Below, in pieces: positions 1-64,000 of a stretch of DNA of 64,000 bases. A model generated the notes under the pieces. That model did no database searches. It was not told the DNA's origin and saw only the letters and a list, made by a program, of their open reading frames with translations. Positions within the stretch are counted from its first letter, which is position 1; every line of letters starts with the position of its first letter. The stretch spans positions 108-64,107 of the forward strand of contig JAGORH010000017.1 in NCBI GenBank assembly GCA_018062915.1, in the 5' to 3' direction. A program made the translations under genes and the position numbers. Source of the DNA: Kofleriaceae bacterium (GTDB taxonomy: Bacteria > Myxococcota_A > Polyangia > Haliangiales > Haliangiaceae).

Positions 1-1127
<1,127 letters not shown>

Positions 1128-1368
1128 CTTCTCGACCCATGCGCCTATGCATGGCGTAGGCCGCCGGCCCAGGCCGCCGCGCGGCGCGGCCGCGCTCGCC
1201 CAGAGCTCCGACCGTCCACCGCGGCGGAGCGCCGGTCGCCGACCGTCCAGCCGATTGGACGCCTCGGCGCGCTCCGCGCTCAGCGCGCGCTCATCGCGCT
1301 CGTCGCGCTACTTCACCCTCGGCCTGCGCCGCCTCGACGTCGCCTGAGGCGCCGCCGCGGGCGCCGGG

Positions 1369-2838
1369 TCACCGCCGGCGGTGACGGCGCGCGAACTCCA
1401 GATCCTCTTGCTCGGCGGTCCGCTCGGTCGGGTCGAGGGCGAGCGCGCGGCTGGCGCTGACCCCGGCCCAGCGCCGCACGGTGTCGGCGGCGGCGTCGCG
1501 ATCGGCGGTGGTCAACGACGTGATCGACGAGCCGTGGTTGCCCTGCGGCGCGATGTACTTCCACGAGTCGACGGCGCGGCCGAGCTCGATCTGGCCGGCG
1601 GTCCACGGATCGTACTCGCCGTAGATGAACATCAAGCGCTCGCCGCTGGTCGACAGCCAGTCCTGGACGTCGTGCATGGCCGCACCGCCGTCGTAGGTCG
1701 GGGCCGGCACCGAGGCTGGCAGGTACGCGGCCGCGGTGTTCTGCCCGCCGAACCGCAGGCCCACCAGGTGGCTCTCGGCGCTGGTCGGGTAGCCGAGCTG
1801 CGACGCCGACTGGTGGTAGTACGGCAGGAACGCGGTCAGGTCGTCGTCGCCGTAGGCCGCGACGCTGATCGTGCCGTCGAAGAACGCGAACACCTCGTCG
1901 TCGCTCGCGGTGGCCCCCGGGATCGTCGCGCAGTCGTCCTGGCTGCCGTACTGCCAGAAGATGAACGGCAGCTCGAGGGTCGCGAACTCGAGGGCGCGAT
2001 CCTCACCGAGCAGCTCGGTGAAGCTGGCCTCCGCGCGCATCCGCGGCTTCATCGCCTCGCGCCGGGCCAGCACCAGGTTCTGGAAGTCCTTGAGCCGCTG
2101 CCGGCAGGCCGGATCGGTGCCGACCTGCTCGAGGAAGCGCAGGTAGCGATTGGTCGGCGACACGATCGCGTCCTCGGCGTAGTCGACCGGCGCGACGTAG
2201 GCGACGGTGGCGTCGACGTCGTCGGGGTAGAACCGGCGGTGGAACAGCGAGGTCATGCCGCCCTTGCTGGCGCCGGTGGTCAGCCACTTGCCTTGGTACA
2301 GGCGCTCCTGGAGCGTCGCGGTGATGCGGTGCTGGTCGCTGGCGGCTTGCCAGATGTCGAGCTTGCTCCAGTCGGTCGGCGACGGCCGCGACGGCAGGAA
2401 GTAGCGGTGCTCCATCGAGAGCTGGTTGCCGCCGACGATCGCCGTGACCTGGGAGCGGAACGGGCGGGTCGAGCCGAAGTAGCCGCTGTTGTAGACGACC
2501 ATCGGCGCGGCGTAGTCGCGATGGAGCAGCGACAGGCGCTGGGTGAAGCGTGGCCCGGCCGGGTCGCGGTGATCGACAGGCTGGTCGTAGGTCATCACGA
2601 AGAATCGGTGGCCGGGCAGCATCGCCGGGCGCTCGGTCACCGTGAGCCCGGGGATCGCGGCCAGCTCATCGGCGATGTCGCCCAGCGGCGCGATCGGTCC
2701 ATCGGGTGTGATCGGCCCGTCGGCGCCCACCGGCGCGTCAGGGTCCATCGCGTCCTGCTGGGCCGGCGATGGGCCGCCGCCGCTGCACGCGGCGCCGGCG
2801 AGGACGAGCAGGGCGGGAGCGAGCCAACGAGAGCGCAT
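1369..2838 (-). CDS. secreted alpha/beta-hydrolase-fold serine peptidase-like lipoprotein (S28/S37-like)
   Basis: Signal peptide with lipobox (LVLAGAAC) starting at internal Met. Nucleophile-elbow-like GASKGG motif. ~490 aa. Overlapping +ORF 1381..2886 rejected. Confidence 0.55.
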   Translation of the reverse strand: MRSRWLAPALLVLAGAACSGGGPSPAQQDAMDPDAPVGADGPITPDGPIAPLGDIADELAAIPGLTVTERPAMLPGHRFFVMTYDQPVDHRDPAGPRFTQRLSLLHRDYAAPMVVYNSGYFGSTRPFRSQVTAIVGGNQLSMEHRYFLPSRPSPTDWSKLDIWQAASDQHRITATLQERLYQGKWLTTGASKGGMTSLFHRRFYPDDVDATVAYVAPVDYAEDAIVSPTNRYLRFLEQVGTDPACRQRLKDFQNLVLARREAMKPRMRAEASFTELLGEDRALEFATLELPFIFWQYGSQDDCATIPGATASDDEVFAFFDGTISVAAYGDDDLTAFLPYYHQSASQLGYPTSAESHLVGLRFGGQNTAAAYLPASVPAPTYDGGAAMHDVQDWLSTSGERLMFIYGEYDPWTAGQIELGRAVDSWKYIAPQGNHGSSITSLTTADRDAAADTVRRWAGVSASRALALDPTERTAEQEDLEFARRHRRR

Positions 2839-2943
2839 GCCCTCGGGTATCACGCCGCGGCGAAGCGCCGCGCGCGCCCGCCCTGAGACGCCCTTACATG
2901 AGCGCGAGCCCGGGTTCGCGGCCGGGCCGGGCCGGGCCATATC

Positions 2944-3303
2944 TCAGAAGAGCAGCCACGGGCACGGGTACAGCGGGCACGGATCCGGCGGCGGGTACGA
3001 GTACGTGTAGTAGATCCAGCCGGTCTGGGCGTTGTAGGTGCAGCTCGTCACGTTGGCGCCGACGTGGTGGATCGCCGCGTGTTGGATCGCCTGGTTGAGC
3101 TGGCTCTGGTTGCACGCCGGCAGGCGCAGCGCTCCGCCGGGCGAGGTTTCGCCGTCGGCCGTGCCTTCGATCTGCGCGTCATCTTCGACCAGGGCTTGGG
3201 TCGTGTCGCCGGTGAGATCGTCGGGATCCTCGGCGCATCCGCCCAGCGGAGCGAGCAGGCACAGCGCGAGCACCCACGAACACGTCATCATGGTCTTCTT
3301 CAT
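2944..3303 (-). CDS. small secreted lipoprotein, hypothetical (candidate immunity protein)
   Basis: MKKTMMTCSWVLALCLLAPLGGC signal peptide plus lipobox. Cys/Tyr/Pro-rich C-terminus. Immediately downstream of the DUF4157 gene and lipoprotein 3432..3983. Confidence 0.7.
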   Translation of the reverse strand: MKKTMMTCSWVLALCLLAPLGGCAEDPDDLTGDTTQALVEDDAQIEGTADGETSPGGALRLPACNQSQLNQAIQHAAIHHVGANVTSCTYNAQTGWIYYTYSYPPPDPCPLYPCPWLLF

Positions 3304-3431
3304 CGGTAGGGAACCTCCGGGTTCACCCGCATCCTACGGCGCCGACCGTGCGGTCTGCCGTCGAGGCTGACTGCTGGCCGCGAGTATCTGGTCCACGACG
3401 CTCACCGCGTCGTTGGGCCGGGAGCGGGTCG

Positions 3432-3983
3432 CTACGGCGCGCGCCGATCGACGCGCAGCGTGACCACCTCGACCGACGCGCGGTCGACCTGATCGCGCGG
3501 CCCGGGCACCTCGAGGATCACCGCCAGATCGTGATCGCCGCCGGCGATCGCGCGGGGGAAGATCACCGGCCACGGCTCGCCGAGGTCGGTGGGCGGCCCG
3601 AGCTGGTACGCGCCGAAGCGGTCGCGCAGCGCGGCCACGGCGAGCGGCGTGGCCAGCTCGAGTCGCACCGTGTGCACCGTGCCGTCGGGCAGCGGCGCGA
3701 GGCGGAGGCGGCGGATCCCGGCCACCGACGGTTGGACGAAGGTCGCGCGCGAGCCGTCGGGCGCAGGGCCGGCGACGGGCGTGCCGAGGGCGGCGGCGAC
3801 GGTCGAGATCGGTGCGGTGCCGGTGATGGCGCGTGCGACGGTGGTGATCGGATCGGTCATGGCGGGGTCCTGGGAGGAAGGCGCGGGGGGCGGCGCGCTG
3901 GCCTCGCTGGCCGCGGGCGCGGCGGGCCCACCGGCCGAGCAGCCGGCGGCCACGAGCAAGGTCAACCAACGCGTGGTCATCAC
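3432..3983 (-). CDS. lipoprotein, hypothetical (candidate immunity protein)
   Basis: N-terminal LTLLVAAGCS lipobox signal. Gene abuts the stop of the DUF4157 gene (3980/3983). Confidence 0.65.
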   Translation of the reverse strand: MMTTRWLTLLVAAGCSAGGPAAPAASEASAPPPAPSSQDPAMTDPITTVARAITGTAPISTVAAALGTPVAGPAPDGSRATFVQPSVAGIRRLRLAPLPDGTVHTVRLELATPLAVAALRDRFGAYQLGPPTDLGEPWPVIFPRAIAGGDHDLAVILEVPGPRDQVDRASVEVVTLRVDRRAP

Positions 3984-6160
3984 GGGTTCAGGAACGCCTC
4001 GGTGGTCGAGTCGCCGACCTCGTGAGCGTCGGCCTCGTAGGGAATGGCGCGGTAGGCGAGGTAGTTGTTCTCGACGGTCTGGATCTGCTGGGTCAAGCGG
4101 TCGCGCGCTTCGCGTGCGTCGTTGACGGTCCCGGCGGTCAGGTTGCCGGCCAGCGCGATCCGCGCTTGCTGGGCGGCGGTGCGGCGGACGCCGAGCTCGG
4201 CGATCGCGGTCGAGACCGCCTGCGAGGTCGCGCCGTGGGCTGCGCCGTCGGCGCCGAAGGCCTGGTCCATCGTCTGGGCCTCGCCGGCGCGCGGATCCAT
4301 GGCGCCGAGGGGAGCCAACACCGCGGCCTGGGCGATCACCTGGGGGATGCCGGTGTCGGCGACGATCTGGTTGGCGTTCCGGCCCTGGCCCGCGAGGTAG
4401 CGGGCGCGCAGGAAGTGTTGCTCGGCGTGGCGCGACTCGTGCTGGGCGGTGTTGGCGAGCTCGGCGGCCTCGGCGTCAGTCGGGACACCGGTGGTCAGGC
4501 TGGCCTCGCGCTGGCGGTACTTCCACTCGCCTCGCGAGAACGACCCACGCGGCGTCATGGCCTCGACCGCGGTGTCGAGGTACTGCGGCACGCCGGCGGC
4601 CTGGAGCTCGTGGTTGGCCGCGTCGAAGATCGCGGCGCCGCGCTCGGGCACGGTCAGGTTGTTCCAGTTGGCCTGGAGCTGGCGCACCGCCGCGACCATG
4701 CGATCGATCGACGCGATCGCTCCCAGCCCGGCCAGATCGGGGATCGTGCCGTTGCGGCGCTCGACGTGACGGTTGCGGGCCGCCGCCGCCTGCTGCGGGT
4801 AGACCCGGGCGCGGATCACCTCCCACTCGCCGTCGGCGATCGCCTGGTCGAGCTCATTGAGGAGCTGCTGTTGCTGCTGCTGGGTCGGCGCGTTGCCGCG
4901 GTTGCAGCGCCGGAGCTCGAGGCCACCTCGGGCTCGCGGCGCCGCGGTGGCGTCGCGATCGCCGCCGTGGACCCGGGCCAGGATCGCGGCAGCGCCGGCG
5001 TCGGCATCGGTCTCCGCCAGAGCTTCGCCGGTGCGCTCGGCGGGCGAGCGCATGACCGCGGCGCCGGTCGCGCGCGCGTCGTCGACGCCGTCGTGCTCCG
5101 GGTGATCCTGCTGCGCGACGTGGGCCAGCTCGTGGGCGAACAGGGCGTCGCCCTCGACGGTGCCGGGCTGGTAGGCGCCGGCGGCGAAGGCGACGTGGCG
5201 ACCGACCGTCACGGCCAGGGCGCCTTCGCGCGCCGCGAGCTGGGCGGCCTCGGGCCCGGTGTGGACGGTCACGCCGCCGAGGGTCGCGCCCAGGGCGGCG
5301 CGCGCCGCATCGACCACCGCGCCGGTCGCGGCGACGCCGTCGCCTAGCATCGCGGTCGGGGAGGCCGCGGTGCGGGCTCGCTCGCGGGCCGCGGCGACGT
5401 AGGCCTCGGCGGTCGCGGCCGGCCCGAGCTGGCTGGCGAGCTGACGCTCGAGCTCGGCGGCAGAGCGGGTCTCGGCCCCCGCGAGCTGCGCCATCGCCGC
5501 GTTGCGGGCCTCGGCGCCGCGCTCCGGCGGCAGCGCCGCGAGCTCGGCCTCGACCGCGCCGCGCATCGCGGCGAGCAGCGCGCTGCGCGTCATCTGGCCC
5601 GGTCCGGGCGGGGCGCCGTCCTCGACGATTACCCCGCGCGGGCGCGCCCCGGCGACCGCCGCCGCCGCTACGTCGTCCGCCTCACGCTCGGCCGGGCTGT
5701 CGGCCGCGCCGACCTCGAGCTTCGCCATCGGCGCGGCGCTGGCGGCGCCCTGCTGCACGACGTGGGTCAGCTCGTGGGCCATGAGGCCGACGTCGCCCGC
5801 GGATTCGCCGGTGCCGAGGAAGACGTCGGCCCCGTAGGCGAAGGCGCGCGCGCCCATCGCGTCGGCCGACGCCCGCGACAGCTCGTCGGTGTGGACCCGG
5901 GTGCCGCCCAGATCGGCGCCGAGGTGAGACTCAGCGGTGGCGCGGACCGTGTCGGGGACCGGCGCGCCGGCACCCTTGCCGTCGACCGCCGCCTGGGCGA
6001 CGTCGCCGCGGGTCGGTGCGGCCGCGCCGCGACGCGCGAGCTGCGCGGTCAGGGTGCGCTTGCCGGCGGCGCTGCCGCGCTGGAGCTGGGCCGATGGCGC
6101 CGCTGGCCCACCGTCTCGCCGCGACCGAACGTCGTCCTTGCCGTCAGGTCCACCAGCCAT
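3980..6160 (-). CDS. tandem DUF4157 (zincin-like HExxH) domain protein with unknown C-terminal effector domain; putative toxin/effector
   Basis: Two DUF4157-type modules: 'RVHTDELSRASADAMGARAFAYGADVF...HELTHVVQQ' and a second '...HELAHVAQQ'. C-terminal ~400 aa is unique, with a Q-rich linker. True start is ATG at complement 6160; the long upstream SRSRSR extension is read-through of the hexamer repeat. No signal peptide. Confidence 0.75.
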   Translation of the reverse strand: MAGGPDGKDDVRSRRDGGPAAPSAQLQRGSAAGKRTLTAQLARRGAAAPTRGDVAQAAVDGKGAGAPVPDTVRATAESHLGADLGGTRVHTDELSRASADAMGARAFAYGADVFLGTGESAGDVGLMAHELTHVVQQGAASAAPMAKLEVGAADSPAEREADDVAAAAVAGARPRGVIVEDGAPPGPGQMTRSALLAAMRGAVEAELAALPPERGAEARNAAMAQLAGAETRSAAELERQLASQLGPAATAEAYVAAARERARTAASPTAMLGDGVAATGAVVDAARAALGATLGGVTVHTGPEAAQLAAREGALAVTVGRHVAFAAGAYQPGTVEGDALFAHELAHVAQQDHPEHDGVDDARATGAAVMRSPAERTGEALAETDADAGAAAILARVHGGDRDATAAPRARGGLELRRCNRGNAPTQQQQQQLLNELDQAIADGEWEVIRARVYPQQAAAARNRHVERRNGTIPDLAGLGAIASIDRMVAAVRQLQANWNNLTVPERGAAIFDAANHELQAAGVPQYLDTAVEAMTPRGSFSRGEWKYRQREASLTTGVPTDAEAAELANTAQHESRHAEQHFLRARYLAGQGRNANQIVADTGIPQVIAQAAVLAPLGAMDPRAGEAQTMDQAFGADGAAHGATSQAVSTAIAELGVRRTAAQQARIALAGNLTAGTVNDAREARDRLTQQIQTVENNYLAYRAIPYEADAHEVGDSTTEAFLNP

Positions 6161-6267
6161 GGCCTCACTCTGGCACTGCTCTCCCCGCGGCCACAAGCGC
6201 AAGCTTCGCGCCTTGTCCGCGAGTCGGACACCGCGGCCTTTGGTCTCACCCCGCTGGGGTGGCGTGG

Positions 6268-6448
<181 letters not shown>

Positions 6449-6450
6449 AT

Positions 6451-7593
6451 TCAGGGCAGCGTCGCGAACCAATCCAGGCACAACGGCCCGAGGTTGGCGT
6501 TGTAGGACGCGCAGTGCGGCGCGTCGGGCACGTGCTCGATCGCGCAGTCGCGATCCGGCGCCGCGTCGAGGAGCGCGCACAGATCGGTGAAGGGCTGCGC
6601 CGGCACCACGTCGCGCTCGCAGCGGTTGGCCAGGTCGTCGGCCCAGCGCCCACCCTCGGTGACCAGCTTCCAGTGCGGGACGGCGAAGCTGGCGGCGTCG
6701 ACCCCGACCGCGAAGGCGGACCCGTCGGGGCCGCGGGTGACGATCGAGTCGAAGTCGACGCAGTCGCCCTCGCCGCAGTCGCCGGGGTAGGGCAACCACG
6801 CGTGGTCCGGATCGCACGCGCACTGACCGCCCTCGCTGCCGCCGCAGGCATGGGCTGCGGTCGCGGTCGCGCGGGTGTAGGCGCTCGCCACTCGTCGGTG
6901 GCGGCCGGCGCAGCTCGGTCCGGTGCCAGCGCCGACGAAGGCGTCCTGGGCGCGCACGTCGACCACGCCGTCGCTCATGCAGACGCCGTTGCGGCCGGTG
7001 CCCAGCCAGGCGGCGTCGACCTGGTAGCGCGCCGCCACTACCGGATAGCGGGTCGCGCCCATGCTGCAGCCGCCGTGGAGCAGGTTGGCGCCCGACCACA
7101 CGCCGAGGTCGCCGCCCGGTCGCAGCCGCGCCAACGCCGCGCCGACCACCCGCTGATCGCGCTCCGGCGCACCCAGCGAGGTCGGCAAGATCTCCCCGGG
7201 GTAGAGCGGCTGCGCGCACAGCATCACCGTGCGCGGGTAGGCCGCCAAGAGCGCCGTCGTCGCGTCGGCCAGCGCCGGCGTGTCGCAGTCGAAGGCCGAC
7301 CAGTACAGGAAGACGTCGTCGCACGGCGCCGCTGCCGTGCAGACGTCGCCGCGGTAGCGCACCCGGTACTGGCACGCGCCGCACCGCGGATCCGTCGCCG
7401 CCGGCCCCTCGCAGCGCGCCGGCCACGCCTGGCAGTCGTCGAGGAAGATCGATCCGGTATCGACGATCGCGGCGGCGTCGAGCGCGGCGCCGTCGATCGC
7501 GTCACCGATCGTATCACCGGCGTCGAGGGCCGCGCCGCCGCCACCGCAGGCCATCGTCAAGAGCGCGCCCAGCGCCAAGCCATGTCGGAGCAT
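6451..7593 (-). CDS. Cys-rich secreted lipoprotein, hypothetical
   Basis: MLRHGLALGALLTMACGG lipobox signal at internal Met. Many Cys. Plus-ORFs 6016..8109 and 6587..6790 rejected. Confidence 0.65.
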   Translation of the reverse strand: MLRHGLALGALLTMACGGGGAALDAGDTIGDAIDGAALDAAAIVDTGSIFLDDCQAWPARCEGPAATDPRCGACQYRVRYRGDVCTAAAPCDDVFLYWSAFDCDTPALADATTALLAAYPRTVMLCAQPLYPGEILPTSLGAPERDQRVVGAALARLRPGGDLGVWSGANLLHGGCSMGATRYPVVAARYQVDAAWLGTGRNGVCMSDGVVDVRAQDAFVGAGTGPSCAGRHRRVASAYTRATATAAHACGGSEGGQCACDPDHAWLPYPGDCGEGDCVDFDSIVTRGPDGSAFAVGVDAASFAVPHWKLVTEGGRWADDLANRCERDVVPAQPFTDLCALLDAAPDRDCAIEHVPDAPHCASYNANLGPLCLDWFATLP

Positions 7594-7646
7594 CGCCGCA
7601 ACGACCCGCGGGCGCCGCCCGAAGTTAGGCCCCACGAAGGAACAAC

Positions 7647-10600
7647 TCAGCCGACCTCGCGGCGGATGCCCCCGGCTGAAGTGCCAACGCGCCCGCGCCG
7701 TCGCAGCACCACAGCCAGGACGATCGCCGCGAGCCCGGTCAACGGCTCGCCACCGCCGCCGCTGCTACAGCAGCCGCTCGCGGGTGCGTCGCCGCCGTCG
7801 CCTTGGGCATCCATGCCGCCGGCCCCGCCGTCGATGCCACCGTCGCTGCTCGTCTCGATCTCACACGTCGCGCTGCACCCGTCGCCCGAAATCACGTCGC
7901 CGTCGTCGCAGGCCTCGACGCCGATCTGCGTCACCCCGTCACCGCACCGCGCCCGCAGGCACGCAGAGCGGCATTCGTCAGCGTCATCCTGGTCCCCATC
8001 GTCGCATTCCTCTCCAGCCTGCACGGCGCCGTCGCCACATCGTGCGAGTTGGCAGGTGTTGCGGCACGCGTCGGCGTCATCGGTGTTGGCATCGTCACAT
8101 TGTTCGTAGCCGGCCCGGACGTAACCGTCGCCGCACCGCGCCTCGGCGCAATCGACGCAGCCATCCGTGCTCACCAGGTTGCCGTCGTCGCAGCTCTCGA
8201 CCCCCTGGTAGGTCAGTCCATCGCCGCAGCGCGCCGGCTGGCAAATGGTCGTGCAGCCATCGGTCGCGATTGTGTTGCCGTCATCGCAGGTCTCGACTCC
8301 GGCCCAGATCTGACCGTCGCCACAGCGCGCGGTCATGCAGTTGCCGCGACATGCGTCCGTCTCGATGGCGTTGCCGTCATCGCACTGTTCCCCGAGCTGG
8401 ACGCGCGCATCACCGCACGTTCCAGGTACGCAGGTGTTGCTACACGCGTCGAGGTCGAAGCCGTTGCCATCGTCACATGGCTCAACCCCGACCTGGACGA
8501 AGCCGTCGCCACACCGCGCGTGGCGGCATGCGCCGACACAGGAGTCGTCGTCCTCGCTATTGCCGTCGTCGCACTGCTCGACCGTTGGGCGCAGGATCCC
8601 GTCGCCGCAGCGGGCGATCTGGCAGCTCGCGGTACAGGCGTCGCTGTCGATCGTGTTGCCATCGTCGCAGGCCTCTATCCCGGCTTGGATGTGGCCATCG
8701 CCACAGGTCGCGAGGCGACACTGCGCGCAGCCATCGCTGTCGATCGCATTGCCGTCGTCGCAGACCTCGCTCCCCTCGTGGACGACGCCATCGCCGCACC
8801 GCGCAACCTGGCAGGTGTCCGTGCAGGCGTCGGTGGCGATGGTGTTGCCGTCGTCGCATTGCTCGACCCCAGGCGTGACGAAGGTGTCGCCGCAGCCAGC
8901 CGGCTCGCAGGTGGTGAGACAACCATCGAGGTTGGACCGGTTCCCGTCGTCACATCGTTCGCCGGGGTCGACGACGCCGTTGCCGCATGGCAGCTCATCG
9001 CCGGTACACGTCTGGTCGCAGCGACCGGGCTCGCCGTTGCTCGTCCCGTCGTCGCACAGCTCGCCAGCATCGAGCTCCCCATCGCCGCAGTTCGCGGTGC
9101 GCGCGAACTCGTAGGCCCCGAGGTCGTAGCGCGGACCACCGCTACCGTCGCCATCGAGCGGACGGGGCCGCCCATCGAAGTCGACCTCGGGCGCATCACG
9201 CTCGGTGCCCTGGTCGATGCAGGGGCTCGTGGCGCCAAGTCGCGGGTTGTTGCTGGCCACATACTGCGGATCGAGCGCCAAGTTGTTGGCCAGGGTCACC
9301 GTGCCCGAGACGTTCACTGCGTTGCCCCACAGGTTCGAAAAGGTGAGCGATGCCGCGACGGTGCCGGAGCGACGGACTCCCGTCCCGCCGTGGCCAGTGA
9401 TGATCGTGTTCTGAATCGCCATCGTGCCGGCGCCGATCGCGTCCACACCTCGACTTCCGTTGTCGTGGAGCGTGCAGTTGGTGATCCGTAGGCTCGCCTC
9501 AGCCGCGGCAGCGTTGAACACGACGCCTGTCGTCGTGTTCTCGCGCAGCAGGCAGTTCACGAGGCGGGTCATGCCATGGCCGGTCACGTCAACCGCGGTG
9601 CCGTTGCGGGTAGCCACCAGGCCGTGGAACTCGACGTTGCCGAGGCTGGCCGCCCGCAGCCCGAGGTCGTTGTTCGTGACCGTGAGGTGGCGGAGTGGAG
9701 GTTGTGCGCCAAGCACCGTTACGCCGACCGCCGCGTTCGAGACCGTGAGGTGGGCGAGGTCGTGGGGGCCGGCGCTGAGGAACAACCCGGTCCAGCGTCC
9801 AAAGTCGTCGTTCCTTGCCAGTGTGATCGGTCGAAGCTCGTCGCCGTGCGCTATCAGACGCCCGCGCACGGCGATCTCGACACGCTGTGGTTCGCTGCCC
9901 GCGCCCATCGCGTCGGAGAATGCCATGCGCAGCGAGGCGCCCGGTTCGAGCGTCAGGGTGACACCGGGCGCGACGGTCAAGTCACCCGCTACGAGCTGGG
10001 CGCCGCTCGCCGCGCGCACGGTCGTGTCGGACCACAGGGTCCCGAGGAGGCCCGGCGTCGGCTCGCCGATGTAGGGCCGGCCACCCTGATCACCGCCACC
10101 TTGAGCGCCGAAGCGTGAAGGCGAGTTCGACGTCAGATGGAGGGTACTTGAGAGGAGTGGGTTGGCGCTGATGTTCGGCGGAGGGATCAGAGGCGGCTCA
10201 AGCGAGCCGGGAGGGCTCCAGATGTTGGAGTGAGTGACCTGAGACAGACTTACGCCTGTTAGGTTTGCCGAGACGCTGTTTGCGACGATCGAGTTGCTGA
10301 TGGCAACACTGTGGGTGCCGCCGACAACGATTCCATTCTGGTTTCGCACGATGGTCGTCTGGTCGACGCGCAACGTCCGCGGGCCGATCGGCTGGAAGGC
10401 AAGGCCGGTGTTCGCTTGTGACACCACAGAGTTCAGGAGCGTGAGGGACCCTCGCTGAATCACCCCGACGCCGGTCCCTCCACCTTGGATCGACACGCTG
10501 TCGAGGGTATGGTTGCCGCCTTCGATCTGTACGCCAACACCCGCGCCCGTGATCGCGACGTGCCGCACGGTAACCGGGGCACCGCCGAGGAGGACGAGCC

Positions 10601-10988
10601 CCTTGGAGGCGCGTTCGATGACGACCTGTTCGAGGTGGGCGGCGGTCGCGTCGGCATCGACGACGATCGCGAAACCAGGACCCACGTTGCCCGAGGTGGG
10701 CCGAAAGGTGACAGGGGACGCGCTGGTCCCCGTCGCGGCCAAGGTGCCTGCGACGCGCAGTTCGTAGTTCACCCCCAGTGGGGCCGATGCGAACTCGACG
10801 ATCGTTCCAGCTTCGATGCGCAACGTCGCGCCGGCCGCCACGGTGACCGAGCCTTGGAGGACGTACGGGTTTCCGGCGGGCGTCCAGGTCTCATCCGTGA
10901 TCGTGCCCGCCGGCACGATCGTCGCAGATGCGCTGCCGCGCAACACCATCAGCAGCCCGAGCACGACCCAAGCACATCGCTTCCACAT
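7647..10988 (-). CDS. large secreted right-handed beta-helix protein with ~15 Myxococcus cysteine-rich repeats and MYXO-CTERM sorting tail
   Basis: Signal peptide MWKRCAWVVLGLLMVLRGSASA. Parallel beta-helix-like N-terminal half. Repeated 'C(x)DDGN...D.C...C...ARCGDG' modules (TIGR02232-type). C-terminal GCCSSGGGGEPLTGLAAIVLAVVLRRRGR, i.e. GC motif + TM + Arg (MYXO-CTERM). Confidence 0.85.
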   Translation of the reverse strand: MWKRCAWVVLGLLMVLRGSASATIVPAGTITDETWTPAGNPYVLQGSVTVAAGATLRIEAGTIVEFASAPLGVNYELRVAGTLAATGTSASPVTFRPTSGNVGPGFAIVVDADATAAHLEQVVIERASKGLVLLGGAPVTVRHVAITGAGVGVQIEGGNHTLDSVSIQGGGTGVGVIQRGSLTLLNSVVSQANTGLAFQPIGPRTLRVDQTTIVRNQNGIVVGGTHSVAISNSIVANSVSANLTGVSLSQVTHSNIWSPPGSLEPPLIPPPNISANPLLSSTLHLTSNSPSRFGAQGGGDQGGRPYIGEPTPGLLGTLWSDTTVRAASGAQLVAGDLTVAPGVTLTLEPGASLRMAFSDAMGAGSEPQRVEIAVRGRLIAHGDELRPITLARNDDFGRWTGLFLSAGPHDLAHLTVSNAAVGVTVLGAQPPLRHLTVTNNDLGLRAASLGNVEFHGLVATRNGTAVDVTGHGMTRLVNCLLRENTTTGVVFNAAAAEASLRITNCTLHDNGSRGVDAIGAGTMAIQNTIITGHGGTGVRRSGTVAASLTFSNLWGNAVNVSGTVTLANNLALDPQYVASNNPRLGATSPCIDQGTERDAPEVDFDGRPRPLDGDGSGGPRYDLGAYEFARTANCGDGELDAGELCDDGTSNGEPGRCDQTCTGDELPCGNGVVDPGERCDDGNRSNLDGCLTTCEPAGCGDTFVTPGVEQCDDGNTIATDACTDTCQVARCGDGVVHEGSEVCDDGNAIDSDGCAQCRLATCGDGHIQAGIEACDDGNTIDSDACTASCQIARCGDGILRPTVEQCDDGNSEDDDSCVGACRHARCGDGFVQVGVEPCDDGNGFDLDACSNTCVPGTCGDARVQLGEQCDDGNAIETDACRGNCMTARCGDGQIWAGVETCDDGNTIATDGCTTICQPARCGDGLTYQGVESCDDGNLVSTDGCVDCAEARCGDGYVRAGYEQCDDANTDDADACRNTCQLARCGDGAVQAGEECDDGDQDDADECRSACLRARCGDGVTQIGVEACDDGDVISGDGCSATCEIETSSDGGIDGGAGGMDAQGDGGDAPASGCCSSGGGGEPLTGLAAIVLAVVLRRRGRVGTSAGGIRREVG

Positions 10989-11147
10989 CGCATCACTCCT
11001 TCGCTGCCGCCAACCCACGTGACGGCTCGGGTAGAGGATGCCTCCGCGGTAACGCCGTGTCTAGACCCGTGCTGGTCGCACCCACGGGGCGTCGCGTCAC
11101 CTGAACAGGGTGATGACCTCGACGCCCAGGTGTCCGCGCCTTAACCC

Positions 11148-12608
11148 CTAGCCAAGGTGCTCGATCAGCTTCTCGATCCGCGCGACCACCGCGTCGACCG
11201 CGCGGTCGGCGTCGACCTCGATCGCGCCGAGGCTTCGATAGCCGTCGAGTACGCGGCTTCGGAAGGCGTGGTCGCCGGCCAGTCGCTCCTCCTCGGTGGT
11301 CGCGGCGCCCCGGTCGGCAAGCCGGCCACGGCGAACGGGCTCTGCGAGGGTCAAGAGGACCAGCAGATCGGGGCGCGGGATCTCGGCGGGCCACGCGGCG
11401 ATCGGGCCGTCCTGCTCGGCCGCGGCGAACGCCAGCGTGGACGCCACGCTGCGATCCATCACCACCGCGCGCCCGGCGGCTCGGTGTCGCTCTGCGACCG
11501 CGGCGACCTCGCGATTCGCCGCCAGGTACCAGGCGCGGCGCTCGGCGGGCTCAGCCCGATCCGCCGCCGCTCGCTCGGCGGCGCTCGCCTTGTCCGGGTT
11601 GGTGAGCAGCGCTGCGTCCATGCGCTCGGCGAGCGCGCGCGCGACCGTCGACTTGCCACTGCCGTCGAGACCCTCGATCGCGATCAGCAGCGGAAGGTTC
11701 CCGGTCGCGACCTCGCCGGGCGCGTACTCGCCACCGCGATCCAGGAAGCGCGCCTGGTCGAAGCCGCCGACGTCGGACCACGCCGCCATCACCCCGACCT
11801 CCGGGATCGGGCGGCTGCGCACGTAGCGCCCATCGACCCGCTGATAGAAGCGGCCGAGGGGGTCGACCATCGCGTACGAGCCGTCCATCGCGTCGTTGTC
11901 CTCGGTGACGACCGCGACGCCCTCGGGCGCCCCGGCGCGGGCCCGGGTGACGTAGGCGGCGTACGCGTCCGGGGCGCAGACCAGCGCGGCGGCGTCGTCG
12001 TTCTCGCCCTCGACCAGGAGCATCTGGAACAGCTTGACCTTTTCGGGCCGCACGGCGCGGATCAGGTCACTCGGGTCCTCGTGGGCGTTGCGGTTGGTGA
12101 CGGTGATGTTGAGCTTGAGCCGAAGGCGCCGCGCCGGCGGGCGGAGCGCGTTCCAGCGGTGGACCTGGGCCGCGACCGCGCGCACCTGCGCGACGTGGCC
12201 GCGCGCCATCGAGGTCGCGCGCCGGCCGAGCTCGTGGGTGGTCGCCTCATCGATGCTGTCCACCGACAGCGCCAGCCAGCGGAGGTGAGGGCCGTGGTCG
12301 GCGAGCCAGGTCTCGTCGATGCGCGACGCGTTCGTCACGATCGAGGTCACGAGCCCGACCTCCGACGCGGCGCGTAGCAGCGTCGCCAGGTCGCGATGGA
12401 GCGTCGGCTCGCCGCCGGCGAAGGTCACCCGGCGGACGCCCTGGCCGTGGAGGTCCCGGAGGATCGCCACCAGGACCTCGGGAGCGAGCCGGGGCTGCTG
12501 GCGCTCCTGCTCGAAACGCGCGTAGCAGTACCCGCATTTCATGTTGCAGTGCGCGACCAGGTGGAGGTTGACGGTCGAGGGAAGGTACGTCGCAGAGCGA
12601 GTCGTCAT
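11148..12608 (-). CDS. prokaryotic viperin (radical SAM) fused to thymidylate-kinase-family (CMPK2-like) nucleotide kinase
   Basis: N-terminal: LHLVAHCNMKCGYCYA (CxxxCxxC), GGEPTLH, IVTNASRI, FQMLLVEGEND, each a close match to viperin CNYKCGFC / IVSNGSLI / FQCLLIEGENCG. C-terminal: IAIEGLDGSGKST P-loop, VVMDRSVASTLAF (DR motif) and RPDLLVLLTLAEPVRRGRLADRG lid, typical of the TMPK family. Start ATG 12608 with GGAG 9 nt upstream. Lower-GC promoter-like region 12610-12710. Confidence 0.88.
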   Translation of the reverse strand: MTTRSATYLPSTVNLHLVAHCNMKCGYCYARFEQERQQPRLAPEVLVAILRDLHGQGVRRVTFAGGEPTLHRDLATLLRAASEVGLVTSIVTNASRIDETWLADHGPHLRWLALSVDSIDEATTHELGRRATSMARGHVAQVRAVAAQVHRWNALRPPARRLRLKLNITVTNRNAHEDPSDLIRAVRPEKVKLFQMLLVEGENDDAAALVCAPDAYAAYVTRARAGAPEGVAVVTEDNDAMDGSYAMVDPLGRFYQRVDGRYVRSRPIPEVGVMAAWSDVGGFDQARFLDRGGEYAPGEVATGNLPLLIAIEGLDGSGKSTVARALAERMDAALLTNPDKASAAERAAADRAEPAERRAWYLAANREVAAVAERHRAAGRAVVMDRSVASTLAFAAAEQDGPIAAWPAEIPRPDLLVLLTLAEPVRRGRLADRGAATTEEERLAGDHAFRSRVLDGYRSLGAIEVDADRAVDAVVARIEKLIEHLG

Positions 12609-12709
12609 CGGGGGCTCCTTGCTGGGTTGCGCCCGAATCAGTCGCTGCCCCCCGTTTCGCTTCAGCCGGCCCGTCGATTTCTCGAAGATTTCTGCAAGCG
12701 TGCGATTTG

Positions 12710-14077
12710 TCAGTCGTTTTCGCAGCGAGCGCGGAGCTCTTTCAGCTCGCGGCGCAGGCGTCGATTCATGTTCCCGAACAGGTTGCGCGCCTCTCGTTCC
12801 GCCATGCCGAGGTCCTGGCCAATCTCCGCGTAGCTCATGCCGCGCCATCGCCGCGCCTCGACTTCGCGTTCGAGCGGTCGCATCCGGCATCGCGCCTCGG
12901 TCGCGAGCGCCAAGGTGCGCTGCTCCGCGTCTTCGTCGTCCCGCCAGGTACACGGATCCGCGGGCCGCTCGTCCAGATCACTGCACACGCTCATGCGGCT
13001 CCCGTGTCGGGCCAGGCGCTTGGCGTTGTTGCGCGCGACCTGCAGGAAGTACGCCTGTGGCGTGTCGACCGGTGGACGTCGATGGCAGGTCGCCACCAGC
13101 GCATCGGCGGCCGCGTCGTGACATTCATCGCCGCACCCGTAGGTGCGTTCGAGCGACCGCACGGTCGTGCGGAAGGGCTCCCCGGCCAGGTCTTCGAAGC
13201 ACCGCTGCTCGTCGCGTACCTCGGAACCAGGGAGCTCGGTGCACGCCGGCGCGGCGTCCTCGTCGCGGGCCGTTTCGGGCGCGACCTCCCCCGCGGCCAG
13301 ACACAACACGGTCGGCGCGGCGTCGAAGACGCCATCGGGGCCGTCGACCCGCGCCAGCTCGAGCTCGTCAGCCAGCGCCTCCACGGGTGGGCCCCACAGT
13401 CGACGTTCGTGGGCGACCAGCCCCGCCAATCCGAGCAGCGCGAACGCGGCGGTCGCAAACCCGGCGCGGTAGGTAGAGCGTCGGCCCCACGTCCGCGCCC
13501 GGCGGGCGAGGCCCCAGGTGCCGTGCCACACCAGCACGGCGCCGTAGAGCCCGAGGTAGGTCACCGCGGCCGAAACCAAGATCGTGGCCAGGGGGTACGG
13601 AAAGTAGGCCGACCGCGGGAGCGCGGCGGCGGTCGACAAGCCCGCGGAGACCGTCAGAGCGATGAGGGTCGCGGTCGCGTGGTCGGCGTCTTCCTCGAGC
13701 TCGGCATCGAACTCGGCCGGGCGAGTGAACAGCGCCGCGATCGCGAGCAGGCCGCCCAGGCCGACCCCGATCGCGGCGGCCACCGGCAAGGTCGTGGGCT
13801 CGAGCGCGCCCGCGTGGGTCAAGCCGAGCCCGGCCAAGGCGAGCCCGCCGCACACCACCGCGGCCCACACGACGATCAGGGCGGGCGCGCCCACGACCAC
13901 GACGAAGAGCGCCAAGGAGCCGTCGAGGGCCACGCGCATCGGCGCGGTCAATGGGTGCTCGGATGGCGCCGGAGTGGCGTCATCGGCTCGCACGATCGTC
14001 GTGTCTTGCGGTGCGACGACGTCCTCGGTCTGGGTGAGATCTTCGAGCGTCGTAGCCGGCCCCGTTGGCTCCGCCAT
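12710..14077 (-). CDS. polytopic membrane protein with C-terminal ECF-sigma-like (sigma70 region 2.4 + region 4 HTH) domain
   Basis: Residues ~45-230 form 5-6 hydrophobic helices. C-terminus has 'AYFLQVARNNAKRL' (ECF region 2-like) and 'RWRGMSYAEIGQDLGMAEREARNLFGNMNRRLRREL' (region 4 HTH). No stop between the modules, so fused or mis-resolved. Plus-ORF 12707..14734 rejected. Confidence 0.5.
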   Translation of the reverse strand: MAEPTGPATTLEDLTQTEDVVAPQDTTIVRADDATPAPSEHPLTAPMRVALDGSLALFVVVVGAPALIVVWAAVVCGGLALAGLGLTHAGALEPTTLPVAAAIGVGLGGLLAIAALFTRPAEFDAELEEDADHATATLIALTVSAGLSTAAALPRSAYFPYPLATILVSAAVTYLGLYGAVLVWHGTWGLARRARTWGRRSTYRAGFATAAFALLGLAGLVAHERRLWGPPVEALADELELARVDGPDGVFDAAPTVLCLAAGEVAPETARDEDAAPACTELPGSEVRDEQRCFEDLAGEPFRTTVRSLERTYGCGDECHDAAADALVATCHRRPPVDTPQAYFLQVARNNAKRLARHGSRMSVCSDLDERPADPCTWRDDEDAEQRTLALATEARCRMRPLEREVEARRWRGMSYAEIGQDLGMAEREARNLFGNMNRRLRRELKELRARCEND

Positions 14078-14177
14078 CGGGCCATCCTAGCGCCGACGGG
14101 AAGGCCTCAGAATCACCCCGGTTCGGTGAGGCGCCGCGTTCGATGGCGTGGTCGCGCTGCGGTAGAGTGTCGGGCCG

Positions 14178-14723
14178 ATGGCCGCCCGCGTCTCGCTCCG
14201 CACCGCGACCCACGACGACGTCGACGCGCTGGTGGCGCTGGTCGAGTCGGCGTATCGCGGCGACGCGAGCCGCGTCGGGTGGACGACGGAGGCCGAGCTC
14301 TTGGGCGGGCAGCGGACCGACGCGCGCGAGGTCCGGGCCTGTCTCGAGCGCCCGCAGAGTCAGATCGTCGTGGCCGAGGACGGTGGCCGGCTGGTCGGGT
14401 GCGCCCACCTCTGCGTCGAGGATGGCGCCGGCTACTTCGGCATGTTCGCGGTCACGCCGACGGGGCAGGGCGCCGGCGTCGGCAGCGAGGTCCTGGCCGA
14501 GGCCGAGCGGCGGGTCCGCGACGACTGGGGGCTCGCGAGCCTGCGCATGACCGTGATCGACGTGCGCGTCGAGCTGATCGCGTACTACCAGCGCCGCGGC
14601 TACGTGCGAACCGGCCTCCACAAGCCGTTTCCGTACGGCGATCCGCGCTTCGGCGAGCCCAAGCGCCCCGACCTGCGCTTCGAGATCCTGGAGAAGGTCC
14701 TGGCGCCCGGCGCGCCGTGACCG
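14178..14723 (+). CDS. GNAT family N-acetyltransferase
   Basis: 180 aa with Q/RxxGxG/A-type acetyl-CoA binding segment (GQGAGVGSEVL). Typical GNAT length. Confidence 0.75.
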
Positions 14724-14864
14724 AGAGGCCCTGACCGCGGCGAGCCGGATCGCCGGGTCGCTGCTACAAACGACCATGGACGACTGCGATCACGACGGCG
14801 CCGATGACCGCGGCCGAGCTTCGCGAGCCACGCCCGAGGCGAACGCGGCGAAGCGGGCCTGCCC

Positions 14865-15722
14865 ATGATCGCGAACCTCGTGGCGGTGCTGGTCGCGGCC
14901 GGGGTCGCGGTCGCCGGTAGCCAGGGCGGCGCCCAGGTCGGCGCGGTGCCGGTGTTCGCGCTGTGTGTCGGCCTGGCGTTCGTCGTCCAGTGGCTGGCCT
15001 TCGTGCCGGCGTACCTGCGGCAGACCGAGCGGTTCTACGATCTGGTGGGCAGCGCCACCTACGTGTCGTTGACCGCGCTCGCGGTCAGCCTCGGGCCACC
15101 CGCCGACGCCCGGGCGATCGTGCTGCTGCTCCTGGTCACGCTGTGGGCCGCCCGCCTCGGCAGCTACCTGGTGCGGCGGATCCACAAGGCCGGCAAGGAC
15201 GATCGCTTCGACGCGATCAAGCCGTCGTTCGTCCGGTTCCTGACCGCGTGGACGGTGCAAGGCCTGTGGGTCAGCCTGACGCTGGCGGCGGCGCTGGCGG
15301 CGATCACGACCCGGGTCCGTGCGCCCCTCGACGCGGTGGCGCACCTCGGGATCGCGGTGTGGCTGGTCGGGTTCGCGCTCGAGGCGATCGCCGACCACCA
15401 GAAGAGCCGCTTCCGCGCCGATCCCGCCAACCGCGGTCGGTTCATCCAGGACGGGCTGTGGGCGTGGTCGCGCCATCCCAACTACTTCGGCGAGATCGTG
15501 CTGTGGGTCGGCGTCGCGATGATCGCCGCGCCGGTCTTGCGCGACTGGCAGTGGGTGACGCTGGTGTCGCCGGTGTTCGTCACCGTGCTGCTCACCCGGG
15601 TCAGCGGCGTCCCGCTCCTCGAGAAGAAGGCCGACGCGACCTGGGGCGGCCAGCCGGCCTACGAGGCCTACAAGGCCGCGACCCCGGTGCTGGTACCGCG
15701 ACCGCCGCGCGCGCGGTAGCCG
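14865..15722 (+). CDS. DUF1295 / steroid 5-alpha-reductase-like membrane protein
   Basis: Multiple TM helices. C-terminal 'WSRHPNYFGE' motif characteristic of the 3-oxo-5-alpha-steroid 4-dehydrogenase / DUF1295 / ICMT-like family. Confidence 0.75.
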
Positions 15723-15917
15723 CGGACGCGATCGGACGGCTGGCCCGACCGATCCCAGCCGCGGGTGTGGCTCGACGGCGGCGGCCGACGCTGCGACGAT
15801 GCGGTCTGGGGCACGGCGATCACCGGATTGGCTGCCTGGGATACAGACGGTTTTCGGTTTAATCGATTTCAAGTGGTTCTTCTGGACATCGGTCAGAGAA
15901 ACGCTTAGTGATTTTCG

Positions 15918-17540
15918 GTGCCCGCGGCGAAGCGCACCTGGACCCAGGCCTTCGGCCGGACGGGCGACCAGGGCAACGCGCTGACCGCGCCGCTGTCGCC
16001 GAGCAACACCTACGTCGCGTACCTGTCGCGCCTCGAGCCCCTCGACAGCGGCGACGTCACCGCGATGTTCGAGATGGTCACGCTCGAATGGGCGAGCAAC
16101 GCCGCCAATAGCGCGCAAGAGGTGATCGCGGCGGCGCCCGATGGACCGGCGACGATGTGGTCGATCGCCGCGGTCGCGCCGTCGACGTTCCAGGCGGCGC
16201 TGGGCGTGACCGACCCCGATCTGGTCGCCGAGGGCGTGTGGTTCCTCCTGACCTTCACGATGGTCTCGTCGCTGCTCGAGGATCCGGCCGGCGGCGAGCT
16301 GGCCGGGGATCTGACCGACGCGCTCTACCCGTTCGCGCCGACCTCCGCCAGCTACGGCACCTACGAGCTGACCCAGGGCCAGTGCCTGTTCGCTCCCGAC
16401 GTCCAGGACGACGGTACCGCGCGGCTGAGCGAGCCCGACCCGGCGTCCTTTCGCGCGTTCTTGACCCTGACCGACGCCGAGAAGAAGTTGTTGCGGCAGC
16501 TGCTCCAGGGGTACGGCGCGCTGGTCGCGGCGCTGGCCCAGCCCGGGACGATGCCGCCACCGCCGCCGCCGTTGCCGCCGCCGATCGGGCCGGGGCCGAC
16601 GGTGGTCGCGATCGGCGTGATGGACATCGGCGCCGGGAGCTGCAACCTCCTGTTCACCAAGAACAGCGCCGGCCAACTCGAGCCGCTGGTGTATCTCGAC
16701 GTCGGCCGCCCGTATAACGCGTTCAAGAACACCGAGCCCGGGAACCTCGACGCCGACCCGAAGAGGACCAACAGCGGACCGATCCTGCAGAACGCGTCTG
16801 GCACGTTGTCGGTGGTGTTGACCCACTGGGATCAGGACCACCTGCTGCTCGGGCTGACGCCCGGCCTGGCGACCTTGCCCTGGCTGGCGCCGACCCAGTC
16901 CTACGGGCCGGGCACGACCAAGCTGGTCGCCGGGCTCACGCGGATCACCCGGCTGCCCACCGGCTTCGGCTCGCGCGACTTCGGCAGCTACAAGCTCGTC
17001 GAGGTCTCCCTCGGGCGGCCGAAGAAGAAGGGCAAGGACCCCGAGTTTCAGAACAACTCGGGGCTGGCGATGCTGGTGCCGCTGTGGTTTCCCACCGACG
17101 AGCTGCAGCCGCACCAGTGCCTGCTCCCGGGCGACGCGTCGATCGGCAACCTCGGCGGGCCGCCGCTCAGCGACGTCACGGCCTACACCGCGGTCCACCA
17201 CGGCGCGAACACCTTCAAGGCGACGGAGAACCTGCCGACCCCGGTCGTGACCCCAGGGGTGGTCGCGTTCTCGTACGGGATCCGGACCTCGCCCAAGCCG
17301 ACCGCGAACAATCAGCACGGCTACAACCACCCGACCCAGGCGTCGATCGCCGCCAACCGAACCGCGGGATGGACGCGGCAGGTGGCGACCGCCGAGACCA
17401 AGGTGGTGAACGGCGCGATGCCCGAGCGCAATGGCGCGCGCGGCAACCTCCTCATCGGCCAGCCCCTCGACGTCGCGCCGGCCTACGCGACGACCGCGTT
17501 CGCCGTCTACGTCACCAAGCTCACCTCGGGGCAGCCGTGA
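15918..17540 (+). CDS. giant-protein operon gene 1: hypothetical protein with poly-Pro linker and possible MBL/ComEC-like fold
   Basis: GTG start after an AT-richer promoter-like stretch (15840-15917). No signal peptide. PPPPPPLPPPIGPGP linker. 'VLTHWDQDH' and 'AVHHGANT' resemble MBL-fold (ComEC/Rec2-type) metal-binding motifs. Stop overlaps the next gene's start (GTGA). Confidence 0.6.
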   Translation: MPAAKRTWTQAFGRTGDQGNALTAPLSPSNTYVAYLSRLEPLDSGDVTAMFEMVTLEWASNAANSAQEVIAAAPDGPATMWSIAAVAPSTFQAALGVTDPDLVAEGVWFLLTFTMVSSLLEDPAGGELAGDLTDALYPFAPTSASYGTYELTQGQCLFAPDVQDDGTARLSEPDPASFRAFLTLTDAEKKLLRQLLQGYGALVAALAQPGTMPPPPPPLPPPIGPGPTVVAIGVMDIGAGSCNLLFTKNSAGQLEPLVYLDVGRPYNAFKNTEPGNLDADPKRTNSGPILQNASGTLSVVLTHWDQDHLLLGLTPGLATLPWLAPTQSYGPGTTKLVAGLTRITRLPTGFGSRDFGSYKLVEVSLGRPKKKGKDPEFQNNSGLAMLVPLWFPTDELQPHQCLLPGDASIGNLGGPPLSDVTAYTAVHHGANTFKATENLPTPVVTPGVVAFSYGIRTSPKPTANNQHGYNHPTQASIAANRTAGWTRQVATAETKVVNGAMPERNGARGNLLIGQPLDVAPAYATTAFAVYVTKLTSGQP

Positions 17541-20500
17541 CCGCGGGCCCGCCGACGACCGCGGTCGCCAGCCCGATCTCCGATCTCGCCGGCGTGACCG
17601 CGTGGCTCGAGACCGTCGCGGTCGGCGACGTCGTCGCGGTCGGGTCGAGTCAGTTCGCGGCGCCGCTGGTGGCGGCGGTGTTCGCGCTCTTGCCCGATGG
17701 CGATCCGTCGACGGTGACGGTCACCGCGGTCGACGCCGCCGCCGCGACCTTGCGCGGCACCGGCGACCTGGTCGGCGTCGACGGTTCGACCGCGTGCTTC
17801 ACCTGGAGCACGGCGGGTTCGGCGCTGGCCTTGACCCTCGAGATCGCGCTGCCGCCGACGACCGAGTGGGACCTGGTCGAGGCGCTCAAGGTGACGTTCC
17901 ACGATCTGGTGGGGACCTTCACGCCCAACCCGACCGCCAACACCGTCGGCCTGCGGTTCAAGGCCAAGCTCAAGGTCGGCGACCTGAAGGCGTTCCCGGT
18001 CGAGTTCGTGGTGCCCAGCCTCGACACCGACTGGACCCTCCTGGCCGAGCCCGGGTCCCTGGGCGCCCTCGACGGCGACGCGCTCACCGCGCTGGCCGGG
18101 GGCCACGACCCGCTGGCGATCCTCGGCGGCCAGTTCGACCTGGCCGATCTGTCGCTGACCCGGGTCGAGATGGCGCTGCGGCCGCCGACCGCGCTCACGA
18201 TGGTCGGGCTCGGGCTCGCCTACGCGCCGCCGTCGCCGTGGACCTTGTTCGGCGGGCGGTTCCAGATCGATGAGGTCAGCTTCGACGTCCGGGTCTTCCA
18301 GCCGTTCACGACGCCGACGCTGCAGGCCGAGCTGACGGCGACGATGAGCCTGCCCGGGATCGACCTGACCTTCGACGTCGGCGGCGTGTACCCAGATCAG
18401 CTCCTGTTCGCCGGGCTGCCGCCGGGCCAGCAGCTCGACCTGACCGCGGCCATGACCGCGCTGGGCGCGACCCTGCCGGCCGGGTTTCCGACGATCTCGC
18501 TCGACACGCTCTTGTTCAAGTTCTGGGTCGTGGCCGAGAAGGTGACCTTCGAGATCGGCATCGCGCAGCCGTTCGCGATCATCGGCGAGCTCGAGCTCGA
18601 CGCGTTCTTCTTCGATCTCCAGGTCGACTGGAGCGGCGCGACGCCGTCGGTGGTCGGGCTCCTCACCACCACCGTAGGGTTCGGCACGACCCGCCTGACC
18701 CTGGCTGGCAGCTATGACGCCGGCGGCTTGAGCCTGTCCGGTGGGTTGACCGACGTGGATCTGGGCGCGCTGGTCACGGCGCTGGCGGCGAAGTTCACCT
18801 GGACCGCGCCGGCGGCGCTGACCAACCTCGAGCTCGCGTCCTTGACCGTCGCGCTCACCACCGGCGCGGCGGCCAGCTTCGACTTCACCCTGGTCGGCTC
18901 GACGACGGTGGCCGGGGTCGCGGCCTCGCTGTCGGTCGTCGTCCACCAGGCCTTCGACGCTCAGGCCAACCGCTGGGACGGCACCGCGACCGGCACGTTG
19001 ACCGTCGGCGCGCTGACCTTCACCGTGACCTTCGATGACGGGCCTGGCGTCGAGCGCCTTACGGCGACCTACGTCGGCGATGACCTCGGCCTCGACGACG
19101 TGATCGCGGCCTTTGGCCTCGCCGCGCTACCGCCGATCCCGCCGGCGCTCGACCTGGCGCTGACCTCGGCGGGGTTAGTCTACGACTTCACCACCGGCGA
19201 GCTCGGGCTGTTCGCGCAGTCGGCCCGCTACGGCGCGCTGGCCCTGGCCTCGCCGATGATCGCCGGCGCGCGGCAGTACCTGGTCGTTCTCGCCACCGAC
19301 GTCACGGTGGCGCTGGCCGACCTGCCGCTCATCGGCGCCGACCTGGCGCGGATCGAGGCCATCACCGTCGACGACCTGGTGGTGACGGCGACCTCGCTGC
19401 CCAGCATCCCGCCCACCGCGGTGGCGCCGTTCGCGGCGGTCCTGGCGCTCCTGCCGGCGGGGACGCCGGCGGTGCCGGCGGCCGGCGTGCCGGCGCCGCT
19501 CGTGGTCCAGGCCACCGTGCACTTCGGCACGCAGGCCCTGCCCCTGGCGGTCAGCCTGGGTGCGCCGCTGGCGCCGTCGAGTACCGGTGCGCGCGCGCTG
19601 GCGACGGCCGGGGCCAGCGCCGGGCCGGTGACCGCGGCCACCAGCGCCGACGGCGCGACCTGGTACACCGTCGAGCAGGCCTTCGGTCCGGTGACCCTCG
19701 GGCAGATCGGCGTCGCCTATCAGTCGACCACCCAGAGCGTCTGGTTCGAGCTCGACGCCAGCCTGGCGCTCGGCCCGCTGGCGGTCGCGCTGACCGGCCT
19801 GGGCATCGGCTCGCCCCTCGAGAGCTTCGCGCCGCAGTTCACGCTCGGCGGGTTGACCGTGGACTATCAGACCGGGCCGCTGACGATCGCCGGCACGCTG
19901 GTCAACCTGCAGCCGCCGGGCGCGCCCGGGCTGGCCTTCGCGGGCGGGCTGACGCTCGGCGCCGACGAGCTGACGCTGACGGCCTTTGGCTACTACGGCG
20001 ACGGCGCCGGGTTCCCGTCGCTGTTCGTGTTCGCCGACCTGGCCTACGACCTGGGCGGGCCGCCGGCGCTGTTCGTCACCGGGCTCGCCCTCGGGTTCGG
20101 CTACAACAGCGCGCTGGCGGCGCCGACCCTGGCCCAGGTCCCGACCTTTCCCCTCCTCGCGGCGCTCGACGGCGCATCGCCGCTCGGGCCGACCACGCCG
20201 CCGCTCCAGGCCCTCGACGCGCTCCTGACCGCGCCCCCCGGCGGCGGCCCGGCGTGGGTCACGGCGACGCCGGGCGCGCTGTGGCTGGCCGCCGGCGTGA
20301 CCTTCACCAGCTTCGGCCTGGTGGCGTCGCGGGTGATGCTGGTGGTCGAGCTCGGCGCCGCGCTGGCGATCGAGGTGCTCGGGACCTCGACCGCGCAGTT
20401 CCCGCAGCCCGGCGATGGCGACGTCCGCTACGCCTTCGTCGAGCTCGAACTCCTTGCCCAGCTCGACCCCGCGGCCGGCGTGTTCTCGGTCCAGGCCCAG

Positions 20501-21871
20501 CTCGCGCCGTCGTCGTTCCTCCTCGACGCGGCGTGTGTCCTGACCGGTGGGTTCGCGTTCTTCGTCTGGTCGGGCCCGAGCCCTCACGCCGGGGACTTCG
20601 TCTTGACCCTGGGCGGCTACACCGCCGGCTTCGTCCCGCCCAGCTACTACCCGACGCCGCCGCCGGTCGGCTTCCACTGGACCGTCGACGACACGATCAC
20701 GCTCAGCGGCGGGGCGTACCTGGCGATCACGCCGGCGGTGTTCATGGCCGGCGGGCGCCTCGACGCTACCTATCAGTCGCAGTCGGGCGCGACCCGGGCC
20801 TGGTTCGACGCCGCGGTCGACGTCGTCTTGCGGTGGAAGCCGTTCTGGGTCGAGGCCGATCTCGGCATCACCGTCGGCGCTTCGCATCGCCTGAACCTGG
20901 CGGTCACGACGACCACGATCACCGTCGAGCTGGGCTGTCAGCTCACGGTGTGGGGCCCGCCGACCGGCGGCACCGTCGAGCTCGACTGGTGGGTCGTGAA
21001 GTTCACGATCGCGTTTGGCACGCCGCGCCCGACGACGCCGGCCATCGGCGGCTGGGACGATCTGCTGGCGCTCCTGCCGAGCGCCGCGGGCGCCGCGGGC
21101 GCCGCGCCGACGCCCTTGACCGTGACGCCAGTGGCGGGGCTCCTCAACCCGACCACCGCGCCGTCGACGACCGCCGACGCCACCGCGACCGCCTCCGCCG
21201 CGCCGTGGTTCGCCAGCGCCAGCCAGTTCGCGTTCGCGACCGCGAGCGCGATCCCGGCCACGACCGCCGCGGTCGGCGCGACCCAGCTCACCGGCCCGGC
21301 GAGCTTCGACGTGTTCCCGCTCGGCTGGACCGCGGTCACCGCCAGCCACCAGGTCACGATCGTCGGCGAGGCCGGCGACGCGTCGGGCGCGTTCACCGTG
21401 GCGCCGTCGATGGCCGCGGTGCCGGTGGCGCTGTGGGGCGCGCCCGCGGTCGACGCCGACGGTCGGCCTCTGGTGCCGGGCAGCGGCGACCAGCTCGTGC
21501 CCGGGCAGCTCGTCGGCCTGGTGATCACGGCGCGCCCGCCGGTCCTCGGCGCCTCGGTCGGCGCGATCGCGGTCGCGAGTCAGCTCGCGACCGAGCCGCT
21601 CGACGACGCCGGCGCGATCCAGCCGCTGTCGGCGACCGCCCCGCCGAGCGGCGACGTCGCGGTGGCCGACCCGACCCTGCTCGCCACCATGGCGGATCCC
21701 GACGTCGGGATCGCGTCGGTCGCGGCGCAAGACGCGCGGCGGGCCAGCCTGGCCGCGTTGGCGAGCCTCGGCTACGCGCCGCTCGCCGCCAGCGATCCGA
21801 TGACGCGCTTCGCGGCGCACCTCGACTGCGCCTTCGTCACGGCTCCGCTGTGGGTCCCGGGTTCGCCATGA
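17537..21871 (+). CDS. giant-protein operon gene 2: ~1444 aa low-complexity (A/T/G/L/V-rich) protein, unknown function
   Basis: In-frame GTG overlapping the upstream stop (GTGA). No signal peptide. Very low charged-residue content and long beta-rich segments. Stop overlaps the next start (ATGA). Reverse ORFs 17507..18946 and 19175..21913 rejected. Confidence 0.7.
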   Translation: MTAGPPTTAVASPISDLAGVTAWLETVAVGDVVAVGSSQFAAPLVAAVFALLPDGDPSTVTVTAVDAAAATLRGTGDLVGVDGSTACFTWSTAGSALALTLEIALPPTTEWDLVEALKVTFHDLVGTFTPNPTANTVGLRFKAKLKVGDLKAFPVEFVVPSLDTDWTLLAEPGSLGALDGDALTALAGGHDPLAILGGQFDLADLSLTRVEMALRPPTALTMVGLGLAYAPPSPWTLFGGRFQIDEVSFDVRVFQPFTTPTLQAELTATMSLPGIDLTFDVGGVYPDQLLFAGLPPGQQLDLTAAMTALGATLPAGFPTISLDTLLFKFWVVAEKVTFEIGIAQPFAIIGELELDAFFFDLQVDWSGATPSVVGLLTTTVGFGTTRLTLAGSYDAGGLSLSGGLTDVDLGALVTALAAKFTWTAPAALTNLELASLTVALTTGAAASFDFTLVGSTTVAGVAASLSVVVHQAFDAQANRWDGTATGTLTVGALTFTVTFDDGPGVERLTATYVGDDLGLDDVIAAFGLAALPPIPPALDLALTSAGLVYDFTTGELGLFAQSARYGALALASPMIAGARQYLVVLATDVTVALADLPLIGADLARIEAITVDDLVVTATSLPSIPPTAVAPFAAVLALLPAGTPAVPAAGVPAPLVVQATVHFGTQALPLAVSLGAPLAPSSTGARALATAGASAGPVTAATSADGATWYTVEQAFGPVTLGQIGVAYQSTTQSVWFELDASLALGPLAVALTGLGIGSPLESFAPQFTLGGLTVDYQTGPLTIAGTLVNLQPPGAPGLAFAGGLTLGADELTLTAFGYYGDGAGFPSLFVFADLAYDLGGPPALFVTGLALGFGYNSALAAPTLAQVPTFPLLAALDGASPLGPTTPPLQALDALLTAPPGGGPAWVTATPGALWLAAGVTFTSFGLVASRVMLVVELGAALAIEVLGTSTAQFPQPGDGDVRYAFVELELLAQLDPAAGVFSVQAQLAPSSFLLDAACVLTGGFAFFVWSGPSPHAGDFVLTLGGYTAGFVPPSYYPTPPPVGFHWTVDDTITLSGGAYLAITPAVFMAGGRLDATYQSQSGATRAWFDAAVDVVLRWKPFWVEADLGITVGASHRLNLAVTTTTITVELGCQLTVWGPPTGGTVELDWWVVKFTIAFGTPRPTTPAIGGWDDLLALLPSAAGAAGAAPTPLTVTPVAGLLNPTTAPSTTADATATASAAPWFASASQFAFATASAIPATTAAVGATQLTGPASFDVFPLGWTAVTASHQVTIVGEAGDASGAFTVAPSMAAVPVALWGAPAVDADGRPLVPGSGDQLVPGQLVGLVITARPPVLGASVGAIAVASQLATEPLDDAGAIQPLSATAPPSGDVAVADPTLLATMADPDVGIASVAAQDARRASLAALASLGYAPLAASDPMTRFAAHLDCAFVTAPLWVPGSP

Positions 21872-24414
21872 CCAAGCTGCCGCGCCTCGCCTTCGCCCGC
21901 CTGACCGCGCCACCGCCGGCCGACACGCTGGCGTTCTTCGACGGCTACTTCTCGCCCCTCGGCCCCGACACCTACACGATCACGGTGACCCACGCGGTCG
22001 ACAACGATCAGGCGACGCCGGTGTCGGTCACCCAGCAGGTGACGATCACCGCGCCGGAGTTCTCGATCGACGCCGGGTTGATCTCCAGCGTGTACCCGCC
22101 GATCGGCGCGGTCGGGGCCTACGGCGACGACCTGCCGTACGTCGTCGTGGCCGATCCGGCCCTGCCGTGGGAGCGATCGGTGACGCCGGGCCAGGCGCCC
22201 AGCACCGCGTCGGCGCCGCTGCCGTGGCTGGCGCTGGCGGTGTTCACCGACGACGAGGTGGTGTTGGCGCCGGGGACCTCGAGCCCGGTGGTCACGACCA
22301 CGGTCGGCGCGCTGCTCACGCCCGACCCGGCGATCCAGAAGCCAGTCGGCATCACCGTCGATGACGCGGTCGCGGCGTCGCAGTGCGCCACGATCATCGT
22401 GACCGGCGCCGCCTTCACCGCGGTGTTGCCGCTCACCACCGAGCTGCCGCTGGTTGCTCACGGCCAGGCCGATCAGACCACGGCGCCGCCGACCCTGGTG
22501 TCGGTGGTGATCGCCAACCGCCTCGCGGTCGCGCCCACCGGGCCGGTCCGCTACCACGCCCACCTGGTGTCCCTCGAGGGTCTGGCCGGCTTCCTCGGGC
22601 CCAACGCCACGCCGCTGCCGACGCAACCCGGGTCGGACGCGCTGGTCGAGGTCCAGCTCGTCTCGCTGTTCGGCTGGACCTTCACGTCGACCCCGGCCGC
22701 CGGGCTGGACTTCGCGCAGCTCGCGGCCGGGCTGGTGTCGAGCGAGGTCGCGACGCCGGTCCTGGCGTTGCCGGTCCCGAGCGACGCCGACCTGCCGGCC
22801 GAGGTCGCGGCGCGGCTGAGCCAGGGCTTCGTGCCGATGGCGGCGGTGATCGGCGACGGCGATCGCAGCTACGCCTGGTATCGCGGCCCGCTGACCGCGG
22901 CGGTGCCGCAGCCGGTCGCCGCGGTGGGCTCGCCGCCGGTGCCGGTGGCCCAGGCAAGTTCGGCCGACGCCCTGACGATCTACCTCGGCGCCGAGGGCGT
23001 GTTCGACCAGAGCTACGCCGCGGCGTGGAACCTCGGGCGTAACCTGGCCCTGGCCGACGGCGTGTTCGCGGACGCGATCGTCGCCGCCCGGTGCGCGACC
23101 CGGACCGCGCTCGGGACCCTGGCCCGGCGTCGAGCGCTGGCGGCGCTGGCCGAGAGCGACGACCCCGCCGCGGACCTGGCCCCGGCCGCGGTGTCGCGGG
23201 CGGCCGCGCTGCAGGTCGGGGGCCTGGGCCAGGCCTGGACCGCGATGCTCGGCGAGGCGGTCGCCGCGGGACGTCCGGAAACCGGACAGCGCGGTCGGGG
23301 CCGGTCGGGGCGACGGTCGCGCCCCGATCCCCGCGCGGCCCTGGCCAGCCCCGGCGTCGCGGCGGCGCTGGCGGCAGCGGCGGAGGCTCCGCTCGCGACG
23401 GTCGCCGCCTGGCTGGCCCGGTTGGCTCGCCTCGAGTCGATCCCCTTCGACCACCTGGTGCCCGACCTGCGCATGCTGCCGCCGGAGTCGATCCGGTTCG
23501 CCTACGTCGACCCGACCTGGCTGGCCGCCGCCAGCGCCGGCGCCACCAGCCTGGCCTTGCACGGGACCGCCGATCGCGCGATCCAGGCCGCCCTCGCACC
23601 GTGGCTCGCGGCCCAGGTCGCGGCGGCGCGCGCGACCGCGCCCCCGGTGGCCGCGGTGCTGATCCGCTCGCAGATGATCACGGCGTGGCCGGGGCTGGTG
23701 ATCACCGCTAGCGCCGCCGGCGCGCCGGTGGCCGTGGTGCGCGATGACGTCCTCGCGCCCGGGGTGCGGCTGGTCTTGTTCGCGGCGGTGCCCGACACCG
23801 TGAGCCTGGCCCAGCCGTACCGCGGGCTGCGCTTCGGCGTCGAGGACGGCGGTCAGCTCGCGCCGCGCGTGGTGAACGATCCGGCGACCACCGGGGCGCT
23901 GATCGCGGGGGCCGTTCCGGTGACCGTGCCGCTGCGGACCCCGGCGACCGGCGCCACCGGGGGCGTCCTCGATCTGGCGTCGCTGATCCCGTCGCTCGTC
24001 GCCGCGACCGGCGTGGTCGGCTTCGCCAGCGACGCGACCGTGACCTGGAATGGCGCCGCGCTCGCGGTGCAGGTGGTGAGCGCGACCGAGCTGATCGCGA
24101 CGGTGCCGGCGGCGTCGCTGGCCACCGCGGGCACCGCCACCGTGCAGGTCACGACCGGCGGGATCACCTCGGCGGCGTGGCCCTTCACGATCACCGACCC
24201 GGCGGCCGGTCCCGCCGCGGTGGCGCGGCCGCCACGCTCGAGCGTCGACGCCGCCGCGACCACGGCGCCGATCGTCGGTCTGGTGCCGACCAGCGCCCCC
24301 GCCGGCAGTCCCGATCTCGCGCTCGCGATCCTCGGCGGCTTCGGTCCGGGCGCGCTGGCCCTGCAGCTCGTGATCGCGCCCGAGCGCCAGGACTTTCTCC
24401 CGGAGGCGCCATGA
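21868..24414 (+). CDS. giant-protein operon gene 3: ~848 aa protein with C-terminal IPT/TIG-like domain
   Basis: ATG overlapping the upstream stop (ATGA). 'TVTWNGAALAVQVVSATELIATVPAASLATAGTATVQVTTGGITSAAWPFTI' resembles an IPT/TIG Ig-like fold. No signal peptide. Confidence 0.7.
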   Translation: MTKLPRLAFARLTAPPPADTLAFFDGYFSPLGPDTYTITVTHAVDNDQATPVSVTQQVTITAPEFSIDAGLISSVYPPIGAVGAYGDDLPYVVVADPALPWERSVTPGQAPSTASAPLPWLALAVFTDDEVVLAPGTSSPVVTTTVGALLTPDPAIQKPVGITVDDAVAASQCATIIVTGAAFTAVLPLTTELPLVAHGQADQTTAPPTLVSVVIANRLAVAPTGPVRYHAHLVSLEGLAGFLGPNATPLPTQPGSDALVEVQLVSLFGWTFTSTPAAGLDFAQLAAGLVSSEVATPVLALPVPSDADLPAEVAARLSQGFVPMAAVIGDGDRSYAWYRGPLTAAVPQPVAAVGSPPVPVAQASSADALTIYLGAEGVFDQSYAAAWNLGRNLALADGVFADAIVAARCATRTALGTLARRRALAALAESDDPAADLAPAAVSRAAALQVGGLGQAWTAMLGEAVAAGRPETGQRGRGRSGRRSRPDPRAALASPGVAAALAAAAEAPLATVAAWLARLARLESIPFDHLVPDLRMLPPESIRFAYVDPTWLAAASAGATSLALHGTADRAIQAALAPWLAAQVAAARATAPPVAAVLIRSQMITAWPGLVITASAAGAPVAVVRDDVLAPGVRLVLFAAVPDTVSLAQPYRGLRFGVEDGGQLAPRVVNDPATTGALIAGAVPVTVPLRTPATGATGGVLDLASLIPSLVAATGVVGFASDATVTWNGAALAVQVVSATELIATVPAASLATAGTATVQVTTGGITSAAWPFTITDPAAGPAAVARPPRSSVDAAATTAPIVGLVPTSAPAGSPDLALAILGGFGPGALALQLVIAPERQDFLPEAP

Positions 24415-27400
24415 GTGACGCGAGCCCGCTCCTGGTACCGATCACCTGCGAAGCGCTGGTCGTGAACGATCTGGTCCGCACCGGCGAGCGCTGGCTGCGC
24501 CTGACGATGGCGTACGCCGACTTGACCAACCCGCCGGGGACCGCGACGCCGCGCGATCCGTCGCAGGCCGACCCGCTGTTCACGGCGCAACCTGGCACCG
24601 ACGTCGCGCCCGGGATCACGTCGAGCCAGTTCTACAATGGCGTCTATCTGAAGTGGCGCCTGCCGCCGGCGCTGTTGCGCGGCGCCGTCGACAACCGCAC
24701 CGGTGAGACCCGCTTCCCGCCCATGCCCAACCGATGGCTGGTCGTGCGGCTCGGCGGCGTCGACCCCGCGAACCGCACCGCGGCCGCGTGGATCATCGAG
24801 AGCGACTTCGTCAACCCGCAGGGGTTCGCGGCGACCACCTCGTCGGGGCGGAGCGCGCCCTACGTCGTGGGCGGCGACGCTGACCCGACCTCGATCGCGA
24901 TCGGGCGCAACGTCGCCCTGGGCGCGTGGACCGAGCCCGGCACCAGCTTGCGCCTGACCGCGATGGCGCCCGGCAACCCGGCCTTCGCGTGGTCGCAGCC
25001 GAGCTGCAACAACGTCCTGTCGTTCATCGATCCGCTGGGCGCCGGCGCGGCTCCCGATCAGCCCCTGAGCTACCTCGTCGTCGGGTGGTACTCGGATCCG
25101 GCCGACGATCCGCTGGCCGGCGCCAAGGACTTCGACCGTCGCCTGCACGACCTCGGCTGGCGGCGCGCCGCCGGCGGCGATCCCACCGCTACTGCGAGCT
25201 GGAGCCTCTTGGTCGGCGTGGCGACCACGGTGGGCTGGACCTCCGGCGCGGTCGACGGTGGGGCGCCCGAGGGACCGGTCGCGATCGCGGTCGGGCGCTC
25301 GTCGGCCGAGGCGCTGACCGCGCTGATCGCCGGCCAGGCCGGCGGTGACCGCCATGTCGACCCCGAGCTGCTCGAGGCGTTCCAGCTCGGCGCCTTCGAC
25401 CTGTTCGATCGCCCCGACGGCGCCGCGCTCCTGGCCGAGCAGGTCGAGCGCCACGGCTTCGCCCGGGTGACCGGCGGCTACCACTGGGAGCTGGTCGACG
25501 CGCCTAGCCTGCTGCCCGAGGCGGGCCGGGCGGCGACCGGCGACGCGATCGGCGACGCGACCGGCGACGCGGTGCTGGCGACGCTCAACCAGGCCCAGGC
25601 CGCCCTCGATGCCGCGGTCCTGACGCTGCACGCGCTAGAGCGCCAGCTCTACGTCCTGTGGTGGAAGCTGCAGAACTTCCCGTGGGTCAGCTCGCCGCCG
25701 CCGCCGCCGGCGATCGACGGGCTGGGCGATGACCAGCGGCTGCGCGCCGAGCTCGATCCGCGCCGCCCGGGTTCGGTCGCGGCCGCCGTCGTGGCCCAGC
25801 TCGACCTGGTGGCCCAGCTGGCCGCCGCGGTCCCGACCGGCGCGACCCCGCTCGAGCTGGCCGACGCGATCGCGGCCTACGCCGCGGCCCATGGCGTGCC
25901 GGCCGGCCGCGAGCTCCGGCGCTCGGCGGCCGGGGCCTTCCTGCGCCCAGCCGATCCCGTGGTCTTGCTCGCCGGGGCGGGCGCCGGCGGACTGGTCGCG
26001 CCGCCGCCACAGCAGGACGTCCGGTTTCCGGACCAGGTGATCACTGGCTTCGTGTTCGCGGGCCAGGACGTGTCGGCGGCGACCGCCGGCCTGACGATCC
26101 CGCAGGCCGACCTGTCAGGCGTGGGCGGCGCGCCGTGGACGACCGACCTGGTGGCCGCGCTCACCACCGAGCTGTTCTTCCTCGATCCGACCAGCGCGAC
26201 CGCGATCGCAGCCGCCCTCGGCTCGTCGGACGTCGCGGCCATCGCCGCCGCCCTGGGCGCGCCCGACACCACCTACCTCGGCGGGGTGTTCCCGCGCGGC
26301 GGCGTCACCGCGTGGAACGGCAACCCCTGGCGGCCGCTGCAGCTCCTGTGGAGCGCGAGCTACGCGCCGCTGGCCTACGCCACCGCCGCTGGCCCGGCCT
26401 GGGAGTTCGTCGACGGCGCGTACCGGTGGACCGGCGATCCGGACAGCATCGGCGCGCCGCTGGCGCTGTCGGGGCTGGTCCAGCTCACGCCGGCCGCGGC
26501 GGTCAACCTGCGCGAACGGCTGCGCACCTTCGTGCGTCAGCGCCCCGATCTCCCGCCGGACCAGCGCCGCGACCTCGAGGCGCTGATCCGCACGATCGAC
26601 GACGACGACGGCTGGGAGCTCCTGTCCCAGGCCCTCGACGGCTGGAACCCGCAGCTCCAGCTCGGTCAGCCCGGGGCGTACCAGGCGCCGACCGGCGAGC
26701 TGGCGCGGCTGATCGGCGCGGCGGCGGCGTACCCGCCGACCCTCGGCGACATCCCGACCGTGGTCGCGCCCGATCCGCCGACCGGCTTCCAGCCCTGGCG
26801 GGCCGGTCAGTTCGAGCTGACCTCGCTGGCGGTCATCGACGAGTGGGGCCAGACGCTGTGGCCGATCAACAGCAGCACCGCGACCACGACCTCGCTGTTC
26901 GTGCCGCCGGAGCTGATGGCGGTCCAGCGCACCGCGCCGGCGCTCTTGCCGGTGGTCGCGACGGTGACGCTGGCCGCGATCGCACCCGCGGCCGTGACGG
27001 TCGGCGGCGGTGACCTGGTCGTCACCGCGACCGGGGCGGGCTTCGATCGCTCGGCGACCTTGCGCTGGGACGGCGGCGCCCTGGCCACGACCTTCGTCGA
27101 TGGCAGCACCGCCACCGCCGTGGTCCCGGCGCGGCTCCTGACCGCGGCGACCACCGCGACCTTGACCCTCGAGGTCACCGCTGGGACCTCGGCGCCGCTC
27201 AGCTTCGCGGTGGTGGCCGGGCCGGTGATCGCGGCGGTCGCGCCGCCCCGCTTCGAGCTGGGCGCGGTCACCGGCGACGCGGTGACCCTGACCGTCCTCG
27301 GCAGCGGCTTCGGCGCCGACGCGGTGGTGCGGTGGGGCGAGCGCGCGCTGGCGACCCAGGTGGTGAGCGCCGGCGAGCTGACCGCGCGGGTGCCGGCGCG

Positions 27401-28871
27401 GCTCCTGGCGCGCCCGGCCGCCGCTGCGATCACGGTGGCGACCGGTGGCCTGACCTCGGCGGCGGCGGCCCTCCCGGTGGCCGCGGGCGCGGCCATCACC
27501 GGCCTGTCGCCGCCCGCGGCGGTGGCCGGCAGCGGGGCCCTCACCCTCACCGTGACCGGGGTCGGCTTCGCATCGGATTCGACCGTGATGGTCGGCGGCG
27601 TCGCCTCGACCACGACCTTCGTCGACGAGACCGCGCTGACGGTCGCGGTGACCGCGGCCCAGCTCGCCGCGGTCGGCCCGGCCTCGGTGGTGGTGACCAC
27701 CGGGACCGCGGTCGATCCGACGACCGCCGCGACGCTGGTGCAGCTCCCGCCGGCGGCCTTGCAGCCGGCCCGCCTCGACGTTCGACTCCTCGCCAACGAC
27801 GACGACGGCGCCAGCGACGCCGCGGGGCCGCGGGTAGTGCGCGGCCTCCACCCGAGCGCCGACCCGATCCTCGGCTGGGTCTTGCCCGATCACCTCGGTC
27901 ACGGCCTGGCGCTCTACGACGGCGGCGGCCACGCGCTCGGAGCGCTGGCGGTCGGTCAGCCGGTGACCGGACCGGCGACGGTGTGCTTCACGCCGGCGCC
28001 CGAGGCTCGGCTGCGCAGCCTCGACGACCTCGCCAAGGCCATCCCGCACTTCGGCCCGTTCATCGCCGCGCTGGCCGCCACCGGTCCGACGACGTTCCAG
28101 GCGTTCCTGGCCGCGATCGACGAGACCTTGTGGTCGACCGCGCCCGCCGAGGCCCACCTCGACCGCAGCCTGGCCACGCTCATCGGTCGACCGCTGGCCT
28201 TCATGCGGGCCGAGCTCCAGCTCGTCCTCGACGGCCCGCCCGCGCTCGATCCGAGCTGGCAGTACACTTTCGCGCCGGCGCCCAACCCGCTCGCTGGGTT
28301 CGACTTCGCCGTCGAGCTGGGCGCCCTCGACCGCCTCGAGGACGGCCTGATCGGCTACTTCGTCGGCGACGACTTTCAGACCTTCAACATCGTGCCGGCG
28401 GCCGGCGCGACCGCCGACGGCTTCCTGCGGCCGATCGGCGCCGACGGCGTGTACCCGACGCTGCGCTTCGACGGCGTCACCACCCTGACCGTCGCGATGC
28501 TGGTCGACCCGCGGGCCGCGGTCCACGCCACCACCGCGATCCTGCCGGTCACCTCGGTCCGCCCGCCGGCGCGCCGGGTCGACGCCGCGCTCGCGCGCCT
28601 CGAGGTCGACGTCCCGATCCGCGGGCTCCTGGCCGCGGCCCGCCCGACCCGCCCGCCGCCGCCGGGGTTCACGCCGCCGTCGACGATCGTGATGCCGACC
28701 GCGCGGCGCGCCGGCACCTGGACCTGGGTCGAGCGCCTGGGCGATCGCACCACCGTCCACCCCATCGCGCCGCCAGCGTCGTCGCCCGCGGTGGCCCAGA
28801 CCGACCTCGCCCTGCGCACCGGCGTGTTGCGCCTGGCGCCGGCGACCGGCCGGCCGCCCCGTCGTTCGTGA
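24411..28871 (+). CDS. giant-protein operon gene 4: ~1486 aa protein with three tandem IPT/TIG-like domains
   Basis: ATGA overlap with gene 3. Three repeats of the 'xLxPxxAxxGxxxLTxxGxGFxxxxxVxxGxxAxxTxxVxxxxLTAxVPAxLL' pattern at ~aa 860-1110. No signal peptide. Reverse ORFs 26115..28760 and 23853..25631 rejected. Confidence 0.7.
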   Translation: MSDASPLLVPITCEALVVNDLVRTGERWLRLTMAYADLTNPPGTATPRDPSQADPLFTAQPGTDVAPGITSSQFYNGVYLKWRLPPALLRGAVDNRTGETRFPPMPNRWLVVRLGGVDPANRTAAAWIIESDFVNPQGFAATTSSGRSAPYVVGGDADPTSIAIGRNVALGAWTEPGTSLRLTAMAPGNPAFAWSQPSCNNVLSFIDPLGAGAAPDQPLSYLVVGWYSDPADDPLAGAKDFDRRLHDLGWRRAAGGDPTATASWSLLVGVATTVGWTSGAVDGGAPEGPVAIAVGRSSAEALTALIAGQAGGDRHVDPELLEAFQLGAFDLFDRPDGAALLAEQVERHGFARVTGGYHWELVDAPSLLPEAGRAATGDAIGDATGDAVLATLNQAQAALDAAVLTLHALERQLYVLWWKLQNFPWVSSPPPPPAIDGLGDDQRLRAELDPRRPGSVAAAVVAQLDLVAQLAAAVPTGATPLELADAIAAYAAAHGVPAGRELRRSAAGAFLRPADPVVLLAGAGAGGLVAPPPQQDVRFPDQVITGFVFAGQDVSAATAGLTIPQADLSGVGGAPWTTDLVAALTTELFFLDPTSATAIAAALGSSDVAAIAAALGAPDTTYLGGVFPRGGVTAWNGNPWRPLQLLWSASYAPLAYATAAGPAWEFVDGAYRWTGDPDSIGAPLALSGLVQLTPAAAVNLRERLRTFVRQRPDLPPDQRRDLEALIRTIDDDDGWELLSQALDGWNPQLQLGQPGAYQAPTGELARLIGAAAAYPPTLGDIPTVVAPDPPTGFQPWRAGQFELTSLAVIDEWGQTLWPINSSTATTTSLFVPPELMAVQRTAPALLPVVATVTLAAIAPAAVTVGGGDLVVTATGAGFDRSATLRWDGGALATTFVDGSTATAVVPARLLTAATTATLTLEVTAGTSAPLSFAVVAGPVIAAVAPPRFELGAVTGDAVTLTVLGSGFGADAVVRWGERALATQVVSAGELTARVPARLLARPAAAAITVATGGLTSAAAALPVAAGAAITGLSPPAAVAGSGALTLTVTGVGFASDSTVMVGGVASTTTFVDETALTVAVTAAQLAAVGPASVVVTTGTAVDPTTAATLVQLPPAALQPARLDVRLLANDDDGASDAAGPRVVRGLHPSADPILGWVLPDHLGHGLALYDGGGHALGALAVGQPVTGPATVCFTPAPEARLRSLDDLAKAIPHFGPFIAALAATGPTTFQAFLAAIDETLWSTAPAEAHLDRSLATLIGRPLAFMRAELQLVLDGPPALDPSWQYTFAPAPNPLAGFDFAVELGALDRLEDGLIGYFVGDDFQTFNIVPAAGATADGFLRPIGADGVYPTLRFDGVTTLTVAMLVDPRAAVHATTAILPVTSVRPPARRVDAALARLEVDVPIRGLLAAARPTRPPPPGFTPPSTIVMPTARRAGTWTWVERLGDRTTVHPIAPPASSPAVAQTDLALRTGVLRLAPATGRPPRRS

Positions 28872-28927
28872 TCCGTGGCCGCGCGGTCATCGCCGCGCGC
28901 CGTCCGTCGCCTCACGCCAGGAGCCCC

Positions 28928-39130: not shown

Positions 39131-41137
39131 TCACTGGCAAGGCGCGGTCAGCGGCGCGGGCGCAACCACGGTCGGCGTGCCGGTTCGCAGGTAGCTGTCG
39201 AAGAAGCACCCGTACTGATGCTTCACCTCCTCGAGCTGCCGGTAGATGTAGTGGCTGTCGACGATGCCGTCGCTCTCGAACTGCACCACCACGCGCGTGG
39301 TCATCGCGCCTCCCGGCCCGGCCTGGTTGCGCGCCACCGGATAGCTGACGACGCCGTCGAGCTCGTCGAGGGCCAGGCTCTGCTGCATGGCCGGCCACGC
39401 CGACGGCCCGGCCTGGCGGTTGCCGTAGGCCAGCGCGGCGGCGTCGTAGACCGTGGTCGGAAAGTACACGTCGTCCTTGCCGACCGGCTGGTAGACGTGG
39501 CGCACCGGGTGACCGGGCAGCGGCCGCCGCGCCAGCCGCGACATCGCCACCAGCGGCTCGGCGATCTCCCAGCCGCTGCCGAGCAGGCTCATGCCCGGGT
39601 GGGCGAAGGTCAGCTCGTCGGGCGCGGTCTCGAAGATGCCGCCGAGGAGATCGCGGGTGTTCCGGATGAGGCCGGTCTCGAGGATCATCAGGTTCCAGAA
39701 GCCGCCGGCGCCGGTCGGCACCAGCACCGGAATGCGCGGCTCGACCGCGCCGAACAGGTTGGTGTACATGCCGCCCATCGACTGGCCGCCGGCCACCAGC
39801 TTCGCGGCGTCGAAGCGATGCTCGGTGTTCGCCGCGCCGGTACACCCGGCGACGACGTTGGCCGGGATGCGCAGCGCCAGGAGCGCGTCGAGCAGCAGGC
39901 GCTGCTCGAACACGCCTTGCTGGAACGTGAACGGGAAGGCCGCGAGGTTCTGCAGGTTGAGGTACGCGTAGTCGCTGGCGCCGGGCAGGCGCTCGGGATT
40001 GACCGGCAGCGCCGCCGACACCGTCGCCAGGCCGTAGCGCGCGACGACGAAGGCCGGGCCCTTGCCGACCTCGGGTTCGCCGTCGGGCAAAAGCGTCTTG
40101 CCCAGATCGACGACGCCCCCCGACACCCCGCCCGAGCCGTGGAAGAACTGGTAGAGCGGCCAGCCGTCGGTCGGCATCGGCCCGGCCGGGATCGTGATCG
40201 TGAGCGGCACGGTCAGGCTGCCCTGGGCGATCGGCGTGCCCGCGGCGTCGAGGACGAAGTCGCCCTCGGTGGTGAACGGGGCGGCGCCGCGCTGGAACTG
40301 CGGGAAGGTCACGGTGCCGACCAGCTCGCAGAACGGCGAGACCGGGTCGCGGTGATCGCCGTCGCCATCGATCGCGAGGCCCGCGATCACCGCGTCGTGG
40401 GCGGCCCGCACCGCCTCGCTGCGCGCGAACAGGAGCGCGGTCGGATCGCCGGTGGTGAAGACCGTCGCGGTCAAAACGTCGTCGCTCGCGACGCCGAGCG
40501 ACGCCAGGGTCGGCCACAGCGGCGCATAGGCGGCCGCGGTCGCCGCGCCGCGCGCCCCGGCCGGGGTGTCGCCGGCCGCCATCGTCGCGATCGCCGCCGC
40601 CGGGCGCAGCCCCGGCGCGGCCGCCGAGCGCACGACCACTGCGTAGGTCGTCGACGGCGCCAGGACGATGCCCGGGTAGGGCGCGACCGCCAGCAGGTGC
40701 TCGGGGGCGAAGCCGTCGAAGATCAGGGCCTCGGCCACCACCGGATAGAGCCGTCCGCGATCGGGCGAGTCGGGATCGACATCGAGCAGCATGATCGGCG
40801 CGGTCGGCGCCGGCGCGATCAGCTCGCCGGCCTGCCACGGCGCGGTCGGCGCCGCGAACCGGAAGAAGGCGATGGGCATGAGCGGCGCGCCGACCTTGGC
40901 GTCGGCGAGCCCGACGAGCTGACGGATCAGGATGCCGCCGTTGGGGTTGGGGAACCCGCCGTAGGCCTGGGTGCCGTCGGCGTCGACCCGCACGTCCGAG
41001 GGGAACGGCGCGTCGAAGAAGGTCCGCCCGGCCAGCTCGCCGTCGAGGTCGAAGAACACGTCGGGAGGACCGGCCGGGTCGTCGCCGCAGCCGGTCGCGA
41101 CCGCGGCGGCGATCACCAGCGCGAGAGAGGAGCGCAT
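39131..41137 (-). CDS. secreted alpha/beta-hydrolase (lipase/esterase-like) lipoprotein
   Basis: [18 protein letters not shown] lipobox. GQSMGG (GxSxG) nucleophile elbow. 668 aa. Overlapping +ORF 38849..41413 rejected. Confidence 0.7.
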
Positions 41138-41219
41138 CGCGGGAGCAAACCGCGGCGGCGCCGGCGAGTCAATCGCGTCCGCGGCTCGCGGCGCGGCCGT
41201 CGGCGCCCGGGCGTGACGC

Positions 41220-41552
41220 TCAGTCGTCGGGCGCTTCTTCGGGTGCGGCGCGGCGCCAGGCCCGGCGCAAGGTCTCGACGTCGAGGCCGTGATCGTCCAT
41301 CACCTCGAGCGACCCCGGCAGGTCGAGATGGATCGCGGACAGGAGCGCGGCCAGATCCTCGACCTCGCCGCTGCCCTGCCAGGCGTCGAGGGCCCGCAGC
41401 ACGCGGACCGTGACCACGCCGTCGTCCATCATGCGCGCCGAGTGCCAGGTGACCGCGCCGCGACAGCGCGGGCACGGACGCGCGTGGGGCCATAGCCAGC
41501 CGCACACGAAGCAGTCGTCGCCGGCCCAGCCGTCGCGGATCCCCTCCATCGC
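41220..41552 (-). CDS. small Cys-rich (zinc-ribbon-like) hypothetical protein
   Basis: MEGIRDGWAGDDCFVCGWLWPHARPCPRC... The ATG lies 2 nt after the upstream TAG stop, suggesting coupling. Confidence 0.4.
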   Translation of the reverse strand, partial: AMEGIRDGWAGDDCFVCGWLWPHARPCPRCRGAVTWHSARMMDDGVVTVRVLRALDAWQGSGEVEDLAALLSAIHLDLPGSLEVMDDHGLDVETLRRAWRRAAPEEAPDD

Positions 41553-41554
41553 TA

Positions 41555-42021
41555 CTCGCCGCCGCCGCACGGATCGTGGGTCGCGCCGTCCTCGCCGCCG
41601 CCGCACGGGTCGCCCAGCCCGCGGGCGCCGCTGCCGCCCTCGGCGTCGTCGCTCGGTCCGCCCTTGGTCGCGCGATCGCCAGCGTTGGGCGAGAAGATCG
41701 CGTCGATCGCCTGCTCGAGCGCGCGCTCCTGGTCGTCGGTGAGGACGTCCTCGGCGCATCGCTCGAGCTGGTCATCGGAGCTGGCGCGGGACAGGCACGC
41801 GATCGCCTCGGGGGACCAGGCGTCGGCGCGGCAGCGCTCGGTGATCACCGCCTCGACGCGGCCGGCGGTCTCGGGCACGTCCGGTTGCTGGCGGGCCCGG
41901 AGCATGGCCTCGAACTGCGCGCGCACGTTGGCGGCGGCGTCGGCGCAGGCGTCGGGCTTGGGTCGCTGCGGGCTGCTGCAGGCACAGGTCAGCGCGAGAG
42001 CGAGGGCGGCGAGGACACGCA
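41555..42021 (-). CDS. lipoprotein, hypothetical
   Basis: MRVLAALALALTCACSS lipobox. Cys-containing helical region. C-terminal Gly/Asp-rich 'DPCGGGEDGATHDPCGGGE'. The long N-terminal extension in ORF 41552..42577 is rejected. Confidence 0.6.
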
Positions 42022-42069
42022 TGCCGTCAGCTTGCCACAACGCGCGCCGGCCCCGCCGCCGGTCGCGGC

Positions 42070-42963
42070 TCACACCTTCTTGACGCTCTTGGCGCGCGAC
42101 TTCTTCTTCGGCGCCGCCGCCGCGGCGGCCTCGGCCTGCTGGGCCGCGCCGAGCCGACGGATCGCGCGCAGGCGCAGGGTCTTGTCGAGCCTGGGCTTGA
42201 ACTCGCTGGCCGGCGGCGGCTCGGGCAACATGCCGGTGCGCGCGAGCTCGTCTTCGCGCAGGAGCAAGGCCCGCAGCTTGTCGGGCGAGGACATCGCGCG
42301 CAGCTTGGCGATCGTCTGCGGGTTGCGCATCGCTCGGGCCAGCCGGCCGAGGATCGGCAGGTGGAGCTTGTCGTACTTCAGGCCCATCAGGAAGAACAAG
42401 AAGGTGTTGCGGCCGTCGGGCGCGCCGAACGGGATGCCTTCCCACGACCGCCCGCACACCAGGAACGGCCGCGCGATCTTGCCCTTGTCCTTGGCCCGGG
42501 TGTGGAGGAACGCGACCCCGCCCTCCATCGCCGTCGACGCCAGCGACTCGCGCTCGACCACCTGACCCACGAACCACGGCTTGTCGGTCAGCCAGCCGTT
42601 GGCGTAGGCGCGCGCCGCCAGCTCCTCGATCACCGCCACCGAGGTCCGGGCCTTGAGATCGATGATGATCGCCGAGTCGGGCAGCAGATCCTCGAGCGGC
42701 AGCTTCATGCCGTCGGGGATGTCGGTGAAGTTCTCCTCGTCACCCAAGAGCTCGCGCTCGAGCCAGACGTCGACGTCCTTCTTGCGGAACTGCCACGACC
42801 GCTCGCCGCCGACCGACGGCAGCTTGCCGGTCGAGGCCAGCTTGTAGATGGTCTTCTCGTCGAGGTGGAGGTACGCAGACAGCTCGGCCAGGGTCATGAG
42901 CGGTTCGTCGGGCTTCTTGGAACGCTCAGGGGCCGCGGGCTTCTTGGTCATCGCGGCCTGCAC
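42070..42963 (-). CDS. DNA-binding (excisionase/MerR-like HTH) + PTS EIIA-type-2 (PtsN-like) domain protein with Lys-rich C-terminal tail
   Basis: N-terminal 'LMTLAELSAYLHLDEKTIYKLASTGKLPSVGGERSWQFRKKDVDVWL' HTH. Middle has a PTS_EIIA_2-like fold (AIIIDLKARTSVAVIEELAA...VAFLHTRAKD). C-terminal APKKKSRAKSVKKV tail. Confidence 0.6.
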   Translation of the reverse strand: MQAAMTKKPAAPERSKKPDEPLMTLAELSAYLHLDEKTIYKLASTGKLPSVGGERSWQFRKKDVDVWLERELLGDEENFTDIPDGMKLPLEDLLPDSAIIIDLKARTSVAVIEELAARAYANGWLTDKPWFVGQVVERESLASTAMEGGVAFLHTRAKDKGKIARPFLVCGRSWEGIPFGAPDGRNTFLFFLMGLKYDKLHLPILGRLARAMRNPQTIAKLRAMSSPDKLRALLLREDELARTGMLPEPPPASEFKPRLDKTLRLRAIRRLGAAQQAEAAAAAAPKKKSRAKSVKKV

Positions 42964-43024
42964 TCTATCACCTCCCCGCTGGCCGAAAGTCGCGGCCGCC
43001 GGCAGGGCCGACTAGAATATCCCG

Positions 43025-43915
43025 GTGGCGGCTCCGAACCCCCGCTGGTCCCTTCGCCGGGCCCGCCTCCTGGTCGGCTCGAAGCTGGCGTTGGTCGGCG
43101 GCCTGGTGGTGTTCGTCGGCCTGACCTGGGTCGTCGAGCGCATGCTCGCCCTCGACGGGCCGGTCGACCTGTCGCCGCCGCTGGCGCTGGTGATCGCGGC
43201 GGTGCCGGCCAGCCTGTGGTTGGCGTTCTTCTACCTGCAAGATCGCTACGAGCCCGAGCCGATGCACTACGTGTTCGGCGTGTTCCTGCTGGGCGCGCTG
43301 GTGGCGGCGCCGATGGCCGACTTCGCGATGTACCAGCTCGCCCCGCCCCAGCCCTTGGTCCAGCACGGCCTCGACCCGTTCGCGCCCGATCGCGTGGTGC
43401 ACGCCATCGTCGTGGTCGGCCTGGCCCAGGAGCTGTGCAAGTACGTCGCGGTCCGCTACACGATCTACACCTCGAGCGAGTTCGACGAGCCGATGGACGG
43501 CGTCGTCTACATGATGTCGGTCGGCACCGGCTTCGCGGTGTGGGTCAACTACCGCCACCTCCAGGATCTGGGCGGCCAGGTCTACCTGTCGACCGGCGCC
43601 GCCGAGGCGGTGATCTCGACCCTGGCCCACGCCTCCTTCGCCGGCTTCCTCGGCTACGTCCTCGGGCGCGCCAAGTTCACCCGCCGCGGACCGGTGTCGC
43701 GCGGGGTCCTGCTCTTCGCGGGCCTCGTAGGCGCGGCGCTGATCAACGGCCTGTTCACCGTCGTCGAGGCCTGGGTGCGGACCCGCGGCCTGGCCAACCA
43801 TCCGTGGAAGGGCGTCGGGCTGGCCGCCGCCCTGGCGATCGCGGTGTTCCTGGTGTTGATGGTGTTCGTGCGTCGGCTCCTGGCGCAGTCGCCGTTCCGG
43901 CGGGACGAGCGATGA
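43025..43915 (+). CDS. PrsW-family intramembrane metalloprotease
   Basis: Multi-TM protein with the conserved E-E-x-x-K motif (AQELCKYV) and an FxxxH-type (HASFAGFLGY) motif. Stop overlaps the start of the downstream protease (ATGA). Confidence 0.7.
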   Translation: MAAPNPRWSLRRARLLVGSKLALVGGLVVFVGLTWVVERMLALDGPVDLSPPLALVIAAVPASLWLAFFYLQDRYEPEPMHYVFGVFLLGALVAAPMADFAMYQLAPPQPLVQHGLDPFAPDRVVHAIVVVGLAQELCKYVAVRYTIYTSSEFDEPMDGVVYMMSVGTGFAVWVNYRHLQDLGGQVYLSTGAAEAVISTLAHASFAGFLGYVLGRAKFTRRGPVSRGVLLFAGLVGAALINGLFTVVEAWVRTRGLANHPWKGVGLAAALAIAVFLVLMVFVRRLLAQSPFRRDER

Positions 43916-45903
43916 GCGACGAGCCCAAGCACCCCGCGGCCGAGCCGCCCGCCGCCGAGCCCGCCGAGCCCGCCGCCGAGCCGCCCGCGGCCGAGCCGCC
44001 CGCCGCCGAGCCGCCCGCCGCCGAGCCGCCCGCCGCCGAGCCGCCCGCCGAGCCCACCGCCGACGACCCCAGCGCGTCGGCGTCGATGGACGCGATCGAC
44101 CAGCCGACCATGGCCGAGCGCGCGTGGCGCCGGGCCCAGACGATCGGTCCGGCGGTCGCCGACGTCACCCGCCAGGTCGCCCACGCCCTCGGCCCGGCCT
44201 CGCCGTACCACCGCCACGACTTCATCGTGATCGCCTTCGCGCTCGCGGTGGTCGCCCTGGGCGGCGTCGCCCATCGCTACCTGGTCACGCCCACCGTCGA
44301 GACCTTCCGCACCCGCGGCCTGACCCTGACCCGACCGGCCACCTGGCTCGCGCCCGAGGAGGTGCCGCGGGTCACCCCGCGCCTGGTCGCCGCGTCGGCG
44401 CCGCGTCCGCGCCGCGCCGGCGAGCTGCCGTATCACGTCGTCTACACGTCGTCGCTCGATCCCGACGTCCGCATGGAGGTCCGGATCGAGGAGCGGCCCC
44501 CGTGGTCCAACGCGATCGCCAGCCTCGAGCTCGATCGTCGGACCCGGTGGGGCGAGCTGTACGCCGCCGACGCCAGCACGGTGCACACGATCGGCCGCCA
44601 TAGCTGGCTCAAGACCTCGTTCCGCTACGCCTACGCGCCGGGCAAGGGCGACGAACCGCGGATCGGTCATGCCACCGAGCTGGCCACCGTCGATCGCGAG
44701 CGGCTGTACGCGGTCACGCTGTACGGCGGCCGGGCCCAGGTCGCGCGGCTGGTCGCCACGATCATGCCCAGCCTGCGGGTCGCGTCGCTCACCGGGGTGC
44801 CCCTGGTCGCGACCACCGCGCGGCTCCAGCCCAAGGTGCCGGCCGCGGTCCAGACCGCGTTCGATCGCACGGTCATGGTGGTCGTGGCCGACGTCGTCGA
44901 CGGCCAGCTCCGGGCGGTGGGCGGCGGCTCGGGGGCGATCATCGGCGGCGACGGCTCGATCCTCACCAACCATCACCTCCTGGTCGACCGCGAGCGGCGA
45001 CCCCACGCGGTGTTCGTGATCGCGCGGTCGCGCGGCGTCGCGCAGCCGCCCGAGCTGGTGTGCGCCGGTCACCCGACGGCGTCGAAGCTCGCCCCGGAGC
45101 TCGACCTCGCGCTCATCAAGTGTGACGTCGACCTCGACGGTCGGCCGTGGACCCCGGCCCAGGCCTCGGCCTGGCCAGCCTTCACCCGCCGCCCCGAGGC
45201 CCCCTTCGTGCCCGGCCAGCGCCTGTGGGTGCTCGGCTTTCCCGACGTCGGCGGCGGCGCCCTGACCGTGTCGCAAGGCGCGGTCCAGGGCGTGCCGTCG
45301 CCCGGGTCCGGCGACGCGTACATCAAGACCGACGCGACGATCACCCACGGCAACTCCGGCGGCCCGGTGGTCGACGACGACGGCCAGCTCATCGGCATCG
45401 CCAGCGCGTTCCGCGTGCAGTCGACCGTGCGCGGCACGACGGTGCAGACCACCACCGCCGGCCTCATCCGCCCCGTCGGCCTGGCCAGCCGCATCTTCGC
45501 GGTGGTCAAGACCGGCTGGGTGCCGCGCGAGGGCCGGACGTCCCTCGATCTCGAGCCGACCGCGATCGAGGCCGAGGCCGAGGGCATCCGCCTGTCGACC
45601 CGCATCGTCACCCACGCCAGCGGCCAGCCGATCGCCGGCGCGCTGCTCATGGTGCTGCGGCCGGGCGTGGCGGCCAGCGCGATCGACGTCAATCGCCTCG
45701 ACGATCTGGTGATCTCCTGGGGTCGGTCTGGCGCCGACGGGCAGGTCTACCTGAAGCAGCCGGTGCCCGCGCCCGGGACGTACACCGTCATGGTCACCGC
45801 CGACGGCCACAGCCCGCTCATCGGTCAGGACGCGCTCACCCTGGGCGCGGATACGCCGCCGTTCTTCGATCCGTGGAGCGAGGTCCGCCTCAACCCGGAG
45901 TGA
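43912..45903 (+). CDS. trypsin-like (S1/HtrA-type) serine protease with (AAEPP)n N-terminal repeat and TM anchor
   Basis: AEPPAAEPPAAEPP repeats. TM 'FIVIAFALAVVALGGVAH'. Catalytic 'TDATITHGNSGGPVVDDDGQLIGI' (GNSGGP). 'ILTNHHLL' His region. The upstream in-frame extension (ORF start 42361) is rejected. Confidence 0.8.
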   Translation: MSDEPKHPAAEPPAAEPAEPAAEPPAAEPPAAEPPAAEPPAAEPPAEPTADDPSASASMDAIDQPTMAERAWRRAQTIGPAVADVTRQVAHALGPASPYHRHDFIVIAFALAVVALGGVAHRYLVTPTVETFRTRGLTLTRPATWLAPEEVPRVTPRLVAASAPRPRRAGELPYHVVYTSSLDPDVRMEVRIEERPPWSNAIASLELDRRTRWGELYAADASTVHTIGRHSWLKTSFRYAYAPGKGDEPRIGHATELATVDRERLYAVTLYGGRAQVARLVATIMPSLRVASLTGVPLVATTARLQPKVPAAVQTAFDRTVMVVVADVVDGQLRAVGGGSGAIIGGDGSILTNHHLLVDRERRPHAVFVIARSRGVAQPPELVCAGHPTASKLAPELDLALIKCDVDLDGRPWTPAQASAWPAFTRRPEAPFVPGQRLWVLGFPDVGGGALTVSQGAVQGVPSPGSGDAYIKTDATITHGNSGGPVVDDDGQLIGIASAFRVQSTVRGTTVQTTTAGLIRPVGLASRIFAVVKTGWVPREGRTSLDLEPTAIEAEAEGIRLSTRIVTHASGQPIAGALLMVLRPGVAASAIDVNRLDDLVISWGRSGADGQVYLKQPVPAPGTYTVMVTADGHSPLIGQDALTLGADTPPFFDPWSEVRLNPE

Positions 45904-45904
45904 G

Positions 45905-46120
45905 CGGGGACGGGGACGGGGACGGCGGGCCGCCTCGGTCTCGGCCTCGGTCTCGGTCTCGGCCTCGGCCTCGGCCTCGGTCTCGGCCTCGGTCTCGGTC
46001 TCGGCCTCGGACTCGGTCTCGGTCTCGGTCTCGGTCTCGGCCTCGTCTCGGCCTCGGTCTCGGTCTCGGCCGCGGTCTCTGCCTCGGCCTCCTTCTCTGC
46101 CTCAGCCTCCGCCTCAGATT
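45905..46120. repeat. (GAGRCS)n hexamer tandem repeat, copy 4 of 6 (CTCGGY orientation)
   Basis: Starts 2 nt after the protease TGA stop: gcggggacggggacggggacgg then (cctcggtctcgg)n and degenerate cctc(a/c)gcctc units. Confidence 0.9.
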
Positions 46121-46316
46121 TCCGCTGCAGACGGAATCCCTCCCCGCGTCGCAACATACTAGAATTCCATCGTACACATCCTCGCACACCTATTCTTCGG
46201 CAAGCTGACGCACAAAAAAACGCCGCTGATTTCCGCTTAGGTGAAATTTCTCCTTGCGCTCGTCCGCGGTCGGCCCTATCTACAAAGGAGCCGCACGCCA
46301 CAAGCGTTCGCTGGCG

Positions 46317-46356
46317 CCGCAGCAGGCTGTCCCCCCGGCCGCTGCGGTTTTTTTTT
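46317..46356 (+). terminator. candidate intrinsic terminator (GC hairpin + T9) in a 380-bp lower-GC intergenic region
   Basis: ccgcagc-a-ggc[tgtcccccc g]gcc-gctgcgg stem (7+3 bp) followed by ttttttttt. A7 tract at 46214-46220 lies upstream. Region 46130-46500 is markedly less GC-rich than the flanks. Confidence 0.35.
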
Positions 46357-46508
46357 GCCCGCGGCGCGCCCCTCGGTCGCCAGGGCGCCGCCCGCCTTCC
46401 TCGAGGGTGGCGTGAGCCCGGCGGCGCCGCGGCGGCGACCGCGATCGACCGCGGGGCCGGACCGTTGCTTGCCCGTTTTCCCGCGGACGTGTTACCCACG
46501 CGTCAACC

Positions 46509-48769
<2,261 letters not shown>

Positions 48770-48774
48770 TGCGA

Positions 48775-48976
48775 ATCGTCGACGGGAGCTGCGCGTCTGT
48801 TCAGCGCGCGGCGATTTCTCGTCGAGAAAACCGGGTGTTACCGTCGAGGAACGGCGGGGCGGTGGGCGCCTCGACGAGGACCGCGGGTGGCCTCGACGGG
48901 GGCTCGACGGAGATCGTTGTCAGACCCCTCGCGTAGCGTCCCGCCCAATCCCTCGAGACCCGATCGGGCGAGGGAT
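48775..48976. promoter_or_regulatory. array of six (C)TCGACG motifs plus an 8-bp-stem inverted repeat upstream of the histone-like gene
   Basis: TCGACG / CGTCGA cores at ~48776, 48822, 48843, 48869, 48891 and 48904. Inverted repeat atccctcg[13 nt]cgagggat at 48948-48976 contains the cccgatcggg palindrome. About 35 nt upstream of the GGGAGGG RBS of the 49011 gene. Confidence 0.4.
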
Positions 48977-49010
48977 CCCAGAACCACCACCCTATCGGGA
49001 GGGACTGACA

Positions 49011-49400
49011 ATGGCTGCTGCAGAGAAGGTTCACAAGGCTGGCATCACCCGCAACAACGACATGATGTACTACGTGAAGAACGGGGACATCTGGCAGGTG
49101 CCGCGCAAGAAGCCGGGCCAGCCGAAGGGCAAGGCCTCGGTGCTCGTCAAGGCCGGCGTCGAGATGGACTACTCGAAGTACCTGTACTTCGTCGACGGCG
49201 ATGGCGACATCGCGCGCAAGGAGCGCCAGGTCGGCGGCTCGAAGCGCAAGTCGGCGGCCAAGAAGGCCCCGGCCAAGCCGGCCAAGAAGGCGGCCCCGGC
49301 CAAGAAGGCGCCGGCCAAGAAGGCGGCTCCGGCCAAGAAGGCCCCGGCCAAGAAGGCCCCGGCCAAGAAGGCCCCGGCCAAGAAGGCCAAGAAGAAGTAA
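49011..49400 (+). CDS. histone H1-like / AlgP-type lysine-rich DNA-binding protein
   Basis: ~70 aa globular N-terminal domain, then (KKAAPA / [11 protein letters not shown])n C-terminal tail as in bacterial H1-like nucleoid proteins. Strong RBS GGGAGGG. Confidence 0.75.
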
Positions 49401-49579
49401 GCTCCCCGCGATCTCGCGGAGACGATCGCTCGGCGCCGCCTGACCGCGGCGCCGTCGCTCGTTTCGGCGCGCGTCGGTGCGGGTCGGTGCGGGCCCCCGG
49501 CGCGTCCGGCGACAAACCCGGGGCGCCGTCTTGCGGAGCGCCCGCGTCGGGCGCTAACCTCGCGACGGAGGACGGGAAA

Positions 49580-50503
<924 letters not shown>

Positions 50504-50521
50504 TCAGGAGCCCGCCCGCAC

Positions 50522-51766
50522 GTGCGCGTCTGCCCGCGGTGCCATACCCGCTTCCCGACCGGCGAGCGGTTCTGCTTGCACGACTCGGCGATGCTGGTCG
50601 AGGAGCAGGACCTCGCGCGCCTGGGCAGCGCGGTCGGCAACTATCGGCTCGAGAAGATCCTCGGCCGCGGCGGCATGGGCACCGTCTACAGCGGCGAGCA
50701 CGTCTACATCAAGAAGCCGGTGGCGGTGAAGATCCTCCACCCGCAGTTCGCGCGCTACCAGGACGCGGTCAATCGCTTCCTGCGCGAGGCCCGGGCGGCG
50801 TCGTCGATCAACCACCCGAACATCGTCGACGTCACCGACTTCGGCGTCCTGCCCGACGGCCTGGTGTACTTCGTCATGGAGTACCTCGAGGGCAAGAGCC
50901 TCGAGGATCTGATCGAGAAGGAGGGCGCGGTCGAGCTGCATCGCGCGCTCAACATCGTCAACCAGATGGCCTACGCGCTCGAGGCCGCGCACACGCTCGG
51001 CGTGATCCACCGCGACCTCAAGCCCGACAACGTCATGTTGCTCGAGCGGCCGGGGCGCCGCGATATCGTGCGCATGGCCACCCAGGGCGCCAACTCGGGC
51101 TACGTCACCGAGCGCGAGCGCAGCTACGACTTCGTGAAGATCCTCGACTTCGGGATCGCCAAGATCCTCGCCCCCGACGAGCTCGGGGTCGACACCGTGC
51201 AGGGCGCGGTCTTCGGGACTCCCGAGTACATGTCGCCCGAGGCGGCCCGCGGCGACGACGTCGATCTGCGAACCGACATCTACGCGGTCGGCGTGATGTT
51301 GTTCGACATGCTGTGCGGCCGTCCGCCCTACGAGGCCGAGGCCGGCAACGAGGTCCTGCAGAAGCACATCCACGCGCCGGTGCCGTCGCCGCGCGAGTTC
51401 GCGCCCCACCGCGAGATCACCGAGGGCGCCGAGCGCGTGATCATGCGCGCCATGGCCAAGGACCCGGCGCGCCGCTACCAGACCATGGCCGAGCTGCGCG
51501 CCGATCTGGCCAACGCTTACGGCACGGTGTCGTACCGCCGCAACCTGCCGGGCGAGGGCCCGCGCGGCGCCGACGCGCGCAAGAAGCGCCTGACCGAAGA
51601 GATCGACGACTGGTTGAAGAACGACAAGTCGTCGATGTCGGTCGAGGAGGCCCGGGTCATGGCGCTGGTCGATCAGGCCGACCGCGCCTTCAACCCGCCG
51701 CCGCTGTCGCCGACTGACGCTGCCCGGCTGGCCCAGGCCCTCGACGACGCCCTCGACGAGGACTGA
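50522..51766 (+). CDS. Ser/Thr protein kinase with N-terminal zinc-ribbon
   Basis: CPRCHTRF...C zinc ribbon. [38 protein letters not shown]. No TM, so cytoplasmic. Reverse ORF 50504..52024 rejected. Confidence 0.92.
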   Translation: MRVCPRCHTRFPTGERFCLHDSAMLVEEQDLARLGSAVGNYRLEKILGRGGMGTVYSGEHVYIKKPVAVKILHPQFARYQDAVNRFLREARAASSINHPNIVDVTDFGVLPDGLVYFVMEYLEGKSLEDLIEKEGAVELHRALNIVNQMAYALEAAHTLGVIHRDLKPDNVMLLERPGRRDIVRMATQGANSGYVTERERSYDFVKILDFGIAKILAPDELGVDTVQGAVFGTPEYMSPEAARGDDVDLRTDIYAVGVMLFDMLCGRPPYEAEAGNEVLQKHIHAPVPSPREFAPHREITEGAERVIMRAMAKDPARRYQTMAELRADLANAYGTVSYRRNLPGEGPRGADARKKRLTEEIDDWLKNDKSSMSVEEARVMALVDQADRAFNPPPLSPTDAARLAQALDDALDED

Positions 51767-51906
<140 letters not shown>

Positions 51907-51977
51907 GGTTGGCGAGAGACCGGGGCGGCGCGGATCGCGGCGATGGTCGTGAGGTCCGATCCACTCGAGGAGGAACC

Positions 51978-53654
51978 TTGCGCATCGCTCTCGCTCCGTC
52001 CCGCGCCGGCATCGCCGGCGTCACCCTTACGTTGGCCCTGGCTGCCTGCGCCGTCGACGACCCGGCGCCGCCCGCGCCCCCAGCGCCGAGCTCGTCCCCG
52101 GCAGGCCTCGAGGGCGCGACCCTGCGCTACTGCCTGGCCCCTGAGCTGGGCGAGGCCACGCCGATCGTCGCCACGCTCATGGCCGCGGTGGCCGCCGCGG
52201 GCGACGGCGCCATCGAGCTGGTCCACGTGCCGGCCGCCGACGCCGCGTGTCGCTTCGATCATCCCGACGTCGATCTCGCGGTCGCGGCCTGGGGCCCCGA
52301 CGGCGGCTGCACCACGACCACCGATGAGCTGGCCTGCGCGGTGCGCACGCTCCTGGTCGATCTCGAGGACCTGGGCGCGGCCACCGCCGACCAGGCCGAT
52401 CTCGACGTCGCCGAGGATGTGCGCGCGCAGCTCGACTGGATGCTCGACCTCGGCCTGGGCACCGCGGGCGCGCCGCCGATCGCTGGCGGGCCCCCGGTCG
52501 AGCCGGCCGCCACCGGTTGCAGCAACCTGTCGATCGGGCCGATCACCCCGGCCAACCCGACCAGCTTCCAGTCGATCTCGCTGTCGGCCAGCTACCAGGT
52601 CGACGTCTTCAACTGCTCCCTGCCGACCTTCGCCTGGTCGTCGAGCGTGGCCGGTTACCTGGGCGGCGCGCCGACCGTCACCACCCAGCTCTCGCCGGGC
52701 GTCCATGTGCTGACGTTCTCGGTGACGGTCACCTGCATCGACCCGTCCGATCCGACCCAGACCCCGGCGCAGTACTACTGCGAGACCGAGCAGCCCCTCG
52801 AGGTCGCGCCCGGCACCCTGGCGCCCGGCGACTACTGCGATCGTTCGGCCGAGTGGTGGATGGCCGCGCACTACGCCGGCACCGCCCACATCCAGGACGA
52901 GAGCGCGACCGCGGTCGTGACCTTGTCGGGCACCAACCTGCCGGACCTCCTGATCGGCAACGGCCAGGCCAACAAGATCAATGGCCGGCGCAGCGGCGAC
53001 TGCCTCATGGGCGGCGGCGAGACCGACGTGATCGAGGGCCACGCCGGGCTCGACACGCTCCTCGGCGGCGACGGTCCGGATCGCCTGCTCGGCCACGACG
53101 ATCGCGATGTCATCCGCGGCGGCGCCCACGCCGATCGGGTGCGGGGCGGCAGCGGCGGCGATCTGATCTACGGCGACGACGGCGACGATCACCTCGACGG
53201 CAACTACGACAACGATACGCTGTACGGCGGGGCCGACGACGATCGCCTGCTCGGCGGCTGGCACGACGACCTGGTCTACGGCGGCGACGGCGACGACTGC
53301 GCGCGCGGCGACAGCGGCGCCGATCGCCTGTTCGGTGACGCCGGCTACGATCAGCTCCTCGGCGAGCTCGGCGCCGACGACCTCGATGGGGGCGTCGACG
53401 ACGATCACCTCGACGGTGGGTGGGGCGACGATCTGGTGCGCGGCGGCGATGGCGACGACCGTCTCCTGGGCGACGCCGGCGCCGACGATCTGTACGGCGA
53501 CGATGGCGACGATCGGCTGTGCGGCGGTACCGGCGTCGACGACAAGTACGGTGGACCCGAGGTCAGCGCCGACACCTGCCAGATCGGCGGCGCGAACACC
53601 GGCTGCGAACAGATCTCCGTGATCTGCCCGATCCAGACGGTGCCGCCGTGCTGA
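51978..53654 (+). CDS. lipoprotein with C-terminal RTX-type (hemolysin-type GGxGxD) calcium-binding repeats
   Basis: TTG start with GAGGAGGA RBS. Signal 'LRIALAPSRAGIAGVTLTLALAAC'. About 12 nonapeptide GGDGDDxLxG-type repeats (GGDGPDRLLGHDDRDVIRGGAHADRVRGGSGGDLIYGDDGDD...). Reverse ORF 51690..54419 rejected. Confidence 0.75.
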   Translation: MRIALAPSRAGIAGVTLTLALAACAVDDPAPPAPPAPSSSPAGLEGATLRYCLAPELGEATPIVATLMAAVAAAGDGAIELVHVPAADAACRFDHPDVDLAVAAWGPDGGCTTTTDELACAVRTLLVDLEDLGAATADQADLDVAEDVRAQLDWMLDLGLGTAGAPPIAGGPPVEPAATGCSNLSIGPITPANPTSFQSISLSASYQVDVFNCSLPTFAWSSSVAGYLGGAPTVTTQLSPGVHVLTFSVTVTCIDPSDPTQTPAQYYCETEQPLEVAPGTLAPGDYCDRSAEWWMAAHYAGTAHIQDESATAVVTLSGTNLPDLLIGNGQANKINGRRSGDCLMGGGETDVIEGHAGLDTLLGGDGPDRLLGHDDRDVIRGGAHADRVRGGSGGDLIYGDDGDDHLDGNYDNDTLYGGADDDRLLGGWHDDLVYGGDGDDCARGDSGADRLFGDAGYDQLLGELGADDLDGGVDDDHLDGGWGDDLVRGGDGDDRLLGDAGADDLYGDDGDDRLCGGTGVDDKYGGPEVSADTCQIGGANTGCEQISVICPIQTVPPC

Positions 53655-53713
53655 CGGCGCTGGCGCTGACGGTCGGGCGCTGACGGTCGGGCGCTGACGC
53701 GATCCGGACCACC

Positions 53714-54598
53714 TCAGCGGAACAGCGACGCCAGGAGGCCCATGACGACGTCGGCCGAGCTCGAGCGGTGGGCGCCGCCGTTGGCCTGCGACGAGACCCG
53801 AGCGTCGACGATCGCGGCGAACTGTGCGCTCTGCAGCTCGCGCTTGGCCTGGTCGCGCAGGCGATCGATCTCTTGCCGCTCGGCTTGCTCGAGGCCGCCG
53901 CGCTGCACGAACTCGATGATCCGCGGCAGCTCGCCGGCGTCGAAGAACGTGCCGTGGGTCCGGCACACGTCGACGATCGTGCGCGCGCCGAGGGCGAACT
54001 GCTTGCGGTTCATGACCGCTTTGCAGGTCGGGCACTTCACGTACATCCGCTTGGGATCGACGGCGGCCGGCGCGTCGGGCCGGGTCAGGGCGCCGAGCAG
54101 CGCGTCGGCGCGGGCCTGGCGGCGATCGGTGACCACGCGCTCGACCGCGGTGCGATCGAGGAACACGCCGGCGCAACCGCGGCACTCGTCGATCACGATG
54201 TCGCCGACCAGCCGGGCGTGGAGCGGCTGATCGCAGCGTGGGCACGGGGCGTCGGCGCGGGCGTCGCCGTGGGCGGCGTGCTCGATCGAGGAGCCACACT
54301 CGGGGCAGTGCTTGTGGCCGTGAAAGACCCGCGACAAGCAGCGCGGACAGGCCTTGAGCAAGAGCTCGGCCCGGCAGAAGTCGCAGTGCTGGTGATGTGG
54401 CGCGACGCCGGCACCGCACCGCGGGCAGGCCAGGAGCCCGGCCTGGGCGCTAGGCGCGGCCAGCTCGGTGACCGTGCCGCAGCGGCAGCGAAAGCGCTGG
54501 CCGGTCGCGTACCCGGTGACGTCATAGCGGCTGTCGCAGCTCGGGCACGCGAGGATCATGCGCCCGCCTACGATGGGGCCGGACCGCGGTGCTCGCAA
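53714..54598 (-). CDS. multi-zinc-ribbon protein (zf-TFIIB-like C-terminal module)
   Basis: Repeated CPxC...CxxC pairs (CPSCD...CRC, CPRCG...CDFC, CPRC...CPEC, CPRCD...CRGC, CPTCK...C). C-terminal 'MYVKCPTCKAVMNRKQFALGARTIVDVCRTHGTFFDAGEL' resembles the Zn-ribbon DUF/zf-TFIIB family. Start may be the internal Met at 54559. Confidence 0.6.
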   Translation of the reverse strand: MRAPRSGPIVGGRMILACPSCDSRYDVTGYATGQRFRCRCGTVTELAAPSAQAGLLACPRCGAGVAPHHQHCDFCRAELLLKACPRCLSRVFHGHKHCPECGSSIEHAAHGDARADAPCPRCDQPLHARLVGDIVIDECRGCAGVFLDRTAVERVVTDRRQARADALLGALTRPDAPAAVDPKRMYVKCPTCKAVMNRKQFALGARTIVDVCRTHGTFFDAGELPRIIEFVQRGGLEQAERQEIDRLRDQAKRELQSAQFAAIVDARVSSQANGGAHRSSSADVVMGLLASLFR

Positions 54599-54807
54599 CG
54601 CGAATCGGTCGCTGCGTCGCGGTCGACGCGGGTGCTACCACCGCGATGCGCAGTCCCGTCGAAAGTCTGGCAGGTGATGTAGAGATTGGTTCGCAGGTCC
54701 GGCGGATGAACAGTCGGGGGATGATGTAGGTCCAAGGCGAATAGCACTGTTAGACGATAGGTCCGGCCATTGGGTCACCGGGCATCTGGCTTGCAATTCC
54801 GACCAGC

Positions 54808-55719
54808 GTGCGACTCACCGCACCCCTCCTGGCTGGCCTGGTCACCGCGTCGACCGCGCACGCCGACGACGCCGCGCCGCTCCGGCGCCGCGACGCCACC
54901 GTCGCCGAGATCTTCGCCGGGCCGTTCCGCTCGCCGCGGCTGTTCGCGATGCCGGTGGCCGACGTCGTCGGCGCGTTCCAGCTCAGCCTGTCGGGCGACG
55001 GCAGTCTGTTGCAGGAGCCCGGGCTCCTGACCTCGGCCGGAGTGGCGGCGATCGGCTTCGGCGACGTCGCGCAGATCGAGTATCGCCACACCACCGCGAT
55101 CGGCATCGGTCGCCTGACCGCGCCGGTGCCGGCGGTCGGCGTGCAGCTCCAGGCGCCGCTGCCGCGGACGTGGCCGGCCCTGGCGATCGCGTTTCGCCTC
55201 GGCGTCCCGCGCCGCGAGGCGATCGGCGACGCGCCGGTCGACGAGACCGTCACCGATCTCTACCTGGTCACCCGGGTCACCCTGCCGCGCCGCCTGGCTG
55301 GGATCACGCTCCACGGCGGCGCCCGGGTGTCGTCGGCGCGGATCGCGCGTCCAGACCTGGGCGAAGACGGCGCGGCCCAGCGGACGATGATCTTGCCGAC
55401 CGTCGGCGTCGACGTGCCGGCCGGGACCAGCGCCCGCGCGATCGCCGAGGTCGGCCTGGCGCCGCAGTTCCGCTTCGATCCGGCGATCGAGCCGCGGCCG
55501 CGGGTCGACTACGGCCTCCTCGGGCGCGCCGGCGTGCGCTGGGCGATCACGCCCGCGGTGGTCCTCGACGCCAGCGTCGGCTATCAGCTCGAGGTCGCGC
55601 GCATGAGGCCCGCCGAGGGGCCGGGGTCGCTGGTGCAGTGGGATATCCGCCTCGGCGGCGAGGTCTTCGTGCCGTGGGGCGCGCTGGTGTGTCGCGCGAC
55701 CGGAGGCTTCTGTGAGTGA
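54808..55719 (+). CDS. secreted beta-barrel-like protein, paralog family member 1
   Basis: GTG start. Signal peptide MRLTAPLLAGLVTASTAHA. Amphipathic beta-strand pattern. Shares motifs with the two downstream genes. Confidence 0.55.
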   Translation: MRLTAPLLAGLVTASTAHADDAAPLRRRDATVAEIFAGPFRSPRLFAMPVADVVGAFQLSLSGDGSLLQEPGLLTSAGVAAIGFGDVAQIEYRHTTAIGIGRLTAPVPAVGVQLQAPLPRTWPALAIAFRLGVPRREAIGDAPVDETVTDLYLVTRVTLPRRLAGITLHGGARVSSARIARPDLGEDGAAQRTMILPTVGVDVPAGTSARAIAEVGLAPQFRFDPAIEPRPRVDYGLLGRAGVRWAITPAVVLDASVGYQLEVARMRPAEGPGSLVQWDIRLGGEVFVPWGALVCRATGGFCE

Positions 55720-55770
55720 GCCCAGCTCGTCTGACCGCGCCCGCGGGGCGCGACAACCTGGAGGTTCGAC

Positions 55771-56826
55771 GTGACTGTCATCCGCATCCTCGTCCCCCTG
55801 GTCGGCGCCCTGGCGCTGACCGGCGGCCCCGCGTCGGCCCAGCCGCTGCCGGTGCCGATCCCGCTGCCCCCGCCCACGCCGCCGCCCGACGGCACGCCGC
55901 CCGACGGCACGCCGCCCGACGGCACGCCGCCCGAGGGTACGCCGCCCGACGGCACCGCGCCCGACGGTACCGGCCAGCCGCCCACGCCGCAGCCGCCGCC
56001 CCCGGGGAACCCCGAGGTCATCGCGGCGCTCCCCACCGACGAGGCGCCGCCATCGCCACCGTCGCCGCCGCTGCCGCTCCCGGAGCTCTTGCTCGCACCC
56101 ACCGGGTACCTGTTGCCGGCTGGCGTCATCTACTCGCGCTCGGGGGTCGACACCTCGGGCGGGCTCTCGGGCGACCTGCGGTTCGGGCTCGGTCAGGTCG
56201 CGGAGTTCGGCGTGGCGATGACCGATCTGATCCGCGCTCGCGAGGCCTTCGGCGCGACGCCCGAGCGGCTGGCGCCGTTCTACACCGCGACCTTCCGCAT
56301 GGGCCTCGCGGAGGACCGCCTGTTCGCGCACCAGCCGGCCTTGACGCTCGGCTTCCGCAAGTCCTTCGAGCATGAGGACGCCGGTCGGCGCGCTCGGATC
56401 GCCGAGCTGCACCTGGCGGCGTCGAAGCGCCTGGGGGCGCGGGCCAGCGTCCACGTGAACGGCACCTTCTGGGACGCCTCGGTCGAGGACGTCGACGGCA
56501 CCGTGGTCGCGCTCCACGATCAAGGTCTGGGCAAGCAGCTCCGGGTCGGCGGCGGGGTCGCGATCCGCGCGGTCGACGACGCCGACATCGCCATCGACCT
56601 GGCCTGGGTGCCGGAGTTCTGCTTCACCTGCCTGGCGGAGAACCGGACCCGGCTGCGGCCGGTGCTGTCGTGGGGCGTGCGTTACGACCTCGCGCGCTGG
56701 GCCATGCTGCAGTCCGGCGTCCGGGTTCCGGACATCGGGGACGCCAACCTCCTCGACGCGCAGATCTTCGGGCAGCTCACCCTGGTCAACCGGACCCTCG
56801 AGCGGGTGATCGCCCGCAAGCGCTAG
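55771..56826 (+). CDS. secreted protein with (PPDGT)n Pro-rich linker and beta-barrel-like C-terminal domain, paralog 2
   Basis: Signal MTVIRILVPLVGALALTGGPASA. PPDGTPPDGTPPDGTPPEGTPPDGTAPDGT repeats. C-terminal domain similar to its neighbours (LAWVPEF..., WGVRYDLA). Confidence 0.6.
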   Translation: MTVIRILVPLVGALALTGGPASAQPLPVPIPLPPPTPPPDGTPPDGTPPDGTPPEGTPPDGTAPDGTGQPPTPQPPPPGNPEVIAALPTDEAPPSPPSPPLPLPELLLAPTGYLLPAGVIYSRSGVDTSGGLSGDLRFGLGQVAEFGVAMTDLIRAREAFGATPERLAPFYTATFRMGLAEDRLFAHQPALTLGFRKSFEHEDAGRRARIAELHLAASKRLGARASVHVNGTFWDASVEDVDGTVVALHDQGLGKQLRVGGGVAIRAVDDADIAIDLAWVPEFCFTCLAENRTRLRPVLSWGVRYDLARWAMLQSGVRVPDIGDANLLDAQIFGQLTLVNRTLERVIARKR

Positions 56827-56829
56827 CCG

Positions 56830-57624
56830 ATGGTCGCCTCGGTCCCCGCCCGCACGTCGACGCTCGGCCTGGCGCTGGTCGCGCTCGCGGTCGTCGCCGG
56901 TCCGGCCCACGCCGAGGCGCCGTGGATCGCGCCGACGGTGATCACGGTGCCGACCGCGTGGACCCAGCCGGGCACCGCGGTCTACGCCAGCCTGGGCGGC
57001 GATCATCGCTTCGGGACGAGCGCCCGCGCCACGGTCGGCTACGCCCGCTTGGTCGAGGTCGACGTCGGCGGCGACGGCCTGCTCACGAGCTGCGCGCCCT
57101 GTGACGGCCCGGCCCGCGCCGCGACGCCAGCCCAGCTCGCGACCGCGGGCTGGAAGCTGGCGGTGCGACCGACCGCGCGGCTGGCGCTGGCCGGTGGGCT
57201 GCGGGTGCCGTTGCCCGGCGGCGACGGTCGGCGCGCGGCCCAAGGCTTCGCGATCGGCTCGCTGCGCCTGGGTCCGGTGGCGCTCCACGCCGGGGCCTCG
57301 ACCTGGGCCAGCCGCCACCGCGGCGACGACGGCGCCGAGATCGCGCTGGCGCCGACGACCAGCGTCCGGCCGCTGGTCGGCCTCGAGTGGACGCCGCGGA
57401 TCTATCCCCGCACGACGCTGGGCGCCGATCTGCAGTGGCTGCCCGAGCTCGGCCCGACCGCCGCGACCACCGCCGCGCGCTGGTCCTTCGCGTGGGGCGT
57501 GCGCTACCGCGCGCTGCCGTACAGCGCGATCGAACTAGCGGTCCGCCATCGCGAAGGCGACGCCCTGGGGGACGCGACCGTGATGGTCCGCCTGTCGGCG
57601 GTCCTGTCGGCGCGACCGCGGTGA
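56830..57624 (+). CDS. secreted beta-barrel-like protein, paralog 3
   Basis: Signal MVASVPARTSTLGLALVALAVVAGPAHA. Conserved LEWTP/LQWLPEL and WGVRYRALPY motifs shared with 55771..56826. Reverse ORFs 54775..57318 and 57083..57925 rejected. Confidence 0.55.
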   Translation: MVASVPARTSTLGLALVALAVVAGPAHAEAPWIAPTVITVPTAWTQPGTAVYASLGGDHRFGTSARATVGYARLVEVDVGGDGLLTSCAPCDGPARAATPAQLATAGWKLAVRPTARLALAGGLRVPLPGGDGRRAAQGFAIGSLRLGPVALHAGASTWASRHRGDDGAEIALAPTTSVRPLVGLEWTPRIYPRTTLGADLQWLPELGPTAATTAARWSFAWGVRYRALPYSAIELAVRHREGDALGDATVMVRLSAVLSARPR

Positions 57625-57768
57625 GGCCTCTGCCTCGGCCTCGGTCTCGGTCTCGGCCTCGGTCTCGGTCTCGGCCTCCGTCTCGGTCTCGGTCTCGGTC
57701 TCGGTCTCTGCCTCGGTTTCGGTCTCGGCCTCCGCCTCGGCCTCCGCCTCGGCCTCGGCCTCCGTCCC
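57625..57768. repeat. (GAGRCS)n hexamer tandem repeat, copy 6 of 6 (CTCGGY orientation)
   Basis: Starts at the TGA stop of 56830..57624: ggcctctgcctcggcctcggtctcggtctcgg... ~24 units, ending ~45 nt before the 57815 ATG. Confidence 0.9.
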
Positions 57769-57814
57769 ACACGACCGCGTTGTCTCGCTCACGGCGCGGG
57801 CGTACCGTCGGGCC

Positions 57815-58591
57815 ATGGAGCGCTGGCAGCAGGACTTCGACTTCTACCTGGCCCAGCTCGAGGATCAGCCGGCGTCGTTCGTGTTCGACCTCAACGCCGT
57901 CGCCCACGCGCCGGTCGCCAGCCATCCGCTGGCGGTGCGCATCACCGTGCCCATGCTACGGCCGCGGCCCGACGGGCTGCGCGACGCCAGCGAGCTCGAC
58001 GATCTGGCCGCCCTCGAGGATCAGTTCGTCGACGCGCTCGAGGCCAAGGTCGACGCGATCTACGTCGGCCGGGTCGTCCACGCCGGCGCGACGACGCTGT
58101 ACCTGTACGTCCCCGAGAGCCATCGGGCCGCGGTCGAGGAGCTGCCGGCCCTGACCGGCGATCCGCCGGGCGACTACGCGCCGACCTGGACCCTCGACCA
58201 CGATCCGACCTGGCGCCTACACGCGTTCCTCGAGCCCGATCCCTACGCGCGCCAGGGCATCTGGAACCGCCGGCTGGTCATGGTGTTCGCCGAGCACGGC
58301 GATCTCGGGATCGAGCCGCGCGAGATCGATCACCTGGCGTACTTCCCGACCGAGGCCGCGGCCGAGGCGGCCCGGGTCGCGCTGACCGCGCTCGGCTTCC
58401 GCTGCGACGATCTCACGGGCGATGACACCGACGACGGTGGCCTGTGGACGGTCGAGTTCCACCGCGAGGACGTCCTGTCCGGCGACCGCCCTGACGCCTT
58501 CGTGTCGCAGATCCTCGACGTGATCTTGCCGCTCGACGGCACCTACGATGGCTGGGGCGCCGAGCAGCGGCCGACGGCGGGGATCGGCTGA
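57815..58591 (+). CDS. DUF695 + RraB-like (regulator of RNase activity B family) two-domain protein
   Basis: N-terminal 'FVFDLNAV...VRITVPM...DALEAKVDAIYVGRVVHAGATTLYLYV' matches DUF695 topology. C-terminal 'HLAYFPTEAAAEAARVALTALGFRCDDLTGDDTDDGGLWTVEFHRED' resembles the RraB/DUF1260 fold. Confidence 0.5.
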   Translation: MERWQQDFDFYLAQLEDQPASFVFDLNAVAHAPVASHPLAVRITVPMLRPRPDGLRDASELDDLAALEDQFVDALEAKVDAIYVGRVVHAGATTLYLYVPESHRAAVEELPALTGDPPGDYAPTWTLDHDPTWRLHAFLEPDPYARQGIWNRRLVMVFAEHGDLGIEPREIDHLAYFPTEAAAEAARVALTALGFRCDDLTGDDTDDGGLWTVEFHREDVLSGDRPDAFVSQILDVILPLDGTYDGWGAEQRPTAGIG

Positions 58592-58818
58592 TGCCGCCGC
58601 CGTCGGGCTTCCGCTGGCAGCGCCGCGGCGACGAGGTGGTGATCTTTCACCGCGGGCGCCCGGTCACGACCCTGCGCGGCGAGGCCGTCGCGGCGTTCCT
58701 GGCCGAGGTCGAGGGCGCCACCGACGACGACGCCCAGGAGCGGATGGCCCGGGTCACCGGCAACTACCGGCGCGGCAACGAGCGCACCGCCAAGCGCCAC
58801 CCGCGCAACGCCGACTGA
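58591..58818 (+). CDS. small hypothetical protein (75 aa), translationally coupled to upstream gene
   Basis: ATG overlaps the upstream TGA (CTGATG). No recognisable motif. Confidence 0.4.
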   Translation: MPPPSGFRWQRRGDEVVIFHRGRPVTTLRGEAVAAFLAEVEGATDDDAQERMARVTGNYRRGNERTAKRHPRNAD

Positions 58819-58853
58819 CTGCCCCCGGCGCTGCTGGCTCCGGCGCCGCTGGC

Positions 58854-60242
<1,389 letters not shown>

Positions 60243-60316
60243 GGCTGCCGAGAGTATCCAAGCGCGCGCCGCTGGCAACCGGGTTGACCGGCAATCGCCC
60301 GCCGGTGCCGACGGGG

Positions 60317-60670
60317 TCACTCGTCGTGGCCGCGGCGGACACCCAGGGCGACCAGGAGCCACACGAAGCCCAGGATCGTGGCCCCCATGCCGATCGGCGT
60401 GATCGCCTCGCCCAGCCCCCACAGCAGGTGGTCGACGTTGAGCGGCTCTTCGGGCCCGCGCCGCCGCACGACGTTGTAGAAGACCGAGGTCAGGTTGGTC
60501 GCCGTCCCGCCCACCGCGAACAGCACGTAGCCCAGGCTCATCGCGCGGATGAACGCCAGGCGCTTGGGCGTGGCCTGGCGGACGAACCGGGCCGCGGCGA
60601 CGATCATGATCACGCCGAGGACCAGTAGGATCCACGTGGTGTAGCCGCCGGCGCGCAGGTAGTGGGGCAT
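60317..60670 (-). CDS. small membrane protein (3-4 TM), hypothetical
   Basis: Start at internal Met ([26 protein letters not shown]) with AGGAGCC RBS. Hydrophobic helices throughout. Confidence 0.55.
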
Positions 60671-60765
60671 GGGTGGCTCCTGGTTGCGAAGGTACAACGC
60701 CCGGGCCGTGCGATCGTGACGGACGATCGCTTGTCACGCCGACCGGCCTGGGGCGTTATGACGGG

Positions 60766-61332
60766 GTGGACGCGGCGCTCGAGCGCGATCTGGTCGTCCG
60801 GCTGCGACGCGGCGAGCCGGGCGCGTTCGACGCAGTCTACGAGCACATGCGGGCTCGCCTGTGGAGCTTCCTGGCGCGCATGACCGGCCGACGCGATCAG
60901 GCCGACGATCTCTCGCAGGAGGTGTGGCTGCGCCTCGCGCGGACCGCGCCCCGCCTCGCCGACGACACCCGCCTAGCGGCCTGGCTGTTCACGGTCGCCC
61001 GCAACCTGTACGTGTCGCAGTGGCGCAGCGCCCGGGTCGCCCAGCAGCTCGTCGGCGAGCTGTTGCCGCCGGATCCGATCGCCGCCGGCCCCTTCGAGGC
61101 CGCCGCCTCCACCCAGACCGCCGCACGGGTCGAGCGCGCCGTCGCCGCGCTGCCGCCGACCTACCGCGAGGTCCTGCTCCTGTGCGGCGTCGAGGGCCTG
61201 GCGCCGCGCGAGGCCGCCGTCATCCTCGGCACCAGCCCTGAGGCCACGCGCCAGCGGCTGTCGCGCGCCCGGGCGCTGATCGAGCAAGCCTTGGCCGAGC
61301 CCCTCGGGTATCCTGACGGAGAGTCGCCATGA
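60766..61332 (+). CDS. ECF (extracytoplasmic-function) sigma-70 family RNA polymerase sigma factor
   Basis: Region 2 'DDLSQEVWLRLARTAPR...AWLFTVARNLYVSQWR'. Region 4 'LPPTYREVLLLCGVEGLAPREAAVILGTSPEATRQRLSRARALI'. GTG start assumed at 60766; the 5' end of ORF 60673 is uncertain. Confidence 0.85.
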   Translation: MDAALERDLVVRLRRGEPGAFDAVYEHMRARLWSFLARMTGRRDQADDLSQEVWLRLARTAPRLADDTRLAAWLFTVARNLYVSQWRSARVAQQLVGELLPPDPIAAGPFEAAASTQTAARVERAVAALPPTYREVLLLCGVEGLAPREAAVILGTSPEATRQRLSRARALIEQALAEPLGYPDGESP

Positions 61333-61553
61333 CCGACGACCATCACCCGATCGACGAGCTGCTGCGCGCCCAGGTGCGCGCCTACGAGCCGGCGCCTGCG
61401 GTGGCCGCTGCCACCCGGGACCTGGCCCTGCGCGAGCTGCACCACGCCCGTCGCCGCAGCGGCTGGCGCTACCGGCTCGAGGCTGGCGCGATGCTCGCGG
61501 CCGCGGCCGGCCAGCTCATCTGGGTCTTCGGCACGCTGTTCGGCAACCGCTGA
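61329..61553 (+). CDS. putative anti-sigma factor (small, single C-terminal TM), coupled to ECF sigma gene
   Basis: ATGA overlap with the sigma gene stop. 74 aa with C-terminal hydrophobic helix AMLAAAAGQLIWVFGTLF. Position and size are typical of ECF anti-sigma. Confidence 0.5.
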   Translation: MTDDHHPIDELLRAQVRAYEPAPAVAAATRDLALRELHHARRRSGWRYRLEAGAMLAAAAGQLIWVFGTLFGNR

Positions 61554-61918
61554 CAGCCAGCGGACGGGCGGATCCGATCAGGCGCCCAGGCGCGGGCCAT
61601 GTGTCTTGCCGGCGGCGACCGGCCGGCGCGGTGACGAGGCCGGCCTCGCTTCGTCGCCCGTCGCAGCCCCGGTGTCGTTTGTGCCCGCTGGCCGCTGCCG
61701 CCCGGCGCCCAAGGGGGCGTGACGGTCGCGACGGCCGCCGTCGACCGGCACGCACCGCAAGACAGGAAGTGCACAGTCCAATGTAAGGGCATCGCTTGCG
61801 GTCCGGTATTTGGCAGGTTGTCCCGTCTTGAAAGCTTGACAGGCTTGACCTGCCACGGCCTGCCAAGCATTGGCGCCGGGGGCGTTGTCGACGAAAGCAC
61901 TGCGGAGGTAGCGGAACT

Positions 61919-63043
61919 CTAGTAGCGGACGAACGCGCAAACGCCCAGTAGTTCACATTTCGAGCAGTCTGTGAAGTTCCCGCCGCCAACACAAATGTCG
62001 TCGCCGCCCGTGTCGCCCACGCAGCGGATGGTCGTGATACCGCTGTTCAAGGACGGGGTGACGAAGTCCCACACTCCGCCTGTGCTGGGGTCGTTGTCGG
62101 TGTAGGAATGGACCGTGTTTCTCGTTGTGATCGCGGCAATCGCACCCGGTGCGACGGCCGAGCACATGCTTGCCGTCTGGTGCCCGACAGTGGTGCCGCC
62201 GCTGGTCTCGCGCATTGTGACCGTGACCTGGGCGCAGACTCGTCCGCTGGAGACTGAGTATGTCGTCTCGATGTCGACGAGCGGCCCGTGCCCGGCGAAC
62301 TCTCGATCCCCGGCGTCCAACAAGAGATCATGGACGAGAATGTCTCCAATGTTGAGGCATGCTGTGCATGCGGCGCTCTCGTCAACTGCCCCATTGCAGT
62401 TGTCATCGAGCCCATTGCACTCCTCGGCGGGCTCGCGTGCGCCGACGCAGGGGCCCCAGACTCCGCTGGCACACGTTTGGGTTCCTGTGCCACAGGTGCC
62501 ACATGCCCGGGTTGTACTGCTGATGCAGATGCACGGAGATTCGTCAACGTTGCCGTCGCAGTCCTCGTCGAGCACCCCGTCGCAGGTCTCCGCGGTCGGC
62601 ATGGTGGCGCCAATGCATTCGCCCCACTGTCCATTGATGCACGACTGCGAGCCATCCTGTGGGCACATGCCGATTCCGCATAGTCTCATCTCGCTGCTCG
62701 TGCACTCGCATGTCGGGCTTTCGTCGACCACTCCGTCGCAGTCTTCATCGCTCACGCCGTCGCAGATCTCAGATGATGGCATCGTAGCGCCGATGCACGC
62801 TGTCCAAATCCCGTCGGCGCAGATCTGCGTCCCGTCAGCTAAGCAGCCACCAACGCCGCAAGGCTGGACCGCGCCGTCCGCGCACGTCTCAGCCCGTGCG
62901 CAGACGCGGTCGACGCAGCGCTGATCGGGTGGGCAGTCAGTGAACGCATCGCACGGAAGACCTTGCGGGTAGGACGGATCGAAACAGGCCCCGGTCAATC
63001 CAGGCATTGAGAATAAAAGCATTGCAAAGACAATGGCTTTCAT
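61919..63043 (-). CDS. Cys-rich secreted lipoprotein with MopE-like putative metal-binding repeats
   Basis: Signal MKAIVFAMLLFSMPGLTGAC. Four repeats of 'EICDGVSDEDCDGVVDESP'-type motif (C.DG.D.DCDG.VDE). Local GC noticeably lower (~60%). Confidence 0.7.
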   Translation of the reverse strand: MKAIVFAMLLFSMPGLTGACFDPSYPQGLPCDAFTDCPPDQRCVDRVCARAETCADGAVQPCGVGGCLADGTQICADGIWTACIGATMPSSEICDGVSDEDCDGVVDESPTCECTSSEMRLCGIGMCPQDGSQSCINGQWGECIGATMPTAETCDGVLDEDCDGNVDESPCICISSTTRACGTCGTGTQTCASGVWGPCVGAREPAEECNGLDDNCNGAVDESAACTACLNIGDILVHDLLLDAGDREFAGHGPLVDIETTYSVSSGRVCAQVTVTMRETSGGTTVGHQTASMCSAVAPGAIAAITTRNTVHSYTDNDPSTGGVWDFVTPSLNSGITTIRCVGDTGGDDICVGGGNFTDCSKCELLGVCAFVRY

Positions 63044-63957
63044 CGGAAGCTCCAGCTCGCGGCGACGCTATTCGAGGTCACCGTAAGGTCCATCCGATCG
63101 AGGGCCTCCCAGTGCTCGGCATCGCGCCATGCGAGCCAATACAGGAGGCCGGCAGCCGCGACCGAAGCGCCGCCAATCGTAGTGAACAAGATCATGCGCG
63201 ACTCTGCGCGCTGACCGTCGGCGACCATGGCGTCAGCTTCGGGCGTCCAGTCTCGGACATGCGATAGCTCGTCTGCTACGGACTGAGCCTGGCGACCGTA
63301 ATAGGCAGCCACGCCGAAGGCGGTGACGGAGAACGCGCCTGCTGCGAGGCCGCCGGCGCGCATGCGCCAGCGACGGCTCGCGGCGCGTTGGCGCGCCGCG
63401 GCGATTTTCTGCTCGCGTCGCTGCGCGTACTCGATCTCCCTTGCCATGTGGTCGCGCTCTTTGGTAACGAGCAGGGACTGTTCGAGAATGTCAGCGTCGA
63501 GGCGGGCGATGTAGGCGCGTGCCTCGGCCGCTGCCCCCAATGGCCCGCCGGCGAGGAACTCGCGAAGCAGCGCCACGGCGCGCCGACGATCTTCAATTGC
63601 TAGCATCCGGAGTCGCACCGACTCTGCCGGATCGGCCGCGTCGATCGGACGTTCGGCACGGTTCTTGTGGGCGAGCGCAAGGTTAAAGCTGAGCGCGACC
63701 CTGAGCCACCGCCTGCCACCGCAGTCTTGTAGGAGATTATCGTAGGCGGCGATGGCATCGTCGTTGGCCCCGGCGCGAAGAAGTTCGTCAGCTTGAGCTC
63801 GCCGCTGCTTGACGTCCTGGCACCGTGAGGGCGGTGTCACGGCGGGAGCGCGGCCGGGCCGTCGGGGCGCCTGTTGAGGATCGGCGCTGGCTTCAGTGAG
63901 CTGTAATGCAACGAAGGCGAGCGTAGTCAATATCATTCGCATTGGGGACTCCCGCAC
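63040..63957 (-). CDS. secreted/membrane-anchored hypothetical protein
   Basis: Signal-like N-terminus MRMILTTLAFVALQLTEASA. Helical Arg/Ala-rich middle. TM segment near the C-terminus (GGLAAGAFSVTAFGVAAYY, IGGASVAAAGLLYWLAW). Start overlaps the stop of the 61919..63043 gene. Confidence 0.5.
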   Translation of the reverse strand: MRESPMRMILTTLAFVALQLTEASADPQQAPRRPGRAPAVTPPSRCQDVKQRRAQADELLRAGANDDAIAAYDNLLQDCGGRRWLRVALSFNLALAHKNRAERPIDAADPAESVRLRMLAIEDRRRAVALLREFLAGGPLGAAAEARAYIARLDADILEQSLLVTKERDHMAREIEYAQRREQKIAAARQRAASRRWRMRAGGLAAGAFSVTAFGVAAYYGRQAQSVADELSHVRDWTPEADAMVADGQRAESRMILFTTIGGASVAAAGLLYWLAWRDAEHWEALDRMDLTVTSNSVAASWSFR

Positions 63958-64000
63958 ACGTCTTCTGGTGACAGCGGCTCGCCACGATTGCGCTGAGCAC

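Follow-up and report, generated by a model that had tools for sequence, protein, structure and literature searches.

A viperin–CMPK2-like kinase fusion with a conserved ECF-sigma-like upstream partner in a Haliangiaceae bacterium: a possible inducible nucleotide-analogue module

Does the viperin gene of this myxobacterium act by itself, or is it the effector of a larger, regulated unit? The preliminary description of the locus, which lies in a stretch of 64,000 nucleotides analysed here as a whole (the window), claimed a single polypeptide joining a prokaryotic viperin to a CMPK2-like nucleotide kinase, and saw in it a self-contained source of chain terminators within a defence island. All six motifs on which it drew (CNMKCGYC, IVTNASRI, FQMLLVEGEND, IEGLDGSGKST, VVMDRSV and RPDLLVLLTL...RRGRLADRG) were found in one minus-strand open reading frame ending at 11148, as reported. 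The other boundary, placed at 12710, proved to belong to the upstream gene, whose stop codon ends on that base; the coding sequence of the fusion starts at 12608 (ATG at 12608–12606), and positions 12609–12709 form a non-coding spacer between the two genes (Table 1). The viperin half has a GC3 of 0.94 and the kinase half one of 0.88, close to the 0.81–0.96 of adjoining genes, indicating that the reading frame is coding and its composition not foreign.

Table 1. Features of the viperin–kinase locus, in positions of the window
Feature	Position	Strand	Basis
Membrane-anchored, Cys-rich ECF-sigma-like partner gene, 455 aa	12710..14077	(-)	Open reading frame; orthologues directly upstream of effector in many loci
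Hydrophobic region of partner, five to six predicted membrane helices, residues ~43–223	13409..13951	(-)	Hydropathy, AF2 helices
ECF sigma-like domain of partner (sigma2 + sigma4), residues ~291–455	12713..13207	(-)	Profile against PDB, Sigma70_r4, Foldseek, Cys counts
Putative bipartite promoter-like motif GAAATCGAC-N13-GCGAAAC, in 101-nt spacer	12654..12681	(-)	Window scan, spacer alignment, locus-wide scan
Shine-Dalgarno AAGGAG, 6 nt 5' of ATG	12615..12620	(-)	Read directly
Viperin/CMPK2-like kinase fusion CDS, 486 aa, stop codon included	11148..12608	(-)	Open reading frame listing, start region, codon-position GC, domain scans
Viperin domain, residues 9–296, including C-terminal extension ...FLDRGGEY	11721..12584	(-)	NF038283, 6q2p alignment, Foldseek
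Radical-SAM cluster motif CNMKCGYC, C21-x3-C25-x2-C28	12525..12548	(-)	Sequence; 3/3 Cys invariant in 21 family members
Interdomain linker APGEVATGNL, ~10 residues	11691..11720	(-)	Family alignment
CMPK2-like NMP kinase domain, residues 307–483	11160..11690	(-)	PF02223, PADLOC PDC-M51B, BLASTP to CMPK2 proteins
Kinase P-loop EGLDGSGKST, E312–T321	11646..11675	(-)	E312, G313, D315, G318, K319 invariant in family

Pfam, NCBIfam and PADLOC scores put the two-domain reading far beyond chance, and viperin and kinase halves alike keep their catalytic motifs across the family alignment of 21 members. Pfam assigned to the halves the two families that had been anticipated, Radical_SAM (67.5 bits) and Thymidylate_kin (PF02223; 65.4 bits, cut-off 27, model positions 1–185 of 185). 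By profile and alignment, residues 9–296 are a complete viperin: NCBIfam model NF038283 (viperin_w_prok) matched residues 12–292 over model positions 3–280 of 281 at 240.6 bits (cut-off 180), the PADLOC pVip model gave the fusion protein 227.9 bits, and mouse viperin (6q2p) was alignable over the whole domain, C-terminal extension included, at 31% identity. That viperin-specific, barrel-closing extension (...RGGxY) reads FLDRGGEYA where mouse has FLKRGGKYV, and its R291 and Y295 are invariant in the family alignment, as is the GGEP SAM-binding motif (G65-G66-E67-P68) among the 21 members. The predicted fold agrees, the model of the fusion superposing on 6q2p with TM 0.86–0.87 and an rmsd of 1.8 Å in Foldseek, compared with TM 0.5–0.6 against MoaA and PqqE. 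Generic radical-SAM models do match the first 130–200 residues, as they would if the N-terminal half were a MoaA/PqqE-type enzyme, but the MoaA and PqqE models themselves reached 62 and 56 bits against cut-offs of 284–381, while the viperin model passes full-length. Nor is the fusion an assembly artefact, because the same protein recurs, encoded by an identical gene, in four independent assemblies (L001, L088–L090); ~95 protein clusters have the viperin–kinase architecture. We regard a non-viperin enzyme, and an assembly or frameshift artefact, as refuted, with practically no probability left to either.

Ten residues of mouse viperin (6Q2P), which we take to be those binding the triphosphate and ribose of the nucleotide (N77, H79, K120, K220, N222, R245, K247, S301, Y302 and R347), correspond in the fusion, in the same order, to N14, H16, R60, K165, N167, K190, K192, S244, Y245 and R291; all are identical to mouse or conservative replacements, and in the family each is invariant or nearly so, or conserved as K/R. 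The beta-8 loop reads FYQRVDGRY, with Arg257 at the position of mouse C314 and Tyr262 at that of K319. Judged by the mouse and family alignments, it has none of the Cys/Lys (CTP), Arg (UTP) or Asn (promiscuous) signatures, so it does not allow the substrate to be assigned; the loops of more distant family members do contain Asn (FFSN, FFGN). Tyr262 resembles the rare 'ASP/Tyr' viperin variants that have been linked to CTP use (Shomar et al. 2023, bioRxiv 10.1101/2023.09.13.557418), but the Asp is two residues off.

Residues 307–483 are, on sequence comparison, a TMPK-fold kinase that is CMPK2-like rather than a true dTMP kinase. In addition to the P-loop positions, the DR motif (D385, R386) and the lid residues R426, R429 and R433 are invariant in the family. 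BLASTP matched the kinase domain of human CMPK2 (33% identity, 70.5 bits, E 5e-20) and a scallop CMPK2-like protein (36% identity, 102 bits, E 4e-31), the identity of both comparison sequences as CMPK2 having been checked via their source names, whereas solved dTMP kinases scored only 22–34 bits. The motifs xNPP/KSPP, RRAWY/RRAFY and WPxxxxxPDL are held in common with CMPK2 in alignments, and Foldseek placed the kinase half on human TMPK with TM 0.66–0.70. The best PADLOC match was PDC-M51B (101.8 bits, vs 35.1 for VakA), a preference that human CMPK2 also shows (82.7 vs 53.4 bits). The equivalog model for the housekeeping dTMP kinase, TIGR00041, gave 53.5 bits, below its cut-off of 83.25, and the domain was not filed as Tmk. 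With a full-length viperin that keeps its C-terminal extension, and a kinase nearest to CMPK2 with its TMPK catalytic residues invariant, the single-polypeptide reading of the preliminary description was borne out.

The AF2 model of the fusion (pLDDT 93.4, pTM 0.89) indicates that the 10-residue linker holds the two domains in a fixed arrangement. Kinases of the CMPK2 type may stand before or after the viperin (P0082, P0086), and they pair with two radical-SAM enzymes, viperin and, at L087, PDC-M51A; there a sigma gene of the partner family is followed by a PDC-M51A gene (448 bits) and then by an overlapping open reading frame opening with a CMPK2-like P-loop. Such versatility would suit generic nucleotide handling, and the high pTM would imply an intimate domain interface, both of which could be expected of a kinase domain that re-phosphorylates the product pool (ddhNMP/ddhNDP to ddhNTP) or senses nucleotides to regulate viperin. 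We nevertheless consider such roles quite improbable: a purely regulatory domain is unlikely given that all catalytic kinase motifs are invariant, and the literature model for CMPK2 is one of substrate supply, with sequence data that fit phosphorylation of substrate and of product equally. Substrate supply is the role that we prefer.

The fusion itself is already known, and its novelty had been overrated. Supplementary Tables 2 and 5 of Shomar et al. 2023 contain GCA_018057825_07192, from Haliangiaceae UBA2376 sp018057825, which is identical to the window fusion over the ~400 residues compared; the tables enter it among the detected viperins and, with its gene id unchanged, also among the viperin-neighbouring kinases, as 'CMPK2-like'. 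It appears as a table row only, in which domain order is not discussed. Supplementary Fig. 10 of the same preprint marks CMPK2–viperin fusions, and PADLOC has a viperin–kinase fusion model. The main text of the preprint mentions neither a sigma factor nor a regulator, and our literature search found no published description of the genomic context described below, that is, of a sigma partner with a conserved spacer motif.

The upstream gene encodes a protein whose C-terminus is, by profile, an ECF sigma factor, in agreement with its predicted fold. Searched against PDB, the partner-family profile found M. tuberculosis SigL (E 3.2e-9, profile positions 26–160 on chain positions 36–172 of 177), as well as SigE and RpoE; Pfam detected Sigma70_r4 in seven of eight family members, the window partner alone scoring 18 bits, below the Pfam sigma cut-off of 25.7; and the Foldseek top 30 were nearly all ECF sigmas, with the sigma4 part at TM 0.82 and an rmsd of 1.7 Å. 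Six Cys residues of this domain are conserved (Cys293, 331, 365, 376, 397 and 452). The hydrophobic part has AF2 helices at residues 45–89, 97–117, 133–152, 161–199 and 202–224, and Foldseek returned no convincing structural match for the membrane region. Positively charged loops lie at 118–134 and 185–203; under the positive-inside rule, six helices would imply a periplasmic sigma-like domain, whereas it would be cytoplasmic if helix 204–223 did not cross the membrane. In the ECF classification consulted, N-terminal extensions are described as short and uncommon, transmembrane ones occur at the C-terminus only (ECF263), and a polytopic-membrane, Cys-rich ECF sigma is absent. The partner family is very small, with 84 relatives among 1.84e9 representative proteins.

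Is this sigma-like gene a mere neighbour, or a regulator of something else, next to a fusion that works as a constitutive, stand-alone defence gene of the pVip type? Four fusion lineages have no partner (L007, L095, L096, L097), so a sigma factor is no fixed requirement, and the spacer motif is a putative one, recognised by its conservation. Classical pVips reportedly function as single genes when produced in E. coli (Bernheim et al. 2021). Assays by Shomar et al. point in the same direction. Against this stands the recurrence of the arrangement. The partner lies directly upstream of the fusion in 5/9 fusion lineages, always on the same strand (window/L001/L088–L090, L002–L004, L005, L008 and L009), and it likewise precedes, in the same orientation, stand-alone viperins (L014, L016, L018, L019, L038, L091/L092), PDC-M51A-type B12 radical-SAM enzymes (L087, L093) and a gene at L094; at least 14 independent loci are involved, with three effector types and otherwise unrelated flanks. 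Every one of the nine partner representatives whose context was inspected stood upstream of an effector, in a family as tiny as that described above. With the partner goes the conserved motif, of the general form AAATCGAC-N7-8-TTACACGAAAC, kept in 10 independent spacers (alignment and locus-wide scan) of loci whose proteins are just 21–48% identical. The full motif occurs once in the 64-kb window, where 0.02 matches would be expected, and neither the window scan nor the locus-wide scan found a copy upstream of the sigma gene itself; the spacer gave no Rfam match and no excess of RNA folding. We judge the spacing of the motif to be compatible with ECF -35/-10 geometry. A constitutive stand-alone gene is therefore unlikely in our view, and the label 'self-contained' fits poorly with a sigma-like gene and spacer motif that accompany the fusion in so many lineages.

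The immediate surroundings in the window give little support to a defence island: the neighbours encode a GNAT protein, a DUF1295 protein and a secreted beta-helix/DUF4215 protein, none matches any PADLOC model, and the DUF4157/eCIS_core gene invoked in the preliminary description is ~5 kb off and is not found where other lineages carry the orthologous locus. Myxobacteria make secondary metabolites in abundance, and flanks of this kind, free of recognised defence genes, would also suit a module whose modified nucleotide serves secondary metabolism, predation or signalling rather than defence against viruses. That reading strikes us as very improbable, as the fusion scores above the curated threshold of the equivalog model for antiviral viperins, orthologous cassettes adjoin genes of defence type (ThsB-TIR, CHAT, caspase, Mrr, HNH, GIY-YIG, BrxE, PIN, integrase and PD-(D/E)xK), and no biosynthetic cluster genes are linked to the cassette. 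As a separate observation, a pair made up of a CHAT protein and an ECF sigma factor lies a few genes from the cassette of L002.

On the basis of the domain identities, catalytic conservation, recurrent synteny and motif conservation, we propose that the bifunctional viperin–kinase acts as effector in a two-gene cassette and is switched on by the sigma factor via the spacer motif, a proposal that we think likely without holding it firmly; the sigma-like gene and motif upstream in many lineages suggest an inducible nucleotide-analogue module. What we infer of its induction, substrate, products and antiviral effect runs as follows. The sigma partner would be activated by some signal, such as a disturbance of the envelope or of redox state, or possibly infection by phage, and would direct RNA polymerase to the motif, leading to expression of the viperin–kinase. 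The viperin half would dehydrate an NTP, probably CTP or UTP, to the 3'-deoxy-3',4'-didehydro-NTP, a polymerase chain terminator, and the CMPK2-type half would raise the local pyrimidine nucleotide supply by converting NMP to NDP, with NTP then formed by cellular NDP kinase. The cassette would thus be a bacterial counterpart of the vertebrates' co-induced RSAD2–CMPK2 pair. More tentatively, and with about as much doubt as belief, we suggest that the sigma factor with its own promoter may be a portable one-component switch for analogue-making radical-SAM enzymes (viperin, the viperin–CMPK2 fusion and PDC-M51A+B) in Myxococcota, responding to infection or to envelope or redox damage, and in that sense a bacterial analogue of interferon-induced RSAD2–CMPK2.

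By itself, the fusion adds little, being one more catalogued case of a viperin–CMPK2 partnership that has already been used to argue for an immune module common to bacteria and animals. Its context may matter more. If the cassette proposal is true, some bacterial viperins are expressed on induction and not constitutively, and if the sigma factor drives viperin, a simple reporter carrying a defined promoter could reveal the activating signal. From the common cassette and kinase, PDC-M51A also emerges as a possible second radical-SAM enzyme acting on nucleotides, which provides the PDC-M51 candidate with a concrete, testable hypothesis; should the portable switch be real, that candidate would be tied to viperin-like chemistry.

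Among known systems, the co-induced vertebrate RSAD2/CMPK2 pair and the eukaryotic viperin–CMPK2 fusions (Shomar et al. count 18 viperin–kinase fusions in eukaryotes) combine the same two enzyme families under the same proposed logic, with the kinase supplying nucleotide for ddhNTP synthesis. The window protein differs in being bacterial and a single polypeptide with the viperin first, in having no N-terminal amphipathic or mitochondrial-targeting extension, and in a nucleobase pocket without Cys314 and Lys319; it would be induced through a sigma factor instead of by interferon. PADLOC's pVip-kinase system (PDLC02905) and the VakA-type kinases (L012, a fusion; L020, separate genes; L012 and the kinase of L020 both match the kinase part of PDLC02905) likewise link viperin, covalently or operonically, to a P-loop nucleotide kinase. 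In PDLC02905 a VakA-type kinase comes first and the viperin second (model positions 1–174 and 181–465), whereas the window fusion has the viperin first and a kinase of PDC-M51B/CMPK2 type; membership was rejected, as a single stretch matched, residues 9–296 on model positions 181–459 of 474, leaving the kinase part unmatched. PDC-M51, for which our literature search found no paper that names it, is a candidate system of a B12-binding radical-SAM protein (A) and a kinase (B); its B component gave the window kinase half its highest PADLOC score, while its A component belongs to a B12-binding class and is not a viperin. For regulation, the closest parallel is the DdvS/DdvA pair of Myxococcus xanthus, an ECF sigma factor and transmembrane anti-sigma factor that control a CBASS–CRISPR defence island (PMC11506125). 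Sigma and membrane domain form one polypeptide in the window, the membrane part being N-terminal, and a single adjacent gene appears to make up the regulon; the cassette has neither a separate anti-sigma factor nor a TPR-CHAT sensor, so it was not classed with DdvS/DdvA-type regulators. The likeness is one of working principle, in that DdvS/DdvA, from the same phylum, turns on antiviral genes from dedicated promoters through an ECF sigma factor whose control is membrane-linked, as the window partner would.

The minus-strand frame that ends at 11148 contains, in translation, all the motifs quoted for it in the preliminary description, and because its third-position GC (0.94 N-terminally, 0.88 C-terminally) resembles that of neighbouring genes, the frame is coding and its composition is not foreign. 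At its longest it reaches 12953 and overlaps the end of the partner gene upstream, whose stop codon lies at 12712-12710. Downstream of that stop codon stands an ATG preceded by a Shine-Dalgarno sequence, and we therefore begin the viperin-kinase fusion at this ATG (Table); the extra 102 bases previously assigned to the gene are non-coding spacer.

Table. Coordinates of the viperin-kinase cassette, its surroundings in the window and a related locus
Feature	Position	Strand	Remarks
Fusion coding sequence	11148-12608	-	486 aa; minus-strand frame ending at 11148
Fusion start codon ATG	12608-12606	-	Six bases after the Shine-Dalgarno sequence
AAGGAG Shine-Dalgarno sequence of the fusion gene	12620-12615	-	Start region read directly
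Spacer motif, window copy GAAATCGACGGGCCGGCTGAAGCGAAAC	12654-12681	-	In the partner-fusion spacer
Cys-rich sigma2/sigma4-like domain of the partner	within 12713-13207	-	Six conserved cysteines
eCIS_core (former DUF4157) protein	about 3980-6160	-	One side of the cassette
Secreted 1123-aa protein	7647-11018	-	Beta-helix/NosD repeats and 12 Cys-rich DUF4215 repeats (CGDG...CDDGN)
Very large proteins	16718-21871, 23748-28871	+	Other side of the cassette; counterparts in loci L088/L089 carry DUF6603
B12-binding radical-SAM gene and overlapping ORF, after a partner-family sigma gene	locus L087, 2949-4495		PADLOC PDC-M51A, 448 bits

The N-terminal half of the fusion is a viperin. Pfam places Radical_SAM at residues 20-132, the match to the NCBIfam viperin equivalog NF038283 spans model positions 3-280 of 281 and reaches 240.6 bits (cut-off 180), and the PADLOC models for prokaryotic viperins (pVip) score 202-228 bits. 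The closest relatives in the PDB are mouse viperin (E 6e-33) followed by cnidarian and fungal viperin-like enzymes, with alignments spanning residues 9-296 and thus including the C-terminal extension (FLDRGGEYA vs mouse FLKRGGKYV). With 21 family members as input, AlphaFold2 gave a confident model (pLDDT 93.4, pTM 0.89), whose N-domain superposes on CTP-bound mouse viperin with a TM of 0.86-0.87 and an rmsd of 1.8 Å; a fold search of the PDB returned no two-domain structural match to the whole fusion. The alternative that this half is a MoaA- or PqqE-like enzyme is ruled out by model scores (56-62 bits for MoaA, PqqE and further radical-SAM models, whose cut-offs lie at about 300) and by fold (TM only 0.56-0.59).

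Mouse residues were numbered in the HMMER alignment as chain index plus 44, checked on C84, C88 and C91. The triphosphate and ribose binders of structure 6Q2P, which we take to be N77, H79, K120, K220, N222, R245, K247, S301, Y302 and R347, correspond in that order to N14, H16, R60, K165, N167, K190, K192, S244, Y245 and R291 of the fusion, all invariant or subject to conservative K/R swaps across the family. This conservation, together with the alignment through to residue 296, upholds the viperin identity first proposed and rules out a radical-SAM protein of another family without the C-terminal extension. The substrate is uncertain, because the beta-8 loop (FYQRVDGRY, in which R257 takes the place of mouse C314 and Y262 that of K319) matches none of the three main pocket types and bears only a loose likeness to rare Asp/Tyr variants linked to CTP.

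The thymidylate-kinase type assigned earlier to the C-terminal half holds, with Pfam Thymidylate_kin covered over its whole length at residues 311-478 and the P-loop (G313, D315, G318, K319), DR motif (D385, R386) and lid arginines (R426, R429, R433) invariant in the family. The C-domain of the model matches human thymidylate kinase in fold (TM 0.66-0.70). The score on the dTMP-kinase equivalog TIGR00041 is 53.5 bits, below its cut-off of 83, and solved thymidylate kinases align with just 22-34 bits. For comparison with CMPK2, the human CMPK2 kinase domain was used as a query; it retrieved one database entry at 100% identity (P0207), along with dozens of others named at source ‘UMP-CMP kinase 2, mitochondrial’, so the comparison sequences are real. 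By BLASTP, the kinase half is 33% identical to P0207 (70.5 bits, E 5e-20) and 36% identical to a scallop CMPK2-like protein (102 bits, E 4e-31), both end to end, with the motifs xNPP/KSPP, RRAWY/RRAFY, VxDR and WPxxxxxPDL in common. In PADLOC it scores 101.8 bits on the kinase of a candidate system, PDC-M51B, vs 35.1 bits on the viperin-associated kinase VakA, and human CMPK2 has the same preference (82.7 vs 53.4 bits). Judged by sequence, the kinase half is CMPK2-like and not a housekeeping Tmk, and the window protein almost certainly unites, as predicted, a catalytically competent viperin with an NMP kinase of the CMPK2 type.

The architecture is already on record. Across 5.8 billion clustered proteins, Radical_SAM plus Thymidylate_kin is shared by about 95 clusters (460-560 aa, 42-99% identical); those with a name at source are called ‘viperin family antiviral radical SAM protein’ and stem from Myxococcales, Myxococcota or Planctomycetota MAGs. 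Among 185,579 GTDB species representatives the full fusion occurs in only three loci (L007-L009); no close fusion relatives stood among the metagenome matches listed, and a scan of viral contigs found no fusion, giving only two stand-alone viperins and phage kinases. The window protein itself appears in Shomar et al. 2023 (bioRxiv 10.1101/2023.09.13.557418) as GCA_018057825_07192 (Myxococcota; Polyangia; Haliangiales; Haliangiaceae; UBA2376 sp018057825), identical over the ~400 residues compared (MTTRSATYLPSTVNLHLVAHCNMKCGYCY...VASTLAFAAAEQ). It is listed among detected viperins in Table 2 and among viperin-neighbouring kinases, labelled ‘CMPK2-like’, in Table 5, and the CMPK2 tree in Supplementary Figure 10 carries the label ‘CMPK2 and viperin fusion’; the same work reports a kinase, mostly CMPK2-related, within three genes of 12% of bacterial viperins, and 18 eukaryotic viperins fused to kinases. 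The preliminary description was therefore right about the fusion, which is nevertheless already known as a catalogue entry, since the same sequence is in those supplementary tables. The window itself most probably stems from this Haliangiaceae genome or from a strain nearly identical to it.

The core reading of the fusion is thus supported; its description as self-contained and as part of a defence island is not. In five fetched loci (L001-L005), a gene without a Pfam match lies ~100 bp upstream of the fusion on the same strand, and its product is 29-45% identical to that of the 455-aa ORF at 12710-14077 (-) of the window. When this partner was sought in all fetched loci by tblastn and HMM searches, it was found directly upstream of the fusion in five lineages (window/L001/L088-90, L002-4, L005, L008, L009), directly upstream of a stand-alone viperin in six (L014, L016, L018, L019, L038, L091/92; the L091 viperin scores 283 bits on NF038283), and, in L087 and L093, directly upstream of a gene for a B12-binding radical-SAM protein; in L094 it directly precedes an ORF of 65 aa that has Mrr and HNH genes as neighbours. 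It is absent from four fusion lineages (L007, L095, L096, L097). A conserved partner before the fusion and before other effectors does not fit a self-contained system. Since the flanks vary by lineage (among them CAP/ThsB-TIR/CHAT, sigma54 activator, GNAT with DUF1295, GrpE, GIY-YIG), partner and effector move as a unit. The partner family is very small: an exhaustive HMMER scan of 1.84 billion representative proteins gave 84 relatives with E <= 1e-3, and only ~45 of these span the full length.

The partner had been described as an ECF-sigma-like membrane protein, an identity that profile, fold and helices all bear out; its standing as an incidental island neighbour is contradicted by its conservation across lineages. 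Residues ~43-223 form five to six hydrophobic helices, for which Foldseek gave no convincing structural match, and the C-terminal 165 residues match M. tuberculosis SigL (E 3.2e-9 over sigma2 and sigma4), SigE and RpoE in profile searches of the PDB. Pfam Sigma70_r4 is found in seven of eight members (the window protein by itself falls under the cut-off), JGI names the protein ‘sigma24 family’, and the top Foldseek matches of its AF2 model (pLDDT 85.2) are almost all ECF sigmas, with the sigma4 part at TM 0.82 and rmsd 1.7 Å. The family also conserves six to eight cysteines (C293 and C331 in 31/31 members; C365, C376, C397 and C452 in 26-28/31), possibly for metal, Fe-S or redox sensing, or for disulfides if the domain is periplasmic. 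Topology is ambiguous under the positive-inside rule: the positively charged loops at 118-134 and 185-203 suggest a cytoplasmic sigma domain only if helix 204-223 is not membrane-spanning. In the ECF classification paper, N-terminal extensions are rare and short and transmembrane extensions are only C-terminal (ECF263), and an N-terminal membrane part joined to an ECF sigma appears undescribed there.

Spacers between partner stop and effector start share a bipartite motif, AAATCGAC-N7-8-(C)TTACACGAAAC, ~45-70 nt before the effector start codon, which aligns over ten loci with partners only 21-48% identical, regardless of effector. In other Myxococcota loci, partner and motif together stand before stand-alone viperins, PDC-M51A genes and a small ORF. 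Within the 64 kb of the window the full motif has a single match vs 0.02 expected, and a loosened pattern gives 29 matches in about 1 Mb of fetched loci vs ~5 in shuffles; these include the partner-effector spacer at seven independent partner loci, and the other unique matches number about a dozen, ~2x the shuffle mean. A looser match at 10341-10366 (-) of the window, TCGACCAGACGACCATCGTGCGAAAC, lies inside the beta-helix gene and is probably due to chance, because shuffles give ~5 such matches per Mb. A riboswitch or leader was considered for the spacer and dropped, as it matches no Rfam family and its RNA stability is not in excess (z = 0.23); a DNA-level element is for the same reasons the more likely reading. 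A consensus scan found no sigma-70 promoter or relevant terminator. The distance between the two half-sites would suit the -35/-10 geometry of ECF promoters. In Myxococcus, the ECF sigma DdvS with its membrane anti-sigma DdvA regulates antiviral genes (PMC11506125). The partner sigma factor may well drive transcription of the viperin-kinase from the spacer motif, a candidate promoter, a proposal we hold with somewhat better than even confidence; that phage infection is the activating signal is a speculative suggestion. The fusion would probably make a ddh-pyrimidine triphosphate, the CMPK2-type kinase being predicted to raise nucleotide supply for the viperin.

The defence island was dropped because none of seven neighbouring window genes has a PADLOC match; no recognised defence gene adjoins the cassette in this window. 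The proposed association with a DUF4157 cluster also falls away, the eCIS_core gene not being linked to the cassette in other lineages. The gene for the secreted 1123-aa protein lies 129 bp downstream of the fusion on the same strand and adjoins the cassette only in same-species contigs. A gene at 15918-17540 differs by strain (540 aa in the window, 541 aa in L089, 786 aa in L088), and of the eCIS_core, large-protein and strain-variable genes, none of those tested gave a PADLOC match. At about 6280-6460 a plus-strand frame reads as a long (T/A)E dipeptide repeat, pointing to a short tandem repeat in the DNA that lies either between the minus-strand genes or at their edge. In an orthologous, 61%-identical cassette (L002 5435-9500, L003 8017-8481), the gene immediately downstream of the viperin-kinase is a ThsB-type TIR gene. 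Further on come a CHAT protein and an ECF sigma, which together resemble DdvA/DdvS, and a caspase-like peptidase.

The cassette also leads to a second enzyme. In L087, the ORF overlapping the PDC-M51A gene starts VKGRLVVFEGLDGVGKTT... (VFEGLDGVGKTT), a CMPK2-like P-loop; because of this pairing, and because the window kinase scores best on PDC-M51B, the CMPK2-type kinase, and in L087 the same sigma cassette, is predicted to serve a second radical-SAM enzyme. No paper naming PDC-M51 was found. The cassette of sigma factor and motif, with its link to PDC-M51, is what merits further work. Viperin-kinase fusion has arisen more than once. Proteins P0082 and P0086 (518-532 aa) carry a CMPK2-type kinase at the N-terminus (54-57% identical to that of the window) and a different viperin at the C-terminus. 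In a Competibacteraceae MAG (L012) the viperin precedes the VakA-type kinase to which it is fused, whereas in Chryseobacterium formosus (L020) viperin and VakA-type kinase are separate adjoining genes; a kinase as a separate gene, the arrangement raised earlier, thus exists for the VakA type; it is not borne out for the window type, as no such kinase lay within 6 kb of stand-alone viperins at about 40 loci. Directly upstream of viperin and VakA-type kinase in both (L012 5115-7380, fused; L020 5108-7425, separate) stands a REC-LytTR response-regulator-like gene, which pairs viperin with a dedicated regulator of a second kind. PADLOC holds a ‘Viperin-kinase fusion’ model, but there a VakA-type kinase (1-174) precedes the viperin (181-465), and the window protein matches the viperin part only.
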